From Candidatus Omnitrophota bacterium (GTDB taxonomy: Bacteria > Omnitrophota > Gorgyraeia > Gygaellales > Profunditerraquicolaceae): a DNA stretch of 64,000 nt. The stretch spans positions 204,772 through 268,771 of the forward strand of contig JAQUOD010000002.1 of NCBI GenBank assembly GCA_028717245.1. Reading direction: 5' to 3'. The notes under the pieces were generated by a model. The model was not told the DNA's origin. It searched no databases and saw nothing but the letters and a program-made list of their open reading frames with translations. The number at the start of each line of letters is the position of its first letter. The stretch's first letter is position 1. Positions 1 through 64,000 of the stretch are shown in pieces. A program made the translations under genes and the position numbers.

Positions 1-55
1 GCTTAAATTAAACAACTTATATTTTACGGCTGAAAATGAAATAATTTCAGAAGAG

Positions 56-3000
56 ATGAAGCGTTGTGAGGCTGCTATCATGAAATTAATCATGGAACAG
101 AACGGGACTCTTTCTGATTGGGAGGTTTTTTATTATTACGGTTGGTATATGCGGATAAGGAAGAAGTCAGCAGCGGCGAGCAGATTTAGCGGTTCATCTT
201 TAAGAGGTCTCCCAAATATTGTTTTGGCGCTCGGCACAGGATTTATCGCCGCAATGCTTTTAAGAGCAAATGGCCATTCCGGTATTAATTGGTTGAATAT
301 TAGCGCTGGTTTACTATTAGCCGGATTGCCCGTTTATATCATGATAAGAGGTCTTAGAAAAATTTCCATTAACGATTTATCCCAATCCCTAAAAAAACTT
401 ACCCGCGATGATATAATAGGATTTATAATCTTGGTTGGTTACCTTATTGTATATGCTGCCATTGTTTACGCGGCATTTTGGCTTATGCAACTGACGGCTG
501 CTCCTTCTTTAGCCCCGCACTCAATGTTGCCCAATATGCCGTTTGGCCAGGCCTTACCCTTCACTATTTCAGATTTAACTGGTTTCTTCATTAGCGCCGC
601 TTTTTTGGTTGGGATGGCACGGGGTTCGATAGGCGGCGCAGGCCAGCGTAATATTATAAGGGAAAGTGGCAATGCCAAAAAGATAATGCCCGAAGACGAA
701 ATAAGGGCCTCTGTGACGAATTTATATGTATGGTTTGACATTCTTAAAGGAACGGATCCTAAGATATCAGCGGCTTTAAGTAAGATTTATTCTGCTTATC
801 AAGAATTAGATTTTAGTCAGAATAATCGGGCTAAATTAAATGAGTTAACAGAAGCAAAAGCGAGGCTTAAGGAAGGATTAGAGCAGCTCCGAGGGATTCT
901 TCTGGGGAGAGAAAATGAGCTTACAGGAGTTATGGCTAAACTACTGGAGAAACAGCGGGTAGCAAGTAAAGACGCACCAACAAGAATAGGAGAAATGAAG
1001 AGGGAGATTAAAGCAGCGCTTGCAAAACTGGAGAGCAAAAGCACTAATGCGCTTAGCCTCAATCCCTATGCATTTTCACTTATATTTTCCATTCTTGCGC
1101 CTTTTATGCCGGTTTTAGGCCCGCTTGTTAGCATTGCCGTGAACCAGATGTACTCTCTGCCGGCTTGTATATTTGTGATTGAGGCAATATTGAATAAAAC
1201 TCAAGCCAAACGCAAGCCCAAAGAAGATATGGTTAAAGAAACAGAAGATGAAAAATCCGAAAGGCTCAGGCAGGCAAAAATATATTATAAAGAAGGGCTT
1301 TATTATGCTCAGGCAGGGCTTACTGATTTCGAAAAGGGAAATGTAAAAGCAGCAAGGAGAAACTGGTTTACGGCGATACGAAACTTTAAGGAGGCAACTG
1401 ACTCAAGCTGGGAATATACCGAAGCTTATTATAATTGGGCATTAGTTTATTACAGATACTATAATACGTTTGTTAAGCAGCCATCGCCACGGGGGGTCTT
1501 CGCTAAAATTGCAGCAGCAATAAGAGGAGACGAAGAGCATAAAAAGGAAGTTTGGGAGGAATATTTATATGAGATTAAGTTTATCTTAGGATTGTTTCCA
1601 GAATTGCGGAAGAAGCTAGAGGGTAAGATTATTATACCGGATTTAGATTCAGGAGACATTTCACCGAGCCCATCTGGAGGTAATAATTCTCTAGCCCATG
1701 GTGGCGATGTTGGCAAGGCACAATTTAGCTTAGGGAGCGGTTCTGAAGCATCAGGAATAGAGTTGGTTACCGGTCGTGAACCTCGGGAGCAATATTACGG
1801 ACCAGTTCCTGACGGGGATCTATTTAGGGGCAGCACAAGAGCCAAGCATAAATTTGAGGATGGAATAACAAGAAGCAGCGGCAGAGCGCCAGGCAAGAAA
1901 ATCTATAAAAGCCAGATTATTAGAGATGCAATTAGAGATAGAATTCCTTGTTTCTTCCTGATGCTAGTGAAAAACATTGATTTTGCGGTACCGATAAAAA
2001 GGATAATCGTCCCCAGAGATATTGCGAATTTGGAATTAGAAGGGAAAACCCCTTTTGAAAAGAAAGTTATCAGGTTAAGCCATGATTTACTGAACCAACT
2101 AAAGAATCAACATAATATTGAGGTCTTGATTAAAGAAGGCGATGATTCTATTCTAGAACATGAAACTGAAGACTTTGGAATTACTTTAAACGGCGCAGAA
2201 GGAAGGTTAAGCCCGGAGAATTTTAAGGAGATCTCAAGAAAAACCGGAAGCCTTCTAGCTGGACTACATAAGGCAGGCGTAATCGCTTCGGATTCGCACC
2301 CCGCAAATTTTATCGTTAATACTGAAACGATGGAAGTAAGAAGAATAGATTTTGAGTGGGTTGACATATTTGATAAAGAGTTAGCCCGTGAGTTAACGCA
2401 AAAATATGAATTTTCCGAAGCAGAATTAAGAGGATTAGGTATCCATTCAACCAGAATACCCAGCAGTGAAATGACTAAAGAAATTCTTACTCTTATTTGG
2501 ACTGAAAAGGACAAGTCGAAAAATTTGCATAATAGTTTATTTATCTGGCCATTTGCCGGGGGGTATTTATCAGTCAAGCATGAGTTTGATGAATGGGAAG
2601 AAGACCTTGAGAGAATGCTGTATTATTTACTCTCATTTAGAGACAAGGAAGAAGGCAATTTGGGAGGCAAAGCAAATACAGAAGCCGAGCAGTATGGCAA
2701 AACAGTTCCTGAAAGTGAGCAGCCGGTAAAGGAAACAAGGCCTAATCCTGCCAGCTCAATAGAGGTGATAGAGGCAACCCCTAAATACCGCCAAGATATA
2801 ATCTCTCTCATACATAGCTCTTTCCCCGAGCTTGACAATGAAATGGAGAGGATCCTTCGGGATAATCGGGTGTTTGTGGCTTTGGTTAAAGTTAGGGAAG
2901 AATGGGAATTCGCCGGAGCGGTCCTGACCGCAATAAAGAGGGTTATCAATGAAAAAGGAGAAATTGTTCTTCCGGCTACTTATATTGATGCCTCAAAGCA

Positions 3001-6000
3001 CGAGAGTAATTTCACAGCGCAGCCCCATAGCTTTTGGTTGATTGATTTTGCTATCGCTGTTTCTCCGGAAATTAAAGTAAAAGGCATATCTGATGCTTTA
3101 ATCCAGGCTACGGATAAGTATACCGATGAGCAGGGATTAATGAGGCCAGATGCTGCCAGCCGCGCACGGGATGCAGGAAAGTTTAAAGATGCCCTTCTGC
3201 AGGAGCGGGCAAAGGCCCTTCCTGAAGCTAAAGCAAAAAACCTTTCTGGCCTTAACATAATGATACGTTACCTTATGACTACAACGCTAAACCCCAAAGG
3301 AGTGGTTAAAGATTCATTCGCAAAATATGCAGCAATGCCCAACGGTATGAGCCCGTTTTTGCTCTGGCTTAAGGAATCCAAACGCCTGGCAAGGTCAGAT
3401 GGCGTGGATGATAGCCCTTATGCCAATTTTGTTAACGTTATTTCCCCCCTCTTAGAAGAAATTGACAAACACTCCCCTAAAGACCTCGAAGGCTTCCTGA
3501 AAACTTATGATGATTTTGATTATTCCCGCCTTGCCCAGCCGGACGTGATTGAAGAATTTGGAAAACTTCTGCGTGACTTCATCAATGGTTCCTCCAGATA
3601 TGAAGACCAGATAATAGCCGGCCTGCATATGCGCCTGGGAGCCCATATCGGAAGGATAACCAAAAACAGCCTCCCCGGCCACCCCGAGACTTTAGATATG
3701 AACATCCATATGTTTTATCCAGAAAAAGTAAATGACAATATTCCACCGGCAGATAATCCGGTTTTGCCTGTACAAGGGGTGTCCCCAAATGGGACGTCCT
3801 CAGAAGCGCATGCAAGGAATATGATTCCTCCGCTTGTGTTGACTCTTTATTTTGCCAGGATGGCTGGTTTTGCTATGCCTTCTTTAGAATTATCTGCGAG
3901 CGAGATCGATCCGGTGATAGTTATACTTTTGCTTATGTTTTTATTTGTGATAAAAAAGGTAGTGGTGGAAGAGATTGATAAAAGGAGTGAAAAATTGAAT
4001 AGGGCCAGGATTGACAAGATACTCAATAGTAACGAAATAAAGGCAGATGATACAGTGGCAAAGCCCGTTATTAAAAACTATAATTATCCGGAAAGAATTA
4101 CTCCGCATAATGCTCCTATAGCAAAGGTCTTTAAAGAACCCTTGCCGCCTTCAGCCCGGTTTTATCCAAAGACAGAACCTTCATTAAGATTGATGGACTC
4201 TAAATATCAGAATATCGCAAGGGAGTTTAAAGAAGCCATTCAGAATAAACCTTTCCCAACTGAAGGTATGTTCCTTGAAATAGGCCACGGCGGGAATCTA
4301 TCTTCCCCGGGTTTTGCTATTAAATTTGGGCTTGAGCCTTGGGGCATAGATTTAGATAGGCATGCTAATGCCGATACGATAAATGATATTGTCGGACAGG
4401 CTGAAAATATCCTGCCTTTGATAAAAGATAATTCTTTTGATGTGATAGCTGTTATTGATACCTTTGGAATTATGACCAGAGAAAATAGTTTTTATAAAGC
4501 TCAACCCATAGATCCGGTATGGTTAATAATGCAAATAGCCCGGATATTGAAACCCGATGGTTATTTGGTTATCGCAGATTTTTCCGCAGATTTAGAAGAT
4601 TTGAAGTTAAAGTATGGGATGGAACTTAATAAATTAGCTGAAGGCGCAGGCCTTAAAGTTTTGAGATATCGCATTGAAGGCAGTAGGGCAATCTCTATTA
4701 TCTATAAGCCATCAGAATTATCTCCATTAGCCCCCCGCGTAGGAGCCGCTGGTTTGGAGATAGCGGAATTTAAAAAGCCGACAGAAATAGGGTTAGGTCA
4801 AAGGCCAAGTACTGCTGTTACCCTAGATGATGTTCAACTACCTTCTGTTATAGAAAAAGACCGTAAGGATGCAGCGTTAAGCAGCCGCTCAAGGATAGAA
4901 ATAGAAGAAGTGCCTATTCCTGATGCTATGGCAGAAGACGCCAGCAAGGACTCCTTTAGTTTTAAGGAATATATGGACGCTGCGTTATATAATCCTGGCT
5001 GGGGATTTTATGGCTCAGGAAGGGTGCAGTTTACGCGAGGCAAAGATTTCGAGACCTACCCTAAAATACTTTCTCCTGTATTCGGAGAGTTAGTCTGCGA
5101 ACAGGCTTTTAAGATGTGGAAAGGCATGCTGGCTGCAAAGACTATAAGCGAGGCAGAGGAATTTACAATAGTAGAATCTGGCGCAGGCGAAGCAGATTTA
5201 TCCTATGATTTATTATCCCACGCCGAAGAGTTGGCAAAATCGGATGAGCTTTGGAATATTTTCTACCGGCAGCTCGTATATATTAGTTTAGAGCGTTCGC
5301 CGAAATTAGTAAAAAGGCAGAAAGAGAAAAACGCAAAATTCAGTCCGAAATTTCGGGTTATAGAAGGGGATGCCCGCGATGTAGCTAAGCTTATCAAAAA
5401 ACCTATTAAAGGATTAATCCTTTCTAATGAACTGATGGATAATTTCGCTGTTTATAAGGTTAGATTTGAACCAGACGGCGCAACAAAGACTCCCTTAGCC
5501 ATTCCTTTAATCAGCGTTGAGCTCGCCAAGGAATTAAGCAAAAGAGGCATAATCCGAGAATTGGATTTAGCAATGAGAAACGAACAATTGAAGAAGGATT
5601 TTTATCTCCCTAACAAGAAAGGGAAACTTTATATATCTAAAAGCGATTTCTTAAAGATTAAGGCAGAATTAAGCAAGCAAGAATATAGACAGTTGGAAGA
5701 TAGCTTTGATACCCAGATAGATTTTGTTGAGGCGTATTTGGATATTAAATACTTCCCTGAATTATTCGATTATGTCCATAAGAACAGAAGGGAGCTATCT
5801 TTTGCTATAGCCAAGGAAGCAAAAGCAGTTACTGCTTATCTTAGCCCGGATGCGGTTAGGTTTATTCAGTCCGCAGCAGGAATTTTAGATAAAGGTTATA
5901 TCCTGACTATAGATTACGGAGCAAGTACGCAGGGACTCTTGAATCCAGAATACATAAAGCATCCGATAATGATGTATGGCCCTGTATCTGTACGCGATAT

Positions 6001-9000
6001 CTTCGATGCCAATCCTTATCATTTACCGGGAAAATGCGATATTACCGTAGGTGTAGATTTTACCTCTTTGGTAGAAACCGGCGAAAATGCGGGATTGAAA
6101 TTAAAATTCTATGGTGTTCAGGGGAATCTTGAGTCAGGGATAACCAATTTGTCTCATGATGAGGAATCGAAGAGCAGGATAGTAGCCCGCCGCCTTAAAA
6201 GAGAGTACCCTCAGGCGAAGGCTCCTGAAGGTTTGCAAGAGGGAATAAGAGGCCAGGTCGAAGATGACATAAGGAGTTTTAAAAAAGATTTTCTTGGTGG
6301 CAATAGCGTTAAAATGCTAATACAGCAGAAAGAAGGCACTGATGAACAGTATGAATACAAGATACCTTCCGTAGTATCTCTTGAAGAAATGAGTTTATTC
6401 GCCAGGAGAAAAATCCCGGCCAAGCAAAGGCCTTTATTCCTTGAGCCGCGGATTAACGCCGCGATATTTATCGATGATTTTTGTAATTTAGGTTTACCAG
6501 AAAAAATAGACGCAGACGTTTTAGTTAAAGCTATCCGCGCATCCGGCATATTGCTGATGCCAGATAATAAAGACAATAAAAAATTTATTAAGAAAGAACG
6601 CTTTGAACCTTACGAGTTTGCTTCAAATTCCTATCCAGCTTATCACTGGTTAGTTTTTGGAGGGCAATTGGAAGCTTGCATTGCAAATCAGGCGAGAGAG
6701 ATTATATCAGGGGTTAGCGAATGCCCTGCTAACACTAAAATGTGGATTACATTACCATTGAATGCCATCGGATGTTTTTCTGGTAGAGACGAAAGAAAGT
6801 ATGGTTTACCGAGATATTTAGCAAAGTACCTTGTAAAGGAATATAGTTCATTTGCCGAAGGCTTACGGCCAATAAAGGAACCTTATACGCAAATTGATAC
6901 TAAAGACGTAGAAATTAATTTCGGGGATTGGGCAATAGTAGAATTTGATCCATACTCTAATGCGTCGATTTTTCAAGAGAATATAGGGTTAACCATATTA
7001 GAGAACGGCCGAGAACTGTGTTGTATTAAACCTGATGGCCGAAGAATGGTAGTACTTAATTTTATCTCTAAAAAACCAGAAAATGTATTCAGTTTATTGC
7101 AACAGAGTAGCGCAATCAAACAAGCCGGACAAAAAGAGAGCATATCAGGAAATAACACCCTGCCGCAAGGCACGATTAACAAAAAAACCCTTAACCCTGC
7201 CTTAGGCCCCGGAACATATGATCCTCGAGATCTGGCAACTCTTCAGGGGCAAAACAGTAATTCTGGAAAAACAGGGTCAGATTCAATTTTTTCCTATATT
7301 CTCGCCCATGATTTTATGAGCCCTAATAAAGTGGGGTATATTCAGGCAATAAGAGCTATGTTACCGGTAAAGAATCAAAGGAGGAGGTGCCTTTATATTG
7401 CCTTAGGCGGAGATTATTCAACCAGCCAAATGGTATCGCAGGCCCTAGAAACTATTTGTGTGGATAGGCTTCCTTTTGAGCCTTTAATAACACTATCTAA
7501 AGAAGAGGCGGATTTATATAAAGCCGTGTATATCAAAGACAGGTATTATGCGAATTTTGCTTCTTCAGTCCAATCAGTTGAAGGCGCAGTATTAAGGCGC
7601 GTAGGCGCTAAAGAATATTTTCTTTGGGAATTGGAAATGATGGGAGCCCAAGATATAGAAATAAGTTTTGATACCGCCCTTAATGCCAATAAGATTAGTT
7701 TTATCCTCCCGGGCGAATCGATGCAAAAAAGCATAATTTATTTTAGTTTTGACGCCAGGAATATAGAAGCCTACCCTCAGGCTCTGCTCAACCTTATAAA
7801 AGAAGGATTAGATTCTTTTATTTTTAAAGCCAGCGACGGCGTGGTTTTACCTCTTCAGATCAAAGACATAATTACCAACTCCTTTGATCCGGAAGCTATG
7901 CTGTTTCTGGATAGCGAAGCTTCATTTAGCCACACTTATCTTGAAGAGATAGATGAGGCAAAAATGGGGCAAATCAGGAATTTTGAAAAAATGGGTTATG
8001 CCTTTGGATATGAAAAAGTTCGTTTATTAAGGCCTAAAAAGCCCGAAATCCCCTCCCTCCCCGCAGGTGGGATAGAGGTTGAGAAAAGAAAGACACGGCA
8101 GCATCATTCGAATGACATATATCAGGAACCGTCCCCGCTGCCGTCTCTGCTAGCTAAGAATAGAATAGAGGTTTACCTAGATGATATTGCCCCCAGATTT
8201 TTTAAATTAATGAGAGCTGAATTTTCAGATGATAACAGGCTTTGTCTTATTTCTTCCAGAATTACGGGTTTAGTCCTGGCAGATAAATTTGGGATTCCTA
8301 TAGATAACAAGAGCGCCAATAGGATGGAGGTAAGGTTATGCCCTTATTTTGATGATGGCGGGAAACGTTACCATCAGATGCTTATAATTTATCGCAATAA
8401 TAACCCATGGCTTTTTGTTTATCCTGTCCTGGGATTGTTCTATAGCGGCTTAGAAGGCAGGATAATCTGCAGGGATTATCAGAAATTAAGCGAGTACAAT
8501 TTTATGGACCAGGGAAGGACAAGCTGGGTTCTCGATGAGCAGTTACAACAAAGAATAGAAAGGGTAGCCCAAGAGATTGTAGGGGATGGAAATTTAGGCT
8601 ATGGCAGCATAGCGACAACACAGCTGGCACCTTTTGAGAAGATATCCAGGGCATTAAAAATAGAAAAACTGCTTAATGAAAACTTACGGCAGGAAGGATT
8701 AAATACTCCCATTAAACATGAAGGAACAAAGGGGCTTTTCTACGAATCGGATATTTCTGATGTGGTCAAGGCCTGTCAGGTAATAGGCCTTGAGGGTAAA
8801 AGAGGCATTGATTTAGGCGCAGGCGTTGGCCACGCAGTGTTTGCTATGGCAGTAGCCGGCCTTCGGGGAGTAGGCATAGAATGGGAAAACCATTTAATTG
8901 GTATTGGTAATGGCCTCTTAGATAACAAAGAATTGAAGAAACTCGTTGATACCAGCCGCGTTGACTTAAGGCAGGGCGATTTTATGCAGGAAGATTTAAG

Positions 9001-12000
9001 CCAATACGACATAATTTACTATTATTGGAATGGCGCAGGTTATGGCAATGAAAATAAAGCCCAGGATGCGCTTATGCAAAAGATTAAGCAAGAAATGAGG
9101 CCGGATACCCTGTTGATTATTTACAGAGGGCTTGATACGCTTTCCCTCCCGGGATTTGAAAGAAAAGATTACCCCGGAATTCCCGAGACGGTGAGAGTAT
9201 TTAGGAAAGCCGAGGATATACGCAGCGATTTAGATAGCCCTGATGCAGAAATTAGAAGCAAAGCCATAAGTACTTTGCTGCGCTCAGACGAATACACGGA
9301 TAAAGAAAAGACACTTTTATTATTAAAAAGAGTTATGCAGGACGATGATAAATCAGTACGCACAGAAGCAAGAAGGGCGCTTACTATTCTCTGGTATGTA
9401 ATTGAAGGAAGGCCGAATAATAATTTTGCTGAAGTCCTGCAAGATGTGGGGCAGGGGCTTGCAAAACCAGAACGCGAAACTTTATTAGATATTCTGGTAA
9501 ATTCATTCCTTAACCGGGAAAGCCGCTATGCGCTTAACCGCTTTTGTTTGGATACATTTATGAAAGAGAATCCTAAAGTAAAGATTAATATCGACGAACG
9601 AATTCTGGAAGCAGACAATGTTGCCCCATATCTTATAACCATTGCCGGGCAGCTTTCCGGAATAAATCAGGAGAGCCTGAATTTAGAAATTATATTTTTG
9701 GATAACGTAAATGCAATTGAGAACAGGATTATGGAATCAGAGATTACCTTGCGTAAATATGGGGAGAACGGGCCAAGGGAGATGTTGATTAATATAGCCG
9801 CATTTAAAGAAAAAGCAGGCTATTCTTCGCAGGAGAACGTTATTTTCGCCAAAAAGATTTCCGAGGTATTGAATCAGTGCATTAATAAAGATAGCTGTGA
9901 TTTCGCTCCGATTGACAATACCAAAGCGGCATTGGAGGGTTTTGTGCCTTTGGATGAAAGCTTTCTCTGGAAGATAAGCAATTTATATTGGCAGTTAATG
10001 GGGAAGGATTCTTTTAAAGACCCGTACGCAGATACTTCGTTTTTCCCTGAATTACCCACGCACTTGAGAAAGGTACCCAACGGTTTATATGTTTATCACA
10101 GTTTTGCTTCTGCCTGCGCGGATAAATTCTCTAAGTATCTTTGCGAATTAGAAAATAGAGGCGATTTACCCGGGAGGATTATTGTTCAAGAATGGGGCGT
10201 GGGGAATGCCGATTTTCCGGAAAAGTTCCTGGGCGCCCTAAAACGGCTAAGCGCAGAAAAAGTAAAACAGCAGGGAGGGACGGATTTTTACGGGAGGGTA
10301 ACTTATGTAATAGGCGATATATCCCTTAAGATGTTAGAGAATATACGGCAGGCAGAATGGTACCCCCAGCATAAAGAGAAGATAGAATTTTCCGTAATGG
10401 ATGCCGTAAACCCTCCCCAGGCTTATCGGGGCAGGACTCTATTATTGATAAATAGCTATCTCTATTGCGTATTGCCGGCAAAAGTGATTGCGAAGAAAGA
10501 GGGCCGTTTTTACGAGATGTGCGTAAGGGCGTATCTGAATAAAGACATACGTATTAAAACCCGGGAGGGAAAGGACGTTTCAGCCGAAGAATTCACAGAG
10601 ATGCTGGTAAAAAATGATATACAGGCGCTTTCAAAACTCAACCCGTCTTTCTGGTATGCGTTGAATTATGAAGAGGTATATAAAGAATTTGATCCTCGGA
10701 GTAATAGCTGGGGTGATTACATAGCATGGATAACGCAAGGTAAAGATAATTGCCGGTTCATAATTAATAATCAGGCGTTAGAGAGCTTAACAAAGTCGCT
10801 TGATTTATTAGATGAAAAAAGAGGGATGATTTGGATATTTGAATTGACTTCGCCGGATGCATTAAATAACCCCCTTGCCGGCCCGATGAGTTTTGGCCCT
10901 ACGCTGGCTACACCTGTAAATACATCCTTATTGGAATACGCAATTAATAAAAACCGCGGTTGGAAAATCTCGGTTTCTCCTTCAACTATGTTTTTGCCGG
11001 AAGATACGAAGCGCGCCCAAAAATATACCTATATTGAAGTAGAAAAGAACAAATCCCCGCATATAGATACAAAAAATACGGCCTTATGTTTCAATCCCTT
11101 CATATTTTCGCTTCTTATCCCTTCCCTTATGCCCCTTATTATATTTTTGGGCGTGGCGGTATTTCCCTCTGCTCCTTTCATACCCGCGTGGCTGCCTGTA
11201 ATCAAAACAATGGTTACTAGCGCTGTAGTAAAGATTCAAAATATAGTTAGTAAGATAAAGGATAGATTCATACAAATAAAGCCAGTCCTTTATTTAGATA
11301 TATTAATATTCTTTTTTACAATCGGCATATTTATTCCTCTCTATTTCTTCCGAGATAAGATAGGAGAATTAGGAGCCTATGGCTATTTTGTGGCGTTCTG
11401 TATCTCAATACTCACTAACCTGACGGTATTTTTCCCTGTTCCAGGCATTGTAGCAACAGGTGCTTTAGCAACTGTGTTTAACCCTTTTTGGATTGGTATC
11501 GTGGTTGGCATAGGGGCGACTATCGGACAGATTACAAGTTATGGTTTTGGTTATAGCGGTAAATCCATAATTAATGGAAATCGTATCTACCAAAAACTGA
11601 TGAATTGGATACAGGGTTTGCTAATATACAAAAAAATAAATAACTGGGTAGAGAAACGGCCAAACCTGTCTATTTTTATTAGTTACTTTTTTCCTATTCC
11701 GGGTGTATCTGATACTGTCGGAGCAATAGCCGGTAGCGCAAAGTACCCTTTTTGGAAATACTTTATCTTTTGTATGTTAGGCAATATCCCTAAACATATC
11801 TTTTATGCTTATTTTAGCGCCTGGGGATTAAATTTATTTTTCCCGGATATTTTTAAATTGGGTATCTCCGGAAATCCTTTAATCTCTTTACCTCTTCTGG
11901 CAATAGCAAACTTACCTATAATGGGATATGATGATTTTGAAGGAGAAGAAGGAGAAAACCACAGAAAGAGGCCAAAGAATAAAAAAAGAAGAGAGGAAGA

Positions 12001-14530
12001 CGATATCGAAGCCCGGCTTAAGAATGTGGTGAGATTTACAGATGTGCAAGAAGCTGTTTCTAAAGCGCCAGTTAAAGAAAGATCTGTATCTGCGCAGGCA
12101 GTGGTTGTAGAGAATTCAGCAGAGGGAAGAAAAATTACTCCCAAGCAAGCCAAACCGGTTACAAAAATCAAGGCCACGGGAGTTGATAGGTTAAGGCAGA
12201 TTTCCGTTTTGCTTGAAAGAGGATTGGCGTCCGATGGGTTTACGGGATTTCAAAGAGAGGCTTATGAGATTAGCGAAGAAATGGCAGCAGAGCAAGGCAA
12301 TGTTGCCTTAAAACAACTCTACGATTTAATTACAAGGCCGGATTTACACCAAGGCGTAAACAGGTGGATAATCGGAGGAATAAGTAATTATTTTAAGCGT
12401 CCGAGCGTGAGCTTAAAGGATATTATGCTTTTACTTGCCGACGAATTTTGGCAAGATAACGCGGGAACAGGAAATATGATAACCGGCGTAATGATAACGG
12501 CGGTTAAAAGGCGATTACCCGAATATAAGGGCGCTGCAGGGATCGTCGAATTACACGTCCTGCTCCACGATAAGAATATTCGTAAGTATAAAGGCCTGCG
12601 CGCCTTGTTGTACAATCAAATCAGGGGCGATTTAAATAATATAATTTCCCTCAACGAATTAATTGAATTATATTTAAGCCAGAGATGGTTCGAGGGCGTG
12701 GGCAGGAATATGGTATTTCCCAGAATAGAAGAATTGATCGGTAAAGGCGCGTTAGCGCGGGTTGATTTTTTTAAGCTGGCTAACTGGTATATGGACCCTT
12801 TTCTTGATTCGGAAAGAAATGAAAAATCATTTTGTGAAGAACTGAATAGAAGGATTAGGGGCTTAGATTTAAATACAATAGATTCATACCTCGTTGATTC
12901 CGGCATCCCTAGAGAAGTAAAAGAATTAATACGGAAAATAAGAGGTGATGAACTTAAGGGTTTCTACGAAGAAAAAGAAAGGGAAAAGAAAGAGGCAGAT
13001 AGAAAACAAAAGATAGGGGGTCATTTGGCTTGCGTAGAGAGATTAAGCGCGGAGGGTAAATTAGAGGAATCGTCGGCAGAATTACGGGTACTACTTGAAG
13101 TTGAGCCTGAAGATGAAGGAGCGTTGTTAGAGTTTATGCTGCAACGGTGCAGCAACGCACAAGTCTTAAATAATTATATCCGTATCAGGAAAGATTTTAT
13201 AATAGATAAAATTCTGGAGGCCAAAGAAGGCAGGCCAGATTATTTCTATTGTTTGCTTGAAGTCATGCAAAAAGTTTACGGCCGGCAGGATATAGACAAA
13301 AAGGTCGCAGAGGAATTTAAAGCTCAGGCGCAAGAAATAATAAAATCCATAATTGACAGGGACATCAAAAAAATAAACCATATCTTTACGCTTCCTGCCA
13401 GCAGAGAGGTAAAACTTGGCATGCGCGATGAGATTCTGGGAGGCCTTTTTCTAAAGACGGATGATTTAGTAAAACGATTCCTGGATACCTTATCTGAAAA
13501 TGAAATCCCTGTGTTTCTGGAGTCAATGTCAGGAGCCGTCGCTTTTTATGATTTATGCGCGCGCAAGGATATAAGTAATGCCATAAGGGCGCAGCTTAGG
13601 CAGATAGTAGATTCAGCCATTGATTTTATATACTTTAACCGTTCGTTTGACTTGCCGCGCAATACTATGCTGTTTATTAAATGCCTGCTTAGTAAGGAAG
13701 AGTTTTCTCAGACTGTATTCAGCGTTCAGGCAGAGTTGATGCCTTATTTACAAGAAGACAATCAGGATAAACTGATGGGATTTGTGATGGATAAAAATAT
13801 TTCTTATAAGGAAAAGAAGGCAATTTTATTCCGGTTAGCGATGTTGTGGACAGAGTTTTTGAATAAAGACGGAAGCCCAGGGCAGATAGCTAATCTGTGC
13901 GATAATGCTGACCCGCTGGTTAGGGCGTATCTTTATTATGCCTTGTCTTTGATACGCAGCCCTAAATATGACGAGGCGAAGGCGATACAACAAGAGCTTG
14001 CGCGTAAAATAGCGGGTCTGGTTAAGGCAGGACAGATAAATAGAAAAGCGTTGATGGATATTCTTTATGAACTTCAGCCGGTAGATAGTCGTAACAGGTT
14101 GTTCTTAATCTACTGTATAGTGGCATCTTTAGCGGTTGAGAGAAAGATTTCCGCGTTCATTCCCAAGGAAAATCCGGGCGGTAAGATGTTAACAAAAGAT
14201 AGCAGTAAGTTGATAAAAGAAGCGTTGGCCGAAGCAGCAGAGAGCGATTTTGTAAAGAGCGATAGCTGGCATCAAGAATTGATTGAAGACGCGTTATGGT
14301 TGCTTGAGCAGGATGATAATTTAAAGAAACATGCCCTGAGGAATATAATTGAATTGATTACAGCTGCGGGGAGCTCAAGTAATATTTGGGCACTCTATAG
14401 GCGTAAGATTGACGCTTTGAAGAAGAAAAGAAAGGGCACTCTTGGCAATGTAGTTACTATTCCGGGCAAACAGGAACCGTTTACAAGGCAACAGCGTTCG
14501 CCTGGATGGGATGGTTTTATTTATAAGTAG
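56..14530 (+). CDS. giant multidomain membrane protein (4,824 aa): N-terminal TM bundle and coiled coil, two atypical kinase-like modules, Methyltransf_11-like SAM MTase, two MidA/NDUFAF7-like MTase modules, DOT1-like MTase motif, HEAT-like repeats, embedded DedA/VTT-like multi-TM block, helical C-terminal third
   Basis: Single uninterrupted 14.5-kb frame in an AT-rich genome; the other five frames show only ORFs under 160 aa. ATG at 56, but this frame has no stop back to base 2, so the true start may lie upstream of the window. Motifs were read directly from the translation (see findings). Confidence 0.85.
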   Translation: MKRCEAAIMKLIMEQNGTLSDWEVFYYYGWYMRIRKKSAAASRFSGSSLRGLPNIVLALGTGFIAAMLLRANGHSGINWLNISAGLLLAGLPVYIMIRGLRKISINDLSQSLKKLTRDDIIGFIILVGYLIVYAAIVYAAFWLMQLTAAPSLAPHSMLPNMPFGQALPFTISDLTGFFISAAFLVGMARGSIGGAGQRNIIRESGNAKKIMPEDEIRASVTNLYVWFDILKGTDPKISAALSKIYSAYQELDFSQNNRAKLNELTEAKARLKEGLEQLRGILLGRENELTGVMAKLLEKQRVASKDAPTRIGEMKREIKAALAKLESKSTNALSLNPYAFSLIFSILAPFMPVLGPLVSIAVNQMYSLPACIFVIEAILNKTQAKRKPKEDMVKETEDEKSERLRQAKIYYKEGLYYAQAGLTDFEKGNVKAARRNWFTAIRNFKEATDSSWEYTEAYYNWALVYYRYYNTFVKQPSPRGVFAKIAAAIRGDEEHKKEVWEEYLYEIKFILGLFPELRKKLEGKIIIPDLDSGDISPSPSGGNNSLAHGGDVGKAQFSLGSGSEASGIELVTGREPREQYYGPVPDGDLFRGSTRAKHKFEDGITRSSGRAPGKKIYKSQIIRDAIRDRIPCFFLMLVKNIDFAVPIKRIIVPRDIANLELEGKTPFEKKVIRLSHDLLNQLKNQHNIEVLIKEGDDSILEHETEDFGITLNGAEGRLSPENFKEISRKTGSLLAGLHKAGVIASDSHPANFIVNTETMEVRRIDFEWVDIFDKELARELTQKYEFSEAELRGLGIHSTRIPSSEMTKEILTLIWTEKDKSKNLHNSLFIWPFAGGYLSVKHEFDEWEEDLERMLYYLLSFRDKEEGNLGGKANTEAEQYGKTVPESEQPVKETRPNPASSIEVIEATPKYRQDIISLIHSSFPELDNEMERILRDNRVFVALVKVREEWEFAGAVLTAIKRVINEKGEIVLPATYIDASKHESNFTAQPHSFWLIDFAIAVSPEIKVKGISDALIQATDKYTDEQGLMRPDAASRARDAGKFKDALLQERAKALPEAKAKNLSGLNIMIRYLMTTTLNPKGVVKDSFAKYAAMPNGMSPFLLWLKESKRLARSDGVDDSPYANFVNVISPLLEEIDKHSPKDLEGFLKTYDDFDYSRLAQPDVIEEFGKLLRDFINGSSRYEDQIIAGLHMRLGAHIGRITKNSLPGHPETLDMNIHMFYPEKVNDNIPPADNPVLPVQGVSPNGTSSEAHARNMIPPLVLTLYFARMAGFAMPSLELSASEIDPVIVILLLMFLFVIKKVVVEEIDKRSEKLNRARIDKILNSNEIKADDTVAKPVIKNYNYPERITPHNAPIAKVFKEPLPPSARFYPKTEPSLRLMDSKYQNIAREFKEAIQNKPFPTEGMFLEIGHGGNLSSPGFAIKFGLEPWGIDLDRHANADTINDIVGQAENILPLIKDNSFDVIAVIDTFGIMTRENSFYKAQPIDPVWLIMQIARILKPDGYLVIADFSADLEDLKLKYGMELNKLAEGAGLKVLRYRIEGSRAISIIYKPSELSPLAPRVGAAGLEIAEFKKPTEIGLGQRPSTAVTLDDVQLPSVIEKDRKDAALSSRSRIEIEEVPIPDAMAEDASKDSFSFKEYMDAALYNPGWGFYGSGRVQFTRGKDFETYPKILSPVFGELVCEQAFKMWKGMLAAKTISEAEEFTIVESGAGEADLSYDLLSHAEELAKSDELWNIFYRQLVYISLERSPKLVKRQKEKNAKFSPKFRVIEGDARDVAKLIKKPIKGLILSNELMDNFAVYKVRFEPDGATKTPLAIPLISVELAKELSKRGIIRELDLAMRNEQLKKDFYLPNKKGKLYISKSDFLKIKAELSKQEYRQLEDSFDTQIDFVEAYLDIKYFPELFDYVHKNRRELSFAIAKEAKAVTAYLSPDAVRFIQSAAGILDKGYILTIDYGASTQGLLNPEYIKHPIMMYGPVSVRDIFDANPYHLPGKCDITVGVDFTSLVETGENAGLKLKFYGVQGNLESGITNLSHDEESKSRIVARRLKREYPQAKAPEGLQEGIRGQVEDDIRSFKKDFLGGNSVKMLIQQKEGTDEQYEYKIPSVVSLEEMSLFARRKIPAKQRPLFLEPRINAAIFIDDFCNLGLPEKIDADVLVKAIRASGILLMPDNKDNKKFIKKERFEPYEFASNSYPAYHWLVFGGQLEACIANQAREIISGVSECPANTKMWITLPLNAIGCFSGRDERKYGLPRYLAKYLVKEYSSFAEGLRPIKEPYTQIDTKDVEINFGDWAIVEFDPYSNASIFQENIGLTILENGRELCCIKPDGRRMVVLNFISKKPENVFSLLQQSSAIKQAGQKESISGNNTLPQGTINKKTLNPALGPGTYDPRDLATLQGQNSNSGKTGSDSIFSYILAHDFMSPNKVGYIQAIRAMLPVKNQRRRCLYIALGGDYSTSQMVSQALETICVDRLPFEPLITLSKEEADLYKAVYIKDRYYANFASSVQSVEGAVLRRVGAKEYFLWELEMMGAQDIEISFDTALNANKISFILPGESMQKSIIYFSFDARNIEAYPQALLNLIKEGLDSFIFKASDGVVLPLQIKDIITNSFDPEAMLFLDSEASFSHTYLEEIDEAKMGQIRNFEKMGYAFGYEKVRLLRPKKPEIPSLPAGGIEVEKRKTRQHHSNDIYQEPSPLPSLLAKNRIEVYLDDIAPRFFKLMRAEFSDDNRLCLISSRITGLVLADKFGIPIDNKSANRMEVRLCPYFDDGGKRYHQMLIIYRNNNPWLFVYPVLGLFYSGLEGRIICRDYQKLSEYNFMDQGRTSWVLDEQLQQRIERVAQEIVGDGNLGYGSIATTQLAPFEKISRALKIEKLLNENLRQEGLNTPIKHEGTKGLFYESDISDVVKACQVIGLEGKRGIDLGAGVGHAVFAMAVAGLRGVGIEWENHLIGIGNGLLDNKELKKLVDTSRVDLRQGDFMQEDLSQYDIIYYYWNGAGYGNENKAQDALMQKIKQEMRPDTLLIIYRGLDTLSLPGFERKDYPGIPETVRVFRKAEDIRSDLDSPDAEIRSKAISTLLRSDEYTDKEKTLLLLKRVMQDDDKSVRTEARRALTILWYVIEGRPNNNFAEVLQDVGQGLAKPERETLLDILVNSFLNRESRYALNRFCLDTFMKENPKVKINIDERILEADNVAPYLITIAGQLSGINQESLNLEIIFLDNVNAIENRIMESEITLRKYGENGPREMLINIAAFKEKAGYSSQENVIFAKKISEVLNQCINKDSCDFAPIDNTKAALEGFVPLDESFLWKISNLYWQLMGKDSFKDPYADTSFFPELPTHLRKVPNGLYVYHSFASACADKFSKYLCELENRGDLPGRIIVQEWGVGNADFPEKFLGALKRLSAEKVKQQGGTDFYGRVTYVIGDISLKMLENIRQAEWYPQHKEKIEFSVMDAVNPPQAYRGRTLLLINSYLYCVLPAKVIAKKEGRFYEMCVRAYLNKDIRIKTREGKDVSAEEFTEMLVKNDIQALSKLNPSFWYALNYEEVYKEFDPRSNSWGDYIAWITQGKDNCRFIINNQALESLTKSLDLLDEKRGMIWIFELTSPDALNNPLAGPMSFGPTLATPVNTSLLEYAINKNRGWKISVSPSTMFLPEDTKRAQKYTYIEVEKNKSPHIDTKNTALCFNPFIFSLLIPSLMPLIIFLGVAVFPSAPFIPAWLPVIKTMVTSAVVKIQNIVSKIKDRFIQIKPVLYLDILIFFFTIGIFIPLYFFRDKIGELGAYGYFVAFCISILTNLTVFFPVPGIVATGALATVFNPFWIGIVVGIGATIGQITSYGFGYSGKSIINGNRIYQKLMNWIQGLLIYKKINNWVEKRPNLSIFISYFFPIPGVSDTVGAIAGSAKYPFWKYFIFCMLGNIPKHIFYAYFSAWGLNLFFPDIFKLGISGNPLISLPLLAIANLPIMGYDDFEGEEGENHRKRPKNKKRREEDDIEARLKNVVRFTDVQEAVSKAPVKERSVSAQAVVVENSAEGRKITPKQAKPVTKIKATGVDRLRQISVLLERGLASDGFTGFQREAYEISEEMAAEQGNVALKQLYDLITRPDLHQGVNRWIIGGISNYFKRPSVSLKDIMLLLADEFWQDNAGTGNMITGVMITAVKRRLPEYKGAAGIVELHVLLHDKNIRKYKGLRALLYNQIRGDLNNIISLNELIELYLSQRWFEGVGRNMVFPRIEELIGKGALARVDFFKLANWYMDPFLDSERNEKSFCEELNRRIRGLDLNTIDSYLVDSGIPREVKELIRKIRGDELKGFYEEKEREKKEADRKQKIGGHLACVERLSAEGKLEESSAELRVLLEVEPEDEGALLEFMLQRCSNAQVLNNYIRIRKDFIIDKILEAKEGRPDYFYCLLEVMQKVYGRQDIDKKVAEEFKAQAQEIIKSIIDRDIKKINHIFTLPASREVKLGMRDEILGGLFLKTDDLVKRFLDTLSENEIPVFLESMSGAVAFYDLCARKDISNAIRAQLRQIVDSAIDFIYFNRSFDLPRNTMLFIKCLLSKEEFSQTVFSVQAELMPYLQEDNQDKLMGFVMDKNISYKEKKAILFRLAMLWTEFLNKDGSPGQIANLCDNADPLVRAYLYYALSLIRSPKYDEAKAIQQELARKIAGLVKAGQINRKALMDILYELQPVDSRNRLFLIYCIVASLAVERKISAFIPKENPGGKMLTKDSSKLIKEALAEAAESDFVKSDSWHQELIEDALWLLEQDDNLKKHALRNIIELITAAGSSSNIWALYRRKIDALKKKRKGTLGNVVTIPGKQEPFTRQQRSPGWDGFIYK

Positions 14531-14550
14531 TTGGTAAAAACTATGCAGAA

Positions 14551-14590
14551 GAACGGGGACGTTTCCCGACGGGGATACCCCGTTTAATTA
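14551..14590 (+). terminator. candidate intrinsic terminator after the giant gene
   Basis: Hairpin ACGGGG-ATA-CCCCGT at 14569-14583 followed by TTTAATTAAA, 20 bp past the stop codon. Confidence 0.5.
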
Positions 14591-14604
14591 AAGGGCAGAA
14601 AAAG

Positions 14605-15294
14605 GTGAAAGATAGAAGACGCAGTATCCGCTGGCAGATAAATCAACAGGCAAAGGTGAAATTAGAGGGCGCCTATGCCTTTATCCAATGTTTTATTAAG
14701 GATATCAATTTTACGGGCCTGCAGATTTCTCTCCGTATGAAGTTGCCGGAAGATACATTTTTAAAGTTTAACCTGGTTTTATCTGAAGAGGCTACTTTAG
14801 ATATAGAGGCATGGGTAGTTTGGCATAAAAGGAGAGATGATTTTAATGTCTACGGCCTTCGTTTTACTCAGATAAATGAAGAAAACAGGGGGGAAATCTA
14901 TAAATTTCTCTATAAATATTTCCCTGAGGAGGTGGTTAAAAGATGGGGACAAAAAACAGCAGTTAATACAGGAGGCGAGACTATGCAAGACAAGAGGATT
15001 TTTGAGAGGTTTCCCGCGAGTTTACCTTTAAGATTCATCGACTTAAGCGTAAATAAAGAGAGCCAGGCGCAGACACAGGATATCAGCGCTAAAGGGATTG
15101 GGCTAATGACAGATAAAGAGCTTAGCCCGCAAACGCCTTTAGAGATGTGGCTGGATATCCCTGACCACCGCGAGCCGCTTTATACCCGGGGAGAAGTGGC
15201 CTGGTCTAAGCTATTGGGGCCCGATAAATACAGGGTAGGAGTTAATTTAGAAAGGGCGGACTTAATGGGTATAGCGCGGATATTAAGGTCATAA
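14605..15294 (+). CDS. tandem PilZ-domain protein (c-di-GMP receptor-like)
   Basis: Two repeats of the PilZ signature: RRRSIRW ... DINFTGLQI, and KRIFERF ... DISAKGIGL. GTG start, with AAAAAGG upstream. Confidence 0.7.
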   Translation: MKDRRRSIRWQINQQAKVKLEGAYAFIQCFIKDINFTGLQISLRMKLPEDTFLKFNLVLSEEATLDIEAWVVWHKRRDDFNVYGLRFTQINEENRGEIYKFLYKYFPEEVVKRWGQKTAVNTGGETMQDKRIFERFPASLPLRFIDLSVNKESQAQTQDISAKGIGLMTDKELSPQTPLEMWLDIPDHREPLYTRGEVAWSKLLGPDKYRVGVNLERADLMGIARILRS

Positions 15295-15301
15295 TTTTTA
15301 G

Positions 15302-15340
15302 GGCTCTGGCTATGTTAAGAGAAGAAAAGCCAGTTTTTTA
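15302..15340 (+). terminator. candidate terminator after the PilZ gene
   Basis: Stem CTGGCT / AGCCAG with a 16-nt loop, followed by TTTTTT. Confidence 0.45.
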
Positions 15341-15342
15341 AC

Positions 15343-15371
15343 TTGACAGAACTTTAATTATATTATATACT
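15343..15371 (+). promoter_or_regulatory. sigma70-like promoter, TTGACA-17-TATACT
   Basis: Exact -35 TTGACA (15343-15348), 17-nt spacer, -10 TATACT (15366-15371). It lies about 190 bp upstream of the second PilZ gene. Confidence 0.5.
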
Positions 15372-15377
15372 TATGAC

Positions 15378-15486
15378 AAAGATAACAAGAAAACGTTTTT
15401 TTCATAAGAGTTTTTTAAAAGATTTAAAAATCAGGGCCACGGTTGAAATTGGACTTGAAAAGATCCAAAGAAACGCGGCCTTTTTA
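15378..15486 (+). ncRNA. candidate small RNA or 5' leader (about 110 nt) ending in a hairpin plus T-tract
   Basis: The promoter above is followed by a non-coding stretch that ends in GGCCACG...CGCGGCC TTTTTA (15435-15486). No ORF over 20 codons lies in between. Confidence 0.3.
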
Positions 15487-15564
15487 TTTATTGTATAAAT
15501 TTAGGGTTTGTGTTAAAATAAATTTTTAAAGGAATAAAGCCACGGAGAAAGGAAGGAGAGAAAT

Positions 15565-15906
15565 ATGGAGGACCGCAGGGTGTTCGCCCGGATAAATACC
15601 AGTTTTCCTGTAAGATTCTTAGACCCCACTCGCGGGATAGAGGGCCGGGCAGAGACGGTGGACATTAGCGCTAATGGCTTGGGTTTAGTTACTCAAGAAA
15701 ACTTATCGTCCAGGACGCCTTTAGAGATTTGGTTGGACATTCCTGACCAACATGAGCCGCTGTATACCCGGGGGAATGTGGTCTGGTCACAGGCCTCTTC
15801 CGATGCAGGGCAGCAGCGCGTAGGCATACGTTTGGAAAAAGCCGAACTCATGGGCCTGGCGCGCGTATTATGGATGCGGAAACAAGCAGAGGATAGGTTT
15901 AATTGA
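15565..15906 (+). CDS. single PilZ-domain protein, paralog of the C-terminal half of the upstream tandem PilZ protein
   Basis: RVFARI ... DISANGLGL motif. Roughly half the residues are identical to residues 130-229 of the upstream protein. RBS GGAAGGAGAG. Confidence 0.7.
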   Translation: MEDRRVFARINTSFPVRFLDPTRGIEGRAETVDISANGLGLVTQENLSSRTPLEIWLDIPDQHEPLYTRGNVVWSQASSDAGQQRVGIRLEKAELMGLARVLWMRKQAEDRFN

Positions 15907-15914
15907 GTTTGTTA

Positions 15915-17249
15915 ATGAAAAGGATTTGTTGCGCGTTTTTATTTGTTTTTTGTTCTTTTTTATGCCTCGCCGGTTGCGTGCCGCAGCAGTCGGATAAATA
16001 CCAAACCACCTTGACTGTCTGGCATTGGATGACCGACAGAGAAGAAGCCTTCCAGGAGTTGGCCAAAAGATATGAGGCTTCTTCCGGCGTAAAAGTAAAT
16101 TTTGAACTCTACGCGCCATCGGATGCCTACGCGCAGAAGGTGCGCGCTGCTGCCCAGGGGCAAAACCTTCCTGATATTTTTGGCGTGCTGGGCGAGACGC
16201 GGGATTTCGCGTCCTTTATAAAGGCGGGCCATGTCTTGGGCCTGACCTCCTATATGGATGCAGACAGCGCTAAATGGCGTAATACTTTTTTCAGTAAGGC
16301 CCTGGCAGTAAACGGATTCTCCGACGGTAACAGCTACGGCATCAAACCCGGCATTTACGGCGTACCCATAGATATTATGACCATCCAGATGGTCTATAAC
16401 AAGGATTTATTCAAGAAATTAGGGCTTAACCCCAATGCGCCTCCGGAAACTTTTGCGCAATTCCTGGAGATAGGAAAAAAGATATCCGCCACAAATCGTG
16501 GCGGATCGGGCGGAAAAGAGGCAAAGATGCAGGGCCTGGTTTCCGGGTGGGGAGAGATATGGATGATAGATTGTTTAGCAAACAATTACGCTTTTAATAT
16601 CATGGGCGAGGACAAGGTATTGGCCACCATAAAAGGTGAGATTCCCTATACCGATCCCGATTGGGTCAGGGTATTAACGCTTTTTAAGGAGATGCAGGAT
16701 TCGGGGGTTTTATATAACGGATTGGTGACCATGGCCAATAAGAACGCGGAGCAGTTATTTGCTAACGGAAGGGCGGTCTTTGCCTTTAACGGTTCATGGT
16801 GCGTAAATGTATATAAGTCCATGAATCCGCGCCTGGATTACGCCGCAATGCTCCTGCCAAAGGCCTCGGAAAAATTTCCGGTGAGTATCTGGGGAGGCGC
16901 CGGTTCTTCATTTATGGTAAGCGCTAAATCAAAAAATAAAGAAGAGGCAGTAAATTTTTTAAAATGGCTTACTGACCGCAGCCAACAGGCATATTTAGCG
17001 CAAACTACTTCCAACCCCCCGGCAAATAAAGAGGCGTTAAGTGAGATTCCTCCTGTCCTGGCGCAGTTTGCCGATGATATGGAGTACGCCACGCATCCGA
17101 ATACTTGGGGCGTATCCGAGTCACCCCAGGTTATAGAAACCTTTAATAGAGGGATACAGTCAATAATTATCGGCGAGAAGAGCCCCGAACAGGTAGCGCA
17201 GGAAACGCAGAAGATTAAAGAAAAAGAATTAGCAAAAAAGAAACGATGA
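15915..17249 (+). CDS. ABC transporter substrate-binding lipoprotein, carbohydrate (family 1 SBP)
   Basis: Lipobox LAGC after a hydrophobic signal; overall extracellular solute-binding protein pattern. ATG 15915 is preferred over the TTG at 15903 reported by the ORF track. Confidence 0.7.
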   Translation: MKRICCAFLFVFCSFLCLAGCVPQQSDKYQTTLTVWHWMTDREEAFQELAKRYEASSGVKVNFELYAPSDAYAQKVRAAAQGQNLPDIFGVLGETRDFASFIKAGHVLGLTSYMDADSAKWRNTFFSKALAVNGFSDGNSYGIKPGIYGVPIDIMTIQMVYNKDLFKKLGLNPNAPPETFAQFLEIGKKISATNRGGSGGKEAKMQGLVSGWGEIWMIDCLANNYAFNIMGEDKVLATIKGEIPYTDPDWVRVLTLFKEMQDSGVLYNGLVTMANKNAEQLFANGRAVFAFNGSWCVNVYKSMNPRLDYAAMLLPKASEKFPVSIWGGAGSSFMVSAKSKNKEEAVNFLKWLTDRSQQAYLAQTTSNPPANKEALSEIPPVLAQFADDMEYATHPNTWGVSESPQVIETFNRGIQSIIIGEKSPEQVAQETQKIKEKELAKKKR

Positions 17250-17276
17250 TTTCGTTATTGGGTTACTTGCGTTTTT

Positions 17277-17327
17277 GCGTTATAGCGTTCGAACGCAATA
17301 ACGCTATAACCCTATAACGCTATAACG
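17277..17327 (+). promoter_or_regulatory. 28-bp imperfect palindrome centred on GCGTTCGAACGC, plus three CTATAAC(G) direct repeats, between the SBP and permease genes
   Basis: GCGTTATAGCGTTCGAACGCAATAACGC is self-complementary except for one position per arm. It is followed by GCTATAAC CCTATAAC GCTATAAC immediately before the ATG at 17328. Confidence 0.4.
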
Positions 17328-18206
17328 ATGAGAATTAAGTCCACATTAGAAAATTATCTATTTGTTTTGCCCGCGGTATTAATCTTCGTTATTTTTTACA
17401 TTATTCCTTTTATCTGGGTCTTTCAACTGGGGATGTATGAATGGGACGGTATACTCCCCACCAAGGTCTTTGTGGGCCTGGCGAATTTTAAGGAGATATT
17501 CTTTGAAGATAAGATCTGGTGGCAGTCCATGCTTAACGCCGGATGGATTACTTTTATTGCTTTAACTTTTCAAAATGCCCTGGCATTTCTTTTAGCCTTA
17601 GCCTGTGACCGCGAGATAAAACTAAAGCATTTTTACCGGCTCATCTTTTTTATCCCGCCGGTTTTATCCGAGGTAGTGGTAGGCCTGGTCTGGCAGTGGA
17701 TGCTCGACGGGAACTATGGGTTGTTAAATCATTGGCTTACGCAATTAGGCCTGGGGAATTTAGCCAGGAATTGGCTCTCTGACCCCCGAACCGCACTTAC
17801 TACCGTGGCTATTGTGCATTCCTGGAAGGGGTTTGGCTGGGGATTTTTGATATTTTTAGCCGGCCTGCAGACGATACCGCGCGAACTCTATGAGGCGGCG
17901 CGCTTAGACGGAGCAAATGCCTGGCATTGTTTTAAAAAGATTACCCTTCCTTTAATGGTGCCTGTGGCAGTATTGGTAGGGATACTCACGGTCTTAGGCA
18001 CCATGCAGGCTTTTGTCCTGATTACGGCCATGACCGACGGCGGCCCGGCATATCATACGCAGGTGCCGGTGCTAAGGATCCTGTGGGCAATGCGCGGTTC
18101 ATCGCGTTTCGGTTATGCCTGTGCCCAGGGGATTAGTTTCGGTTTGATTCTGGTGGCAATTTCTTTTATTCAGTACCGTTTTTCGCGCAAGGCGCGCCAA
18201 GCATAA
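17328..18206 (+). CDS. carbohydrate ABC transporter permease (MalF/UgpA-like, 6 TM)
   Basis: EAA-type permease motif region ELYEAARLDGA...ITLP. Confidence 0.75.
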   Translation: MRIKSTLENYLFVLPAVLIFVIFYIIPFIWVFQLGMYEWDGILPTKVFVGLANFKEIFFEDKIWWQSMLNAGWITFIALTFQNALAFLLALACDREIKLKHFYRLIFFIPPVLSEVVVGLVWQWMLDGNYGLLNHWLTQLGLGNLARNWLSDPRTALTTVAIVHSWKGFGWGFLIFLAGLQTIPRELYEAARLDGANAWHCFKKITLPLMVPVAVLVGILTVLGTMQAFVLITAMTDGGPAYHTQVPVLRILWAMRGSSRFGYACAQGISFGLILVAISFIQYRFSRKARQA

Positions 18207-18208
18207 AC

Positions 18209-18315
18209 TCGCACCTGGTGCGAAACTGAGATTGTACCGTTTCTGAATTTAAGCTTGTACCTGGTACCCGATTGGTTTCGCAGACGGTATAAGATTGGAT
18301 CTGCACCTGGTGCCA
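18209..18315. repeat. degenerate composite copy of REP family A (GCACCWGGTGC palindromes)
   Basis: GCACCTGGTGCGAAACTGAGATTGTACC, then GTACCTGGTACCCGATTGGTTTCGCA, then GCACCTGGTGCC. It matches the other family A copies with substitutions. Confidence 0.55.
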
Positions 18316-18322
18316 AAATGAA

Positions 18323-19171
18323 ATGAAGACGATAGCGTATTATAAGACTAAGAAGGTAATGATAAATTTATTCATCCATCTTTTTTTAATTACCATTGCC
18401 GCAAGCTGCATATTTCCCTTGTTATGGATGGTTTCCTCAAGCCTGAAGACCCAGGAGACGGTATTTAAAGACATGTCTTTAATCCCGCATCAGTTTCATT
18501 TTGAAAATTATCTCCTTGCCTGGAAAGAAGGGGGGTTCGGCAGGTATGCCTTAAACAGCATAATTTACACTGCCTCGGTGGTAATCGGCATAATTATTAT
18601 CGCCTCTTTAGCCGCTTACGCGTTTAGCCGCTTGCGTTTCCCGGGAAGGAATATTCTTTTCTTCATGTTTATGGCGGCGATGATGATACCCATACCCGGA
18701 AGTTTTGTTCCCCTATACGTCCTCTTGAGTAAATTGCACTTAAGGAATACCGCCTTGGGCTATATCCTGTGCATGGTGAGCGTGGGGTTATCCACAAGTA
18801 TCTTCCTTTTAAAGACCTTTTTTGATAAACTTCCGCGCGAATTAGAAGACGCGGCCAGGATAGACGGGTGCTCCAAATTCGGCATCTGGTGGCACGTGGC
18901 TTTACCTTTGGCAAAACCGGTATTGGCAGTAGTCGTGGTCTTTAACGCCCTGAATGTCTGGAACGAATACGTGCTGGCCCTGATAATATTTGAGAATAAA
19001 AACCTGATGCCCCTGCAACGGGCGTTGATGATGTTTCGGGGAGAGTTCTTGACTGATTACCCGCTTTTGATGGCTGGCTTGACTATAACGGCCCTGCCTA
19101 TAATCATAGTGTACCTCCTGATGCAGAAGTATATTGTTAAGGGAGTAACTTCCGGCGCGTTATTTGAATGA
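18323..19171 (+). CDS. carbohydrate ABC transporter permease (MalG/UgpE-like)
   Basis: ELEDAARIDGCS permease signature; 6 TM segments. Confidence 0.75.
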   Translation: MKTIAYYKTKKVMINLFIHLFLITIAASCIFPLLWMVSSSLKTQETVFKDMSLIPHQFHFENYLLAWKEGGFGRYALNSIIYTASVVIGIIIIASLAAYAFSRLRFPGRNILFFMFMAAMMIPIPGSFVPLYVLLSKLHLRNTALGYILCMVSVGLSTSIFLLKTFFDKLPRELEDAARIDGCSKFGIWWHVALPLAKPVLAVVVVFNALNVWNEYVLALIIFENKNLMPLQRALMMFRGEFLTDYPLLMAGLTITALPIIIVYLLMQKYIVKGVTSGALFE

Positions 19172-19179
19172 AAAAATTG

Positions 19180-19216
19180 TTTAATGCGCGAGGCATATTT
19201 GTTATAATGCCCATAC
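19180..19216 (+). promoter_or_regulatory. candidate promoter with extended -10 (TGTTATAAT) for the MFS gene
   Basis: TTAATG-16-TATAAT with TG at -15/-14; RBS AAAGGAGAGAGG before the ATG at 19264. Confidence 0.4.
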
Positions 19217-19263
19217 TTATCGTCACTAATTAGGTAAAACCTAATAAAGGAGAGAGGTTATCA

Positions 19264-20763
19264 ATGGAACAATCAACTAGTCAGCCAAAACACCATGTTA
19301 CGGCCCGCGAAGACCGCATCCCTGTTTTTCAAAAAGCCATATACAGCATAGGAGGGCTGGTTAATAGTATTCAGTCCGCAGCTATTGGGGCGATGGTCAT
19401 TGTTTTAAACATCGGATTAGGCGTGAACCCCGCTTTAGTGGGCCTGGTGGGGGCCATCCCTCGCCTTATCGACGCCATATCAGATCCCATTACCGGCTAC
19501 TTTTCAGATAATTTCCGAAGCCGATGGGGACGCCGCAGGCCTGTTATATTCTTCGGAGCGATTATCGGGGGAATCCTTTTCGCATTGATGTTCCAGCTAT
19601 ATAAGGGGCATAGCGAGAGTTTCTATTTCTGGTATTTCGCGGCATTCCAGAGCCTTTATTTTCTTGGATTTACCTGTTTTTCCATCCCCTGGATCGCCTT
19701 AGGGTATGAAATGACGCCTGATTATCATGAACGCACACGCTTGCAGGCGGCCAGCAATTTTATCGGCCAATTTGCCTGGATAATCGCTCCCTGGTTCTTC
19801 AAGATTATGGACAATAAGAGTATGTTTGTAGATATTGTCCATGGGGCGCGAGTCCTCTCAATAATCCTTGGTGCCTTTATCGTGGTTGGCGGCATACTTC
19901 CGGCAATTTTTATCAAAGAGCGTTTCGCTGACATACCGAAACCTAAAAGAGGAGAGGGCCCTTGGAATATTACCAAAGACTTCTTCCGCGGTTCTGTGAT
20001 TGCTTTCCAATGCCGCCCGTTTGTTAAACTGTGCGCGGTAACATTCTTGATCTTTAACGGATTTATGCTTGCCTCCGCCTTCTCAGCCTATGTTATTTTC
20101 TTCTATGTGTATCATGGCGATTATTCCAAAGGCGGCACACTGCTTGGTTGGTTTGGCTCGCTTAGTTCCGTTTGTACTTTCTGCGTCATTTACTTGGCCA
20201 CATGGCTCTCCACAAAGATCGGCAAGCGAAAAACCTTTTTAATCACCATTTCCATTTCCATCATCGGTTACGCTTTGAAATGGATAGGGTATAACCCCGA
20301 CCATCCATACTTACTGCTGATCGCAGCCCCCTTTATTGCCTTCGGCCTGGGATCGCTCTTCACATTGGTCAGTTCCATGGTTGCCGATGTTTGTGATTTT
20401 GACGAACTTTTGACCGGCACGCGCAGAGAAGGTTTGTTTGGCGCTATTTACTGGTGGATGGTAAAACTGGGACTTGCGATTTCATCGCTTCTCTCCGGGA
20501 TCCTCCTGAATGTAACCGGCTTCAATATCGCATTAGGCGCTAACCAGACGGTCAGCGCTTTATTCTGGATGAGGATATGCGATATCGGAATTCCAATTGT
20601 GACCTCTTTAGTTGCTATTTTCATTATTATGACTTTTGAAATTTCAGAAGCTAAGGCATGTGAAATTCGTGCGCAGGTAGAGCGGCGAAGAGGGGAAAGA
20701 CGAAGCGAAGAAATGCGGGTAGAAGAAGAAAGGCGTAGAGGCGAAAGACGGGAACAGGGTTAA
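19264..20763 (+). CDS. MFS transporter, glycoside-pentoside-hexuronide (GPH) cation symporter family; Arg/Glu-rich low-complexity C-terminal tail
   Basis: GPH signature DxxxxxxGRRRP (SDNFRSRWGRRRP), 12 TM. The tail ERRRGERRSEEMRVEEERRRGERREQG is encoded by imperfect direct repeats. Confidence 0.75.
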   Translation: MEQSTSQPKHHVTAREDRIPVFQKAIYSIGGLVNSIQSAAIGAMVIVLNIGLGVNPALVGLVGAIPRLIDAISDPITGYFSDNFRSRWGRRRPVIFFGAIIGGILFALMFQLYKGHSESFYFWYFAAFQSLYFLGFTCFSIPWIALGYEMTPDYHERTRLQAASNFIGQFAWIIAPWFFKIMDNKSMFVDIVHGARVLSIILGAFIVVGGILPAIFIKERFADIPKPKRGEGPWNITKDFFRGSVIAFQCRPFVKLCAVTFLIFNGFMLASAFSAYVIFFYVYHGDYSKGGTLLGWFGSLSSVCTFCVIYLATWLSTKIGKRKTFLITISISIIGYALKWIGYNPDHPYLLLIAAPFIAFGLGSLFTLVSSMVADVCDFDELLTGTRREGLFGAIYWWMVKLGLAISSLLSGILLNVTGFNIALGANQTVSALFWMRICDIGIPIVTSLVAIFIIMTFEISEAKACEIRAQVERRRGERRSEEMRVEEERRRGERREQG

Positions 20764-20799
20764 TATATCCAAGGGAGTAACCATGGGAGCGATTGTAGG

Positions 20800-23145
20800 A
20801 TGATAAGTTCAGTTTTAAGCTATAAGCTATCAGTTTTAAGCAAGAAAAAAAATATTTTGTTTCTTTTGTTGCTGTTTCTTACAGCTTACAGCTTACAGCT
20901 TACAGCTTACAGTTGTTTTGCTGAAGAGCTAAGTAACCCTTCTTCCGGCGAGCTCATCGTCAAGGCCTGGGAGGCGCACGGTAAAAGAGACACAGAGGCG
21001 ACTTTTAGATATACGCAGGAGTGTATTGATTTATATAAAGGAGAAGCCGATAAACAACAGGCAGCCTTAGGGGCGCTTCCTAAGAATAAAGAAGAAATCG
21101 GGCAGGTAGCGGTTTTAAATGACGTAGCCACCGCTTATTTTATTCAGGCAGAAAGCCTGATGCGCCAGGAAAAGATTGGAGAAGCCAAGAAGATTTTTCA
21201 ATTAATTATTGATAAATATTCTTATGCCCAGGCGTGGGATCAGCGCGGCTGGTACTGGCAGGTCGCGCAGGCAGCAGGCCAGAGCATAAAGAAGATAGAG
21301 ATCGGCTCCATTGAGATAGATAAAAAAATCAAAATAAGCCAAATCTCTACTACTATAACCCTATACGATACGGGTAAGGAAGACTTCGTAGATTACGCCA
21401 AATACGGCGAGTTTAAAAATATCGGGACAAAGGATTACGCCTATGTAATAAAAGACCAGGAAGGTTTGAGCCAAGCAGTAGGCGAAGGCATCTATCCGAA
21501 TACTAGTTCAGTCAGGTGGGACCCGGAATTTAAAAAGGCGCGCGAGGAAAAAAGGCTGGAAGGCAACCACTGGGATTTTTTGCATTCCCCGGATTTGGAA
21601 GCTGCTTTTTTAAAATGGGCCACTACTTCTGAGCCGATGGGGATAAAGTTATTTTATACCGGCATTATCTTAGAAAAGGCAGGCCTGATAAAACACGCCA
21701 TTAAATGCTATTATGCTATTGTGGTGCATTTTCCGGGCAGTACCGGCTGGACTTATTGGCATACGCCCTGGTCAGTGGGGCAGGCGGCAATCTCCAAAAT
21801 AAATTTTCTCCTGCGCACCCAATCCAATTTAGGCTATAAGCTTGTGGATGCGGATATCCGCATCATTAACGGATACGATAATGATATCTCTAACGATATC
21901 GTGATTACCAATCCGGGCAGGTTTGAAAAGGTCAATTTTTTAGAGAAATTCAAACCCAAAACATTGCCCGCAGGGGCAAAGAATATCAAGCGGCGCCTGG
22001 GAGAAGGCAAAGTGCACCTGGTCCAATATGAAAACGGAGACTGGCAGCTTATGGTGAATAATAAGCCCTATATAATTAAAGGTATTACCTACGCCCCGAC
22101 AAAAGTAGGCGAGTCTCCCGATGAAGGGACAATGACCAACTGGATGGAAGACGATTTTAACCAAAACGGCAAAATCGACGGGCCTTATGACGCCTTTGTG
22201 GACAAAAACAGGAATAACCTGCAGGATGCAAATGAGCCGAGCGTCGGAGATTTTTATCTCATGAAGGAAATGGGTGTAAATACTATCCGGCTCTACCAGC
22301 AGCCTTTTAAGGTAAATAAAGAGCTGCTGCGTGAACTTTATCAGAATTACGGTATTATGGTGATTATGGGAGATTTTTTAGGTAAATATGCCTTAGGTTC
22401 CGGGGCGAGCTGGTATCCGGGTACGGATTATAATAACGAAGAACACAGAAAAAATATGTTGGAATCCGTCATCAAGATGGTTTTGGAATTTAAGGATGAA
22501 CCATACGTTCTGTTCTGGTTATTAGGTAATGAGAATGTCTATGGGTTTGCCTGTAATGCCAATACCGAGCCGGATGCCTTTTTTAAATTTGCCAATGAAG
22601 TAGCCAAACAAATCAAGGCGATTGACCCTGAGCATCCGGTAGCTATCTGTAGCGGCGATACCTTATTTTTAGATAAATTCGGCAAGAATTCATGCGATAT
22701 TGATATCTTCGGCACCAATGCCTACCGGGGCGAATATGGTTTTGGTTTTATCTGGAAACAGGTAAAAGAAGAGGCGGATAAAGCGGTATTTATTACGGAA
22801 TTCGGCTGCCCGGCTCATGCTGAGAGTAAAGCCTTAGACAAAGCGGAATTTTTGCAGGCGCGATATCATCAGGGGGCCTGGGGCGATATAGAGCATAATA
22901 TGGCCTTTCAGCATGGCGCGGGAAATGCCTTAGGTGGCGTAGTCTTTGAATGGCTGGATGAATGGTGGAAGGCCTATGAGCCTTTTTTGCATGATACCAA
23001 AGGCCTCTTCACCGGCCCTTTTCCCGACGGATTTATGCATGAGGAGTGGCTGGGTTTGAGCGGCCAGGGCGACGGCAAGCTAAGCCCGTTCTTGCGGCAG
23101 TTACGCCAGTCATATTATACGTATAAGAAATTATGGAGGCGATAG
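20800..23145 (+). CDS. secreted clan GH-A (TIM-barrel) glycoside hydrolase-like protein with an N-terminal helical/TPR-like region
   Basis: Signal peptide. LLGNENVYG (NE acid/base) and FITEFGCP (nucleophile) occur at the spacing typical of GH2/GH5-type retaining hydrolases. Paralogous to 24489..25748. Confidence 0.55.
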   Translation: MISSVLSYKLSVLSKKKNILFLLLLFLTAYSLQLTAYSCFAEELSNPSSGELIVKAWEAHGKRDTEATFRYTQECIDLYKGEADKQQAALGALPKNKEEIGQVAVLNDVATAYFIQAESLMRQEKIGEAKKIFQLIIDKYSYAQAWDQRGWYWQVAQAAGQSIKKIEIGSIEIDKKIKISQISTTITLYDTGKEDFVDYAKYGEFKNIGTKDYAYVIKDQEGLSQAVGEGIYPNTSSVRWDPEFKKAREEKRLEGNHWDFLHSPDLEAAFLKWATTSEPMGIKLFYTGIILEKAGLIKHAIKCYYAIVVHFPGSTGWTYWHTPWSVGQAAISKINFLLRTQSNLGYKLVDADIRIINGYDNDISNDIVITNPGRFEKVNFLEKFKPKTLPAGAKNIKRRLGEGKVHLVQYENGDWQLMVNNKPYIIKGITYAPTKVGESPDEGTMTNWMEDDFNQNGKIDGPYDAFVDKNRNNLQDANEPSVGDFYLMKEMGVNTIRLYQQPFKVNKELLRELYQNYGIMVIMGDFLGKYALGSGASWYPGTDYNNEEHRKNMLESVIKMVLEFKDEPYVLFWLLGNENVYGFACNANTEPDAFFKFANEVAKQIKAIDPEHPVAICSGDTLFLDKFGKNSCDIDIFGTNAYRGEYGFGFIWKQVKEEADKAVFITEFGCPAHAESKALDKAEFLQARYHQGAWGDIEHNMAFQHGAGNALGGVVFEWLDEWWKAYEPFLHDTKGLFTGPFPDGFMHEEWLGLSGQGDGKLSPFLRQLRQSYYTYKKLWRR
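20878..20912 (+). repeat. perfect (CTTACAG)x5 heptanucleotide tract inside the signal-peptide coding region
   Basis: Five exact 7-nt units at 20878-20912, encoding LTAYSLQLTAYS. Confidence 0.9.
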
Positions 23146-23174
23146 GGGGGGTGGTAAGAAGCATAAATAGATAA

Positions 23175-23233
23175 AAGGGACAGGTACAATCTTAATTCCG
23201 CACCAGGTGCCCGATTAGATTTGCACCTGGTGT
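23175..23233 (+). repeat. REP family A copy (A2)
   Basis: AAGGGACAGGTACAATCTTA..GCACCAGGTGCCCGATTAGATTTGCACCTGGTG; an internal hairpin is formed by GCACCAGGTGC / GCACCTGGTGC. Confidence 0.8.
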
Positions 23234-23262
23234 AAACAAAAAATAAAGAGGAGGTGTGGGAG

Positions 23263-24402
23263 ATGAAGAAGTTATTAGTAGTATTATTGGCGTTGGCGCT
23301 CTTGGTTCCTGCTTGCATTTACGCAGAAGAGCAACTTAAAGAATTTGTGGTTTACAGCGATAAAAGTTCCAGGGATAACCATTATATTCCCGCAGGCTGG
23401 ATAGGCGACTATGGCGACATCAAGATAAACGACCAGGCCGCGGCCAATCCGCATTCGGGCAATACCTGTATCCAGTTCGTTTATACGGCCAAGAAATCTC
23501 AAGGCCAGGGTTGGGCAGGCATTTACTGGCAGAATCCCGCGAACAACTGGGGAGGCAAAAAGGGCGGTTTTGATTTGACCGGGATGACTAAGCTCACCTT
23601 TTGGGCGCGCGGGGAAAAGGGCGGTGAGATCATCCAGAAGTTTGTCGTAGGCGGCATCAAAGGTACATATCCGGATTCAACAGTCGTGGAAATGGGCCCT
23701 GTTGAGCTTACGGATACCTGGACAGAATACACCATCAATCTGGCCGGCCGCGACTTATCTTATCTTAACGGCGGTTTCAGCTGGGTGACTACCGCGGATT
23801 TAAACCCTAATGGCATGACCTTCTACCTTGATGATATAAAATTTTCGGCAGATACCTCTATGAAACCCGAAGCTAGGAAACAGGATAATATGCCTTTCTA
23901 TGTCTACGCCGACAGGGGTTCCATAAATAATCACTTCGTCCCTTCTGGATGGGTAGGCGATTATGGCGACTTAAGATACGATAATGCCTCTAAAGAAGAC
24001 CCTTACTTAGGCGATACCTGCGTAAAGATAATTTATTCAGGCAAGGCCACTCAGGGCGCGCGCTGGGCAGGTATATACTGGCAGAATCCCGCCAACAACT
24101 GGGGGACAGTGGATGCAGGTTATGACCTTTCCCGCGCTACCAAGCTTACCTTTTGGGCACGCGGAGAAAAAGGCGGCGAGAGGATAGAAGAATTTAAGTT
24201 AGGCGGTATAATGGGAGAGTTTTCCGATTCAGATACTGCTGTGATCGGGCCTGTGATCCTGGATAAAACCTGGACCCAATATACCATTGACTTAAAGGGC
24301 AAGGATATGTCTTACATCATCGGCGGTTTCTGCTGGTCAACAAATGTTGACGTTAACCCCGAAGGTGCTACTTTCTATTTAGACGAGATTAAGTACGAAT
24401 AA
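23263..24402 (+). CDS. secreted protein made of two ~185-aa internal repeats (beta-sandwich CBM-like modules)
   Basis: Signal peptide. Each repeat carries GWxGDYGD ... WAGIYWQNPANNWG ... KLTFWARGEKGG ... FYLD(D/E)IK(F/Y). ATG 23263 with RBS AAGAGGAGG is preferred over the GTG at 23254. Confidence 0.5.
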   Translation: MKKLLVVLLALALLVPACIYAEEQLKEFVVYSDKSSRDNHYIPAGWIGDYGDIKINDQAAANPHSGNTCIQFVYTAKKSQGQGWAGIYWQNPANNWGGKKGGFDLTGMTKLTFWARGEKGGEIIQKFVVGGIKGTYPDSTVVEMGPVELTDTWTEYTINLAGRDLSYLNGGFSWVTTADLNPNGMTFYLDDIKFSADTSMKPEARKQDNMPFYVYADRGSINNHFVPSGWVGDYGDLRYDNASKEDPYLGDTCVKIIYSGKATQGARWAGIYWQNPANNWGTVDAGYDLSRATKLTFWARGEKGGERIEEFKLGGIMGEFSDSDTAVIGPVILDKTWTQYTIDLKGKDMSYIIGGFCWSTNVDVNPEGATFYLDEIKYE

Positions 24403-24407
24403 AACCC

Positions 24408-24484
24408 TAGGGACGGTTCTCAAGCCAAAGCAAGAAGTGTCCCCATAAGGGGACACTTCTCCGATTGGACTAAGAACCGTCCCT
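24408..24484. repeat. REP family B doublet (B1): ~77-bp long palindrome
   Basis: TAGGGACGGTTCTCAAGCCAAAGCAAGAAGTGTCCCC-ATAA-GGGGACACTTCTCCGATTGGACTAAGAACCGTCCCT; arms of about 36 bp. Confidence 0.8.
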
Positions 24485-24488
24485 CTAT

Positions 24489-25748
24489 ATGCAGTATGCA
24501 GTGAAGAAATTAAACGCTACATTCATTATTGCCGTATTTTTTTTGGTCTTAACGGCTATATCCTGTGCTCCGGCTAATAGGCCGAGCGTCTATATTCAAA
24601 AACTCAAAAATAGCCGTTACCAGTTAATGGTAGAGCGTAAGCCCTATGTGGTCAGAGGCGTCTGTTATAATCCTATCCCCATCGGAGCGAACCACGAATA
24701 CGATTGGTGGTCAGACTCCAATAAACCTTGGCTTATAGACGGAAAATTAATGCAGGAGATGGGCGCGAATACTGTCAGGCTCTATCAGGTCCATGAGAAT
24801 GCCGAAGAGGTCAAGACGGTCATCCGCGATTTATACGAACGTTACGGTATCCGCACTATTCTCGGGCATTGGCTGGGTTTTTGGGAATATCCCTGCCCGC
24901 TTTACGCGGATAAAGGCTTCCAGGATAGGATAAAGGGAGAGGTCCTGGCTATGGTTTCTACATACAAGGATGAGCCGGGCCTGCTCTTATGGATTCTGGG
25001 TAATGAAAATAATTATTCCTGTTGGGGCAGGGTTAATCCCTGGTCGGATGATGGAATAGACAAGGAGCCTGACCCGCAGAAAAAATGCCTCATGCGCGCC
25101 GATATTTATTATTCTTTTGTGAACGAGTTGGCAAAAGAGATACACAAGATAGACCCAGAGCATCCGGTGGCGCTGGGTAACGGAGAATTAATAGGTTTGG
25201 ATATTGCCAACAAAGCATGCCCGGATATAGACCTGGTTGCCTGCATTATTTACCGGGGCAAGACCTTTGGTAATCTTTTCCAGTCTTTGAAGTTATCCTT
25301 TGATAAGCCGATATTGTTATCGGAGATCGGCGCAGACAGTTACAATGCCCACAAAAATGTAGAGGACCAGAACATGCAGGCCTTCTTCTTAGAATCGCAG
25401 TGGCGCCAGATTTATGAAAACTTAGCCCGGAATAAAAAAGGCGCGGGCAATTGTTTAGGAGGCGCAATCTTTGAATGGACAGACGAGTGGTGGAAACATA
25501 ATGAAGGCGACCCCGAAGGCTGGAAGATGCATAATACCGAAGCCGGCTGGTCCAGCGGCAGTTATTATTTTGATATACAGGCGCCCAATAATATGAATAT
25601 GAACGAAGAGTATTTCGGTATTGTGGCCCTCTCGCAGGACTTAGAGGGCGGCATCGATAAGCGTATCCCCAAAAAAAGCTATTATGTCATCAGGGAGTTC
25701 TGGAAGAATCCCGTTGAGAAGCCAAAAGCCAAAAATAAAAAGCCGTAA
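24489..25748 (+). CDS. secreted clan GH-A glycoside hydrolase-like protein (paralog of the 20800 gene catalytic region)
   Basis: LLWILGNENNYS and LLSEIGADS motifs, with AIFEWTDEWWKHNEG matching VVFEWLDEWWKAYE in the paralog. Confidence 0.55.
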   Translation: MQYAVKKLNATFIIAVFFLVLTAISCAPANRPSVYIQKLKNSRYQLMVERKPYVVRGVCYNPIPIGANHEYDWWSDSNKPWLIDGKLMQEMGANTVRLYQVHENAEEVKTVIRDLYERYGIRTILGHWLGFWEYPCPLYADKGFQDRIKGEVLAMVSTYKDEPGLLLWILGNENNYSCWGRVNPWSDDGIDKEPDPQKKCLMRADIYYSFVNELAKEIHKIDPEHPVALGNGELIGLDIANKACPDIDLVACIIYRGKTFGNLFQSLKLSFDKPILLSEIGADSYNAHKNVEDQNMQAFFLESQWRQIYENLARNKKGAGNCLGGAIFEWTDEWWKHNEGDPEGWKMHNTEAGWSSGSYYFDIQAPNNMNMNEEYFGIVALSQDLEGGIDKRIPKKSYYVIREFWKNPVEKPKAKNKKP

Positions 25749-25787
25749 GCTATAAGTCCTAAGCTTTAGGCCGAAAAGGAAAAAAGA

Positions 25788-27410
25788 ATGAGAAAAATAA
25801 AATATAAACTTATCAAAGCATTTTTGATATTTATTTTTGCTTACAGCTTACAGCTTACAGCTTACAGCTTATTCGCCCAGGACGCCGATAAAACAGCCGC
25901 GCTTATGCAACAGATTATTGAAGTGAAAACAAACACGGATTTATACGCGCCCTTTGAGGAATTAAAGAACTTATATTTTCAAGAGAATAAATATTCGGAA
26001 TTTATAGAATCCTTAGGCCCTTTACTTACGAAAAAAGAGGCCTCAGCGCCCTTCGTAAATTATTACACTGCCTTAAGCCGCTATTCCCAGCTTAAATATT
26101 TGGAAGAGACACAGAACTGGGACGAATATTTTAATAAAGGTAATACCTATAGGGATGAACTCAACTTAGGCCTGCAGAATACAATCGCTTCTACGAACGC
26201 TAAAGAAGCCTTGAATCTTTATGCTAAGCTTCTCTTGTGGCAGTTCCATAAGGACCAGCAGGATGTTTTTGCGGATGCCGCATTTACTGACTTATTGAAT
26301 ACCGCCTCGGAGTATGCCAAAGATACGCAAAACCCCAAGCCCATAAAAGATGTTGCGGATAAACTTTTAGCCTACGCGGAAAAAAACGAATCCAGGCAGT
26401 TGTACCGGCTTTATGTAGAGAAGTTAATCGCTTCGGTTAAGGAAGACAAGGAATTGGAGAATATTGCCTTAGGATTTTATCAGGAAGGTAATTTAGAGTT
26501 ATCCGAGGCCCTTTTTGATGCTTATATAGAGCGTATCAGTAAAGAATCTCCAAAAGATAGGGTCCTGTTGGCGCTGATAGATATTGCCCGGAAATTTTCC
26601 TATCGGGAGGATGGGACAAAAGATGCCGCTTACGCCGAGAAGATATTTGCCAAGATCGAGGAGATAGGCAAAAAGGATGCCTTTAGTGAAGAGCTGAAGT
26701 ATCTACGCGCTTTCAATGCGCAGACATTAAAGGAATACGCAAAGGCAAAAGATTTTTATCTGGATTTGCTGCAGCGTTATCCTAAGAGCGCTTATGCTGA
26801 TGAGGCGAATCTCAAGGCGGGCATTATCTCTACCTATATATTAAGGGATATAAAAGCAGGCAGGGATTATTTTAGCATATTGGTGCAGAAGGAGCCATTA
26901 GCCCCGGGGGGCATCTTGAGTTTATACCAATTAGGATTACTTAGCCAGTGGGAGAATGATTTAGAAAAGGCCAAGGGTTATTATCGTCAACTGCTTGAGA
27001 AAGCAGGCGAGAATTTCCCTGAGACCACGGCATTGGCTAGGGAGAGGCTGAAAGAGATAGAAGAGGCAAAGCCGTTGGAATATAATCTTAAGACGTTCTT
27101 AGACCTTTCCTTAAAAGACGAATATAAAATTTTCGATATGACCAAGCTGGATTTAAAGGCATCTTTGGCTAAAGCCAGGAAAGGCCAAGGCATAAACTTC
27201 AGCACTAGCACTTATGCTGGCGAAAGCGGCTGCATGCAGGTAGAAATACAATATCTCTGGTCAGGCGAGCTCGGGGCGACACAACCTGCTACGCAGGAGC
27301 AGGCATTTGATACTGCCTACAACCAGGCCGGCACTAAAATCATAAGTTTAGTCGTAGCTTCTCCTTCAGGCATTATAGACAGAGGCATCGTAATACTAGA
27401 CATCGATTAG
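25788..27410 (+). CDS. secreted TPR-repeat protein
   Basis: Signal peptide followed by helical repeat composition. Confidence 0.55.
   Translation: MRKIKYKLIKAFLIFIFAYSLQLTAYSLFAQDADKTAALMQQIIEVKTNTDLYAPFEELKNLYFQENKYSEFIESLGPLLTKKEASAPFVNYYTALSRYSQLKYLEETQNWDEYFNKGNTYRDELNLGLQNTIASTNAKEALNLYAKLLLWQFHKDQQDVFADAAFTDLLNTASEYAKDTQNPKPIKDVADKLLAYAEKNESRQLYRLYVEKLIASVKEDKELENIALGFYQEGNLELSEALFDAYIERISKESPKDRVLLALIDIARKFSYREDGTKDAAYAEKIFAKIEEIGKKDAFSEELKYLRAFNAQTLKEYAKAKDFYLDLLQRYPKSAYADEANLKAGIISTYILRDIKAGRDYFSILVQKEPLAPGGILSLYQLGLLSQWENDLEKAKGYYRQLLEKAGENFPETTALARERLKEIEEAKPLEYNLKTFLDLSLKDEYKIFDMTKLDLKASLAKARKGQGINFSTSTYAGESGCMQVEIQYLWSGELGATQPATQEQAFDTAYNQAGTKIISLVVASPSGIIDRGIVILDID
25840..25867 (+). 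repeat. perfect (CTTACAG)x4 heptanucleotide tract inside the signal-peptide coding region
   Basis: Four exact units plus a partial CTTA, encoding AYSLQLTAYSL. Same repeat as at 20878. Confidence 0.9.
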
Positions 27411-28080
27411 CACCAGGTGCAAATCTAATCGGGCACCTGGTGCGGAATCAATCTTGTACCTGTCCCTCCCGGATTAAAGAAGAAATAATTGATTGAGAAT
27501 CCCGTCATCCTTACCTAATACCCGTGCATTATAGCTATTCCACGGATATTCCGAAAGTTGTTTTACCAAACCCGCTTTTAATGGATTTAATTCTATATAG
27601 TTTATACATTCGATTAAATAGTTATCTTTAGTGATAATCATACTTTTGAATCTACCTTGCCAGAGATGGCCGACTTCCTCATATTTATTATTAAAATAGA
27701 GGGTGTAGGCCCTATTTAAATCGTGCATAAAACTAGATAGCAATAAATGGTCATCCATTTCGCCGAGTAGATGTACGTGGTTAGGCATGAGACAATAAGC
27801 ATATGCCCGGAAATTATGTTTTCGCTTGAATTTCTTTAAAAGTGAAAGATAAAAAAGATGATCCTCCCGGCATTTAAAGACTTCCCGTTTTTGGTTGCCC
27901 CTTGTTATTAAGTGATAGCAGGCATTTTTTATCAAAAGCCTCTTTACGTTACTCATTCCAATCACCTCCTTCTATTATAATAGACGCAGAGATACCGGTT
28001 TTCTAACAGAAAAATTATAAAAGGGACAGGTACAATCTTAAATTCGCACCAGGTGCCCGATTGAAATCGCACCAGGTGCG
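27409..28080 (-). mobile_element. RAYT-REP unit 1: RAYT gene bracketed by inverted REP family A copies (A3 27409-27466, A4 28021-28080)
   Basis: The reverse complement of A4 aligns with A3 (TCGGGCACCTGGTGCG.AAT..A..TTGTACCTGTCCCT). The RAYT sits between them. Confidence 0.8.
27474..27956 (-). CDS. REP-associated tyrosine transposase (RAYT; IS200/IS605-like Y1 HUH transposase fold)
   Basis: CYHLITRGNQ ... CLMPNHVHLL (HUH) ... GHLWQGRFKS ... YIELNPLKAG (catalytic Tyr + NP). ATG at 27956 with RBS GGAGGTGAT is preferred over the GTG at 27965. Confidence 0.85.
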   Translation of the reverse strand: MSNVKRLLIKNACYHLITRGNQKREVFKCREDHLFYLSLLKKFKRKHNFRAYAYCLMPNHVHLLGEMDDHLLLSSFMHDLNRAYTLYFNNKYEEVGHLWQGRFKSMIITKDNYLIECINYIELNPLKAGLVKQLSEYPWNSYNARVLGKDDGILNQLFLL

Positions 28081-28093
28081 ATAATTCTTTCCT

Positions 28094-28122
28094 TGACTTA
28101 TATTCCGGTTAGTAGTATAAAT
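28094..28122 (+). promoter_or_regulatory. candidate promoter TTGACT-17-TATAAA for the ROK regulator
   Basis: Hexamers and spacing were read directly. Confidence 0.35.
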
Positions 28123-28181
28123 AAAGTTTAAGCAAGCATTAAATAAGATAAAAATCCCCGCAGCAATACCAAAAAGATTAG

Positions 28182-29417
28182 ATGTATCCCATCGATTTGC
28201 AAAAAAATAATCTTACCGAAAAAGAAAAACGCAGTATTGATATCCTGGAGGCCTTAAGGAGGCGCGGCCCCTTAAGCCGGCCGGATATCTCCAAGGAATT
28301 AGGTATCAACGTAGTCACTATCTCCAATTATGTAGACGAATTTATCAGGCGCAAGCTGGTCTTTGAAAAAGAGCTGGATATCTCAGAAGGCGGCCGGCCC
28401 CCGGCCCTTTTGGCCTTGAATGCCGAAGGCGGGTATATAATAGGAGTAGGTCTGAACCTGGTGAATATGGTCGGTATTTTAATGGATTTACAGGGCAATA
28501 TTATTACCAAGACCCAGATTGTCAGGCCTGAGCCTTCGGTTAAAGAAGTCACCGAATGTTTATTGGAGATTATCCGTGAAATCCTGCGGCGTTCCAAGGA
28601 ATATACCTCTAATATCAAAGGCATAGGCATAGGCCTTGCGGGCCTGGTAAACAAACAAAACGGCTCTATCCATTGGCCGCAAAAAACCGGCCATCATTAT
28701 ACTTATGCGTCGGTGGACGTGCCTATCCTGGACCTGATCCAGAAAGAATTCAGCCTGCCTGTGTTAGTGGAGAACGACGCCACCTGCGCCTGTTTTGGCG
28801 AATATTGGCTGAATTTAAAAGGCGTATATAAAAATGTTATCTATATGTTTTCCGGAGTAGGCTGCGGGATCATCATTAACGGAGAAATCTATAGCGGCGC
28901 CAAGGGTTATGCCGGGGAGGTCTCTATTTATAATTATAAAGAAGAGGACCTCTTTGAGTGTGCTGAGGCGCGCGGTTGTTTTATGAAGCGTTGGGAGATG
29001 GACCTGGGGATCATAGAAGATGTTAAGCTGTTGTTGGCCAAAGAGCACAAATTAGCTAAAGAATTCTTTGAGCTGACCTCCAGCAATATGAATAACGTGG
29101 ATTTAAAAAGCGTATTTATCGCTAACCGCAGTAATGACGCCATTGCCCGCGCTGCCTTAGACAGGGCAGCCAGGAGGCTGGGGATAAAAGTTGCCTATCT
29201 GGTAAATTTATTAAATCCGGAAGTGGTCATGATCGGCGGCGGGTTAGAGGACGCGGGCGAGGAATTTCTCGCCAAGGTCAACCTGACCATAAAGGAGTGG
29301 GCCTTTCGGGAGGCGACCGAAGACCTGAAAGTTATTTATTCCCAGTTAAGGGAGAACGCAGTGGCTACAGGCGCAGGCAGCCTCCTGACCCAGAAGGTCT
29401 TCGCCGGGATATTGTAA
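28182..29417 (+). CDS. ROK-family transcriptional regulator (N-terminal winged HTH + sugar-kinase-like domain; NagC/XylR type)
   Basis: HTH region ILEALRRRGPLSRPDISKELGI; ROK glycine-rich motifs GIGIGLAGLV and GCGIIINGE. Confidence 0.7.
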   Translation: MYPIDLQKNNLTEKEKRSIDILEALRRRGPLSRPDISKELGINVVTISNYVDEFIRRKLVFEKELDISEGGRPPALLALNAEGGYIIGVGLNLVNMVGILMDLQGNIITKTQIVRPEPSVKEVTECLLEIIREILRRSKEYTSNIKGIGIGLAGLVNKQNGSIHWPQKTGHHYTYASVDVPILDLIQKEFSLPVLVENDATCACFGEYWLNLKGVYKNVIYMFSGVGCGIIINGEIYSGAKGYAGEVSIYNYKEEDLFECAEARGCFMKRWEMDLGIIEDVKLLLAKEHKLAKEFFELTSSNMNNVDLKSVFIANRSNDAIARAALDRAARRLGIKVAYLVNLLNPEVVMIGGGLEDAGEEFLAKVNLTIKEWAFREATEDLKVIYSQLRENAVATGAGSLLTQKVFAGIL

Positions 29418-30530
29418 ATGAAGATAAAAACTATCCTCATTATTTTAATCGGTTCATTGATTATCAGCCTCTTGATTAACCTGCAGGCTTATATGGCTAA
29501 AAAATCCACAGAGATAGAAATAAACGCCTTAAGAAACGAAAACGGAGTATTGTCCGCAAAGATTGACGAAGCGGCCAGGAATCATAAGCAACTCGGGGAT
29601 AAAATTAGTGCCTTGAGTAACGATTTGGCGCAGGTTTCTCAGGAGAGGGAAAGCCTGAAGAAAGAAAAGGCGGATATTCAGGAACTATATGAAGCAGTTG
29701 CTAAAGAAAAAGAAGCGCTGATAGAAAAAATAAAAACCCAGGAGGCCCTTAAAGAAGAGCAAAAGAAGCCATTGTCCTTAAGTGATAAAGATAGTTACTG
29801 GGCTGGCATTCTTAAGGCCAAGGCGGATTTAGAAACGCAATTAGAAAAAACATATAGCCAGTTACAAACTGCCCAGGGCGAGAATGAGCGGTTGCGTCAG
29901 GAGAAAAAGAACTTAGAGTTGGAACTGGCCAGCCAGAAGGATATAGTTGATTCCATGGCCTTAGAGCTTGTCCAAAAGAATAAGGATAGTTTTCAACTTG
30001 AGGAGGCCTTAAAACCGTTAAGAGACAAAAATGAAATCTTGAAATTACAGTTAAGGGCGCTGAATAAAGAACGGAATAAATTAGAGGGGCAGCTTCAAGA
30101 GCTGCGGGCAGAAAAGGCTACTATGGACAGACATCCAGAGCCCACCCGTATTGAAAGCCGTGCGGGCAGTACGCCGCCGCCCGCGACAAAAGAATCTGTA
30201 GAATTACCGCCTATTATTGTTCGTCTACAGTCAAGCGGCGTATCCGCATCTGCCGCTAGCCCCGATACGCAGATACCTGTGGCGCGCAGCAGGGATAAAG
30301 GTAAGGAAGCATATTCAGGGGGGTCGATCCTGACGGTAAACAGAGAGAATAATTTTGTGGTAGTTAATCTCGGCCGCAGCGCCGGCATAGAGGTAGGTAA
30401 CACCATGCAGGTGTATAGGGGGGCAAGCCCTATTGCTACTATTGAAGTCATCCAGGTGCGCGAAAGCATCTCAGCCTGTAATATAAAAGAGGAAGTTTCG
30501 AATCCCCAAGTGGGCGATACAGTCAGGTAA
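29418..30530 (+). CDS. membrane-anchored coiled-coil protein with C-terminal beta-rich domain (hypothetical)
   Basis: N-terminal TM, about 200 aa of heptad-rich sequence, and C-terminal SILTVNRENNFVVVNLGRSAGIEVGNTMQVYRG. Confidence 0.45.
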   Translation: MKIKTILIILIGSLIISLLINLQAYMAKKSTEIEINALRNENGVLSAKIDEAARNHKQLGDKISALSNDLAQVSQERESLKKEKADIQELYEAVAKEKEALIEKIKTQEALKEEQKKPLSLSDKDSYWAGILKAKADLETQLEKTYSQLQTAQGENERLRQEKKNLELELASQKDIVDSMALELVQKNKDSFQLEEALKPLRDKNEILKLQLRALNKERNKLEGQLQELRAEKATMDRHPEPTRIESRAGSTPPPATKESVELPPIIVRLQSSGVSASAASPDTQIPVARSRDKGKEAYSGGSILTVNRENNFVVVNLGRSAGIEVGNTMQVYRGASPIATIEVIQVRESISACNIKEEVSNPQVGDTVR

Positions 30531-30532
30531 AT

Positions 30533-31561
30533 ATGCGGATTAAAAAAGGCCCTTCTAAAACCGTTTCCATAAAAGACGTAGCGCGTATGGCCGGGGTATC
30601 TATTACTACCGTCTCGCGCGTCATCAATAAATTCCCTTCGGTTAAAGAAAGTAACCGCATCAGCGTGCTGGAGGCAGTCAAACAGCTTAATTTCCAGCCT
30701 TCTGTTTTTGCGCAACGCCTCGCCACCGGTAAGAGCAATGTGGTGGCCTTGGTCATACCGCGTTATGAGGGGATATTTTATTCCTATTATGCCTTGGAGT
30801 TGATACGCGGTATCGGCACGCTTTGCGAGGCATTGAAGTTGGATTTATTGCTGCACCTGACCGACGCGCATACCCCGCTGAATTTAAAGGGCGTAGGCGG
30901 GATAATCTTTGCCGATATCATCGGTAATAAAAAACAATTTGAAGATACCTTTAATTCCGGGGCACCTTGTATAGTAATCAATAATTATGTGGAAGGACTA
31001 GAGGTCGATTGTATTGCTATAGATAATATAGGAGGCGCCCGGGAAGCGGTGGATTATTTAGTTGGCCTGGGCCATAGAAAAATAGCGCATATTACCGGTG
31101 ACTTAATCACTCAGGCAGCCGCCTGGCGTTTTGAAGGATACAAGCAGGCCTTGGAAAAAAATAAAATTGTATTCCGGCCGGACTATGTATTTAAGACGGA
31201 TTATTCGCGCGGGCAGGCCAGGCTTGCGGCAGAAAAATTAATCAAGATGGATGAGCCTCCTACTGCGGTATTCATCGCCTCTGATTCCATGGCTCTTGAA
31301 GTGATGGCAGTAGCTGCGGAATTAGGCCGTAAGATTCCGCGTGATTTATCCATTGTAGGTTTTGACGATAATCCTTCGGGGCTTTATGGGCCGGTAGCTT
31401 TAACCACGGTGAAACAGCCCCTGATTAAAATGGCAGAGGAGAGTGTCAAGGAATTGAACCTTTTGCTCTCCCGTAAAGATAAGCCCCATAAGGCAAAAAA
31501 AGTTCTTCTGCCGGCAGAGTTGGTAATCAGAGAATCTTGCCAGGCCCCGGTTTCTGCTTAG
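30533..31561 (+). CDS. LacI-family transcriptional regulator
   Basis: HTH VSIKDVARMAGVSITTVSRVIN followed by a periplasmic-binding-protein-like sugar-binding domain. Confidence 0.8.
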   Translation: MRIKKGPSKTVSIKDVARMAGVSITTVSRVINKFPSVKESNRISVLEAVKQLNFQPSVFAQRLATGKSNVVALVIPRYEGIFYSYYALELIRGIGTLCEALKLDLLLHLTDAHTPLNLKGVGGIIFADIIGNKKQFEDTFNSGAPCIVINNYVEGLEVDCIAIDNIGGAREAVDYLVGLGHRKIAHITGDLITQAAAWRFEGYKQALEKNKIVFRPDYVFKTDYSRGQARLAAEKLIKMDEPPTAVFIASDSMALEVMAVAAELGRKIPRDLSIVGFDDNPSGLYGPVALTTVKQPLIKMAEESVKELNLLLSRKDKPHKAKKVLLPAELVIRESCQAPVSA

Positions 31562-31589
31562 AGTTTTTTTAAAGGCCCCGTCGCGTTTA

Positions 31590-31636
31590 ATACAAAATGT
31601 TGTATGCCAGTAGCAAACTAATACTATATATTGTAT
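31590..31636 (+). promoter_or_regulatory. pair of NrdR-box-like 16-bp sites (ATACAAAATGTTGTAT and ATACTATATATTGTAT) spaced 31 bp centre to centre
   Basis: They match the NrdR consensus acaCwAtATaTwGtgt at 12/16 and 14/16 positions. They lie directly upstream of a TTGACA-17-TATATT promoter (31644-31672) driving nrdJ. Confidence 0.5.
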
Positions 31637-31643
31637 TTTTTTC

Positions 31644-31672
31644 TTGACAGGCAAATACAAGAGTGTTATATT
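31644..31672 (+). promoter_or_regulatory. sigma70-like promoter TTGACA-17-TATATT for nrdJ
   Basis: Exact -35 hexamer and 17-nt spacer. Confidence 0.5.
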
Positions 31673-31717
31673 TTCTTACAGGGTTTTTATTTTTTTAGTC
31701 TTAATATTTGATGTAAT

Positions 31718-34030
31718 ATGGAGGATAAAATGACGCTGCCACTTTCGGAGAATGCCTTAAAGGTATTGGAGAAAAGATACCTTAGTAAAGACGAAGCGGG
31801 AAAGGCCATTGAGACGCCGCAAGGGATGTTTCGCCGCGTCGCCAAGGCCATTGCCGCGGCAGATAAATCTTACGGCAAAAAAGAAGAAGAGGTAGAGGCC
31901 CTTGAGGAATCTTTTTACCGTATTATGGCAGCACTGGAATTTATCCCCAATTCACCTTGTTTAATGAATGCGGGAAAGGAATTAGGGCAATTAAGCGCTT
32001 GCTTTGTTTTGCCTATTGAAGACTCAATGGATTCTATTTTTGAAAGCCTTAAGGCGACGGCCATGATACACAAGTCAGGAGGCGGGACAGGGTTTTCTTT
32101 TTCGCGGCTGCGCCCGAAAAATTCGGTAGTAAGGACAACAGGGGGGATTGCATCCGGGCCAGTTTCCTTTATGAAGGTTTATGACGCGGCAACTGAAGCA
32201 GTGAAACAAGGGGGTAGCCGTCGCGGAGCGAATATGGGAATCCTGAGGGTGGACCATCCAGATATCCTGGAATTCATTACCTGCAAGGAAAACGATAAAC
32301 ACATAAATAACTTCAATATCTCGGTCAATATCACCGAAGATTTTATGAAGAAATTGGAAAAGGGCGAAGATTATGACCTGGTTGATCCTCGCACGCAAGA
32401 AGTAGTAAAGCGCATTAATACCAAAGATGTATTTGAGCTGATCGTCAAGCAGGCGCATAAGAACGGAGAACCGGGGGTTGTTTTTATCGACCGGATGAAT
32501 GATTTTAATCCCACGCCAAAATTAGGAAGGTTTGAGTCGACCAATCCCTGCGGTGAACAGAATTTACTTCCTTATGAAAGCTGCGATTTGGGTTCCATAA
32601 ATTTATCCGTCATGCATAAAAAGGTGGAAGGCCGTTTTGAAATTGATTGGGAGAGGTTAAAGTCAGTCACACATCTATCAGTACATTTCCTGGACAACCT
32701 CATTGATGTAAATAAGTTCCCCCTTCAGCAGATTGAAAAGGCCACAAGGCTTACGCGTAAAATAGGCCTTGGGGTTATGGGCTGGGCAAGCCTGTTGATA
32801 CGTTTAAATATCCCTTATAACAGCGACGAGGCAGTTGCCCTAGGCGAAAAGGTCATGTCATTTATTTTAAACGAGGCAACCAAGAAGTCGCTGGAATTAG
32901 GTAAGAGTAAAGGACTTTTTCCTGCCTTTAAGGGGAGTATTTACGATAAAAAAGAAGGCGTGTTGAGGGTGCGTAACGCCACCCTCACCACTATTGCTCC
33001 CACAGGTACAATAAGCATAATCGCCGGGCCCTGTTCGTCTGGCATCGAGCCGCTCTTTGCCATATCTTATTACCGTAACGTAATGGATAATGATAAATTA
33101 GTTGAGGTTGACCCCTTATTTGAAGAGATTGCCAAAACACGGGGTTTTTACAGCCGCGAACTGATGGAGAAGATTGCCGAGAAATCCTCCCTCCAGGGTA
33201 TTGAAGGGATTCCCGAAGACGTAAAGAGGATTTTTGTCACGGCGCATGACATCTCTCCTGAATGGCATGTACGCATGCAGGCGGCATTTCAGAAATACGT
33301 GCATAATGCCACCTCCAAGACCATAAACTTTCCTCACGAAGCAAAGGCAGAAGAAGTAAAAAAGGCATATCTTTTAGCTTATGAGTTGGGCTGCAAAGGC
33401 ATAACCATTTACAGGGACAAGAGCCGCGAGGAACAGGTCTTGAATGTCGGCCAAGCGACAGAAAAGCCGCAACAGCAATTGAAAGAGCTCAAAAAAGAGA
33501 TTGCCCCCCGGCCGCGCCCGGAAGTGATCATGGGCACGACTACCAAAGTGGCTACGGGCTGCGGTAACCTCTATGTGACCATAAACAGCGACGAGACTGG
33601 TGCGCCTTTTGAACTTTTTACGCAGATGGGTAAGGCCGGCGGTTGCGCCGCCAGCCAGCTTGAGGCTATCGGCCGTTTAGTTTCCCTGGGTTTTCGTTCC
33701 GGCATTGAAGTAAAAGCTATTATCGAGCAGTTACGTAATATCCGTTGTCCCTCGCCTTCCTGGGAAAAGGGGCAGCGTATATTTTCCTGCGCGGACGCTA
33801 TCGCCCGCGTAGTGGAGAAGAGGCTATTGAACGGCGTGGCGGATATTCCTGTTCCTTTAGAAGAGGCCGCGAATATCGCTATGAAACATTCCCACCATGA
33901 TGAGATTACGGCCTCCGATGATTTCAGCCTGCACGGAGATATCGTTGGCGTCTGCCCTGATTGCGGAGGCGCGCTGCGTCATGAAGAGGGCTGTGTTAAA
34001 TGCCATGCCTGCGGATTTTCGAAGTGTTGA
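31718..34030 (+). CDS. nrdJ: ribonucleoside-diphosphate/triphosphate reductase, class II (adenosylcobalamin-dependent), with C-terminal Cys4 zinc ribbon
   Basis: NPCGEQ active-site thiol motif, ESCDLGSINL, and C-terminal CPDCGG...CVKCHACG. Confidence 0.8.
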   Translation: MEDKMTLPLSENALKVLEKRYLSKDEAGKAIETPQGMFRRVAKAIAAADKSYGKKEEEVEALEESFYRIMAALEFIPNSPCLMNAGKELGQLSACFVLPIEDSMDSIFESLKATAMIHKSGGGTGFSFSRLRPKNSVVRTTGGIASGPVSFMKVYDAATEAVKQGGSRRGANMGILRVDHPDILEFITCKENDKHINNFNISVNITEDFMKKLEKGEDYDLVDPRTQEVVKRINTKDVFELIVKQAHKNGEPGVVFIDRMNDFNPTPKLGRFESTNPCGEQNLLPYESCDLGSINLSVMHKKVEGRFEIDWERLKSVTHLSVHFLDNLIDVNKFPLQQIEKATRLTRKIGLGVMGWASLLIRLNIPYNSDEAVALGEKVMSFILNEATKKSLELGKSKGLFPAFKGSIYDKKEGVLRVRNATLTTIAPTGTISIIAGPCSSGIEPLFAISYYRNVMDNDKLVEVDPLFEEIAKTRGFYSRELMEKIAEKSSLQGIEGIPEDVKRIFVTAHDISPEWHVRMQAAFQKYVHNATSKTINFPHEAKAEEVKKAYLLAYELGCKGITIYRDKSREEQVLNVGQATEKPQQQLKELKKEIAPRPRPEVIMGTTTKVATGCGNLYVTINSDETGAPFELFTQMGKAGGCAASQLEAIGRLVSLGFRSGIEVKAIIEQLRNIRCPSPSWEKGQRIFSCADAIARVVEKRLLNGVADIPVPLEEAANIAMKHSHHDEITASDDFSLHGDIVGVCPDCGGALRHEEGCVKCHACGFSKC

Positions 34031-34083
34031 TATAAAGCCGTAAGTCCTAAGCTGTAAGCTTAAAGCTTTTTAAGTTTACGAAT

Positions 34084-35367
34084 ATGAAGAAAATATTATA
34101 TATTGTTCTCGACGGCCTCGGCGATCTCCCGATTAAGGAGTTGGACAACAAGACCCCGCTTGAGGCGGCCTTAACGCCTAACCTTGACCGACTCACTCAA
34201 AAAGGCAGGACTGGGATTGTCTATCCGGTCGCCAAAGGCATTGCCCCGGAATCGGATATCGCGGTAATCAGCCTTTTGGGCTATGATGCCCGTAAATATT
34301 ATACAGGCAGGGGCCCCTTGGAGGCCTTTGCCGAGGGTTTAAGCATACAGGATGGCAATCTGGCGCTAAGGGTAAATTTCGCTACTGCCGCAGAAGACGG
34401 TAAAACCATCAAGGACCGACGGGTAGGGAGGAATTTGACTACAGAGGAGGCTACCAGTTTAGCTAAAGAGATAAATTCTAAAGTTACTCTATCCAGCGCT
34501 ACCTTTGAATTCAAGAATACCATCGGCCACCGGGGGATTTTAGTCATCAGGGGCGTTCGTTCTAAATTATCCGGATGGATTACCAATACTGACCCGGCAT
34601 ATGAGCGCGAGGGGGTATTCGGCATAGCCAAAGAAAAATTTGAAAATCTTGTCGCAGAGTCTCTTCCTATGCCGGGCTATGAAAATGTAAGCGAGGCAAA
34701 GGAAGCAGCCGCGTTGTTAAATGAATTTACGCAGAAATCTCACCCGGTGCTTAACGAATCGGGAGTGAATAAAAAAAGGATCTCCGAGAATAAACTCCCG
34801 GCCAATATCATATTATCCCGTGATGCCGGCGACCACCTTCCGCAATTCCCCAAGATAGAAGGCCTTTATAATATAAAATTCGGCTCTTTTGTGCAGATGC
34901 CGGTAGAAAAAGGCATTGCCCTTTTAACCGGAATAGAGGTGATAGATGTGCCTTCATCTAGCGGACACTTGGATGTGGATTATCCGGTCTGGGCTAAAGT
35001 AGCGCTGGATTCCATCAAAAAATATGGAGGTATCTACGTCCACATCAAGGGCCCTGATGAGCCGGCACACGACGGAGATTTTCAGAAAAAGAAAGAAATC
35101 ATCGAGGCAATCGATAAATTTTTCTTCGCTAATTTATTACCCAAGTTAGATATGGCCAACACGATTATCGCCGTTACCGCCGACCATTCTACTGTTTGTG
35201 CTATCAAGGCCCATTCCAGCGACCCTGTGCCGCTACTAATTTGCGGGGGCAATATCCCTGCCGATGGCAGCTTGAGTTTCTCGGAGAAGACAGCCCGGCT
35301 TGGTTCCATAGGGGAACTACGCGGCCAGGAAATTATACCCCTCCTTGTAAAATTCGCTCAAACTTAA
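34084..35367 (+). CDS. apgM: cofactor-independent phosphoglycerate mutase, archaeal type
   Basis: N-terminal VLDGLGD metal-binding motif and the overall aPGAM layout. Confidence 0.7.
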   Translation: MKKILYIVLDGLGDLPIKELDNKTPLEAALTPNLDRLTQKGRTGIVYPVAKGIAPESDIAVISLLGYDARKYYTGRGPLEAFAEGLSIQDGNLALRVNFATAAEDGKTIKDRRVGRNLTTEEATSLAKEINSKVTLSSATFEFKNTIGHRGILVIRGVRSKLSGWITNTDPAYEREGVFGIAKEKFENLVAESLPMPGYENVSEAKEAAALLNEFTQKSHPVLNESGVNKKRISENKLPANIILSRDAGDHLPQFPKIEGLYNIKFGSFVQMPVEKGIALLTGIEVIDVPSSSGHLDVDYPVWAKVALDSIKKYGGIYVHIKGPDEPAHDGDFQKKKEIIEAIDKFFFANLLPKLDMANTIIAVTADHSTVCAIKAHSSDPVPLLICGGNIPADGSLSFSEKTARLGSIGELRGQEIIPLLVKFAQT

Positions 35368-35369
35368 TC

Positions 35370-35989
35370 AGGGACGGTTCTCAAACTAACCTAAAAGTGT
35401 CCCCCTCCCGCAGAGATATTGTCTAGAGAAGAGGAATATCGTCTAAAAACAGACTATTTTTTAGCCTAAAAACATAGCTGCTCCAGCGATATCCGTTTAT
35501 GTTTGCAGTTATAGACGCCCTCAAAGGATTAGTTTCTATATAGTTTATACATGCTAAAAAATAACCATCTTTATGTATAATTTTACTTTTATATCTGTCC
35601 TGCCAGAGATGACCAACTGTTTTATATCTGTAATTGAAATATAAGGTATAGCTCAAATTTAAGCCACGCATAATCTTATTTAATAGGAACGGATTTTCAA
35701 CCTCGATAATAAGATGCACGTGGTTAGGCATTAAACAAAAACAATATAGTTTAAATTTATATCGTCTTTTGTATTTAATTAATATGTTTAAGTATTTTTC
35801 GTAATCTTGAGGGTTCCTAAAAACCGATTGTTTTTGATTACCCCTTGTGATAATATGATAACAGCTATTCTCTATAGTTATTCTTGCTGTTCGTGGCATA
35901 TTTCTCACCTCCCAATATAATAGACGCATAAAGTATAAATTTCTAACATAAAAAGGGGACACTTTTAACCGCAATTGAGAACCGTCCCT
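35370..35989 (-). mobile_element. RAYT-REP unit 2: RAYT gene bracketed by inverted REP family B half-elements (35370-35405 and 35955-35989)
   Basis: The reverse complement of the right arm, AGGGACGGTTCTCAATTGCGGTTAAAAGTGTCCCC, matches the left arm AGGGACGGTTCTCAAACTAACCTAAAAGTGTCCCC. Confidence 0.8.
35423..35899 (-). CDS. REP-associated tyrosine transposase (RAYT), second paralog
   Basis: CYHIITRGNQ ... CLMPNHVHLI ... GHLWQDRYKS ... YIETNPLRA. ATG at 35899 with RBS GGGAGGTGAG. The longer ORF-track start at 35974 would read through the REP arm. Confidence 0.85.
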   Translation of the reverse strand: MPRTARITIENSCYHIITRGNQKQSVFRNPQDYEKYLNILIKYKRRYKFKLYCFCLMPNHVHLIIEVENPFLLNKIMRGLNLSYTLYFNYRYKTVGHLWQDRYKSKIIHKDGYFLACINYIETNPLRASITANINGYRWSSYVFRLKNSLFLDDIPLL

Positions 35990-35997
35990 AATAGAAA

Positions 35998-37896
35998 ATG
36001 GATAATTATGACGTCATCGTTATCGGTGCAGGGCACGCGGGCATAGAAGCAGCCTTAGCTTGCGCACGCATGGGCGCTAAGACGCTGATTTTAACCTTAA
36101 AGCGCGATACCATAGGCCTGATGAGCTGTAATCCCGCTATCGGCGGCGTGGGCAAGGGCCAGCTGGTGAAAGAAGCCGATGCCTTGGGCGCAGAGATGGC
36201 CAAGGCAGCTGATGCCTGCGGGATACAGTTTCGCATACTCAATGCCTCTAAAGGCGCGGCAGTGCAGTCATCGCGCGCGCAGATAGACCGCAATAAATAT
36301 AAGCAGTATATGCAAAAGTTGCTCCAGGGCCAGGAGAATCTTTTTATAAAGGAGGCGGAGGCGAGCAGTTTAATCGTGGAGGGTAATTTTGTAAGAGGAG
36401 TACTCACGAATAAGAATGAAGAGATTAATTCTTCTACTGTGATTATTTGTCCGGGGACTTTTTTGGACGGTTTAATACACATAGGCCTGAATCATTTTAG
36501 CGCAGGCAGGATTGATGAGCCCGCGGCATCCGGCTTGGCAAAAAACTTAAAAGAATTAGGGTTTAATTTACTCAGGTTCAAGACCGGCACCTGCCCGCGT
36601 TTAGATAAAAACACCATAAATTTTTCTCAATTAACCGTTCAGCAAGGCGATAGCCCGGCGCGCCCCTTTTCTTTTTCTACTAAAGAAATAACCCAAAGAC
36701 AGATCCCCTGCCACATCACTTACACCAATAATAATACCCATAAGATTATCCGGGATAATCTGGATGAGTCTCCTCTATATACCGGCATAATTAAAGCTAC
36801 AGGCGTAAGGTACTGCCCGTCAATTGAAGATAAGGTGGTTAAATTCAGCGATAAGCAGAGGCACCAGGTATTTTTAGAACCGGAAGGTTATGAAAGCGAT
36901 GAAGTCTACCCCAATGGTTTAGCCACGAGCCTGCCTGAGGAAGCGCAGCTTAAGATTTTACATTCCATAGGGGGTTTAGAAAATGTCAGAGTAATTAAGT
37001 TCGGCTATGGCATAGAGCATACGGTAGTTGAGCCCACGCAACTTTATCCTACCCTAGAAACAAAGTTGATTAAGAACCTGTATCTTGCCGGACAGATAAA
37101 CGGCACTACCGGTTACGAAGAAGCCGCAGCCCAGGGGTTGGTAGCGGGTATAAATGCTGCTTTGCGGGTAAAAAATAAAGAGCCGCTGATTTTAGACCGT
37201 GCCTCAAGTTATATCGGGGTATTAATTGACGATTTGACTACCAAAGGCACAAACGAGCCCTATCGGATGTTTACCTCGCGCGTAGAATACCGCCTCATTT
37301 TACGCGAAGACAACGCGGATTTACGCCTGAGGAAGACAGGCTATGATTTAGGCCTGGTGAGTAAGGCGGATTACGAAAAATCCCAGGAGAAAGAGCAGGC
37401 TATAAAGCAGGCGGTTAATTTATTAAAGACGCATTACCTTAAGCCTACGCCGCAGGTTAATAACCGTCTTGCGGATTTAAAGACTTCGCCTATAAGAAAG
37501 GTAGTCAGCCTGGAGGAAATTTTAAAAAGGCCAGAGATAAGTTTCAAGGACTTAGAGGGTCTTGATGGGATGGGGCTGGATATCCAGGAATCTGCTTTGC
37601 GTCAGGCAGAAATAGAGGTAAAATATGCTGGGTTTATCCAGAGGCAATTAAGTGAGGTAGAGCGCTTTAAGAACCTTGAGAAGATAAGAATACCCCGGGA
37701 TTTAGATTATGGTAATATTTGCGGCCTTTCGCGGGAGATAAAAGAAAAGTTGCATAATCTTAAACCGATTAACCTGGGTCAGGCCTCGCGGATTTCCGGA
37801 GTAACCCCGGTAGCCATTTCCCTTTTGATGGTATATTTGAAAAAGATCAGCCTACGCCTGCCTAGGGCTAAAGCCCGGGGTTTGCCAAATGTATAA
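35998..37896 (+). CDS. mnmG: tRNA uridine 5-carboxymethylaminomethyl modification enzyme
   Basis: N-terminal FAD fold YDVIVIGAGHAGIEAALACARMG and the overall GidA layout. Confidence 0.85.
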   Translation: MDNYDVIVIGAGHAGIEAALACARMGAKTLILTLKRDTIGLMSCNPAIGGVGKGQLVKEADALGAEMAKAADACGIQFRILNASKGAAVQSSRAQIDRNKYKQYMQKLLQGQENLFIKEAEASSLIVEGNFVRGVLTNKNEEINSSTVIICPGTFLDGLIHIGLNHFSAGRIDEPAASGLAKNLKELGFNLLRFKTGTCPRLDKNTINFSQLTVQQGDSPARPFSFSTKEITQRQIPCHITYTNNNTHKIIRDNLDESPLYTGIIKATGVRYCPSIEDKVVKFSDKQRHQVFLEPEGYESDEVYPNGLATSLPEEAQLKILHSIGGLENVRVIKFGYGIEHTVVEPTQLYPTLETKLIKNLYLAGQINGTTGYEEAAAQGLVAGINAALRVKNKEPLILDRASSYIGVLIDDLTTKGTNEPYRMFTSRVEYRLILREDNADLRLRKTGYDLGLVSKADYEKSQEKEQAIKQAVNLLKTHYLKPTPQVNNRLADLKTSPIRKVVSLEEILKRPEISFKDLEGLDGMGLDIQESALRQAEIEVKYAGFIQRQLSEVERFKNLEKIRIPRDLDYGNICGLSREIKEKLHNLKPINLGQASRISGVTPVAISLLMVYLKKISLRLPRAKARGLPNV

Positions 37897-38560
37897 AAAT
37901 TACCTGATGACAAAACGGTTTTGCCGTAGCCTGGGCGTAGATTTATTTGGCGTGGCGGATATTTCTAAGATAAAGGATGAGTTCGCGCTTTCAAAAAAGG
38001 TTTTAGATAAGTTTGACCGGGCGATCTGTATGGGGGTGAGGTTATCCGCAGGTATATTGGAAGAAATAACGCAGGCGCCCACGCGTTTATATTTCCACCA
38101 CTATCGCACAGCCAATGCCTTTATGGATCAGGCAGCGTTTAAAGTTTGTAATTGGATACAGTCTAAGGGTTATCTGGCCATACCCATACCCGCCTCTCAG
38201 ATTTTAGATTGGCAGAATCAGAAGGCCCACCTTTCACATAAGAGGCTGGGTGTTTTAGCCGGCCTAGGCTGGATAGGCAGAAACAACCTCTTGGTAAATA
38301 AAAAATTGGGCAGCCAGTTCCGTTTAGTTTCCATCCTGACGGATATGCCCTTAAAAGCAGATAAGCCGCTTAAACAGGATTGCGGGCCTTGCCGGCTTTG
38401 TATTACGGTTTGCCCTTGCGCTGCCATAAAAGATAATCCTGCGGATTTTGACTATTTGAAATGCTTTGAAAAATTAAAAGAATTCCAAAAACAGCATTTA
38501 GTTGACCAGTATGTCTGCGGGGTGTGCGTGAACGCCTGCCAGGGGGTTGAAAAAAAATGA
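37889..38560 (+). CDS. QueG-like 4Fe-4S protein (short homolog of the epoxyqueuosine reductase core; C-terminal HEAT region absent)
   Basis: GWIGRNNLLVNKKLGSQFRLVSILTDMPL..D.P..CGPCRLCITVCPCAAI parallels the QueG catalytic segment. A second Cys cluster is CGVCVNAC. Confidence 0.45.
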   Translation: MYKNYLMTKRFCRSLGVDLFGVADISKIKDEFALSKKVLDKFDRAICMGVRLSAGILEEITQAPTRLYFHHYRTANAFMDQAAFKVCNWIQSKGYLAIPIPASQILDWQNQKAHLSHKRLGVLAGLGWIGRNNLLVNKKLGSQFRLVSILTDMPLKADKPLKQDCGPCRLCITVCPCAAIKDNPADFDYLKCFEKLKEFQKQHLVDQYVCGVCVNACQGVEKK

Positions 38561-39252
38561 AAGAGAAAATCCTGATTGTGGAAGACGAGAGAGATATCGT
38601 CAAGATGCTGGAGTATAATCTTAAGAAAGAAGGATTTAGGACCATATCGGTTTATGACGGAGAAGATGCTTTAGATTCGGCAAACAGGGAGCACCCTGAC
38701 CTTATTCTTTTGGATTTAATGCTGCCCGGGATGGATGGCCTTGAGGTCTGCAAGGCGCTAAAGAAAGAGATTAAGACCGCATCTATACCCATTATTATGC
38801 TTACGGCTAAGAGCCAGGAATCGGATAAGGTAGTAGGGTTGGAATTAGGCGCCGACGATTATATTACCAAACCCTTTAGCCCCAGGGAGCTGATTGCCCG
38901 GATTAAGGCAGTCTTACGCCGGGTGAAAGACAAGGAAAAGCCGCCTGAGGCCTTGAAAATCGGAGATTTAAGTATTGATTTTTCCAAGATTCAGGTAAGC
39001 GTAAAAGGAAAACCGGTAGAATTGACTTCCAAAGAATTCGAACTTTTGCGGGTACTTATAAAAGCTAAAGGTAGATTTCTCTCCCGAGATTATCTTTTAG
39101 ATACTATCTGGGGTTTTGACCATGCCATAGAGATAGAGACCCGTACAGTAGATGTGCATATCAGGACGCTACGCAAAAAATTAAAAAGCGAGGCCAGGCG
39201 GATTATTACCGTAAAGAATTACGGCTACAGATTTGAAGCAGAAGAGGACTAA
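38557..39252 (+). CDS. phoB: OmpR-family response regulator, phosphate regulon type
   Basis: Receiver domain with DLILLDLMLPGMDG plus a winged-helix output domain. Adjacent to phoR and the pst operon. Confidence 0.75.
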   Translation: MKEKILIVEDERDIVKMLEYNLKKEGFRTISVYDGEDALDSANREHPDLILLDLMLPGMDGLEVCKALKKEIKTASIPIIMLTAKSQESDKVVGLELGADDYITKPFSPRELIARIKAVLRRVKDKEKPPEALKIGDLSIDFSKIQVSVKGKPVELTSKEFELLRVLIKAKGRFLSRDYLLDTIWGFDHAIEIETRTVDVHIRTLRKKLKSEARRIITVKNYGYRFEAEED

Positions 39253-39318
39253 AGCTAAAATATGACCCATTCGACTTTCGCTTTAGGGTCATCCTGAGCG
39301 ACCGGAGGGAGCAGAAGG

Positions 39319-40434
39319 ATGATATTTTTTAAGCGCAACCGATACCTTAAATTAATCGAAGGCTTAAACGCCAAGATTACGGCGTTAAATGAAAAAATCC
39401 ATAAATTAGAAAGCGAAAACAGCCAGATGCAGGCCATCTTAAGCAGCATGGCAGAGGGGGTTATCGCTGTTGATAAGGAATCAAGGATCCTTTCTATCAA
39501 TCCCGCGATAGAGAAAATATTTAATATTATAAAGAAAGACGCCGGAGGGAAATTTTTTCTTGAGGTCATCCGCAATAACGACATTTCGGAAATTATAAAT
39601 AACGTTCTAAAGAAAGGGGAATTTATATCAAAAGAACTAAATCTGGTCTGGCCCATCCAGAAAGTTTTTCAGATTAATGCTTCGCCTCTCTTTGAAAATG
39701 CTGCTGTAAACGGATGTTTAGTAGTCTTACACGATATTACCGAGATAAGGAAACTAGAGAAGATGCGCTCGGATTTTGTGGCAAACGTATCGCATGAACT
39801 CAAAACCCCGCTTACCTCCATAAAGGGTTTTGTGGAGACCCTTCTTGAGGGTGCGTTAGAAGACAAAAAGAATAGCCGTCATTTTTTAGAGATCATCCAG
39901 GAGCACGCCAACCGGCTGAATATCCTTATTAGAGACCTGCTGGATTTATCGTACCTTGAATCCCAAGAGGCGCAATTACATAAAGAAGAAATCAATCTTA
40001 AAGATTTGACCGACGACATCTTAGCCGGGTTTAAATCACAATTAAAAAAGGGCCCTATCAAAGCCGAGAATAACTTACCCGCTGGCTTATCAGTAAAAGC
40101 AGATAAAGATAAAATCGGGCAAGTCCTGACTAATCTTATTGATAATGCCATAAAGTTTAACCGCGAAAACGGCACAATCAAAATTTATGAGCAGGATTCA
40201 GCGGATAAAATAAAAATTGTTGTAGAAGACTCCGGTACCGGCATTCCCCCTAAAGATATCCCCCGTATTTTTGAGCGTTTTTACCGCGTAGATAAAGCGC
40301 GCTCGCGCGAACTCGGCGGCACGGGCCTGGGGCTATCCATCGTAAAGCATATTGTAGAATTACACGGCGGTTCAGTCGGCGTAGAAAGTACCGAAGGCTT
40401 AGGCTCCGGGTTCTTCTTTACCCTCCCCAAGTAA
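39319..40434 (+). CDS. phoR: sensor histidine kinase (PAS + HisKA + HATPase), PhoR-like
   Basis: H-box SHELKTPL plus N, G1 and G2 boxes; PAS segment upstream. Confidence 0.7.
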   Translation: MIFFKRNRYLKLIEGLNAKITALNEKIHKLESENSQMQAILSSMAEGVIAVDKESRILSINPAIEKIFNIIKKDAGGKFFLEVIRNNDISEIINNVLKKGEFISKELNLVWPIQKVFQINASPLFENAAVNGCLVVLHDITEIRKLEKMRSDFVANVSHELKTPLTSIKGFVETLLEGALEDKKNSRHFLEIIQEHANRLNILIRDLLDLSYLESQEAQLHKEEINLKDLTDDILAGFKSQLKKGPIKAENNLPAGLSVKADKDKIGQVLTNLIDNAIKFNRENGTIKIYEQDSADKIKIVVEDSGTGIPPKDIPRIFERFYRVDKARSRELGGTGLGLSIVKHIVELHGGSVGVESTEGLGSGFFFTLPK

Positions 40435-40447
40435 ACCCTTTATTTAA

Positions 40448-40456
40448 CCCCCCCCC
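40448..40456 (+). repeat. C9 homopolymer tract in the phoR-porin intergenic region
   Basis: Nine consecutive C residues in an AT-rich spacer. Confidence 0.9.
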
Positions 40457-40631
40457 AATAATTTTACCTACTTTTTACTTATCCTATAAGTTTATTTAAC
40501 GCCCTTAGTTTATACTTCTTTTAGAAATCAAAAGAAAGGAGGTTAAATATTACTTGAGTTGAGTCTATTATATGCAGTTTGTATTTTAGGCGGTTTAAAG
40601 GAAAAGTATCATTCTAAAAAGGAGTATAACG

Positions 40632-41285
40632 ATGAAGAAAGAAATTCTTGCGGCGGTTGGATTAAGCCTAATGATAGCCGGGCCGGTTTACGCTTACGAT
40701 GACGGAGATTTTCAGCTATGGCATACCGAGAACCAGGAATTTAAGGCCAGCAAGGAATCAAAGGTAACCTTAGAAGAAGAATTCCGCTGGGGCGACGATG
40801 CCAGTGATTTCTATTATCAGCATTATGACGCGGGGTTTGTTTATAGTTTGAATAAGAGTTTGGACTTGGGGTTAAATTATCGGCAGGTTTATGAAAAGAA
40901 GGGTAGTAAATTTAAAGAAGAAAACCGGCCCCATATAAATGCTACCCTGAAGTGGGATTTAGCGGGATTCAAATTTGATGACCGTAACCGCTTTGAGTAC
41001 AGGCATTTCAACTACCAGACAGATTACGGCCGCTACCGTAACAAGTTCAACGTAAAATTTCCCTGGAAATTTACCAAAATAGCAATCCAGCCGTATCTCG
41101 CGGATGAAATATTCTTAAACTTCAAATACAAGGCATTTAGCCGTAATCGGTTCTACGCTGGCTTTAGCATGGCTTTTACACAGAACGTTAAAGCAGAGGT
41201 CTATTATTTACTCCAAAGCAACAGGAGTTCGGATAGATGGACCGATGCCAATGCATTGGGTACGAAGCTAAAAATAGCCTTTTAA
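40632..41285 (+). CDS. outer-membrane beta-barrel protein (DUF2490-like), possible Pho-regulon porin
   Basis: Signal peptide ending in AYD, alternating amphipathic beta-strand pattern, C-terminal aromatic residue. Confidence 0.45.
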   Translation: MKKEILAAVGLSLMIAGPVYAYDDGDFQLWHTENQEFKASKESKVTLEEEFRWGDDASDFYYQHYDAGFVYSLNKSLDLGLNYRQVYEKKGSKFKEENRPHINATLKWDLAGFKFDDRNRFEYRHFNYQTDYGRYRNKFNVKFPWKFTKIAIQPYLADEIFLNFKYKAFSRNRFYAGFSMAFTQNVKAEVYYLLQSNRSSDRWTDANALGTKLKIAF

Positions 41286-41297
41286 TTTTTTCCGCTA

Positions 41298-41320
41298 AGG
41301 GCGGGATCCCGCCTTCTCTA
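41298..41320 (+). terminator. candidate terminator after the OM barrel gene
   Basis: GGGCGGGATCCCGCC palindrome followed by TTCTCT. Confidence 0.4.
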
Positions 41321-41338
41321 AATAGCCTTACGGGAAAA

Positions 41339-41377
41339 TTTTACACAGATTTTACATTATTCTCACACGGATATAAT
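41339..41377 (+). promoter_or_regulatory. Pho-box-like array: three 7-bp direct repeats at 11-bp periodicity (TTTTACA-caga-TTTTACA-ttat-TCTCACA), then TATAAT
   Basis: The 7-bp repeat plus 4-bp spacer architecture is characteristic of PhoB/PhoP sites. It lies 40 bp upstream of the pstS ATG. Confidence 0.55.
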
Positions 41378-41416
41378 ATGGATAAGATATCCTTTATTTA
41401 AAAATAGGGAGGAAAT

Positions 41417-42271
41417 ATGCTGAAAAAAATATTTATCATTTTATCCGTAATCATGTTCTTAAGGCCCGCCTTTGCTGCTATACAGAAAAATTCCATACAA
41501 ATAAAAGGCTCTGATACGATGGTTAATTTAGGCCAGGCCTGGGCTGAAAAATATATGGAGAAAAACGCAGGCGATTTCGTGGCAATTACCGGGGGAGGTT
41601 CAGGCACAGGGTTCTCCAGCCTCATCAGTAATACCTGCGATATTGCCATGAGTTCAAGAAACATCAAAGAGAAGGAAATCGCTCTCGCTAAACAAAAAGG
41701 TATAAACCCGGATGAAATTAAGGTAGCGCTGGACGGTTTGGCAGTGGTAGTAAACCCGGCTAACCCGGTGAATAGGCTTACCACAGATCAGCTTGCCGGG
41801 ATTTTTACCGGTAAAATTATCAACTGGAAAGATGTAGGCGGGCAAGAGAAGAAGATCGTCATCCTTTCGCGCGAGGTCAATTCCGGCACGCACGTTTATT
41901 TTAAAGAGCATGTTTTAAGAAGGAATGATCCGAATTCCAAAGAGGAGTTTTCCCCTGCCGCATTGTTATTATCTTCTTCGCAGGCCATTGCCGATGAAGT
42001 AGCGGGTAACCCCGCGGCAGTTGGTTATTACGGTATGGGTTATATCTCTAGCGGACAGAAAGCCATTGCAGTCGCAAAAGATGAGAAGTCCGGATATGTG
42101 GCGCCTACTATAGAAAATGTAATAAGCGGTAAATACCCGATATCCCGGCCGTTGTTTCTTTATACCAATGGGCGAGGAGAGGGGTTGGTTAAGAAGTTTA
42201 TAGATTTCTGTCTTTCAGAAGAAGGCCAGGCAATTGTTTTGAAGACAGACTTCGTTCCTATAAGCAGGTAA
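41417..42271 (+). CDS. pstS: phosphate ABC transporter substrate-binding protein
   Basis: GSDTMVNLGQAWAEKY and GGGSGTG phosphate-binding signatures. Confidence 0.85.
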   Translation: MLKKIFIILSVIMFLRPAFAAIQKNSIQIKGSDTMVNLGQAWAEKYMEKNAGDFVAITGGGSGTGFSSLISNTCDIAMSSRNIKEKEIALAKQKGINPDEIKVALDGLAVVVNPANPVNRLTTDQLAGIFTGKIINWKDVGGQEKKIVILSREVNSGTHVYFKEHVLRRNDPNSKEEFSPAALLLSSSQAIADEVAGNPAAVGYYGMGYISSGQKAIAVAKDEKSGYVAPTIENVISGKYPISRPLFLYTNGRGEGLVKKFIDFCLSEEGQAIVLKTDFVPISR

Positions 42272-42358
42272 TCCGATAGGTATGCGTAAATTAAAAGAAT
42301 TCATCCCCCTTCGCTAAAGCTTCGGGGGATTTCACTGAATAACAACATATTGTGTCCA

Positions 42359-43225
42359 ATGCGTAAAATTAAGGAGTTCATTATCGAGAAGCTCATTCTA
42401 CTCTGCGGCATTGCTTCAATATTTTTTGTGGTATTGATATTCCTGTTCCTGTTGAAAGAGGGGCTTGCGGTTTTTAAAACCGTAAGCCCTTTTCATTTTC
42501 TTTGCGGTAAAAACTGGTATCCCATTTCAGAGCCGGCGCAATTAGGGATACTCCCTTTGATACTTGGTTCGTTGTTGGTTACCTTTGGCGCTGCAATTAT
42601 TTCTGTTCCGATTGGTGTCGCCTGCGCAGTTTATATCGCTGAGATAGCGCCCGTAAAAATTAAAGAGGCCCTTAAATCGGGGATCGAGTTGTTAGCTGCT
42701 ATACCAAGCGTGGTCCTGGGATTCATCGGCATGGTGACGCTTGTGCCGTGGGTAAAGAATGTCTTTAATTTGCCTACCGGCCTGACTGCCTTATCCGGTT
42801 CAATAATGTTGGCATTTATGGCTATGCCTACGATAGTTTCTATCGCCGAAGATGCGCTTTATTCTATACCGAAAACTTATAAGGAAGGCGCCCTGGCATT
42901 AGGGGCAACGCAGTGGCAGGCAATATGGCGGGTGATGTTACCGGCGGCATCTTCAGGCATTCTGGCAGCGGTAATGCTGGGGATCGGCAGGGTTATCGGC
43001 GAAACTATGGCAGTGATGATGATTACGGGAAATGCCGCAGTTATCCCGCAGAGTATTTTAGCCCCGGTGAGGACTTTAACTGCTACCATTGCCGCTGAGA
43101 TGGGTGAGGCGGTAGTGGGGAGTGAACATTATTTTGCTTTATTTGCTATTGGCATAGTTTTATTTATCATCAGTTTTGCCATTAACGTAACCGCAGATTT
43201 AGCTCTACATAGAAGGCAAGAATGA
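42359..43225 (+). CDS. pstC: phosphate ABC transporter permease
   Basis: 6-TM PstC pattern. ATG 42359 is preferred over the TTG at 42350. Confidence 0.8.
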   Translation: MRKIKEFIIEKLILLCGIASIFFVVLIFLFLLKEGLAVFKTVSPFHFLCGKNWYPISEPAQLGILPLILGSLLVTFGAAIISVPIGVACAVYIAEIAPVKIKEALKSGIELLAAIPSVVLGFIGMVTLVPWVKNVFNLPTGLTALSGSIMLAFMAMPTIVSIAEDALYSIPKTYKEGALALGATQWQAIWRVMLPAASSGILAAVMLGIGRVIGETMAVMMITGNAAVIPQSILAPVRTLTATIAAEMGEAVVGSEHYFALFAIGIVLFIISFAINVTADLALHRRQE

Positions 43226-44070
43226 GGAACTCCCATAGAGTACAAAATATCGCCTTTTTCTTTTTATTCCTGGCAACCCTTTTAATAGTCGTGCCTGTGG
43301 GGTTAATTATAGTCATTATTATTCAAAAAGGCCTGCCTGCTATAAGCTGGCAGTTCCTTTCGGATATACCGCGCCAGGGTATGCGTAGCGGAGGGATATT
43401 CCCGGCAATCGTAGGCACAATATATTTAGTTTTGGGCGCGATTATCTTTGCCCTGCCCGTTGGATTGCTGGCAGCTATATATTTAAGCGAATACGCCAAA
43501 GATAATCTTCTCACCCGGATGATTAAGCTGGCGATTGTTAATTTAGCAGGTGTGCCTTCGGTGGTTTACGGCCTTTTTGGCCTGGCGTTATTCGTAGTCT
43601 TCTTTAAATTCGGGGTCTCGGTTCTTTCGGGTTCATTGACCTTGGGGATTATGATCCTGCCGATAATTATCACCACTTCGCGCGAGGCCCTAGAAAGCGT
43701 TCCGCATTCTTTCCGTGAAGTAAGTTTATCCTTGGGTGCTAGTAAATGGCAGACCATCAGGCACATTGTTTTACCTAATGCCATCCCCGGCATATTAACC
43801 GGGACCATCCTGGGCTTGGGCAGGGCTGCCGGTGAGACTGCGCCTATTCTTTTTACCGTGGCAGCTTTTTATCTGCCGCAACTACCAAAGTCTATTTTTG
43901 AGCAAGCCATGGCGTTACCTTATCACCTGTATGTTATTTCAACTCAAGTGCCTAATGTGGATGAGAAGGTAAGATATGGCACTGCCCTGGTTTTGTTAAC
44001 CCTGGTTCTGCTTATGAATCTACTTGCGATAATTATACGTTATCAATTCAGAAAGAAAAAGAGATGGTAA
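43222..44070 (+). CDS. pstA: phosphate ABC transporter permease
   Basis: PstA pattern; ATGA overlap with pstC. Confidence 0.8.
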   Translation: MRNSHRVQNIAFFFLFLATLLIVVPVGLIIVIIIQKGLPAISWQFLSDIPRQGMRSGGIFPAIVGTIYLVLGAIIFALPVGLLAAIYLSEYAKDNLLTRMIKLAIVNLAGVPSVVYGLFGLALFVVFFKFGVSVLSGSLTLGIMILPIIITTSREALESVPHSFREVSLSLGASKWQTIRHIVLPNAIPGILTGTILGLGRAAGETAPILFTVAAFYLPQLPKSIFEQAMALPYHLYVISTQVPNVDEKVRYGTALVLLTLVLLMNLLAIIIRYQFRKKKRW

Positions 44071-44810
44071 AGCTTGAGATACACGACCTCAATATATGGT
44101 TTGGTTCATTGCACGCCATAAAACAGGCGAACATGGAGATCCAATCTAATGAGATCCTGAGTATAATAGGGCCGGCGAATAGCGGTAAGACTACTCTCTT
44201 AAGGGCTTTGAACCGCCTGAATGATCTTAATGCGAATTATAGGATGGACGGGGCAGTAGAATTTGAAAGAGAGGATATCCGCAGGTTCGATATAGAATTA
44301 TTGCGCCGTAAAATAGGTATGGTATTCGCCTTGCCATTACCGCTTCCTTTATCCATATTTGACAATGTGGCATATGGGATAAGGATGCACGGGGAAAGAA
44401 ATAAGAAAAGGCTGGAAGAAAAAGTCCGGGAGGCATTACGGCAGGCGTATCTTTTTGAAGAAGTGAAAGGGAGGCTGGATGAGTCAGCCTTTAAACTTTC
44501 GGGAGGCCAACAGCAGCGCCTGTGTATTGCAAGGACACTGGCAGTTGAACCTGAGATAATCTTGTTTGATGAACCATGCTCGGGCCTTGACCCTATTTCT
44601 ACGGCGAAAGTAGAAGACGCTATGATTAAACTAAAAGAGAAATATACCATAATCCTGGTGACTAATAACGTTAAACAGGCAGCGAGAGTAGGAAATAGAA
44701 CGGCATTTTTCTTAAACGGCGAGCTTATTGAAATAGATAAGACCGAAAGAATTTTTACTGCTCCTTCTGATAAGAGGACCGAGGGTTATATTTTAGGAAA
44801 GTTCGGATAA
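44064..44810 (+). CDS. pstB: phosphate ABC transporter ATP-binding protein (copy 1)
   Basis: Walker A GPANSGKTT, signature LSGGQQQRL, Walker B ILFDEP. Confidence 0.85.
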   Translation: MVKLEIHDLNIWFGSLHAIKQANMEIQSNEILSIIGPANSGKTTLLRALNRLNDLNANYRMDGAVEFEREDIRRFDIELLRRKIGMVFALPLPLPLSIFDNVAYGIRMHGERNKKRLEEKVREALRQAYLFEEVKGRLDESAFKLSGGQQQRLCIARTLAVEPEIILFDEPCSGLDPISTAKVEDAMIKLKEKYTIILVTNNVKQAARVGNRTAFFLNGELIEIDKTERIFTAPSDKRTEGYILGKFG

Positions 44811-44814
44811 TGAG

Positions 44815-44940
44815 GGCGTAAAGTGTAAAGCGCCTGCCTGCCGGCAGGCAGGAAAAGCGTAGAACTAAAACGCAAAGTTTAAAACATTTTTAAGTTTTAC
44901 ACTTCAACTTTACGCCTTGCGCTTTGAGTTTTACGTTAAA
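44815..44940. repeat. structured spacer between the two pstB copies: perfect 21-bp palindrome GCCTGCCTGCCGGCAGGCAGG flanked by ~23-bp imperfect inverted repeats
   Basis: Palindrome at 44842-44862. GGCGTAAAGTGTAAAGCGC at 44816-44834 pairs with GTTTTACACTTCAACTTTACGCC at 44895-44917. Confidence 0.7.
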
Positions 44941-44944
44941 ATAT

Positions 44945-45748
44945 ATGTACAAAATAGTCACTAAAAATCTGAATCTCTGGTATAGCGGGTTTCATGCTTT
45001 AAAGAATGTAGACTCGGTATTTAAGGAAGATAAGATTACAGCTATTATCGGTCCTTCGGGCTGTGGAAAATCAACTCTGCTCAGGGTTTTTAACCGGATG
45101 AATGATTTGATTGAAGGCGTACGTACTTCAGGCGAAGTTTTAATTGATGGCACAGATATTATTGATTCTCCCGCTATTGTTCCTAATACGCTTGCCGGAT
45201 CCCGCCAAAAGCGGGAAAAAATAGATTTGGTTGTCCTGCGCAAGAAAGTGGGCATGGTATTCCAGAGGCCTAACCCTTTTCCTCTCTCAATTTACGAGAA
45301 CATTGTTTTTGGAGAGAGAATTCACGCTGACTCTATCAGCAGGGATAAATTAGATGAAATTGTAGAGGAGAGTTTAAGGTCAGTCCTCTTGTGGAAGGAA
45401 TTAAAAGATAAGCTCCGTAAGCCGGCATTAGGGTTATCATTAGAACAGAAGCAGAGGCTTTGTATTGCCCGCCTCATAGCCGTTAAACCCGGCATATTAT
45501 TGATGGATGAACCCTGTTCTGCCCTGGACCCCCAGGCTACCGCCAGGATCGAAGAATTAATGCGTGAGCTTAGGAATAATTATACTATAATAATAGTTAC
45601 CCATAATATGCAGCAGGCAGCGCGCGTTTCTGATGAAACGGGGTTTATGCTTTTAGGCGAATTGATAGAGTCCGGCAGGACCGAAGATATTTTTACCAAT
45701 CCCAAAGACAGGCGCACCGAGGATTATATTACGGGGAGGTACGGATAA
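44945..45748 (+). CDS. pstB: phosphate ABC transporter ATP-binding protein (copy 2; B. subtilis pstBA/pstBB-like tandem arrangement)
   Basis: Walker [10 protein letters not shown], signature LSLEQKQRL, Walker B LLMDEP. Start taken at the internal ATG 44945. Confidence 0.8.
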
Positions 45749-45821
45749 TCCCTCGCCGCAATTTGTAATAGATGGTGGCTCGGGATGAAATTCCAGATAA
45801 TAAAAGAAAGGGGAAATTTCA

Positions 45822-46490
45822 ATGGAAAGGTACTTTGACGAAGAATTAAAAGAATTACGCGAAGAAATCTTAAGGATGGGCGTTTTGACTCAGGAGGCAA
45901 TCTACAAGTCCATAGAGGCCTTAAAAAATCGTGATAAAAATGAGGCCCAGGAAGTCATTGATAAAGACGCTAAGATAGACGGGCTGGAGCTTCTGGTTGA
46001 TGAGCGCTGCATTGACCTGATTGCCCGGCATCAGCCTATGGCCGGAGACTTGAGGTTTATTACTACCGGTATGAAAATAAATGCTGAACTTGAACGGATG
46101 GCGGATTTGGCCGTTGATATCGCCCAGCGGGTGATAGAACTGGTAGATAAGCCGTTATTAAAACCGTTACTTGATATACCTAAATTATCCGGTATCGCCC
46201 AGAATATGGTATGTGATTCTATAGACGCCTTTTTAAAAAAGGACGCAGAACTCGCCAAGAAAGTGGTACTTTCCGATTCAGAGGCGGATAGATTACGCGA
46301 TTTAGTCCAGGGCGAATTGATTAATGACTATATGGCGCATGATGCCAAAACCGTAGACCGCGCAGTGCCGTTGTTATTAATCGCCCGTTATCTGGAGCGC
46401 ATATGCGACCACGCTACTAATATTGCCGAAGATGTTATTTATCTGGCTAAAGGGCAAGTAGTAAAACATCATCCTGAAGAGTTAAACTAG
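45822..46490 (+). CDS. phoU: phosphate transport system regulator
   Basis: Two PhoU repeats with conserved D/E..ERI.DH motifs (ERMADLAVDIA and ERICDHATNIA). Confidence 0.8.
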   Translation: MERYFDEELKELREEILRMGVLTQEAIYKSIEALKNRDKNEAQEVIDKDAKIDGLELLVDERCIDLIARHQPMAGDLRFITTGMKINAELERMADLAVDIAQRVIELVDKPLLKPLLDIPKLSGIAQNMVCDSIDAFLKKDAELAKKVVLSDSEADRLRDLVQGELINDYMAHDAKTVDRAVPLLLIARYLERICDHATNIAEDVIYLAKGQVVKHHPEELN

Positions 46491-46565
46491 AATTCTCTCC
46501 CTTTACTTATCCTGCCTTAAGTGTTATAATTCAACTAATAAAATTTACTAAACCAATACGGATAA

Positions 46566-47552
46566 ATGTATCTGTTATTAGTTTCGTTTGCCATATTAAT
46601 GGGCCTTGCCGTAGGCTGGTCAATCGGCGCTAATGATGCCGCCAATTCCCTGGGCACGGCAGTCGGCTCAAAAGTCCTCACCCTAAAGCAGGCGATTATT
46701 TTAATTACCATATTCGGTTTCCTGGGTGCTTTCTTGCAGGGGTCTTATGTTACCAAGACCATCGGCAAGGGTATTGTGCCGATGGCTGAGTTAGGTAAGA
46801 ACTTAGCGCTCTATTTAGCGTTAGTATCTACCTTTGCTGCTTGCGCCTGGGTGGTGCTGGCGACATACTGGAAGATGCCCATTTCTACCAGCCACTCTAT
46901 CGTGGGCGCAGTCGCAGGCGCGGGCCTGGCAATAGGCGCGCCGATTAGATGGAAAGTACTTTTAGATATATTTATCTGCTGGGTTTTTACTCCTGTAGGC
47001 GCAGCTATCTTAGGTTATATTTTCTACCGGATTTTTAAAAATATTTTTTACCGGATTATCCCCCGCAAATATATAAAGATAACCATGGCAGCGTTGATTA
47101 CCGTGAGCGGTTGTTATGTGGCTTATTCCTGGGGGGCAAATGATGTGGCTAACGCTACAGGCGTGATGGTAGGCGCGGGAATATTATCGCCGCATATCAG
47201 CGTAATGTTAGGGGGCGTTGCGATTGTCTTAGGTATTGTTACCTGGGGATATAAAGTTATCGAGACCATAGGCACGCAGATAACCCGCCTTTTACCGATT
47301 ATGGCTTTTTCGGTGCAGTTAGCCAGCGCCATCAACGTGCATATTTACACGGTTTTCGGCATACCGGTTTCTACCAGCCACTCTATCGTGGGCGCTATTT
47401 TCGGGGTAGGGTTAGTCAGGGGTGTGCGGGTTTTAAATGTCCGCATTATGCGCGAGATAATCATCTGTTGGCTGGCGACGCCTTTTATTTCCGGTATCAT
47501 TAGTTTTCTAGTGCTTAAAGGGATAATGGTTTTTGTAAAAATAGGAGGTTAA
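46566..47552 (+). CDS. pit: inorganic phosphate transporter, PiT family
   Basis: Two PHO4 repeats with GANDAAN and GANDVAN signatures. Confidence 0.85.
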   Translation: MYLLLVSFAILMGLAVGWSIGANDAANSLGTAVGSKVLTLKQAIILITIFGFLGAFLQGSYVTKTIGKGIVPMAELGKNLALYLALVSTFAACAWVVLATYWKMPISTSHSIVGAVAGAGLAIGAPIRWKVLLDIFICWVFTPVGAAILGYIFYRIFKNIFYRIIPRKYIKITMAALITVSGCYVAYSWGANDVANATGVMVGAGILSPHISVMLGGVAIVLGIVTWGYKVIETIGTQITRLLPIMAFSVQLASAINVHIYTVFGIPVSTSHSIVGAIFGVGLVRGVRVLNVRIMREIIICWLATPFISGIISFLVLKGIMVFVKIGG

Positions 47553-47554
47553 AG

Positions 47555-48223
47555 ATGAAAGAGATAAGAAATATACTAGGTTGGTTAGGCATGGCAGAGG
47601 AACAGTCCATATTACTGGATGCCCAGAAGCACGTTGAAGAAACTTACAAGACCGTGGCGTATTTCTCCGACGCGGTTGAGGCTTTTATCCAGGGGGATTT
47701 AGCCGCTAAGGCAAAAGCCATAGAGAGCGTCAGGGAGAGTGAGCATCAGGCAGATATATTAAGGTCAAAGATGGTGGATGAACTTTCCGAAGGGCTCCTG
47801 CTTCCGCCGGATAGGGAAGACCTGATGCATTTCGTCAAAGGCCTGGATAAAATTGCCGACTGGACCAACGGCGCAGCCAGGATCCTGGGGTTCATTGAGC
47901 AGAAACTACCGGAAAATATCTTAGGCAATATCTCCTCAGCCACAGCGTTAATCTTTGCTTCCATCTCCAAACTAAAAGAGGCTATTCAGTCTATCAGCAA
48001 GAATGATCTGAAGAAGGCGCTTGAAGATTGCCAGGCTGTGGACCACATTGAACATGACGCTGATGACCAGAAAAAGCTCCTCATTGAGACAATCATCCAT
48101 GCCAAGCTTGAGCCGGCTACGCTTTTATTGTGCTACCAGTTAGCCGAATACTTAGAAGGGGTAACGGATAAAATAGAAGACGCAGCGGATTTCATCAAGG
48201 TCTTGGCCATTAAGTCAAAATAA
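47555..48223 (+). CDS. Pit accessory protein (DUF47 / PhoU-like, TIGR00153 family)
   Basis: Immediately downstream of pit with a 2-bp gap; PhoU-like helical repeats. Confidence 0.65.
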   Translation: MKEIRNILGWLGMAEEQSILLDAQKHVEETYKTVAYFSDAVEAFIQGDLAAKAKAIESVRESEHQADILRSKMVDELSEGLLLPPDREDLMHFVKGLDKIADWTNGAARILGFIEQKLPENILGNISSATALIFASISKLKEAIQSISKNDLKKALEDCQAVDHIEHDADDQKKLLIETIIHAKLEPATLLLCYQLAEYLEGVTDKIEDAADFIKVLAIKSK

Positions 48224-48225
48224 GA

Positions 48226-48303
48226 TAGGGACGGTTCTTTAAGCCAAAGCAAGAAGTGCCCCTTTTTAGGGACACTTCTCCGATTGTATTGAGAACCGTC
48301 CCT
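48226..48303. repeat. REP family B doublet (B2): ~78-bp long palindrome
   Basis: TAGGGACGGTTCTTTAAGCCAAAGCAAGAAGTGCCCC-TTTTTA-GGGACACTTCTCCGATTGTATTGAGAACCGTCCCT. It shares GCCAAAGCAAGAAGTG and GACACTTCTCCGATTG with B1. Confidence 0.8.
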
Positions 48304-48312
48304 AATGTTTTC

Positions 48313-48341
48313 TTGACCCTGTATTCTTTAAATGATATAAT
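48313..48341 (+). promoter_or_regulatory. sigma70-like promoter TTGACC-17-TATAAT for nadE
   Basis: Hexamers and 17-nt spacer were read directly. Confidence 0.5.
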
Positions 48342-48350
48342 TCAAGCCAT

Positions 48351-49067
48351 ATGAAAAAGAAGATTATTTCCTGGCTGAAAAAGCAATTAAAAGATTCAGG
48401 CGCAAAGGGTATGGTGATGGGCCTTTCCGGCGGCCTGGATTCAGCAGTAGTAGCGGCCTTGGCAAAAGAAGCAGTCGGTAAGAAGGGGGTTTTGGCCCTG
48501 CTTTTACCTTGTCATAGCCAGGCGCAGGATTTAAAAGACGCGCGCTTGGTGGCTAAGTGGATGGGCATTAAGACTAAGACCATTGACCTGACTAAGGTAT
48601 ACGATAATCTGTGGAAAATCCTGCCTCAGGCAGGCGGGCTGCCCTTAGCGAATCTGAGGCCGCGTTTACGCATGACAATTTTATATTATTTTGCCAATAA
48701 ATTTAATTATCTGGTTTGCGGCACAGGGAATAAATCGGAACTTGCGGCGGGGTACTTTACAAAATACGGAGATGGCGGCGTAGATATATTACCCATAGGG
48801 GATTTATTAAAGACACAGGTGAGGAAATTAGCCGGGGAATTCGGGATTCCTCTGTCTATAATCAGTAAACCGCCTACTGCAGGGCTTTGGCCCGGCCAGA
48901 CTGACGAAGGCGAAATGGGCATAACCTACCCGGAATTAGACGATATATTAGAGCGCCTTGAGCATAAAAGAAGACAGGCGCTTCCGGCAAGTAAAGTGAA
49001 TAAGGTCCAAGATATGGTTAAACGTTCCCAACATAAGAGGCAGGGGCCTCGTATATGCTATGTTTAG
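48351..49067 (+). CDS. nadE: NH3-dependent NAD+ synthetase
   Basis: PP-loop GLSGGLDSAVVAAL. Confidence 0.8.
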   Translation: MKKKIISWLKKQLKDSGAKGMVMGLSGGLDSAVVAALAKEAVGKKGVLALLLPCHSQAQDLKDARLVAKWMGIKTKTIDLTKVYDNLWKILPQAGGLPLANLRPRLRMTILYYFANKFNYLVCGTGNKSELAAGYFTKYGDGGVDILPIGDLLKTQVRKLAGEFGIPLSIISKPPTAGLWPGQTDEGEMGITYPELDDILERLEHKRRQALPASKVNKVQDMVKRSQHKRQGPRICYV

Positions 49068-49080
49068 AGCTAAGTTAGTG

Positions 49081-49170
49081 TCATTGTGTCAAGTATCAAT
49101 GTATCAAAGAAAAAGCTTAAAAGATAACACTTTGACACTATGACACTTTGATACCCTGATACTATGTAAC
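49081..49170 (+). promoter_or_regulatory. operator-like array of inverted/direct GTGTCAA / ATCAAAG elements upstream of the Lrp/AsnC regulator gene
   Basis: GTGTCAAG at 49106 pairs with CTTTGACAC at 49143; ATCAAAG at 49124 pairs with CTTTGAT at 49157; TGACAC appears as a direct repeat. Confidence 0.35.
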
Positions 49171-49177
49171 TTTTAAA

Positions 49178-49675
49178 ATGGAGGCGAAAATGGATGAGAT
49201 ATTAGAGATATTACAGAAGGACGCGCGCACCACGGCGGAAGATATTGCCAAGATGCTCAAAAAGAGTCCTCAGAAAATAAAGGAAGCCATAAAGAAATAT
49301 GAGAAAGAAGGGGTGATATTAAAGTATAAGACAGTAATTAACAGAGAGTTAATCAAGGATACGAATTCCGAGGTCCGCGCCCTGATAGAAGTCAATATTG
49401 CCCCGCAGAAAGACGTAGGTTTTGATAAGGTTGCCGAACGGATATATTCGTTTCCCGAAGTTTCCAGTTGTTATCTGATTTCCGGCACCTATGATTTATT
49501 ATTGATTGTCGAAGGCCCTGACCTGCATACTGTTTCCCGATTTATAGCGGAAAAACTGGCTCCATTAGAGAATATCAAGGGGACAACCACGCATTTCCTC
49601 TTAAAAAAATACAAGGAAGACGGCGTGATTTTAAAACATAGAGAAGAGAATAAAAGAATAGCAATATCGTATTAG
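49178..49675 (+). CDS. Lrp/AsnC-family transcriptional regulator
   Basis: N-terminal HTH (ILEILQKDARTTAEDIAKML) plus a C-terminal RAM domain. Confidence 0.75.
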   Translation: MEAKMDEILEILQKDARTTAEDIAKMLKKSPQKIKEAIKKYEKEGVILKYKTVINRELIKDTNSEVRALIEVNIAPQKDVGFDKVAERIYSFPEVSSCYLISGTYDLLLIVEGPDLHTVSRFIAEKLAPLENIKGTTTHFLLKKYKEDGVILKHREENKRIAISY

Positions 49676-49762
49676 TTTATTGAGTTTATAGAGTTCGTTG
49701 AGTTTGTTGAGTTTTGGGTTTAACTCAATAACACAATAAACTCAAGTAACGCAATAACGAAA

Positions 49763-50914
49763 ATGATTTCCCAAAAAGTCAAAAATATGCAGCCTTCCGG
49801 CATCCGGGCATTCTTTGATTTGGTGCTCGGGATGAAGGATGTGATCTCTTTGGGGGTGGGGGAGCCGGATTTTGTGACTCCCTGGCAGATCCGCGAAGCA
49901 GGCATATATTCTTTGGAGGAGGGTTTTACCTCCTATACCTCCAACAAAGGGCTCTATAAATTAAGACTAAGCGTAAGCCGTTATCTGAAAAACCGGTATG
50001 GCCTCAACTATTGCCCTGACGAAGAAATCCTGATTACCGTGGGGGTAAGCGAGGCTTTTGATCTGGCTTTGCGGGCAATCATCAACCCGGGAGATAAAAT
50101 TTTAATCCCCAGTCCTTGTTACGTTTCTTACGGCCCGCTTACGGAATTAGCCGGCGGGCTGCCCGTCTATATAGATACTCAAGGCGGAGGGTTTAAACTT
50201 ACGCCCCGGGCTTTGGAAAAATCTATCGATAAAAAAACTAAAGGCATAATCCTGAACTATCCCGTAAACCCCACGGGTGTTTCCTATACAAAAAAAGAAT
50301 TAGAGGAGATTAAAAAGGTTATCCTTAAAAATAAATTGTTCTGTATATCCGATGAGATTTACGCGGACCTGACCTATGATTTTGAGCATACACCGTTTCC
50401 TACCCTATCCGGGGCAAAAGAAAATACGCTTTATCTAAGCGGTTTCTCCAAAAGTTACGCCATGACCGGATGGAGGGTAGGTTATGCCTGCGGGCCGAAG
50501 GATATCATCGCTGCTATGACTAAAATTCATCAGTACACTATTATGTGCGTCTCCATCACCAGCCAGATGGCTGCCTGCGAGGCGCTGCAGACAGGCAGGA
50601 AATCCGTAGAAGAAATGAAACGCGAATACAAGAGGCGCAGGGAATTTATCTGCGAGGGTTTAAATAAGCTGGGATTAGGCTGCCGCAAGCCCGACGGCGC
50701 ATTCTATGTATTCACCTCCATAAAGAAGACAGGCCTGGATTGCCTGGCTTTCGCAGAGAGGCTGCTTAAAGAACAAAAAGTAGCGGTAGTCCCGGGGACG
50801 GCTTTTGGAGAGCACTATAAAGATTATGTCCGTATATCCTATGCCTCCAGTTTTGATAACCTCAAAGAGGCGCTTTTGCGGTTGGATAATTTTTTAAAAA
50901 AGATAGGGAGATAA
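49763..50914 (+). CDS. PLP-dependent aminotransferase, class I (aspartate aminotransferase-like)
   Basis: SGFSKSYAMTGWRVGY, with the PLP lysine in the SK motif. Confidence 0.75.
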   Translation: MISQKVKNMQPSGIRAFFDLVLGMKDVISLGVGEPDFVTPWQIREAGIYSLEEGFTSYTSNKGLYKLRLSVSRYLKNRYGLNYCPDEEILITVGVSEAFDLALRAIINPGDKILIPSPCYVSYGPLTELAGGLPVYIDTQGGGFKLTPRALEKSIDKKTKGIILNYPVNPTGVSYTKKELEEIKKVILKNKLFCISDEIYADLTYDFEHTPFPTLSGAKENTLYLSGFSKSYAMTGWRVGYACGPKDIIAAMTKIHQYTIMCVSITSQMAACEALQTGRKSVEEMKREYKRRREFICEGLNKLGLGCRKPDGAFYVFTSIKKTGLDCLAFAERLLKEQKVAVVPGTAFGEHYKDYVRISYASSFDNLKEALLRLDNFLKKIGR

Positions 50915-50918
50915 TAAA

Positions 50919-52277
50919 ATGAGACCCAAGACAAAATCAGAATTAATGAAATTAGTAAAAGAACAAAAAGTGAGGTACATCAGGTTGTGGTTTACCGATG
51001 TATTGGGATTCCTCAAAGGTTTTACCATAACCGTGGATGAACTGCCGCGGGCCTTAGGGGATGGCATGGGTTTTGACGGCTCCTCTATCGAGGGGTTTGC
51101 CCGCATAGAAGAATCAGACATGATCGCCCGGCCCGATATCTCTACCTTTGCTATTTTGCCCTGGGAGTCAAAGGAGCAGCCGGTAGCGAGGATGTTTTGC
51201 GATATCTACATGCCCGACGGTAAACCTTTTGTCGGCGATCCCCGCTATGTCTTAAAAAGGAATTTGGATAAGGCTAAGAAGATGGGGTTTACCTATTATG
51301 TGGGGCCGGAACTGGAATATTTTTATTTTAATAACCCCAAGAATGCCATTGTTTTGGATAGGGGCGGATATTTTGATTTAACACCCTTAGATGTGGCCCA
51401 GGGCGTAAGGAATGAAACTGTGAGCGCCTTAGAGGATTTAGGTATCATTGTGGAATACAGCCATCATGAAGTAGCTTCCAGCCAGCATGAGATTGACTTA
51501 AGATACTCCGATGCCCTGTCTATGGCGGATAATGTGATGACCTACCGGCTGGTAGCTAAGGAGATTGCTCAAGGTAAGGGCCTGCATGCTTCGTTTATGC
51601 CTAAGCCGATTTACGGGATAAACGGTTCGGGTATGCATACGCACCAGTCATTATTCTCCGCCAAAGGCGGATCCGCCTCCGGCGGAAAGGGCGAAACTAA
51701 TGCCTTTTTTGAAAAAAAAGATAAGTTCCATCTTTCTGAAATTGCTAAACAATTTATCGGCGGATTGCTAAAATATAGCACGGAGATAACCTCCATAACC
51801 AGCCAGTGGGTCAATTCTTACAAGCGCCTGGTGCCCGGATACGAAGCTCCGGTTTATATCTGCTGGGCGCAGATGAACCGTTCAGCTTTAATCAGGGTGC
51901 CGATGTATAAGCCCGGGAAAGAGAAATCTACGCGCATAGAATACCGTTCTCCCGATCCGGCGTGTAACCCTTATTTGGCTTTTTCCGTGATGTTAGCGGC
52001 AGGCCTTGAGGGCATTGAAAAAAAATGCGCCTTACCGGAACCGGCCAATGACAATATTTATCATATGACTGACGAACAGAGGGAGCGTGCCAAGATTAAG
52101 TCTTTGCCGGAAGACCTTCTTGAGGCAATCAAGATCACGGAGAAATCGGAATTAGTGAAGAAGGCATTAGGCGAGGAGCTTTTTCATTTCTTTATCCGCA
52201 ACAAAAAATTAGAATGGGATGAATATAAGCAGCAGGTTACCCAATACGAAATAGACAAATACCTGCCTATACTGTAA
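50919..52277 (+). CDS. glnA: glutamine synthetase, type I
   Basis: Overall GS beta-grasp plus catalytic domain pattern, including the GINGSGMHTHQS region. Confidence 0.85.
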   Translation: MRPKTKSELMKLVKEQKVRYIRLWFTDVLGFLKGFTITVDELPRALGDGMGFDGSSIEGFARIEESDMIARPDISTFAILPWESKEQPVARMFCDIYMPDGKPFVGDPRYVLKRNLDKAKKMGFTYYVGPELEYFYFNNPKNAIVLDRGGYFDLTPLDVAQGVRNETVSALEDLGIIVEYSHHEVASSQHEIDLRYSDALSMADNVMTYRLVAKEIAQGKGLHASFMPKPIYGINGSGMHTHQSLFSAKGGSASGGKGETNAFFEKKDKFHLSEIAKQFIGGLLKYSTEITSITSQWVNSYKRLVPGYEAPVYICWAQMNRSALIRVPMYKPGKEKSTRIEYRSPDPACNPYLAFSVMLAAGLEGIEKKCALPEPANDNIYHMTDEQRERAKIKSLPEDLLEAIKITEKSELVKKALGEELFHFFIRNKKLEWDEYKQQVTQYEIDKYLPIL

Positions 52278-53008
52278 TGCCAAAGGCGAAAAAGAGCGAA
52301 AATTACAAAATTTATCTGAAGCAGATTGAGGCCCTGGCCAAGGTAGCCAACCTGATCACTTCCGGGCTCTATTTAGAGGAACTCCTGCGTTTAGTGGTCC
52401 AGGTTACCGCCGAAATAATGAATTCCAAAATTTCCTCTCTTATGCTCTTTGACCCGTTCAAGAAAGAATTGGTGGTCAGGGCTACGCAATCTATTTCTGA
52501 GGCCTACAATAAAAAACCCAATGTCAAATTAGGAGAAGGTATTGCCGGTATAGTTGCGCGGGATAATAAGGCTATCTGTGTATTAGATGTCAAAGAAGAT
52601 GAGCGCTATCTAAATAGAGATATTGCCGTAAAAGAGGGGCTCTGTTCTTTGGCCAGCGTCCCTTTAGCAGTAAAGGCCAGGGTGATAGGCGTACTGAATT
52701 GCTATACCTCCAGAAAACATAAATTTACCAAGCCCGAGTTAGATGTCTTGACTGCTTTGGCTAATCAGGCAGCCGTGGCCATTGAAAACGCGGAATTAGA
52801 CCTGCGGGCGCGCAGCGCCGAAGAGGCGTTAACCACGCGTAAACTTATTGAGCGGGCCAAAGATATTCTTTCGCAGGAAGCAAAGGTCTTGCCCTCTGAG
52901 GCTTATCGCTTAATCCAGAAACAGAGCATGGATAGCCGTAAATCCATGCGCGAAATTGCCGAGGCCATAATTCTGGCTAAAGATGTAAAAGAACCAAAAC
53001 TCAAATGA
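52277..53008 (+). CDS. GAF + ANTAR domain RNA-binding antiterminator-type regulator
   Basis: N-terminal GAF-like segment; C-terminal ANTAR helix pattern TRKLIERAKDILSQEAKVLPSEAYRLIQKQSMDSRKSMREIAEAI. Its start overlaps the glnA stop. Confidence 0.65.
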   Translation: MPKAKKSENYKIYLKQIEALAKVANLITSGLYLEELLRLVVQVTAEIMNSKISSLMLFDPFKKELVVRATQSISEAYNKKPNVKLGEGIAGIVARDNKAICVLDVKEDERYLNRDIAVKEGLCSLASVPLAVKARVIGVLNCYTSRKHKFTKPELDVLTALANQAAVAIENAELDLRARSAEEALTTRKLIERAKDILSQEAKVLPSEAYRLIQKQSMDSRKSMREIAEAIILAKDVKEPKLK

Positions 53009-53070
53009 TTTAATGCAAAGTCTGCCTTCAATTTCAAACCTCTACGATCCTCCTTTAAGAACGGCATAAG

Positions 53071-54897
53071 ATGCCTGAAGAAAATTTAAAAGAATACCTG
53101 ATTAAAACCCCCGCGCAAGATAAATGGAAAAGAATCGGCACGCAAAAGAGGGCAGGCATATTAGCCCCTTTGTTTTGCGTTTATTCTAAAAAGAGCGCGG
53201 GTATAGGCGAATTCAGGGATTTAAAACTCTTGATAGATTGGGCGAAATTAACCGGTAATTCCATTATTCAGCTTTTGCCCTTGAATGAAGTCGGCCCTCT
53301 TTTTTGCCCCTATGATTCCTTAAGTTCTTTTGCCCTTGAACCGGCATACCTGTCTTTAGAGGTTATTCTCAGCAGAAATAAAAATTCTTTCAGAACAAAA
53401 ATTAATCAACTTAAAGAGGAATTCCCGGCAGGCAGGCCATATCTGGATTACCGTATCAAAAAGAGGAAAATAGGGTTACTCCGGGAGATATTCCTTGCCG
53501 GAGAAGAGCCCGCTTCCAAAGACTTAGAAAAATTCAGGCGGGATAATGATTATTGGATTGATGATTTCGTTCTATTTAAAGCCCTTAAGGATTATCATGG
53601 GGGTAAGCCCTGGTATGAATGGGAGGCGCGCTATAAAGACCGCGATGTCGCGGCCCTTAAGGAATTCTTCGAAGCGCACTCTAAGGAAATTACTTTTCAA
53701 ATCTGGCTGCAGTGGCAGGCATCTAAGCAGTTTAAAGAGGTAAGAAAATACGCCGAGGTGAAAAAAATCCTGTTAAAAGGGGACCTGCCTTTTCTTGTTT
53801 CCAGGGATAGCGCGGATGTCTGGCAACACCGGCGATTTTTTAAATTAGGGTTTGCCGCAGGCGCTCCGCCGGATATGTATTGCGCTAAGGGCCAGCGCTG
53901 GGGTGTACCTACCTATAATTGGGATGAGGTAGCCGCAGATGATTACAGGTATTTAAAAGAGAAACTTAAATTCGCCCAGCAATTTTATGACATATTGCGC
54001 ATAGACCATGTCGTGGGCTTATTCCGTATCTGGAGTATCCCTTATCAGGAGCCTTTAGAGAACCAGGGCCTAAACGGTTTTTTTGACTTGCCTGATGAGA
54101 ATAAATGGGAGCAACAGGGCAGAAATATTTTATCGGTTATGCTCAATAATACCAGGATGCTTTTATGCGCGGAAGATTTAGGGATAATACCCGATATGTG
54201 TAAAAAGACATTAAGAGAATTAGGCATACCCGGTAATGATGTCCAACGCTGGACTAAAGATTGGAAGATAAAGCACGATTTTCTCCTGCCGCAGGATTAC
54301 CGTGTTCTTTCCGTGGCCATGCTCTCTACCCATGATACGACTAACTGGGCTGCCTGGTGGGAGAACGAAGCCGGGACAGTGGATGCGGAACTCTTTAAAA
54401 GGAAATGCGCTGAGCGTGGGGTAGATTATAACTCTGTAAAAGATAAATTATTTGATTTGGCGCGTTCGGGGCACGCTAGATTACGCTGGTTAGATAGTAT
54501 CAATTCAAGCGATATTCTGACAGCCGTTCTAGGCAAAAAGAGAGAGGAAATCGGGGATTTTATAGATATCTATGATAATACTTACCGTGAAAAAGAAAAA
54601 CTCTTTCAACGTTTGGGTTTACCCGGGCCGATGCCGGATAAGGTAGGTGCGGATATTATCAAAGCCGCGTTAAAAATAACCCTTGGCTCAAGCGCGATAT
54701 TCTGCATAGAGTTGATACTAGACTGGATGTATCTAGCCGGCATACTTAAGGGAGAACCCTATCAATACCGCATAAACACACCCGGCACAATCAGCGTAAA
54801 GAACTGGTCTCTGGTTATTCCTCTGCCGCTTGAAGATTTAATCAAACATAAGGTTACGAAAGAGATCAGGAGTATGGTTATCGTTTCCCGCAGGTAG
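53071..54897 (+). CDS. malQ: 4-alpha-glucanotransferase (amylomaltase, GH77)
   Basis: GH77 conserved segments (DHVVGLFR, GIPGNDVQRW). Confidence 0.75.
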   Translation: MPEENLKEYLIKTPAQDKWKRIGTQKRAGILAPLFCVYSKKSAGIGEFRDLKLLIDWAKLTGNSIIQLLPLNEVGPLFCPYDSLSSFALEPAYLSLEVILSRNKNSFRTKINQLKEEFPAGRPYLDYRIKKRKIGLLREIFLAGEEPASKDLEKFRRDNDYWIDDFVLFKALKDYHGGKPWYEWEARYKDRDVAALKEFFEAHSKEITFQIWLQWQASKQFKEVRKYAEVKKILLKGDLPFLVSRDSADVWQHRRFFKLGFAAGAPPDMYCAKGQRWGVPTYNWDEVAADDYRYLKEKLKFAQQFYDILRIDHVVGLFRIWSIPYQEPLENQGLNGFFDLPDENKWEQQGRNILSVMLNNTRMLLCAEDLGIIPDMCKKTLRELGIPGNDVQRWTKDWKIKHDFLLPQDYRVLSVAMLSTHDTTNWAAWWENEAGTVDAELFKRKCAERGVDYNSVKDKLFDLARSGHARLRWLDSINSSDILTAVLGKKREEIGDFIDIYDNTYREKEKLFQRLGLPGPMPDKVGADIIKAALKITLGSSAIFCIELILDWMYLAGILKGEPYQYRINTPGTISVKNWSLVIPLPLEDLIKHKVTKEIRSMVIVSRR

Positions 54898-54906
54898 AAA
54901 AATTAT

Positions 54907-54984
54907 TTGACAAAATTTATTTTGCTGATATTATGTATGATAATATTCAATTTGTGAGAAAGACAATGGTGTCTTTCCTTTTAT
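54907..54984 (+). promoter_or_regulatory. gdhA promoter (TTGACA-16-TATTAT) followed by a leader hairpin GAAAGAC-AATGGT-GTCTTTC plus CTTTTAT
   Basis: Promoter at 54907-54934. A perfect 7-bp stem with a 6-nt loop (A at loop position 1, G at position 4) and a T-rich tail at 54958-54984, about 85 nt before the gdhA ATG. Confidence 0.45.
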
Positions 54985-55054
54985 AAAAGGGGAGGCGCCA
55001 TTTTATTTTTATGTTCCTTGCCTGAAAATTAAGCAGTATCTGGATAAAACATAA

Positions 55055-56407
<1,353 letters not shown>

Positions 56408-56412
56408 GTATA

Positions 56413-56786
56413 GCGGCCTGTCTTGGCTTGCTTTAAATGAATCTGTCAATTTTCTCGCTCAAGTCGGTTTTGCCCTATCGGGCACGCCAAAGGTCTTTCG
56501 TGAACTCGGCAGCTGCGGAACTCGCCCGTCGGCTTTCGCCAGGACGGGCTCAAACATCCTCGCTGTCCGAATGCTTCCGCGTTCGGATTCCCTCGTTCAC
56601 TCAAGCTGCTTTGGCTAAAACCTCCATTTGCTCGAAAACCGCCAGATTCATTTGTTGTAAATTGACATATTTATTTTTAGCGGGTGGCGCGGGGATGCCT
56701 CGAGGAAAATTTGACGAGAGGCACCCCGTGACAGGACCCGCTACCTCATAAGATAGAAATGCGAGAAAGCAAGACAAGGCAGCCGC
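56413..56786. ncRNA. candidate large structured non-coding RNA or structured element (~375 nt, GC-rich, unidentified family)
   Basis: GCGGCCTGTCTTGGCTTGC (56413-56431) is complementary to GCAAGACAAGGCAGCCGC (56769-56786). Internal hairpins include GCCCGTC...GACGGGC, CCGAA...TTCGG and a nested GCGGGT/GGGG/GCCTC...GAGGC/CCCC/ACCCGC structure. Local GC is near 58% against a ~45% background. Overlapping ORFs are R/S/A-rich and not protein-like. Confidence 0.3.
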
Positions 56787-56805
56787 TAAGAGTGTTATTG
56801 AGTCA

Positions 56806-56834
56806 TTTACAAATTTCAATCTGCGTATTATAAT
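56806..56834 (+). promoter_or_regulatory. sigma70-like promoter TTTACA-17-TATAAT for the UPF0371 gene
   Basis: Hexamers and spacer were read directly; RBS AAGGAG precedes the ATG at 56859. Confidence 0.5.
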
Positions 56835-56858
56835 ATAGATGATAATGATAAGGAGTAT

Positions 56859-58385
56859 ATGGTTAAGAGAGTAGGTTTTGATAATGAGAAGTACCTCAAA
56901 GAGCAGACTGCCGCGATTTCAGATAGGGTAAAAAAGTTCGATAATAAATTATATCTGGAATTTGGCGGAAAGCTCTGTTTTGATTATCACGCCGCGCGCG
57001 TCCTGCCCGGATATGACCCCAATGTCAAAATAAGGCTATTGCAGTTATTAAAGGATAAAATAGATATTGTCCTGTGTATCTATGCCGGAGACATTGAGAA
57101 AGGAAGGGTAAGGGGGGATTTCGGGATAACTTACGATGTTGCTACTTTAAAGTTAATCGATGATTTGAGAAAATGGGGGCTGGATATTGTTGCGGTGGTA
57201 ATCACGCGTTTTACCAACCAGCCCACGGCAGTTATCTTTAAGAATAAATTAGAACGCCGGGGCGTAAAGGTCTATCTGCATTACCCTATAGAAGGATATC
57301 CTGCCAATATAGATTTAGTGACTAGCGAGGAGGGTTTCGGTAAAAACGAATATATAGAAACCCAAAAGCCGATTGTTATAGTAACCGGCCCGGGCCCGGG
57401 GAGCGGGAAACTGGCTACCTGCCTCTCGCAGTTATACCAGGAGCACAAGCGCAGGGTAAACGCCGGCTACGCAAAATTTGAAACTTTTCCTATTTGGAAT
57501 ATCCCGCTCAAACATCCGGTTAACGTTGCCTATGAAGCAGCCACCGCCGACATACAGGATTTTAATTTAGTAGATCCTTTTCATCTGAATACTTATAGCG
57601 AAACCGCTATAAATTATAACCGTGACGTAGAGAGTTTTCCTATACTGAAATTGATCCTGGGCAAGATTTTCGATAAAGGCGCGCAGGTACCTATGTATAA
57701 TTCGCCTACGGATATGGGGGTTAACCGTGCGGGTTTCGGTATTGTGGATGATGCCATAGTGCAGGAGGCGGCAAAACAGGAATTAATCCGCAGGTATTTC
57801 AGGTATAACTCAGAATATGTTTTGGGCATAGAAAAGAAAGAGACAGTAGACAGGGTGATGCTTTTGATGGAAGAGCTAGGCGTTAAGATTACGGACCGCT
57901 CTGTCGTAGAACCGGCCAGGGTTGCTGCTGAAGAGGCAGAAGCCAAAGCTCAGGGCAATGCCGGCATATATTGCGGGGCTGCCATAGAGTTAAAAGACGG
58001 CCGGATTATCACCGGTAAAAATTCCCACCTGATGCATGCTGCTTCAAGCCTGATATTGAACGCCACAAAGGTCCTGGCCAATATTCCCGACGAAATACTC
58101 CTGCTTTCTCCGCATATCATAAACCAGATCTCCAAGTTAAAAGAAGGGATCTTAAATGCCGAATCCGAGAGTTTGGATTTAGAGGAGACTTTAATTGCCC
58201 TCTCCATCAGCGCCACCACCAACCATACCGCAGAATTAGCCATGAAAAAGCTGGTAGAATTAAAAGGCTGCGAAGTGCACACAACGCACATCCCTACCCC
58301 CGGAGATGAGGTCGGCTTAAAAAGGTTAGGCGTGAACTTGACTACCGACGGTAAATTTTCGTCCCGTAATCTCTTCGTAACTTAA
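56859..58385 (+). CDS. UPF0371/DUF1846-family protein (function unknown)
   Basis: From memory, the N-terminal GFDNEKYLKEQ and overall ~500-aa layout look like this family. Not verified. Confidence 0.4.
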   Translation: MVKRVGFDNEKYLKEQTAAISDRVKKFDNKLYLEFGGKLCFDYHAARVLPGYDPNVKIRLLQLLKDKIDIVLCIYAGDIEKGRVRGDFGITYDVATLKLIDDLRKWGLDIVAVVITRFTNQPTAVIFKNKLERRGVKVYLHYPIEGYPANIDLVTSEEGFGKNEYIETQKPIVIVTGPGPGSGKLATCLSQLYQEHKRRVNAGYAKFETFPIWNIPLKHPVNVAYEAATADIQDFNLVDPFHLNTYSETAINYNRDVESFPILKLILGKIFDKGAQVPMYNSPTDMGVNRAGFGIVDDAIVQEAAKQELIRRYFRYNSEYVLGIEKKETVDRVMLLMEELGVKITDRSVVEPARVAAEEAEAKAQGNAGIYCGAAIELKDGRIITGKNSHLMHAASSLILNATKVLANIPDEILLLSPHIINQISKLKEGILNAESESLDLEETLIALSISATTNHTAELAMKKLVELKGCEVHTTHIPTPGDEVGLKRLGVNLTTDGKFSSRNLFVT

Positions 58386-58409
58386 TAGCTAAAATCGGGA
58401 ATATCAAAA

Positions 58410-59804
58410 GTGCCTATAACCATAAAATTTTTAGGCGGAGTAAGGACCGTTACGGGCTCAAGCCACTTAGCCTCAACAGATAAGGCCGAGGTCCTTATTG
58501 ATGCCGGGCTCTTCCATGGGCATCGCGATGCCTTTTATCGGGTGAATACTACTTTCAACTATAATCCGCGCAAAATAAATGCCCTGGTTTTATCCCACGC
58601 CCACATTGACCATTGCGGCAACATACCCAGCTTGATAAAGCAGGGCCTGCGCTGCAGGATATATACTACATCTGCTACCCGGGATTTAGCCAGGTTGATG
58701 CTGGAAGATTCAGGCAAAATCCAGGAAGAAGATGTCCGTTATGTCAATAAAATCAATAAAAGGCTGGGGTTGCCTTTACGCAAACCTCTTTACACCCGCA
58801 AAGAAGCATTAAAAGCCATGTCCAGATTCAGGGCCATTTCTTATGCGCAAAAATTTTGCGTGGCAGGAGATATCTTTGTTACTTTTTATGACGCCGGGCA
58901 CATTTTAGGTTCAAGCATTATCGTCCTGGATATAAAAGACGGCGCAAAGGCCGTGAGGTTAGGTTATGCCGTGGACTTAGGCAGGAAGAATTTGCCTTTG
59001 CTTAATGACCCGGTAGTGCCGCCGGGGTTAGATTATTTGATTCTGGAGAGCACTTACGGCGGCAGGCTCCATGCGCCCATAGAGCAGGCAAGGGCCAGGC
59101 TCAAAGATGCGATTAACGGCACTGTGGGGCGTAAAGGAAAAATCCTTATTCCCGCCTTTACCCTTGAACGCACGCAAGAAGTCATCTATTTTTTAAACGA
59201 ACTCTTAAAAGAGAAAGCTATAGCGCCTATACCCGTGTATGTGGATAGCCCTCTGGCCCTGGGTATAACCGATTTATTCAAATACCACTCTTCTTACCTG
59301 AATGAACAGACCCGTCAGGATATGCGTCAGGGTAATAATCCCTTTGAATTCCTGAACCTTAAATTTATCCGCGACCAGAATGAATCAAAGGCATTGAATA
59401 ACGATAAGCGGCCGATGATTATCATTGCCGGTTCGGGTATGTGCGAATCCGGGAGGATCCTGCACCACTTAAAGAACAATATCGAGGATTCCCGCAATAC
59501 CATTTTGGTCGTAGGTTATATGGCAGCCGATACCCTGGGTAAAAAAATTGTAGATAAGGCGCGTTTTGTGCATATATTCGGGGTGGAATATGAACTCAAT
59601 GCCGAGGTGATAGTCATTAATGCCTTCTCCGGCCATGCCGATAAAAACGGGTTAGTGGATTTTGTTTCGCGCTGCCTTCCTTTAAAGCGGATATTTTTAG
59701 TCCACGCTGACCCCGGCCAATCTCAGGCCCTATTTGAGATACTTACCCAACAGGGGCTGGCTGCTTATCTTCCCGAAAAGAACGAAGAAATCTTGCTTAA
59801 TTAA
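58410..59804 (+). CDS. beta-CASP family MBL-fold hydrolase (putative RNA-processing nuclease)
   Basis: MBL motif HAHIDHCG, beta-CASP motifs downstream; GTG start. Confidence 0.6.
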   Translation: MPITIKFLGGVRTVTGSSHLASTDKAEVLIDAGLFHGHRDAFYRVNTTFNYNPRKINALVLSHAHIDHCGNIPSLIKQGLRCRIYTTSATRDLARLMLEDSGKIQEEDVRYVNKINKRLGLPLRKPLYTRKEALKAMSRFRAISYAQKFCVAGDIFVTFYDAGHILGSSIIVLDIKDGAKAVRLGYAVDLGRKNLPLLNDPVVPPGLDYLILESTYGGRLHAPIEQARARLKDAINGTVGRKGKILIPAFTLERTQEVIYFLNELLKEKAIAPIPVYVDSPLALGITDLFKYHSSYLNEQTRQDMRQGNNPFEFLNLKFIRDQNESKALNNDKRPMIIIAGSGMCESGRILHHLKNNIEDSRNTILVVGYMAADTLGKKIVDKARFVHIFGVEYELNAEVIVINAFSGHADKNGLVDFVSRCLPLKRIFLVHADPGQSQALFEILTQQGLAAYLPEKNEEILLN

Positions 59805-59846
59805 GGATTGTGTGGTAATATTAGCGGAATTAAATAGGAGGACACA

Positions 59847-60095
59847 ATGGCAGGCGGAAAATCAACGCCCAAGAAAGATAAGGCGCTTAAGGTATCCGGA
59901 GGAAAAATAGTCAAGACAGGCGAAATCCTGGCCAGGGGAATTAATACTTATAAGGCAGGCCAGAACGTCAGGGGAAGGGGTACACTTTTTGCCCTCTGCC
60001 CGGGGAAAATTCATTTTACGAAAAAAAAGACCAGTCACGGCAGGCCCCGGACCTTTATCAATATCATGCCGGTTAACGAAAAATCCGTTAAATAG
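59847..60095 (+). CDS. rpmA: 50S ribosomal protein L27
   Basis: G.IL.R.G......G.NV..G.TLFAL..G.I.F pattern matches the L27 core. RBS AGGAGG. Confidence 0.55.
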   Translation: MAGGKSTPKKDKALKVSGGKIVKTGEILARGINTYKAGQNVRGRGTLFALCPGKIHFTKKKTSHGRPRTFINIMPVNEKSVK

Positions 60096-60097
60096 AC

Positions 60098-61222
60098 GTG
60101 TCCGGCCCAGGTGATGATAATCTTTTAAATAAGGCCAAGAGATATTCTTCCCTCAAGTATAGCCTGGCCCTTTTGGATATAGTTTATGTTATCGCGCTAC
60201 TTTTAATATTTTTAGGGCTGGGCATATCCAAGGGCCTGGCAGAGACGCTCAGCAATTTTACTCAGAGTCAATATATCGTCGTCCCGCTCTTTATCCTCAT
60301 AGTCTCACTTGCCTATTATCTGCTTAGCTTTCCTTTAAATTTTTATTCCTCGTATATACTGGAACATAAATTTTCCCTCTCCCGGCAGAAATTAGGGGAT
60401 TGGTTCCTGGATCAGGCCAAGGCAGGCATTATTTCTTATCTCATCGGCCTCATCTTTATTTCTGTATTGTATTATGTATTGAAGTGTTATGTCTTTAGCT
60501 GGTGGTGGATTATTTCTTTTATCTGGATATTCTTCAGCCTGATTTTAGCCAGGCTTACGCCTGTTGTGATTATACCTTTATTTTTCAAATATAAGAAACT
60601 CTCAGACGATAATCTCCGGCAGCGGATTCTACGCCTGGCAGATAAGATGAGAATCAGAGGGCTTGATGTCTTTGAGATAGACTTCAGTAAAAAAACGCAA
60701 AAAGCAAATGCTGCTTTTGTCGGAGTCGGCAGGACAAAACGGGTGATATTGGCGGATACGTTAAGGGATAAATATAGCCCTGATGAAATTGAGGTTATCC
60801 TGGCGCATGAATTCGCGCATTACAGGTTAAGGCACCTGCTTAAGCTTATTCTGGTCAGTTCTTTAGCTACGCTGCTGACATTTTATTTTATATTTAAAAC
60901 CAGTAATTATCTCCTGGGCCTGTTTGGTTTATCTTCCTTATTGGATATTGCGGCACTGCCGGTTATTTTTCTCTATTGGATTATATTCGGGATAATCACG
61001 CAGCCCTTGAATAACTATATCAGCCGCAGATTAGAAAGGAATGCGGATGCCCTGGCGTTAGAAACGACCGGATTAAAAGAGGCCTTTATTTCTACTATGG
61101 ATAAACTCTGTGAACAGAATCTTGCCGATAGAAAACCCCACCCGCTGATCAAGTTTTTTTTCTTTGACCACCCGCCCATCGATGAACGCATAACTCTTGC
61201 AAAGGGACAGGTACAATCTTAG
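60098..61222 (+). CDS. polytopic membrane zinc metalloprotease (HExxH; M48/M56-like)
   Basis: ILAHEFAHYRLRH zincin motif after multiple TM segments. The last six codons and the stop are contributed by REP copy A5. Confidence 0.5.
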   Translation: MSGPGDDNLLNKAKRYSSLKYSLALLDIVYVIALLLIFLGLGISKGLAETLSNFTQSQYIVVPLFILIVSLAYYLLSFPLNFYSSYILEHKFSLSRQKLGDWFLDQAKAGIISYLIGLIFISVLYYVLKCYVFSWWWIISFIWIFFSLILARLTPVVIIPLFFKYKKLSDDNLRQRILRLADKMRIRGLDVFEIDFSKKTQKANAAFVGVGRTKRVILADTLRDKYSPDEIEVILAHEFAHYRLRHLLKLILVSSLATLLTFYFIFKTSNYLLGLFGLSSLLDIAALPVIFLYWIIFGIITQPLNNYISRRLERNADALALETTGLKEAFISTMDKLCEQNLADRKPHPLIKFFFFDHPPIDERITLAKGQVQS

Positions 61223-61260
61223 TTTTGCACCAGGTGCCCGATTGGATTTGCACCAGGTGC
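61202..61260 (+). repeat. REP family A copy (A5) between convergent genes; overlaps the 3' end of the M48-like gene
   Basis: AAGGGACAGGTACAATCTTAGTTTTGCACCAGGTGCCCGATTGGATTTGCACCAGGTGC. The TAG at 61220-61222 inside the element terminates the upstream gene. Confidence 0.8.
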
Positions 61261-62480
61261 TAAAGGCCGAGGTTTTTGAATAAGGGGATGGAGATTTTAG
61301 CAATCTCAGGGTCAAACTGCTGTCCGGCGAGCCTCTTGATTTCCTGGCAGGCTTCGCTAGGAGTAAGGGAGGTGCGGTAAGGCCGGTTTGAGGTCATGGC
61401 ATCAAAGGCGTCGCAGACAACCAGGATCCTGGCGCCTAAGGGTGCCTCGTTACCTTTTAGCCCTTGAGGATAACCTGAACCGTTAAAGTATTCATGGTGG
61501 TCTGAAGCAATCTCCACAATTTCTTTTAAGCTGGGCAGCATCCCCATAATCTTACGGGTATGCGAGGCGTGTTTTTTAACTTCCAGGAATTCCTTCTCGG
61601 TAAGTTTCGTAGGCTTATTCATGATGTAACGGGAGATATTGATTTTGCCGATATCGTGTATAAGCCCTGCCCATTTTATCCGGGTTACTTCATCGTGTTC
61701 CAGTCTCATAGCTAAGGCAATCGCCAGGGCATAGCGCGAAACGCGCAGTGAATGCCCGGCAGAATAGGGGTGGCGCATATCGATAATCTGCGCCACAAAC
61801 TCCAGGGTTTTGCCGATGGCATCAATTTTAAAAGGTATGGGGATAAGCCCAACCGCAGCGCTCGTTTTCTTAAAGATTGAATCTGTGTTACGCCGGCCGG
61901 TTATTTGATGGAATAGCCTGTCCTCTTTCAATGCCTTTAATCCGGCGTCGAATAAATCCTGAGAATACTCTTTCCCGATATTTAAAGAAAGCTTATCCTC
62001 CATCTTTTTTAAATTACGGTAGCGGCCTGTCTGCAGGAGGATATCTATAGCATCACCCATCCTGATTATCTGGGAACCGAGAGGAATATATTTCTTTATT
62101 TTTGCCCGGGGGTAACCTGCGCCGTTTATCCATTCGTGATGGTCAAGGATTAGCCTTGCTATTTCATTCATCTGGGGGATATTGGATACCAGCTGCGCGC
62201 CGATGATAGGATGAGACAAAAGTATATTCCTGCTCGTCTTATCCTTACGTTTGAGATAATGGATTATATGAAAGGGAAACCCCACTCCGCCGATATCATG
62301 CAGGAGGCTGGCATAGAAGACGCATTTTAAAAGGCGGGTATCCGTTTTTTTACGGGCGAGCTTTGCCGATATTATGGCGACGCGCCAGGCATGATAGATA
62401 TTTTTTTTGCCTTCAATGTTGGTTACATAAGAAATAGTGTTGATTAATTCGCTTACGGTTTTAGTGGGGTCTATCTTCAT
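61260..62480 (-). CDS. tandem HD-GYP domain protein (putative c-di-GMP phosphodiesterase)
   Basis: Two HD modules (LLHDIGGVG; LIHDIGKINI), each followed by an HHE..NG.GYP signature (HHEWINGAGYP; HHEYFNGSGYP). Confidence 0.7.
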   Translation of the reverse strand: MKIDPTKTVSELINTISYVTNIEGKKNIYHAWRVAIISAKLARKKTDTRLLKCVFYASLLHDIGGVGFPFHIIHYLKRKDKTSRNILLSHPIIGAQLVSNIPQMNEIARLILDHHEWINGAGYPRAKIKKYIPLGSQIIRMGDAIDILLQTGRYRNLKKMEDKLSLNIGKEYSQDLFDAGLKALKEDRLFHQITGRRNTDSIFKKTSAAVGLIPIPFKIDAIGKTLEFVAQIIDMRHPYSAGHSLRVSRYALAIALAMRLEHDEVTRIKWAGLIHDIGKINISRYIMNKPTKLTEKEFLEVKKHASHTRKIMGMLPSLKEIVEIASDHHEYFNGSGYPQGLKGNEAPLGARILVVCDAFDAMTSNRPYRTSLTPSEACQEIKRLAGQQFDPEIAKISIPLFKNLGL

Positions 62481-62482
62481 TT

Positions 62483-63628
62483 TTACCTAAGCATTTCAGC
62501 AACTATCTGCGCTGCTTTCATGCTTGCTCCTTTTTCTCCGAGAGAGGCAGCGACATAAGACAGGCCTTCCCGTATCCGGCTTAATTTTTCCTTATCCTTC
62601 AGGGTTTTAATTATATAACCGGCGATTCTGCGGGGCCGGGCATTATATTGTATAAATTCTTCGATGATTTTCTCTCCTTTAACTACATTGACTAAACCTA
62701 TGTAAGGTATCCTGATTTTCATCCTCAAATAGGCCCAGGTGGGGAAGGAGACCTTGTATAAAATTACCATCGGTATTCCCAGTATGGCTGTTTCCAAGGT
62801 AGCGGTCCCTGAGGCAACCAGGGCAAAATCCGAAGCTGCTAAGCCGTCGTAAGCCCTGCCCGAAACCAGCCGTAGCGTCAGCGCCTTATGGCGGAGAAGC
62901 ATTTTTTTAAATAAATCTTCTTTTACCGTCGTAGACCTGAGGATTAAAAATTGGGTATTGCCCCCCATGCCCTTAGAAATCAAAGCGGCACTATCCAGCA
63001 TTACCGGTAGGAGCGCCTTGACTTCTTTTTCCCTTGAGCCGGGCAGGAGCGCCAGAGTGAGGCGATTTGAATCTAGATTGAGTTCTCTAAAAAGTTCTTC
63101 CCTGTTCACCTTAGGCCTGACAATATCCAGCAAGGGGTGGCCAACGAAGGATACCGGTATGTTATGTTTTTGGTAAAGCGCCTCTTCAAATTTAAAGACC
63201 ACCAGCATTCTTTTTACCAATTTTCCGATAATCTCTATCCTATTTTCACCCCAGGCCCAGACCTGGGGGCTGATATAGTAGATAATAGGTATATTTCTTT
63301 TTTTTAGTTCTCCTGCCAGGCGCAGGTTAAAACCCGGATAATCCACCAGTATGGCCAAGTCGGGCCTTACTTTATCTACTTCCCTGAGTATCCCGCAGAA
63401 GACCTCGCGGAATTCCTTAAGGTTTTTCAGGACCTCAAAGAACCCCACTACTGCCAAATCCACCAGATTAAAATACAGGTTTACCCCTTCTTTTTTTAAG
63501 GCCTCACCGCCCAGGCCGAAGAAATTCAACTGCGGGTAAATATTTTTTAGGGCTTTCACCAGGCACGAGGCGTGCAGGTCTCCTGATGCCTCGCCTGCGA
63601 CGATCAGGATATTCTTTGGGTTTTCCAT
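62483..63628 (-). CDS. lpxB: lipid-A-disaccharide synthase
   Basis: N-terminal ILIVAGEASGDLHA and the overall GT19 layout. Confidence 0.8.
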   Translation of the reverse strand: MENPKNILIVAGEASGDLHASCLVKALKNIYPQLNFFGLGGEALKKEGVNLYFNLVDLAVVGFFEVLKNLKEFREVFCGILREVDKVRPDLAILVDYPGFNLRLAGELKKRNIPIIYYISPQVWAWGENRIEIIGKLVKRMLVVFKFEEALYQKHNIPVSFVGHPLLDIVRPKVNREELFRELNLDSNRLTLALLPGSREKEVKALLPVMLDSAALISKGMGGNTQFLILRSTTVKEDLFKKMLLRHKALTLRLVSGRAYDGLAASDFALVASGTATLETAILGIPMVILYKVSFPTWAYLRMKIRIPYIGLVNVVKGEKIIEEFIQYNARPRRIAGYIIKTLKDKEKLSRIREGLSYVAASLGEKGASMKAAQIVAEMLR

Positions 63629-64000
63629 ATTTGTTTGGAGATTTCAAAGGCGACTCTCAACGCTTCTCTGGCTACCTCGCCGGAAACAAGCGGCACTCTG
63701 TTTTGCGCTACGCAGTCGATAAAAGCGGAGAGTTCTTTTTTCAGGGGTTGTTCTTTTTCTATGGGCAGGGCTTCTTTAGAAATAGAGGAATCCGTTTTTT
63801 TATAGACAAAGGCCTCTTCGTTCTTGTAATCCAGGGATATGTAGGTATTCTTAAAGAAAATGCGGATTTTACGCATCGCTTCATCGGAGACGCGGCTGGC
63901 AGTCAAATTACACACGCAGCCATTCTTAAAGGTAAGGCGGGCATTGGCAATATCCTCAAGCGGGGTCAGGACCGGGATGCCTACTGCCTCAATTTTCTTT
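63604..64000 (-). CDS. partial CDS (5' end beyond the window): C-terminal part of a Gfo/Idh/MocA-like oxidoreductase, as is common next to lpxB
   Basis: The frame is open from 63604 to the window edge. The ORF-track start at 63915 is only an internal GTG. The tail EALRVAFEISKQIW looks Gfo/Idh/MocA-like. Confidence 0.4.
   Translation of the reverse strand, partial: KKIEAVGIPVLTPLEDIANARLTFKNGCVCNLTASRVSDEAMRKIRIFFKNTYISLDYKNEEAFVYKKTDSSISKEALPIEKEQPLKKELSAFIDCVAQNRVPLVSGEVAREALRVAFEISKQIWKTQRIS

Follow-up and report, generated by a model that had tools for sequence, protein, structure and literature searches.

Heptanucleotide arrays in the predicted signal peptides of a conserved Omnitrophota gene cluster

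Heptanucleotides have been known since 2007 as the most over-represented units among bacterial long simple sequence repeats (SSRs), and nearly all descriptions of them concern intergenic DNA. In the accounts that PMC4679880 and PMC4692102 give of Mrazek 2007, the heptamer excess is established and is ascribed to polymerase slippage. Genome-specific heptamer arrays include TAACTGA in Beggiatoaceae, cyanobacteria and Bacteroidetes, the STRR of cyanobacteria, and GGGAATC in Xanthomonas (PMC4679880, PMC4692102). Neisseria opa carries (CTCTT)n in its leader-peptide coding sequence (PMC3745409), and E. coli K1 neuO carries (AAGACTC)n in its 5' coding region, in 3-53 copies, with 65.6% of genomes OFF (PMC13001214). 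In the 5'UTR of H. influenzae hmw1A and hmw2A, (ATCTTTC)n contributes to a hairpin that is cut by RNase III and is tied to expression and to SSR dynamics (PMC12721329).

What is new here is that heptamer arrays lie systematically within the translated signal peptides of a conserved gene cluster. The cluster belongs to Omnitrophota, an uncultured and possibly host-dependent phylum, in which the arrays keep their position while their unit sequence changes, and have inverted partners. Throughout, the window is the whole 64-kb stretch of Omnitrophota DNA that was analysed.

Two arrays and the leaders that carry them

20800-23145, + strand: gene for a GH2_C/GH72-like TIM-barrel protein of 781 aa
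20800-20922, + strand: predicted signal peptide of the GH2-like protein (MISSVLSYKLSVLSKKKNILFLLLLFLTAYSLQLTAYSCFA before cleavage, then EE), start codon inferred
20878-20912, + strand: perfect array (CTTACAG) x5.0 in the signal peptide of the GH2-like gene
25788-27410, + strand: gene for a TPR-like or 'TolA-binding-like' secreted protein of 540 aa, with 669 homologues at E<=1e-3, conserved across Omnitrophota
25788-25877, + strand: predicted Sec signal peptide of the TPR-like protein (MRKIKYKLIKAFLIFIFAYSLQLTAYSLFA before cleavage, then QD)
25839-25871, + strand: perfect heptanucleotide array (GCTTACA/CTTACAG) x4.7 (TRF: period 7, 100% matches)
34033-34067, + strand: third, degenerate forward array of the CTTACAG heptamer family (GCCGTAA GTCCTAA GCTGTAA GCTTAAA), without a coding partner array

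The first-pass annotation had reported four CTTACAG units at 25840-25867 and a second copy of the repeat about 5 kb away. The first of these is exact, since positions 25840-25867 hold precisely four units within the longer array 25839-25871 (4.7 copies by TRF, 100% matches). The second is the array of 5.0 copies at 20878-20912, on the same strand and 4,962 bp upstream. The two arrays have a 32-nt identical direct repeat in common. The 14-mer CTTACAGCTTACAG occurs seven times in the window, against an expectation of 0.00 from 100 dinucleotide-preserving shuffles, and no tandem run of period 4-12 with at least three exact copies was found in the 64 kb besides these two arrays. The two arrays are non-random and qualify as heptanucleotide microsatellites ('long simple sequence repeats'): in both a unit within the 5-11-nt range is repeated head to tail to a length beyond chance. 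The third, degenerate array occupies the spacer between the stop of ORF 31718-34030 and ORF 34084-35367, and five members of the window's heptamer family can be aligned in register.

Both arrays are in frame within long ORFs and are read in the same phase, the three phases of the unit being translated one after another into LTAYSLQ. The array-encoded peptides, AYSLQLTAYSLFA in the TPR-like protein and AYSLQLTAYSCFA in the GH-like protein, agree at 12 of 13 residues and are not, as claimed earlier, fully identical. The array 25839-25871 supplies codons 18-28 of the TPR-like signal peptide (AYSLQLTAYSL), and the array 20878-20912 supplies codons 27-38 of the GH2-like one (LTAYSLQLTAYS). Signal peptides were called by inspection, from an n-h-c layout and a conserved cleavage motif, and not with a dedicated predictor. 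The TPR-like leader reads MRKIKYK, AFLIFIFA..., LFA, cleavage, QD, which fits Sec (SPase I) export; across 33 TPR orthologues A30 is invariant and Q31 is present in at least 90%. Each array follows the hydrophobic core and precedes the A-x-A cleavage site, and that of the TPR-like leader lies in its last third, immediately ahead of the conserved site; in the GH2-like family the array is followed by E(D/E)xPSSG, which the orthologues share. The tract was placed correctly in a (predicted) signal peptide by the first-pass annotation, whereas its label 'TPR' derives from a sub-threshold Pfam TPR_6 match (E=3.7e-4) and from homologue names in the sources. Its description of a slippery DNA repeat shared by the leaders of two secreted proteins agrees with our results, the sharing being at the DNA level and beyond chance. 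The TPR-like and GH2-like genes belong to an Omnitrophota sugar-utilisation cluster, in which GH, 382-aa and 419-aa genes form the block between the two direct arrays. Neither array coincided with a sigma-70-like site or an intrinsic terminator in our promoter/terminator scan.

As in opa, a non-triplet SSR forms part of the sequence that encodes the signal peptide of a secreted or surface protein, a change of unit number shifts the frame, and the hydrophobic leader tolerates repeat-encoded residues (PMC3745409). The opa tracts, however, are longer, switch at ~1e-3 per generation and commonly have both ON and OFF alleles, whereas the window arrays have 4.7-5 units of 7 nt rather than 5 nt, together with an inverted partner array, and the Omnitrophota coding arrays yielded neither OFF alleles nor copy-number polymorphism. 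The likeness to neuO lies in the 7-nt unit, the 5' coding position, the translation of all three phases and a reading frame open at certain copy numbers only (PMC13001214). Unlike here, the repeat-encoded domain of neuO stays on the protein; NeuO is a cytoplasmic enzyme, and its repeat is therefore not in a signal peptide.

A heptamer habit across Omnitrophota

Syntenic Omnitrophota loci amounting to 710 kb were compared. Among exact runs of at least three copies, period 7 was the most frequent (42 runs), followed by period 4 (13), period 8 (6) and period 6 (1), all others being 0; imperfect arrays numbered 94 for period 7, 23 for period 8 and 14 for period 6. A heptamer array lies in the same place, the signal-peptide segment, in 27 of 72 TPR orthologues of other Omnitrophota and is lacking in the other 45 (~60%); other periods gave 0-2 in this segment, and the gene-interior control gave 0. 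Sixty arrays in these loci comprise 38 distinct units, each in 2.7-5.6 copies, and at the orthologous position different heptamers encode unrelated heptad peptides (SYELRVT, AICHMPY, AVSCQLS, LGTWYLV and others), some with charged residues. Array density per 10 kb, using heuristic gene and signal-peptide calls, reaches 11.8 where signal-peptide-like ORFs begin (their first 120 nt), against 1.2 in intergenic DNA and 0.10 in ORF interiors, which makes about 10 times the intergenic and about 100 times the interior value. The carriers are mostly three syntenic gene families, and hence few independent genes. It is a habit of the whole phylum that short 7-nt arrays (and fewer 8-nt ones), in many cases paired in inverted orientation, lie at the 5' ends of genes in this secreted-protein cluster. 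The unit differs by species and by gene, and the conserved property is the 7-nt period of the DNA.

The particular unit of the window is not confined to this phylum: (CTTACAG) is carried by >120 loci in many phyla, mostly non-coding, which rules it out as an Omnitrophota-specific unit. The idea that such tracts might be scattered at random is borne out in part, for the wide and mostly non-coding occurrence of (CTTACAG)n in other phyla, and contradicted in part, by the ~10-fold excess of arrays in Omnitrophota signal-peptide coding DNA over intergenic DNA. We also considered the heptamer as the REP sequence of two Y1 (IS200-like) transposase genes and rejected this, as these Y1_Tnp genes have unrelated flanking palindromes of their own (GCACCAGGTGC-type and GGGACGGTTCTCAA-type) and not the heptamer; a REP/RAYT (REPIN) arrangement was not found.

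Like the genome-specific arrays TAACTGA, STRR and GGGAATC, those of Omnitrophota comprise 2-6 copies of a heptamer adjoining start codons, the described ones using a genome-preferred unit; in the forward orientation such arrays stop all three frames and overlap upstream stop codons, in the reverse orientation they are sometimes translated at protein ends (LSVISYQ), and inverted pairs have been noted (PMC4679880, PMC4692102). The great majority of the described arrays are intergenic, and each genome has a single dominant unit, whereas those of Omnitrophota lie mostly in signal-peptide coding DNA, their units vary by gene and species, and their position is conserved across orthologues.

It might be the peptide that matters, AYSLQLTAYS being recognised by a lineage-specific export or sorting machine; the first-pass annotation had suggested a lineage-specific sorting motif. 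The same 10-residue peptide does occur in two secreted proteins of one cluster, but orthologues have unrelated peptides there, some of them charged, and most have none; the DNA is 7-periodic and not merely 21-periodic, which selection on the peptide would not produce; and non-coding (CTTACAG) arrays in many phyla 'encode' the same peptide. Because what is conserved is the 7-nt DNA period, we reject the sorting motif, to which we grant scarcely any probability.

The annotation had also raised an ON/OFF switch, that is, a contingency locus in which replication slippage by one unit (+/-1) shifts the frame and turns the TPR-like and GH-like proteins on and off stochastically. We consider this unlikely, though mechanically possible. 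It would draw on a non-triplet unit in the 5' coding region of secreted proteins, on the dominance of non-triplet periods (7, 4, 8) with periods 6 and 9 nearly absent, on the strong enrichment at 5' ends, on perfect in-frame arrays, which imply that slippage happens, and on the analogues opa (PMC3745409) and neuO (PMC13001214). A single 7-nt indel, of one unit, was indeed found between close relatives (L133 and L136, loci 97% identical), in an intergenic array. Against this, all 78 TPR orthologues whose sequence includes the 5' end are in frame, and so are all ~55 coding arrays; at an OFF frequency of 10%, 0/55 would have a chance of 0.003, and neuO is OFF in 65.6% of genomes. In seven multi-sample clusters at >=90% identity the member arrays are identical, coding arrays keep their unit number in locus pairs of 98.9-99.9% identity, and no in-frame (+/-3 unit) variants were found within 90% protein clusters. 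The arrays, moreover, have only 2.7-5.6 copies, and the TPR protein is broadly conserved, phylum-wide. Of the marks of a contingency gene, then, the assemblies contain the non-triplet SSR in the 5' coding region, but neither ON together with OFF alleles nor copy-number variation between near-identical strains; exact-protein look-ups with the TPR protein, the upstream 419-aa protein and P0001 returned no other assembly of the source organism on record. Since slippage by a single unit would do away with the protein, the arrays have the potential of a frameshift switch, whose use was not seen. 'Phasome' pipelines will flag perfect non-triplet repeats at gene starts as phase-variable, which is unsupported here.

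Quasi-palindromes around the translation starts

Each of the two perfect arrays forms the 3' arm of a long quasi-palindrome, whose 5' arm consists of degenerate reverse-complement heptamers and which spans the translation start. These upstream inverted copies had been overlooked in the first-pass annotation.

20811-20852, + strand: 5' arm at the GH gene, degenerate forward heptamers (AGTTTTA AGCTATA AGCTATC AGTTTTA AGC), 71% complementary to 20866-20907 (42 nt)
25737-25776, + strand: 5' arm at the TPR-like gene, degenerate reverse-complement heptamers (GCCGTAA GCTATAA GTCCTAA GCTTTAG), 75% complementary to 25834-25873 (40 nt)
25791-25841, + strand: inner stem of the TPR-like quasi-palindrome, its paired sides being Lys-rich codons of the n-region (25791-25808) and Phe/Ile-rich codons of the h-region (25824-25841)

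The quasi-palindrome of the TPR-like gene measures ~135 nt and has its centre of symmetry at the n/h boundary. Its 5' arm stops just short of a weak Shine-Dalgarno sequence (SD) and overlaps the stop codon (25746-25748) of the 419-aa ORF upstream, and its RNA fold (z=-3.2) encloses the RBS and start codon. The fold at the GH gene has z=-2.6, and its 5' arm reads SVLSYKLSVLSKKK if the ATG at 20800 is used. The window has three more array hairpins, of 8-9-nt units, each in an intercistronic spacer and adjoining a start codon (17249-17327, 49081-49151 and 49670-49758).

Paired arrays recur among the syntenic loci. Over 11 genes, the paired arrays within a gene show inverted complementarity to each other (permutation p=3.5e-4, against p=0.9 for the direct-orientation control), and a partner within 120 nt at z<-3 was found for 37 of 94 heptamer arrays (39%) and 15 of 23 octamer arrays, leaving ~60% of the heptamer arrays without one. 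Mismatches between the arms are mostly transitions. The closest relatives of the TPR-like gene (L201 and L202) have the signal-peptide array, of GTTACGA type, and lack the upstream partner, as do the TGCCATA arrays; the hairpin is therefore not obligatory.

Both predicted window hairpins resemble that of hmw, in that the mRNA of a (here predicted) secreted protein has at its 5' end a long hairpin, one arm of which is a heptamer SSR (PMC12721329). In hmw, however, the SSR lies outside coding sequence, counts >=11 units and faces a G-rich arm that is not repetitive, whereas the perfect window arrays are translated and short, each has as its partner a degenerate array from its own heptamer family, and any role of RNase III is putative. 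One could accordingly imagine a selected cis-regulatory RNA hairpin, whose mRNA stem hides the SD and AUG of the TPR gene and so couples or tunes its translation. Ribosomes finishing the upstream ORF, whose stop falls within the 5' arm, would open the stem, or RNase III would cleave it, and the length of the array would serve as a rheostat, on the model of the hmw1A 5'UTR. The enclosed RBS and start codon at z=-3.2, the upstream stop codon within the 5' arm, the start codons adjoined by the three further window hairpins, the complementarity of the arms, kept across species despite different units, and the precedent of a heptamer SSR hairpin arm cut by RNase III (PMC12721329) all speak for such a hairpin. 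Sense-strand G.U pairing, as a sign of a selected mRNA helix, looked convincing in the ~420-aa family (sense -58 versus antisense -32 kcal/mol), but overall there is no strand bias in wobble (sense G.U 9 versus sense C.A 9), and GH-family pairs fold better as the antisense strand. Moreover, ~60% of the heptamer arrays are unpartnered, including those in the signal peptides of the TPR-like gene's closest relatives; nothing in the window matched Rfam at gathering thresholds; and the inverted-array habit of (CTTACAG)n recurs in the non-coding DNA of other phyla, which suggests a generic mutational origin. On balance we regard an mRNA hairpin selected for this purpose as improbable.

Repeats in these two arrangements could also serve as substrates for DNA rearrangement, which, taking both variants together, we hold to be very unlikely. 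In one variant the inverted arms, which flank 13-57 nt, would allow inversion of a short segment, the start codon plus h-region, by which the leader would be destroyed. In the other, recombination between the direct arrays, 4,962 bp apart, would delete or duplicate the GH/382-aa/419-aa block in frame, and because these arrays are identical over 32 nt and share their phase, a crossover would give an in-frame hybrid leader. The inverted repeats of an inverton are present, but no invertase or serine/tyrosine recombinase gene is adjacent, no invertase gene was found in the cluster, and mobile genes nearby are limited to the Y1 transposases; the gene block is kept in all 80 syntenic loci. The 5'UTR and signal-peptide segments cannot be aligned between genomes with 92-95% identical flanks. 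Simple inversion as the cause of this was rejected, the divergent 5' segments of close relatives not being reverse complements; only between the right arm of L159 and the left arm of L164 did a similarity appear, at the level of the array.

Proposed origin and possible role of the array hairpins

Imperfect inverted repeats are reportedly corrected towards complementarity during replication, by the quasi-palindrome template-switch mutagenesis associated with Ripley and with the Lovett laboratory. This is a mutational process and not a sequence family; it would explain complementary array pairs without strand bias, and we infer that it acts in Omnitrophota. The prevalence of transitions and the lack of strand bias among the mismatches fit a templated origin at the DNA level.

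The explanation that we prefer, and to which we give about an even chance, is a microsatellite generated by slippage and by hairpin-templated copying, tolerated as filler in a cleaved peptide and perhaps with a cis-regulatory hairpin role. Arrays would arise and turn over through slipped-strand mispairing plus hairpin-templated (quasi-palindrome) copying; the complementarity of Lys and Phe codons in signal-peptide DNA may seed the templated copying, and only in-frame states would survive. In favour of such turnover are the 5' segments that defy alignment between genomes with 92-95% identical flanks, the two unlike signal peptides within one >=90% cluster, and the one-unit indel in an intergenic array of 97%-identical loci. 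Arrays probably persist in the leader because it is cleaved off and needs only rough hydrophobicity. The hairpin, in turn, may sequester the SD and AUG, and might yield to ribosomes that terminate on the upstream gene, or to cleavage by RNase III.

Neutral 'tolerated filler' alone leaves unexplained both the ~10-fold density of signal peptides over intergenic DNA and the occurrence of in-frame arrays of 4-5 units without frameshifted intermediates. More tentatively, we suggest that the 'array hairpins' of Omnitrophota, long quasi-palindromes whose arms are species-specific 7-8-nt tandem arrays straddling or abutting the start codon, might be a selected, previously undescribed cis element at the 5' ends of secreted-protein genes, or else a hairpin-templated repeat generator that targets leader DNA. 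If so, a cis element would couple translation or mRNA processing to a fast-evolving, frame-sensitive repeat, rewriting or gating signal peptides. The phylum offers a tractable comparative system for separating slippage bias, hairpin-templated mutation, RNA regulation and contingency switching.

Signal peptides in these genomes are wholly replaceable between strains of >=90% identity, which matters for annotation and for secretome prediction; one cluster of orthologues at >=90% identity has two wholly different signal peptides.

CTTACAG arrays and their host genes

The first-pass annotation had reported four exact CTTACAG units at 25840-25867, in the signal peptide of a TPR protein, and the same tract with an identical peptide in a second secreted protein about 5 kb away. 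We found both tracts, the first extending to 25839-25871 and the second lying 4,962 bp upstream of it.

CTTACAG arrays of the window and the genes that carry them
25788-27410, + strand: TPR-like protein, 540 aa, N-terminus MRKIKYKLIKAFLIFIFAYSLQLTAYSLFA↓QD
25839-25871, + strand: perfect CTTACAG run, 4.7 copies, 100% matches, in frame in the TPR-like ORF
20800-23145, + strand: GH-like protein, 781 aa, N-terminus MISSVLSYKLSVLSKKKNILFLLLLFLTAYSLQLTAYSCFA↓EE
20878-20912, + strand: perfect CTTACAG run, 5.0 copies, in frame in the GH-like ORF

The CTTACAG-repeat 14-mer occurs 7 times in the window against 0.00 expected from shuffled sequence, and besides these two runs no tract of at least three exact tandem copies with a period of 4-12 is present in the 64 kb. 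Each array lies in frame within a long ORF and both are read in the same phase; the array peptides of the two proteins are identical at 12 of 13 residues only. The tract is a heptanucleotide SSR translated within a cleaved leader. The TPR label is itself weak, since it relies on a Pfam TPR_6 match below threshold; the 540-aa protein is 100% identical to one annotated as hypothetical in a MAG of Candidatus Omnitrophica and has 669 homologues, almost all from Omnitrophota. The 781-aa protein contains a TIM barrel resembling GH2_C/GH72. Both genes belong to a sugar-utilisation-type locus running in one direction through an SBP, two permeases, an MFS transporter, the GH-like gene, two unknown secreted proteins and the TPR-like gene, after which come ROK and LacI-type regulators.

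Heptamer arrays in Omnitrophota and in other phyla

Orthologues of the TPR-like protein carry 7-residue-periodic peptides between the hydrophobic core and a conserved (F/Y)A↓Q(D/E) site. These peptides are unlike from lineage to lineage (SYELRVT, AICHMPY, AVSCQLS, LITHHSS, NCELRTA, LGTWYLV and others), and each is the product of one DNA heptamer whose three phases are read successively. The conserved feature at the leader position is a 7-nt DNA period, not a peptide. A lineage-specific sorting motif, the peptide-level explanation proposed for the shared array peptide, is therefore rejected and keeps next to no probability: unrelated heptad peptides occupy the same site across orthologues, and the DNA period alone is kept.

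At the DNA level we compared 80 syntenic loci from metagenomes (710 kb). Exact runs of at least three copies numbered 42 at period 7, 13 at period 4, 6 at period 8 and one at period 6, with none at periods 5 and 9-12; imperfect arrays numbered 94, 23, 14 and 9 at periods 7, 8, 6 and 5, respectively, and at most 2 at longer ones. A heptamer array of at least three copies lies in the signal-peptide segment of 27 of the 72 TPR orthologues, where other periods gave 0-2 arrays and a 100-nt gene-interior control gave 0. The 60 arrays comprise 38 distinct units at just 2.7-5.6 copies each. Nearly all array sites are the 5' ends of three families (the TPR-like protein, the GH-like protein and a protein of about 420 aa), always in frame with the long ORF. 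Enrichment at signal-peptide gene starts, which had been suggested as a check, is seen: with genes called heuristically, there are 11.8 arrays per 10 kb in the opening 120 nt of signal-peptide-like ORFs, 1.45 in the corresponding stretch of other ORFs, 1.2 between genes and 0.10 within ORF interiors.

In GTDB representative genomes (CTTACAG)3 is present at more than 120 loci in many phyla, with hosts including Pseudoalteromonas, Psychrosphaera, Halomonas, Geobacteraceae, Desulfobacterales, Flavobacteriia, Patescibacteria and Planctomycetota. Outside Omnitrophota these arrays mostly lie in short open frames or adjoin start codons, reach at least 19 copies and are common at contig ends. The CTTACAG unit is not lineage-specific and is usually non-coding. 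In these loci (L001-L120; e.g., L013, L063, L109, L023, L031) the array often stops a few bases before a start codon; the same MNLDNLSVVLVE... gene, found behind such an array in three genomes of Desulfuromonadales/Geobacteraceae, is one case, and an rpsM-like gene is another.

Inverted pairing of the arrays

The TPR-like tract forms the 3' arm of a quasi-palindrome that extends across the start of translation, and the window holds further elements of this kind.

Degenerate arrays and array hairpins of the window
25737-25776: TPR 5' arm, degenerate reverse-complement heptamers GCCGTAA GCTATAA GTCCTAA GCTTTAG, 75% complementary to 25834-25873
20811-20852: GH 5' arm, degenerate reverse-complement heptamers, 71% complementary to 20866-20907
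34033-34067: third degenerate array, forward orientation
17249-17327: intercistronic hairpin, arms are inverted tandem arrays of 8-9-nt units, ATTGCGTT/AACGCTAT
49081-49151: intercistronic hairpin of the same build, GTGTCAAG/ACACTTTG
49670-49758: intercistronic hairpin of the same build, TATTGAGTT/AACTCAATA

Placed in register, the five heptamer elements share an invariant TAAG at 7-nt intervals. Read forward, the unit has a TAA in each of the three frames; read in reverse, it is stop-free and translatable. The TPR 5' arm includes the upstream ORF's stop codon. Within the outer stem there is further pairing, of Lys-rich codons of the n-region (25791-25808) with Phe/Ile-rich codons of the h-region (25824-25841), so that the centre of symmetry falls at the n/h boundary, and the predicted fold encloses the SD and AUG of the TPR-like gene. 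RNA fold z is -3.2 and -2.6 for the two array quasi-palindromes, and for the three 8-9-nt-unit hairpins it ranges from -3.8 to -4.4 (+ strand) and from -4.3 to -5.4 (- strand). These hairpins begin at or near the upstream stop; the following ATG comes 0-27 nt after the hairpin's end, and none of the three has an obvious SD.

Many genes of other species have a pair of arrays, the first in the n-region or 5'UTR, the second in the h/c-region. For 11 such genes the inverted complementarity of same-gene pairs is far above that of random pairings (permutation p=3.5e-4), and a parallel test of direct similarity is null (p=0.9). With duplex energy scored against random windows drawn from the locus itself, 37/94 heptamer arrays, 15/23 octamer arrays and 24/96 (CTTACAG)n arrays of other phyla pair at z<-3 with a partner no more than 120 nt away. 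Inverted arrays are real and recurrent, and the Omnitrophota-wide pattern to which the window's tract belongs is heptamer-specific, enriched at signal-peptide 5' ends, and marked by unit turnover and inverted pairing.

Arm mismatches are in the majority transitions, with sense-strand G.U and C.A counted 9 times each; the sense strand folds far better in the ~420-aa family (-58 versus -32 kcal/mol antisense), the antisense strand folds better in GH-family pairs. The inverted arrays look like DNA-level quasi-palindromes, not mRNA-optimised helices. The closest relatives of the window's TPR-like gene (loci L201 and L202; 65% and 59% aa identity) carry leader arrays of the GTTACGA type and no upstream partner array, and the hairpin is not obligatory. 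For an RNA hairpin controlling translation, coupling or processing there is a precedent in hmw, whose (ATCTTTC)n hairpin is cleaved by RNase III (PMC12721329); we regard this explanation as unlikely.

In the ~420-aa family (L139 3089-3178, L179 4677-4766, L158 422-492, L173 1373-1466) an n-region array, GCTACAG or GTCGCAG, pairs at all 7 positions, G.U allowed, with an h-region array GCTTGTG that encodes LVACGLW; the pairing lies inside the ORF, directly past a conserved MRLSxxK start. The window's own orthologue (24489-25748) is without an array.

Array stability, proposed switching and proposed origin

The leader is intact and in frame in 78/78 orthologues with a 5' end, and 0 of about 55 coding arrays are out of frame; the ON/OFF switching first proposed finds no polymorphism here. 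In comparison, neuO has 3-53 heptamer copies and is OFF in 65.6% of 64 E. coli genomes (PMC13001214), and the CTCTT tracts of opa have a switching rate of ~1e-3 per generation (PMC3745409). A contingency switch is unlikely, to the same degree as the RNA hairpin. Coding arrays are stable over shorter distances: in 7 multi-sample clusters all members share one array, and arrays are unchanged between locus pairs of 98.9-99.9% identity; variation in unit number appeared once, as a single-unit (7-nt) indel in an intergenic (AAAAGTA)n array of 97%-identical loci. Between L159 and L164, and between L138 and L141, flanks are 92-95% identical, the stretch from upstream stop to cleavage site is unalignable and the arrays differ. 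Two proteins of one cluster at 90% or more, P0039 and P0157, have wholly different leaders. DNA rearrangement is a very improbable explanation of the arrays.

The replaced segments are L159 5922-6094 versus L164 1956-2116 and L138 5228-5355 versus L141 5620-5747. Such leader swaps exchange 5'UTR plus signal peptide and conserve the mature protein. The L159 leader array (TTGGAGC) is similar to the reverse complement of the L164 5'UTR array (AAAGCGC).

The arrays resemble opa in having an SSR in a leader peptide, neuO in the coding heptamer and hmw in a heptamer SSR forming a hairpin arm, and also the genome-specific heptamer arrays TAACTGA, STRR and GGGAATC; TAACTGA further shares forward-orientation stops in three frames, upstream-stop overlap, start-codon adjacency and a reverse orientation translated now and then (PMC4679880). 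Unlike these systems, the Omnitrophota arrays lie systematically inside signal-peptide coding DNA, keep their position while the unit differs from species to species, are short and bounded in copy number, are paired and inverted, and lack ON/OFF polymorphism. A 2026 survey covering 229 Omnitrophota genomes mentions neither heptamers nor hairpins, and no description of the leader pattern was found in the literature searched.

Hairpin-templated correction of quasi-palindromes is a known mutational mechanism. Slipped-strand mispairing would generate the arrays, and such correction may contribute alongside it. DNA that encodes leader peptides is by nature quasi-palindromic, since AAR Lys codons complement YTT Phe/Leu codons, which would account for inverted pairs without strand bias and for the location of the arrays; they would persist because the leader is removed and permissive. 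A heptamer bias among bacterial long SSRs, ascribed to polymerase slippage, is established (Mrazek 2007, as cited in PMC4679880 and PMC4692102). We give slippage and templating, combined with tolerance, an even chance. However, this reading poorly explains the ~10-fold excess over intergenic DNA, and a function, as RNA hairpin or low-rate frameshift switch, is therefore plausible.

Other palindromes were seen. Two minus-strand genes for IS200-like Y1 transposases (Pfam Y1_Tnp), ORFs 27474-27965 and 35423-35974, are flanked by their own inverted palindromes in a REP/RAYT-like layout, at 27410-27445 and 28045-28082 (GCACCAGGTGC-type) and at 35372-35410 and 35955-35990 (GGGACGGTTCTCAA / GGGGACACTTTT-type); GGGGACACTTCT hairpins resembling them occur at 24432-24461 and in L201 (735-800). 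The mature part of some TPR orthologues, the window's copy not among them, has an in-frame GC-rich palindromic insertion of ~48 nt (CCCGCC...GGCGGGATCCCGCC...GGCGGG) encoding SRPxIKSEGGIPxEAGK, reminiscent of Rickettsia in-frame palindromic elements. It is present or absent between 95-97%-identical loci (L133 3391-3451 versus L136 4375-4387; proteins P0133/P0134 versus P0094; further P0003, P0038, L124, L128, L145). Finally, the window contains a giant ORF of 4,824 aa (56-14530, + strand), very long proteins being a reported trait of Omnitrophota (bioRxiv 10.64898/2026.06.07.730766).

Follow-up and report, generated by a model that had tools for sequence, protein, structure and literature searches.

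REPIN-RAYT systems (Bertels & Rainey 2011, PMC3116915; Bertels et al. 2017, PMC5581495) combine a single-copy, vertically inherited Y1 homologue (the RAYT) between inverted repeats with dispersed inverted doublets of repeats that form long hairpins; several distinct RAYTs can occur in one genome, each with private repeats and each diverging like housekeeping genes. We find the same arrangement in a 64-kb stretch of Omnitrophota DNA (the whole stretch analyzed, hereafter the window), where the doublets belong to one of two repeat families, family B. The known systems are proteobacterial, however, and the GTAG tag of classical REPs, imperfect palindromes of 20-40 nt, is absent from the arms and doublets examined here. 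The protein motifs differ as well, being NHVH/WQ/YIE[LT]NP here vs DHLH/WE/YIHYNP in Group 2 and DH[LF]H/YI[VI]ANP in Group 3 (PMC6006769 Table 1), which are the REP-rich RAYT groups (PMC6006769). A further difference is that family A is dispersed as singlets, and the visible density is low, at ~1 element per 30-40 kb.

The TIRYT/TIRtron type (Di Nocera et al. 2013, PMC3733652) corresponds to TnpA-Y1 subclass 2.1 and to Bertels Group 1 (Quentin et al. 2018, PMC6006769). Its inverted repeats carry the motif GGGGWSAS, as defined in PMC3733652, and so do those described here: the family-B inner box GGGGACAC stands at both ends, and the family-A inner box is GGGACAG (aGGGACAG), with GGGGACAG in the orthologue at locus L053. 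The catalytic motifs are also those of subclass 2.1 (NHVH / W[EQ] / YIELNP; PMC6006769 Table 1), with YIELNP in RAYT-1 and YIETNP in RAYT-2, and in both cases the flanking repeats form moderately abundant families that occur partly as dimers. In S. maltophilia and K. versatilis, a single genome can hold several TIRYT genes whose TIRs differ (PMC3733652). Unlike subclass 2.1 proteins (median 238 aa), the Omnitrophota proteins have 158-160 aa and are without the C-terminal HTH extension. No REP-like structures stand beside subclass 2.1 genes (Quentin et al. 2018, PMC6006769), whereas here the arms are imperfect palindromes and REPIN-like doublets occur.

E. coli TnpA-REP (YafM; 4ER8; Messing et al. 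2012, PMC3479197) is the best match of RAYT-2 both by sequence profile (E=4.5e-10) and by fold (TM 0.74). Both proteins are monomer-sized, at ~160 aa, with the HUH and Tyr residues at equivalent positions, but they share 16% identity over the structural alignment, and the E. coli target is GTAG plus a REP hairpin. Elements of the IS200/IS605 type (IS608, ISDra2) resemble the present system in their HUH/Y1 fold, single-strand DNA chemistry and structured ends; their near-identical multicopy state, frequent tnpB, non-inverted subterminal hairpins and horizontal transfer were not seen here. Overall, the locus is a known kind of system, RAYT/REPIN, and comes nearest to the TIR-associated subtype; the phylum is new and the form short. 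The two RAYT loci of the window contain the following features:

27410 to 27466, minus strand: family-A three-box unit 3′ of RAYT-1, GCACCAGGTGC / GCACCTGGTGC / GTACCTGTCCC with 12-nt spacers
27474 to 27956, minus strand: RAYT-1 ORF, 160 aa from ATG, with NHVH and YIELNP, 50% identical to RAYT-2
27980 to 28007, minus strand: leader motif GTTAGAAA-N13-CGTCTAT before RAYT-1 (Shine-Dalgarno at 27963-27969)
28023 to 28079, plus strand: family-A three-box unit 5′ of RAYT-1
35370 to 35405, plus strand: family-B arm 3′ of RAYT-2, with outer box AGGGACGGTTCTCAA, an 8-nt variable linker and inner box AAAAGTGTCCCC
35423 to 35899, minus strand: RAYT-2 ORF, 158 aa, with HUH motif NHVH (H60, H62) and catalytic-Tyr motif Y120-IETNP
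35906 to 35912, minus strand: Shine-Dalgarno GGAGGTG of RAYT-2
35920 to 35947, minus strand: leader motif GTTAGAAA-N13-CGTCTAT before RAYT-2, then TATA, its end 16 nt from the ATG
35955 to 35989, minus strand: family-B arm 5′ of RAYT-2, in inverted orientation to the arm at 35370-35405

The preliminary description had called both genes RAYTs, and both proved to be Y1 transposase homologues of that type. Y1_Tnp is the sole Pfam domain in either protein (68 bits for RAYT-2, 62 bits for RAYT-1). Against the NCBIfam model REP_Tyr_transpos (NF047646; cut-off 80 bits), RAYT-1 scores 84.2 bits and RAYT-2 74 bits, slightly under the cut-off, while the NCBIfam IS200 model (cut-off 55) gives the two RAYTs only 27 and 21 bits, far under their RAYT-model scores. 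In the RAYT family alignment H60, H62 and Y120-I-E-x-N-P are invariant, and the WQ and YIExNP motifs are present in both proteins. A PDB search with the single RAYT-2 sequence gave no match; the match to TnpA-REP came with a profile, which placed ISDra2 TnpA at an E value of 0.008. The AF2 model of RAYT-2 (pLDDT 87), for which 4ER8 is the top fold match and IS608 and ISDra2 reach a TM of ~0.55, ends soon after the Tyr helix. An Omnitrophota MAG protein at NCBI matches RAYT-2 with 100% identity. Judged from its sequence and modeled fold, RAYT-2 is a Y1/HUH tyrosine transposase homologue, most probably of RAYT type.

The two genes share a leader. The window has exactly two copies of GCGTCTATTATA, both on the minus strand (27976-27987 and 35916-35927), 19 nt (RAYT-1) and 16 nt (RAYT-2) 5′ of the ATG and followed in both by GGAGGTG. 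The alignment of RAYT-1 with RAYT-2 carries the common leader upstream to TTTTTnTGTTAGAAA, and a second common junction, CGGGAGGG, lies 3′ of the stop codons. The motif GTTAGAAA-N13-CGTCTATT, together with a Shine-Dalgarno, also stands upstream of RAYTs in many Omnitrophota clades: at least 16 of its 19 positions are present in 45/82 loci vs 0/410 shuffles, and its distance from the ATG is fixed. A profile of 65 loci has a GTC anchor, with the C of CGTC in 51 of the 65, and the geometry TGTTAG-N16-CGTC. We read the leader as a promoter-like element plus a Shine-Dalgarno, ~16 nt before the ATG. The shared leader of the preliminary description is real, but it does not bear out the recent paralogy drawn from it; because the same motif precedes many RAYT clades as well as unrelated genes, we consider that it is not a relic of duplication and gives no evidence of recent common descent.

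A metagenome scan by the motif alone returned at least 122 matches. Among the matches listed, 54 precede a RAYT gene, 25 SpoVG and 8 RadC, the other named classes being an HTH protein of unknown kind (7), ComM (3), ComEA-like (2), ORF6N (2) and an anti-sigma factor (1). We searched 1.2 Mb of loci by tblastn, using E. coli RpoE and B. subtilis SigW as queries, and found one ECF sigma factor, in locus L052; this match led to a sigma operon. The sigma factor scores 65 bits against NCBIfam TIGR02937 (sigma70-ECF; cut-off 42.9). In L052 and in 7 loci selected by the motif, the leader motif immediately precedes the anti-sigma gene and not the sigma gene, as it does in 5/5 ECF-type sigma loci chosen independently of it; in those five, the sigma gene's own promoter is TTGAyA/TGnTATAAT. 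The anti-sigma factor of the source genome falls under the Pfam zf-HC2 threshold and carries H-x3-C-x2-C. Accessions of the sigma factor (P0344) belong to the same two series as those of both RAYTs, which we read as the same two assemblies, marked by protein accessions MDD4980058 and MDD5592094, so that the source MAG assemblies appear to encode the ECF-type sigma operon as well. Within the window, the sigma, anti-sigma, spoVG, radC, comM and comEA queries had no homologue.

These observations can be set beside described regulons. A CGTC -10 element is on record for ECF promoters, whose -35 typically contains AAC, at a spacing of ~16-17 nt (PMC5758882); the leader has the CGTC -10, as in the B. 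subtilis promoters, but its -35 box is GTTAGAAA, without AAC. As in known ECF modules, the small ECF-type sigma gene adjoins that of a zf-HC2 / H-x3-C-x2-C anti-sigma factor, although the motif here precedes the anti-sigma gene rather than the sigma gene. The CRP-S competence regulon includes radC, comM and comE1 (PMC5809987). The predicted regulon likewise holds radC, comM and a comEA-like gene; it differs in that RAYT is the largest class, followed by spoVG, among the matches listed.

We think it most likely, with moderate confidence, that the leader motif makes the RAYTs targets of a conserved ECF-type sigma factor, one apparently encoded in the source MAG assemblies as well. Its other predicted targets, DNA-uptake and repair genes among them, are spoVG, radC, comM, the comEA-like gene and the sigma factor's own anti-sigma gene. 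A competing interpretation is that the leader is a housekeeping sigma-70 promoter (TAGAAA-17-TATTAT) with a Shine-Dalgarno, or an operator bound by the RAYT, and marks no dedicated sigma regulon. A consensus scan does score TAGAAA-17-TATTAT at 9/12, at equivalent positions in both leaders, and motif positions +4 (A) and +5/+6 (T) are conserved. However, conservation is centered on CGTCTATT and falls over the 3′ half of the putative -10 hexamer, whose last T is found in only 38/65 loci. A different motif, TTGAyA-N17-TGnTATAAT, precedes the sigma genes in these organisms and is, in our reading, the housekeeping promoter; the genes downstream of the leader motif are, among the matches listed, a narrow recurring set and not typical highly expressed genes. 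As for an operator, many motif-bearing genes have no RAYT or repeats nearby. We regard this interpretation as unlikely, although it retains some weight.

Extending the ECF-type regulon to the whole phylum is more tentative. We hypothesize that in Omnitrophota a single conserved ECF-type sigma factor may have the RAYTs of nearly all clades as its main targets. Its gene would be accompanied by that of a zf-HC2-type anti-sigma factor and then a CHAT-TPR protein, and its other targets would be spoVG and genes of DNA uptake and single-strand processing, namely comEA-like, comM and radC. RAYTs would then begin to act on REP/REPIN DNA with the onset of a competence-like or DNA-damage-like state rich in single-stranded DNA. 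Our literature search found no paper tying RAYTs to sigma factors or competence, and the proposed regulatory link between RAYTs and a sigma regulon is likely new.

Besides the flanks of the two genes, the window contains dispersed copies of both repeat families:

18211 to 18313, unstranded: degenerate composite of family-A boxes
23177 to 23233, plus strand: dispersed family-A singlet
24409 to 24484, unstranded: dispersed family-B inverted doublet, REPIN-like, arms 4 nt apart, 6 nt past the stop of ORF 23254 to 24402
48227 to 48303, unstranded: dispersed family-B inverted doublet, 3 nt past the stop of ORF 47555 to 48223
61204 to 61260, plus strand: dispersed family-A singlet, overlapping the final codons of ORF 60098 to 61222

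The inverted half-elements first noted around RAYT-2 are ~35-nt arms with two boxes, and they do belong to the same family as the palindromes placed near 24408 and 48226, which start at 24409 and 48227 and are 76-77 nt long. The 3′-side arm begins 2 nt past the apgM stop codon, and the 5′-side arm stops 8 nt short of the mnmG ATG. Between them, 35367-35384 pairs with 35975-35992 (18 nt, 94% complementary) and 35392-35404 with 35955-35967 (13 nt, 100% complementary). With up to 3 mismatches, AGGGACGGTTCTCAA has 6 matches in the window vs 1.1 expected, a number reached in 0/100 shuffles; the six are the two RAYT-2 flanks and both arms of each palindrome. The doublets are the two ends of the RAYT-2 cassette back to back with the gene absent, and they repeat its distinct left and right arm types (linkers CAAAGC and CAATCG).

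The family-B arms are imperfect palindromes of 34-36 nt starting AGGGAC. Folding gave -30.5 and -22.6 kcal/mol for the doublets (z = -10.9 and -6.8) and imperfect hairpins of -5.4 to -8.3 kcal/mol for dispersed single arms (z = -1.1 to -3.8); RAYT-2's own arms fold poorly alone (z = -0.85 and +0.35). Across 78 distinct arms from ~30 species both boxes are kept and the linkers vary; because the outer box is invariant across these arms, arm pairing receives no covariation support. Dispersed doublets also occur in the loci of other species, at ~1 per 43 kb, the window having ~1 per 32 kb. A REPIN population typically comprises tens to hundreds of copies per genome.

The RAYT-1 flanks are built on GCACCWGGTGC and form an inverted pair (27410-27467/28022-28079; 58 nt, 83% complementary). 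The window shows 2 B doublets and 3-4 A units; its dispersed family-A copies are singlets, and inverted doublets are found in family B only. All copies of either family are extragenic or overlap gene ends. We discarded one match to GGGTACACTTTT, that at 59978, which falls within a coding sequence. The families share a common plan of ~11-nt boxes ~12 nt apart, with a gene-side inner box ending GTCCC (GGGGWSAS type) and CCGATT-like linkers, and differ in their outer boxes. The assignment of a distinct repeat family to each RAYT was thus correct, and the A/B distinction, far from collapsing with more copies, holds and sharpens over ~80 related loci. "Natural experiment in RAYT-REP co-evolution," the phrase used at the outset, is a fair description, but of a situation that had already been described, in which one genome has several RAYTs and each RAYT its private repeats (PMC3116915, PMC3733652).

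By analogy with relatives such as E. coli TnpA-REP (4ER8), each RAYT would recognize the folded single-stranded form of its own arms, cut and rejoin them through the HUH/Tyr active site and so maintain or mobilize its own repeat family in trans. The A and B elements could instead be structural or regulatory elements of the host (terminators, mRNA stabilizers) that are kept independently, their association with RAYTs being incidental. Both B doublets are indeed very stable hairpins 3-6 nt past the stop codons of plus-strand genes, and a terminator-like prediction (28066-28082) overlaps a family-A unit. Yet T-runs are absent after the doublets, the doublets carry both arm types of the RAYT cassette, left and right, and the match of RAYT type to flanking repeat is clade-specific over dozens of species. 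We judge an incidental association improbable; a secondary host role of the elements is compatible with the RAYT-repeat explanation. Scans of the window with Rfam (gathering threshold) and for tRNAs gave no match.

The chromosomal setting of RAYT-2 is constant. At 27/27 loci of its clade, mnmG lies 89-133 nt upstream in divergent orientation and apgM or nrdJ 18-462 nt downstream. Identity to RAYT-2 averages 67% and correlates with that of MnmG, which averages 69.5% (r=0.54, p=0.004). We conclude with high confidence that RAYT-2 is a single-copy ("domesticated"), vertically inherited gene, a confidence that extends to our reading of RAYT-2 and its repeats as a whole.

The chief competitor on this point is that the 620-bp cassette at 35370-35989 is an autonomous, now mobile IS of the IS200/IS605 type with terminal inverted repeats, the doublets being its MITEs. 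The Y1 transposase fold, the position of the gene exactly between inverted arms that occupy the intergenic space, and doublets made of both cassette ends without the gene are what such an element would present, as is an ORF GC of 31% vs 44% for the genome. The low GC, however, is common to all orthologues, and no tnpB-like ORF adjoins RAYT-1 or RAYT-2. In both sequence and fold the protein is nearer to TnpA-REP than to IS200 TnpA. The window contains two RAYT matches only, RAYT-1 and RAYT-2, with one copy of the cassette and no near-identical one, and the insertion slot is the same in all 27 species, with divergence like that of MnmG. We consider present mobility very improbable.

The gene mnmG (gidA) is a frequent neighbor of oriC. 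A replication origin at the RAYT-2 slot was nonetheless rejected, because GC skew is positive over the whole 64 kb with no switch and the flanking genes on both sides are plus-strand.

RAYT-1 and RAYT-2 had been described as recent paralogs. When their loci are aligned as DNA, the upstream regions do align, as proposed, with leaders 67% identical; the ORFs are 58% and the repeat flanks 31-37% identical. The proteins share 50% identity, whereas orthologues of each in other Omnitrophota are 60-77% identical and have the same repeat type alongside, so the paralogs are old. Only locus L044 shares both neighbors of RAYT-1. From these comparisons RAYT-1 is an anciently diverged paralog of RAYT-2 with its own family A. 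That the two are instead recent duplicates, with the leader as a duplication remnant and flanking repeats that then diverged fast, is scarcely credible: the leaders do have an identical 13-mer and the same Shine-Dalgarno and are more similar than the ORFs, but the proteins are only half identical, the closer orthologues of each keep its repeat type (and, for RAYT-2, the chromosomal slot in 27/27 loci), and the leader motif is also found upstream of many other RAYT clades and of non-RAYT genes.

Private repeats for each RAYT are established biology, and the core of the finding is therefore ordinary. We found no description in the literature searched of RAYT-repeat systems in Omnitrophota, a largely uncultured phylum, and the short form found there joins TIR-class catalytic motifs and GGGGWSAS inverted repeats with REPIN-like doublets. 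The RAYT-2 slot and an almost invariant 12-nt box are kept across species whose housekeeping proteins are 62-83% identical; this constancy makes a clean case of long-term vertical persistence of a RAYT-repeat pair. The motif common to RAYT, radC, comM, comEA-like, spoVG and anti-sigma genes across the phylum provides a concrete hypothesis on the host role of RAYTs and the timing of their expression. If true, the sigma-regulon reading would give the "domesticated" RAYT transposases their first physiological context.

RAYT-2 lies in a cassette that exactly fills its intergenic space and has the following parts:

35370-35404, plus-strand reading: family-B arm AGGGACGGTTCTCAA-ACTAACCT-AAAAGTGTCCCC
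35423..35899, minus strand: RAYT-2 ORF, 158 aa
35955-35989, plus-strand reading: inverted family-B arm GGGGACACTTTT-AACCGCAA-TTGAGAACCGTCCCT

The cassette starts 2 nt past the stop of apgM (a phosphoglycerate-mutase-like ORF of 427 aa, 34084..35367) and ends 8 nt upstream of the mnmG ATG (35998..37896). A repeat finder returned inverted pairs of 18 nt (94% complementary) and 13 nt (100%) in the flanks, bearing out the preliminary description of RAYT-2 as bracketed by inverted half-elements. The two RAYTs are minus-strand genes, in a window where most genes run on the plus strand; GC skew is positive throughout the window, with no switch.

RAYT-2 has a 100%-identical counterpart among the proteins of an NCBI Candidatus Omnitrophota MAG. 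It scores 68 bits against Pfam Y1_Tnp, 74 bits against NCBIfam REP_Tyr_transpos (slightly below the cut-off of 80) and only 27 bits against the IS200 model. RAYT-1 (27474..27956; 160 aa counted from the annotated ATG) reaches 84 bits on the NCBIfam RAYT model and is 50% identical to RAYT-2 as protein. H60 and H62 (NHVH), W99-Q100 and Y120-I-E-x-N-P are invariant in a 15-sequence alignment, and a PDB search with this profile gave E. coli TnpA-REP (4ER8) at E=4.5e-10 vs 0.008 for ISDra2 TnpA. The AlphaFold model (pLDDT 87, pTM 0.84) also had 4ER8 as its top match (TM 0.74/0.71), followed by IS608, ISDra2 and IS200 TnpA at TM ~0.55. The predicted fold and the catalytic residues are those of a Y1/HUH transposase.

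Two distinct repeat families accompany the two genes. At ≤3 mismatches, the family-B outer box occurs six times in the window (1.1 expected; six was reached by 0 of 100 shuffles), namely in the two RAYT-2 flanks and in both arms of the palindromes 24409-24484 and 48227-48303; this shared box places the RAYT-2 flanks in palindromic family B, as had been proposed. The RAYT-2 arms match the dispersed copies at 15/15 positions of the outer box and 11/12 of the inner box, and the linkers do not match. Folded as single-stranded DNA, the doublets (two arms back to back, without a gene) reach -30.5 and -22.6 kcal/mol (z = -10.9 and -6.8). A dispersed B arm taken singly forms an imperfect hairpin, in which GGGAC(G) pairs with GTCCC and TTCT with AGAA and an internal mismatch is conserved; the energies are -5.4 to -8.3 kcal/mol (z between -1.1 and -3.8). 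The two arms that flank RAYT-2 itself form poor structures (z = -0.85 and +0.35).

The RAYT-1 flanks form a 58-nt inverted pair made of GCACCWGGTGC boxes. The family-A unit consists, in order, of GGGACAGGTAC, 12 nt, GCACCAGGTGC, 12 nt and GCACCWGGTGC, and folds into a perfect 11-bp hairpin with a 12-nt loop and an unpaired GGGAC tail (-10.5 to -13.9 kcal/mol, z -2.5 to -5.0). With ≤1 mismatch, GCACCAGGTGC has 22 strand-matches (0.5 expected), clustered at the RAYT-1 flanks and at 23200, 61227 and 18211-18313. Three of the four full copies are in direct orientation and the fourth (27410-27466) is inverted; the dispersed singlets share one orientation (3/3). Every good copy of either family lies outside genes or overlaps a gene end.

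Other repeats occur in the window. A perfect intergenic palindrome, CCTGCCTGCCGGCAGGCAGG (44833-44852), is a possible orphan of a third repeat family, since its GCCTGCCTGCCGGCAGGC core also lies within the repeats flanking the RAYT of a related locus, L071. Overlapping palindromes and direct repeats of CGTTATAGCGTT / AACGCTATAAC cluster at 17269-17327, close to where ORF 15903..17249 ends. The heptamer CTTACAG is repeated in tandem at 20866-20921 and 25821-25876, inside the 5′ ends of ORFs 20800.. and 25788.., and these runs encode LTAYSLQ-type repeats in a putative signal-peptide region. A giant ORF of 4824 aa (56-14530, plus strand) occupies the first 14.5 kb.

Aligning the two RAYT loci gave the order GTCCC ... 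TTTTTnTGTTAGAAA - N12 - TGCGTCTATTATA ... GGAGGTG ... ATG, with CGGGAGGG downstream of both stops. DNA identity falls from 67% across the leader to 58% across the ORF and 31-37% across the repeat flanks. The conserved upstream leader noticed earlier is indeed common to both genes. With at least 16/19 positions matching, GTTAGAAA-N13-CGTCTATTATA was found in 45/82 loci vs 0/410 shuffled controls, usually 16 nt from the ATG. These 45 loci are spread over many clades, and a variant, GAAAGAAA-N14-TGTCTATATA, occurs in others. A GTC 20-36 nt upstream of the ATG, usable as an anchor in 65/82 loci, revealed conservation that peaks at GTTAGAAA and C-GTC-TATT and drops over the subsequent ATA. A consensus scan called a sigma-70-like site, TAGAAA-17-TATTAT (9/12), in both RAYT leaders.

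We scanned one genome per GTDB species, which yielded 555 stretches encoding relatives, of which 80 were kept. Nearly all of these are labelled Omnitrophota, the others being MAGs labelled Planctomycetales, and each kept locus has one RAYT. The RAYT-2 clade comprises 27 loci with RAYTs 60-77% identical to RAYT-2, and all 27 share one slot: a divergent mnmG 89-133 nt upstream and apgM or nrdJ 18-462 nt downstream. All 27 also carry family-B arms, AGGGACGGTTCT...GTGTCCC upstream and its inverse downstream. Mean identity within the clade is 67% to RAYT-2 vs 69.5% for the neighbouring MnmG, and the two identities correlate (r=0.54, p=0.004). The loci closest to RAYT-1 (L044 71%, L053 67%, L048 66%, L045 64%) have family-A-like flanks, GCACCnnnTGC ... 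GTACCTGTCCC, and L044 also has both RAYT-1 neighbours, a ROK-family gene and the gene for a 540-aa TPR protein. The distinction between families A and B held across species. Other RAYT clades have different outer boxes (e.g., AGAGACGTCTACC, GTACCGTTTGC, GGGACACCCTT) in an unchanged layout, with a gene-adjacent inner box ending in GTCCC and AATCGG/CCGATT-rich linkers. At least six assemblies hold two loci of different clades with different flanks (e.g., L010/L074, L020/L047).

RAYT-2 is vertically inherited, and every clade has retained a repeat of its own. The two genes had been taken for recent paralogs; that view does not stand, as they are 50% identical, RAYT-2 relatives at 60-77% occupy the same slot, and RAYT-1 relatives at 64-71% are found in other species. 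By these comparisons, the duplication predates the divergence of these species. RAYT ORFs have 30-35% GC vs 40-50% for the genomes in every species checked (window 35423-35899 and 27474-27956; L001, L003, L004, L010, L013, L044, L045, L048). Because RAYT-2 is syntenic and vertically inherited, this low GC is a persistent property rather than a mark of recent transfer.

Among 78 distinct B arms from ~30 species, both boxes are kept and the linker varies, CAAAGC tending to upstream arms and CAATCG to downstream arms. Most dispersed doublets (24409, 48227; L004, L009, L029) have one arm of each type; some, as in L016, have CAAAGC in both arms. A doublet thus amounts to the cassette's two ends without the gene. 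Six further RAYT-2-clade loci contain dispersed doublets, at ~1 per 43 kb.

The leader motif is not RAYT-specific. In 1.2 Mb of genome loci it precedes four further genes, encoding a zf-HC2 protein and a secreted repeat protein (both L052), an ORF6N protein (L057) and a comM-type Mg-chelatase directly followed by a RAYT (L074). It also heads long leaders into spoVG (L031, L071). Leaders from motif to spoVG or anti-sigma gene span ~90 nt (L071, plus strand after 4095) or 190-220 nt (L031, minus strand after 5901; L207, 3622-3844), with complementary runs visible in the longer two. Scanning JGI metagenome contigs with GTTAGAAA-N13-CGTCTAT-N4-10-GGAGG (20 specified bases) gave at least 122 matches in at least 120 stretches.

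Downstream gene among the 122 metagenome matches listed
RAYT: 54
SpoVG: 25
RadC: 8
229-253-aa HTH protein: 7
ComM: 3
ComEA-like (TM segment + HHH_3): 2
ORF6N: 2
Anti-sigma-like: 1
Unclassified: 15
Contig end: 5

SpoVG, RadC with UPF0758_N, HHH_3, Mg_chelatase and ORF6N passed Pfam cut-offs; that of zf-HC2 (22.2) was passed only by the L052 protein (24.4 bits), the L178 protein scoring 17.4. The 229-253-aa protein, MAKVY..KARNLR..GWS.GEIS...YLCEGA, recurs in this motif-defined set (L081-L200, e.g., L103, L121, L126, L187, L189) and has a weak HTH match alone in Pfam. In Pasteurellaceae, radC, comM and comE1/comEA are co-regulated in the CRP-S competence regulon (PMC5809987). L072 and L074 have a RAYT with its own repeats immediately past comM, without its own leader motif. 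Since the L074 motif stands before comM and not the RAYT, it suggests a comM-RAYT operon.

At L052, a 199-aa sigma-70-family gene and the zf-HC2 gene, divergent, adjoin the RAYT, and the motif lies immediately upstream of the zf-HC2 gene. Of the 120 metagenome loci listed, which were fetched by motif alone, 10 encode homologues of this sigma, with a recurring map of RAYT, opposite-strand motif, sigma, motif and anti-sigma. The L178 pair, only 29% identical, likewise has the motif before its anti-sigma gene. At E≤1e-10 the sigma family numbers 847, and those of its members with names are mostly labelled Omnitrophota. As a motif-independent test, we fetched the loci of five sigma homologues. In 5/5, GTTAGATT-N13-(A/G)CGTCTATTATA has a fixed place at the sigma stop codon, directly upstream of a ~233-aa anti-sigma gene that is followed by a CHAT-TPR gene. 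The sigma gene's own upstream site is TTGAyA-N17-TGnTATAAT, which reads as these organisms' ordinary housekeeping promoter; the RAYT leader would therefore be a different promoter class.

Among the five, P0344 matches NCBIfam TIGR02937 (sigma70-ECF) at 65 bits (cut-off 42.9). Its accessions (MDD4979640, MDD5592041) fall in the series of the window's RAYTs (MDD49800xx, MDD55920xx), from which we read it as encoded by the same two assemblies as both RAYTs. At the P0344 locus, the sigma gene has a family-A unit upstream, and the anti-sigma gene is preceded by TGCGTCTATTATA, a 13-mer of both RAYT leaders; the anti-sigma has H-x3-C-x2-C and scores below the Pfam threshold. ECF promoters with a CGTC -10, a ~16-nt spacer and a -35 box that typically contains AAC are on record for B. 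subtilis (PMC5758882); the Omnitrophota motif, in contrast, lacks the -35 AAC. Between the H+-pyrophosphatase gene and the ECF-type sigma gene (L052, L201, L203, L204, L205), four species have REP/REPIN-like elements and two have a RAYT, making this intergenic region a recurrent site of landing or retention.

Several RAYTs per genome, each with its own flanking repeat, and REPIN doublets have been described (PMC3116915), as have single-copy, vertically inherited RAYTs (PMC5581495). TIRYTs/TIRtrons are RAYT-like genes flanked by inverted repeats with GGGGWSAS, whose repeat families are moderately abundant and in part dimers (PMC3733652). Like subclass 2.1, the Omnitrophota RAYTs have NHVH, WQ and YIELNP (PMC6006769, Table 1); unlike it, they lack the C-terminal HTH domain and go with hairpin-forming repeats (PMC6006769), which, unlike classical REPs, carry no GTAG tag. 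Because of this mixture, the system fits no described subclass fully, and judging from its sequences it resembles RAYT/REPIN in its working. Our literature search found RAYT and Omnitrophota merely co-mentioned incidentally, and no link of RAYTs to a sigma factor or to competence.

We propose that each RAYT would bind and cleave its own arms as single-stranded DNA and that doublets may be mobilised in trans. The leader motif would be a putative promoter read by the ECF-type sigma, and the RAYTs may in this way be linked with a competence-like or stress state.

Follow-up and report, generated by a model that had tools for sequence, protein, structure and literature searches.

6S RNA (RF00013) forms a rod whose large central bubble imitates an open promoter, and helix 8 of SRP RNA carries a GGAA loop together with AGCA and AGG loops. 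The element described here shares with these RNAs (in the case of SRP RNA, with the archaeal-type S domain, helices 6 and 8) and with Y RNA what we take to be a common outline, namely paired ends and an irregular rod with internal loops. The likeness presumably extends to the apex, which in most copies is a junction bearing one short and one long hairpin with GNRA-type loops. Retron msr-msd RNA is presumably also similar in layout, its terminal inverted repeats pairing with each other and a short and a long variable hairpin meeting at a junction.

Orphan bacterial ncRNAs such as raiA, OLE and those of the HEARO type resemble the element in being intergenic, a few hundred nucleotides long, backed by covariation and restricted to particular lineages, with conserved loops and variable hairpins; the genomic position of the present element is, however, unusually unstable, and some genomes hold more than one copy. 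With ERIC, BIME and MITEs it has in common an imperfect palindrome at the ends of genes, presence or absence at a given site, site-specific internal insertions and a variable copy number. A covariation-supported RNA of about 220 nt would extend the short list of large bacterial RNAs without known function, several of which have since turned out to be ribozymes, riboswitches or RNP scaffolds.

The element comes from Omnitrophota, a phylum of very small bacteria, uncultured and possibly dependent on hosts. It is invisible to Rfam, which was the sole source of RNA annotation in the one genomic survey of the phylum that we found (PMC10066038). Our search of the literature on Omnitrophota RNA motifs and on DUF1846 found nothing relevant. 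The element recurs at other loci, its structure is conserved, it belongs to none of the known families, it is present or absent as an indel, and its two strands are not equivalent.

Results

A composite island between gdhA and a DUF1846 gene

In the window, that is, the whole 64-kb stretch of DNA that was analysed, the gene for NADP-specific glutamate dehydrogenase (gdhA, 55070-56407, plus strand), which is the left neighbour and lies outside the element, is separated from a DUF1846 gene starting at 56859 by 451 bp. Only one gap between ORFs of at least 150 aa in the window is larger (15295-15902), and it contains a 113-aa PilZ-like ORF. The initial annotation had reported a long non-coding spacer of about 450 bp with ORFs that were not protein-like. 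The spacer is indeed gene-free, no Pfam match was obtained for its ORFs, and their reading frames are not kept across homologous copies, in which the indels, of 1, 2 and 3 nt, are not confined to multiples of three. The local GC content had been put at about 58% against about 45% elsewhere; the region is GC-rich, but the figure was overstated, since positions 56413-56786 have 52.4% GC against 43.9% for the window, and 57.8% is reached only in the inner part, 56455-56620. Parts of gdhA also have 57% GC.

The island itself (56412-56787, 376 nt) starts 4 nt past the gdhA stop codon and is composite, consisting of a core and an accessory module. Folding of the whole region (a 388-nt stretch) gave -161.7 kcal/mol on the plus strand (z = -6.96 against shuffles) and -162.1 kcal/mol on the minus strand (z = -8.25). 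No GC-rich hairpin with a U tract was found in a scan for intrinsic terminators of both strands of 56408-56858. A promoter-like site of the DUF1846 gene, TTTACA-17-TATAAT (56806-56834, plus strand), lies downstream of the island.

Most of the proteins nearest to that of the DUF1846 gene (76-86% identity) come from MAGs labelled Candidatus Omnitrophota, and so do the named relatives of gdhA. Look-ups of the exact gdhA and DUF1846 proteins of the window, and of the 100%-identical P0001, returned no record. Two relatives (L085-L089 and L092/93) have an empty site, in which gdhA is followed directly by the DUF1846 gene with a spacer of 85 or 71 bp; protein identity to the window is 90% for gdhA, 86% for DUF1846 and 74% for the next gene. 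When 56412-56787 is subtracted, the spacer of the window comes to 75 bp, and the distance from the stop codon to the -35 hexamer to 22 nt, as compared with 20 nt in L092. The short spacers in the relatives, together with this 75-bp residual, therefore indicate that the whole 376-nt island is an indel. Both promoter hexamers recur in the spacers of L085 and L092, where the site is empty; since the DUF1846 promoter also lies downstream of the island, the island is not the leader of that gene.

In the closest relative, L090 (94% gdhA identity), the contig stops 25 nt past the stop codon, and its terminal 27 nt, counted from the AG of the gdhA stop codon (AGCGGCTGTCTTGTCTTACTTTCTCAC), are the same kind of arm at the same junction. 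This arm and the empty sites together indicate that the two closest lineages share the island and that the next ones lack it. With filters off, nothing else resembling the island, and no other sequence with its ends, was found in the window, which holds one copy only, and 95 kb of the closest relatives yielded zero copies.

Copies of the core at unrelated loci

A spurious 104-aa ORF of the island, searched against a protein collection, returned 11 unnamed ORFs, and an exhaustive HMMER search gave 20 matches, about 17 of them credible. The similarity among the matching ORFs is limited to the part encoded by 56437 to about 56650, and the frames switch between them. Searching with spurious ORFs proved to be an effective route to copies of a non-coding element. 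In all, seven further copies were found in metagenomic or MAG contigs, in different gene neighbourhoods, and about a dozen more are visible solely as spurious ORF calls. Each ORF-detected copy forms a singleton cluster from one contig.

Four of the seven copies are close to that of the window. They lie between a miaA-like gene and hflX (L096), between cysS and tmk-holB (L097, in a host whose best named MetG relatives are mostly Omnitrophota), after a 218-aa gene without a Pfam match (L098) and after fumarase (L099). The five sequences are 79-88% identical from AATGAA to TTCATTT, with sharp boundaries and unrelated flanks, and their alignment contains indels of 1, 2 and 3 nt and one variable hairpin. 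This alignment, ending as it does in unrelated flanks, defines the conserved unit as a non-coding core, 56435-56653.

A covariance model built from these five close copies scored the window copy, itself in the training set, at 247 bits. Independent matches were obtained in an Aminicenantales-labelled MAG (L017, 12277-12546; 65.5 bits, E = 1.5e-14) and, with two copies, in an Omnitrophota MAG contig (L009, 4968-5185 and 7099-7297; 23.6 and 22.9 bits). The L017 and L009 copies both contain the invariant loop described below, which together with a full-length match to the model would define the proposed family. In L017 the sequences of helices P1, P2 and P3 are all different yet complementary, with GAGGAUGUUUGAGC and GCGAGUUCCGCAGCCGCC unchanged; the L009 copies are without hairpin H1, but AUGUYUGAG ... 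GCGAGUU and a tandem G·A loop are kept. The two L009 copies are 92% identical and 2.1 kb apart, within 7.3 kb, and one ORF call elsewhere (P0142) spans a tandem pair of copies.

The neighbours across loci are housekeeping genes (gdhA, DUF1846, miaA-like, hflX, cysS, tmk, holB, fumarase, rph, tRNA-Arg, gmk and coaBC). Copies are present in 3 of about 21 Omnitrophota-like DUF1846 loci (window, L009 and L017), a frequency far above expectation for a single-copy gene. BLASTN and nhmmer searches of the island against 80 DUF1846 loci gave sub-threshold matches only, L017, later confirmed by the covariance model, being among them. The relatives had been named as a check in the initial annotation, and they answered it in two ways: the core recurs elsewhere with compensatory changes, but it is not conserved at the gdhA/DUF1846 locus, where two relatives have the empty site. 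When metagenomes were scanned for the outer-arm pattern AGCGGCN{0,1}TGYCTTGKCTTRCTTT, just two chance matches, inside coding sequences, came up, and no copy was found in plasmids, phages and IMG/VR, from which more than 80 chance pattern matches were screened with the covariance model.

Architecture of the core

Homologous copies, the covariance model and pair counts delimit a candidate ncRNA of about 219 nt (56435-56653, minus strand), in the form of a rod with a three-way junction. The core has its own closing helix, P1 (AAATGAATCTG / CAGATTCATTT), which joins its ends by pairing 56435-56445 with 56643-56653. It is followed along the rod by helices P1b, P1c, P1d, P2 and P3, broken in most copies by tandem G·A internal loops. 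One strand of P2 (56486-56492, GCCAAAG on plus) pairs with 56609-56615, and the helix is replaced by GCCUUCC/GGAACGGC in L017 and by CUAAAAU/AUUUUAG in L009. A variable hairpin (56472-56483; GCCC-TATC-GGGC on plus, with a GAUA loop on minus), apparent from the alignment and the sequences, is absent from L096, L097 and L098 and longer in L099. An extra helix missed by the alignment also covaries, being GGUUUU/AAAACC in the window and GAUUUU/AAAAUC in L097 and L099.

At the apex, hairpin H1 (56566-56587) has a 9-bp stem and, on the minus strand, a GGAA loop; it shows compensatory changes in L098 and L099. Its stem contains a single mismatch and no internal loop, and hairpin H2 (56524-56549) has only a 2-nt bulge near its loop. 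H2 and the nearly invariant asymmetric loop that flanks it (together 56520-56557) are more strongly conserved than any other part of the family. Read on the minus strand, the loop is AUGUUUGAG (56557-56549) and CGAGUU (56525-56520); both strings are almost invariant, and L017 and L009 retain the loop while the helices around it change. The largest internal loop in the predicted structure is of about 7x7 nt, and the apex is branched in most copies. RNAalifold gave the same architecture on both strands, with a closing helix, a rod and a junction of the short H1 and the longer H2.

Covariation and the likelier strand

In the minus-strand alignment of five sequences 97.3% of the cells are paired, and 12 pairs, distributed over five helices, are changed on both sides; none of 500 shuffles reached this number, and slid controls reached at most 1. 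With eight sequences 94.4% of the cells are paired and 44 of 63 pairs are changed on both sides, a result that leans towards structure because this alignment was fitted to the model; these statistics come from only 5-8 sequences.

Several features distinguish the two strands. The minus strand has the lower minimum free energy in all eight copies, by 4-20 kcal/mol; for the core in the window the values are -99.2 kcal/mol (minus) and -83.9 kcal/mol (plus), and the consensus energies are -79.05 and -66.2 kcal/mol, respectively. There are 14 G·U cells on the minus strand against 2 A·C cells, a count somewhat biased by the fact that the structure was predicted on that strand. A series of changes in P1, from U:A through G·U to C:G, has a viable intermediate on the minus strand only. 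In the five close copies the hairpin loops are GGAA/GAAA and GAAA/GAUA on the minus strand and would be pyrimidine loops on the plus strand, and 2x2 internal loops of the GA/GA type occur on the minus strand in these copies and in those of L009. Not every copy has these features: L017 has neither GNRA loops nor G·A motifs, and the L009 copies have no GNRA-type loops. The model strand is purine-rich in all eight copies, as are the coding strands of this genome. It is antisense to both neighbours in 7 of the 8 copies.

Scans for promoters and terminators at all loci on both strands gave no convincing, conserved or consistent signal. On the favoured strand of L009 a terminator-like hairpin immediately precedes the core, and in L017 a perfect terminator-like hairpin lies inside H2. 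Judging from folding energies, loop types and pair changes, we consider the minus strand the likelier RNA strand.

The accessory module

The island is bounded by a left outer arm, AGCGGCCTGTCTTGGCTTGCTTT (56412-56434), and a right outer arm, AAAGCAAGACAAGGCAGCCGCT (56766-56787), which pair with each other. Complementarity of the two ends had been noticed in the initial annotation and is real: its ungapped part comprises 17 nt with 88% complementarity, and the best long-range inverted-repeat score is 12 as against 7.4 +/- 1.0 in 500 dinucleotide shuffles, only two of which reach 12. The right arm is also 93% complementary to the L090 contig end. Between the core and this arm lie an AT-rich linker (56654-56678), which contains a degenerate second complement (56659-56676, 83% complementary) of the first 18 nt of the core, and a three-tier GC-rich hairpin (56679-56747). 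The latter, too, had been described before; it exists, but the hairpin proper occupies about 56680-56741 rather than 56682-56753. It is more stable on the plus strand (-49.7 vs -42.2 kcal/mol).

Only L096 and L098 have counterparts of the module, placed there on the right side of the core and in a different nesting order. The blocks TTTTAGCGGGTGGC, ACAGGACCCGCTA, AAGCAAGACAAGGCA and CTTGGCTTG are common to the window and the L096/L098 modules: the three-tier hairpin and the L096 module right of the core have the same ends, TTTTAGCGGGTGGC and ACAGGACCCGCTA, AAGCAAGACAAGGCA of the right arm is also present in L096, and CTTGGCTTG, which is related to the left arm, lies right of the core in L096. 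The module is absent from L097 and L099, and L017 has a different, 13-bp outer helix. With counterparts in L096 and L098 only and none in L097 and L099, the module is a lineage-variable addition. In our model it lengthens the rod and encloses the core in the window, and is what had been taken for the closing helix of the RNA. The arms and the three-tier hairpin, the features stressed in the initial annotation, thus both belong to the accessory module, and the conserved unit is only 56435-56653.

Comparison with known RNA families

The Rfam scan of both strands, another of the checks named at the outset, matched no family: the 4227 models of Rfam 15 gave 0 matches at gathering thresholds over the entire window, and relaxing the cut-off to E <= 10 brought up only noise in the island (SNORA63 at 17 bits, HOTAIR at 16 bits). 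The same scan of L096-L099, L017 and L009 also gave nothing, and ARAGORN detected no tmRNA or tRNA.

Individual candidates were considered as well. For 6S RNA there is no Rfam 6S match at E <= 10, and the element is without the large central bubble, its largest loop being of about 7x7 nt, and has a branched apex in most copies. For SRP RNA there is likewise no Rfam match, and the helix-8 motif is missing, as H1 has no internal loop and H2 only a 2-nt bulge. Compared with Y RNA, the element lacks a tRNA-like module and an rsr neighbour. GAGGAAA and ACAGGACCCGCUA recall RNase P, a resemblance rejected by inspection and without an Rfam score; GUUCGGAUUCC, a look-alike of the tmRNA T-loop, sits in a stem and again there is no Rfam score. 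A hammerhead (xUGxxGAG...CGAxx) and K-turns were rejected by sequence inspection, neither giving an Rfam score, and a CsrA sponge was discarded as GGA is not conserved.

Discussion

Recurrence with compensating changes, combined with the lack of a match to any catalogued family, suggests that the element is probably a new structured RNA. The reading that we favour, at roughly even chances, is that the island contains one representative of a hitherto undescribed structured ncRNA family, present in Candidatus Omnitrophota and in one Aminicenantales-labelled MAG; on the sequence evidence it would best be filed as a new family among the orphan structured bacterial RNAs. The central idea of the initial annotation, an unassigned structured RNA, finds support in the recurring unit, the compensatory pair changes and the absence of an Rfam 15 match, but as a whole that interpretation is only partly supported, for the conserved part, the strand and the history differ from what was proposed.

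If this reading is correct, the functional unit would be the core of about 219 nt (56435-56653), which, as we infer, is transcribed, most likely from the minus strand. P1 would join the ends of the core, and the rod of P1b, P1c, P1d, P2 and P3 would end in a junction with a dispensable H1 and a length-variable H2. The AUGUUUGAG / CGAGUU loop under H2 may be the working site, possibly a binding platform for a protein or a ligand. The RNA could be a stable, end-sealed particle acting in trans rather than a regulator of its neighbours. In the window the core would be wrapped in the additional GC-rich hairpin module, which lengthens the rod and would not be a conserved part of the family.

A function at the level of RNA is favoured here over a repeat at the level of DNA, and the two are not mutually exclusive. 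The island may be a non-autonomous mobile or dispersed palindromic repeat of the MITE, ERIC or BIME kind that spreads as DNA, its fold being a by-product or a generic transcript hairpin; we regard this as somewhat unlikely. The ends of the element are inverted repeats, as would be expected of such a repeat, but they differ by subfamily (AAAUGAAUCUG, AGAUAUCCGG and GGAGAUUUUUGC) while the interior loops are invariant and the most conserved part, which is the reverse of the pattern of transposase-bound repeats, and compensatory changes run through the interior helices and throughout the element. Mobility would explain the empty site in L085-L089 and L092/93, the different neighbourhood of every copy and perhaps the break of the L090 contig inside an arm; yet no target-site duplication is seen at the five close copies (the island is flanked by GTAT on the left and AAGAGT on the right), and no transposase stands next to any copy. 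Copy number speaks for both sides. Copies at 3 of about 21 DUF1846 loci are too many for a single-copy gene, and multiplication of a repeat could have produced the L009 copies, 92% identical at a distance of 2.1 kb, and the tandem pair within one ORF. However, copy density is low (a single copy in 64 kb of window, zero in the 95 kb from the closest relatives), the ORF-detected copies are all singleton clusters, the outer-arm scan of metagenomes gave only two chance matches in coding sequences, and nothing was found in plasmids, phages and IMG/VR.

A bolder variant of the RNA-level reading, which we consider distinctly unlikely, would combine these traits: the core could be the RNA of an unrecognised RNP or ribozyme-like system of Omnitrophota and their neighbours, maybe capable of relocating or multiplying itself as a selfish structured RNA gene, and its active or binding site would be the AUGUUUGAG / CGAGUU loop.

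The element might instead act in cis within transcripts, as a terminator, 3'-end stabiliser or insulator of gdhA or as a regulator of DUF1846, and the position of the island lends this some credit, since it begins 4 nt past the gdhA stop codon, and inside the stop codon in L090, and several other copies begin where the preceding gene has its stop codon (TAATGAA). Such adjacency is probably an effect of ascertainment, because the copies were found through gene-caller ORFs, which favour starts of this kind. GC-rich hairpins come after the core on the plus strand in the window and in L096, L098 and L009, and are more stable on that strand in the three that were folded, but no hairpin with a U tract lies behind, and the strand signals of the core favour the other strand. 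The proximity of copies to DUF1846 genes in the window, L009 and L017 would fit a regulator of that gene, were it not that the neighbours differ at every locus and that the promoter of the DUF1846 gene comes after the island and exists at the empty sites as well. Invariant loops, moreover, are not needed by a generic stabiliser. Taken together, these points make a cis-acting element very unlikely in our view.

Turning from the cis-acting element to guide-like RNAs, we judge it highly improbable that the core is an orphan RNA of a retroelement or an RNA-guided system, whether similar to retron msr-msd or to an omega- or bridge-type guide. The pairing ends and the short and long variable hairpins at a junction recall what we take to be the retron layout, and a variable location with more than one copy in some genomes would suit a retroelement. 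Against this, no gene for a reverse transcriptase, TnpB, IscB or IS110 is present in the eight loci, none of the HEARO, retron or IS605-type motifs of Rfam gives a match, and the conserved loop bears no relation to the branching-G context of retrons.

A decayed pseudogene or a small protein-coding gene, as might be read from the 104-aa ORF open on the plus strand and from the ORFs annotated by gene callers in many copies, is scarcely credible, given that frames switch, indel lengths are not restricted to multiples of three, most substitutions in the shared N-terminus are non-synonymous, no Pfam match exists and the sole relatives are other copies of the element. Gene callers nevertheless annotate the element as hypothetical proteins (P0121-P0148), and these entries should be removed.

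Variation in and around the element

Directly after the core of the candidate structured RNA (56435-56653), the window carries a second, degenerate complement of the first 18 nt of that core, at 56659-56676; its sequence is AAATTGACATATTTATTT, against AAATTGACAGATTCATTT for full complementarity. A weaker version of this second complement to the core start is also present in L096, a locus with a related core copy. The segment could provide an alternative to the pairing in the closing helix P1; it may also have been left behind by a duplication.

Paired copies of the element were seen elsewhere. One Omnitrophota contig (L009) contains two, at 4968-5185 and 7099-7297, which are 92% identical, lie 2.1 kb apart and both lack hairpin H1; 41 nt separate the first of them from the preceding tRNA-Arg(TCG) gene, which in turn comes after the DUF1846 gene. 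Two tandem, strongly diverged copies are spanned by P0142, a single called ORF of 183 aa. The copy in the Aminicenantales-labelled MAG (L017, 12277-12546) has hairpin H2 enlarged by an 85-nt insertion, inside which lies a perfect terminator-like hairpin (AAAAAAUGGGGGCUUUCCCCCAUUUUUU), and its core is flanked by a 13-bp outer helix (CUUCCAUUCUGUG / CACAGAAUGGAAG), with a GGAUUCAUUUAA stretch immediately upstream that is similar to the window-type P1 strand.

Genomic neighbourhood

At the gdhA stop codon the window has a six-base near-duplication, GTATAA|GTATAG (56399-56414), whereas the closest relative, L090, has only one GTTTAG at the corresponding position; the window gdhA thus stops one codon pair before the junction with the island. 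In the contig L007 (5308-7521), DUF1846 comes immediately after the homologue of ORF 52277-53008 of the window, whereas in the window (53071-56407 compared) malQ, gdhA and the island intervene between the two. This difference in gene order means that the neighbourhood has been rearranged more than once.

The gdhA leader in the window contains a promoter-like TTGACA-16-TATTAT (54907-54934) and, 3' of it in the 5' UTR, a 17-bp hairpin followed by a U run (54965-55012), both of which are kept in L090. The terminator shares sequence with an alternative hairpin, GAAAGAC-AAUGGU-GUCUUUC. The arrangement suggests that gdhA is controlled by attenuation or in a riboswitch-like manner. In some relatives (L081-L084 and L091), a GAF-ANTAR regulator is encoded directly 3' of gdhA.

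At the other end of the window, the first 14.5 kb is taken up by a single plus-strand ORF of 4824 aa (56-14530). Beyond it lie two paralogous PilZ-like ORFs that have a C-terminal segment in common, one of 229 aa (14605-15294) and one of 113 aa (15565-15906), the latter occupying the greater part of what appears to be the window's largest spacer.
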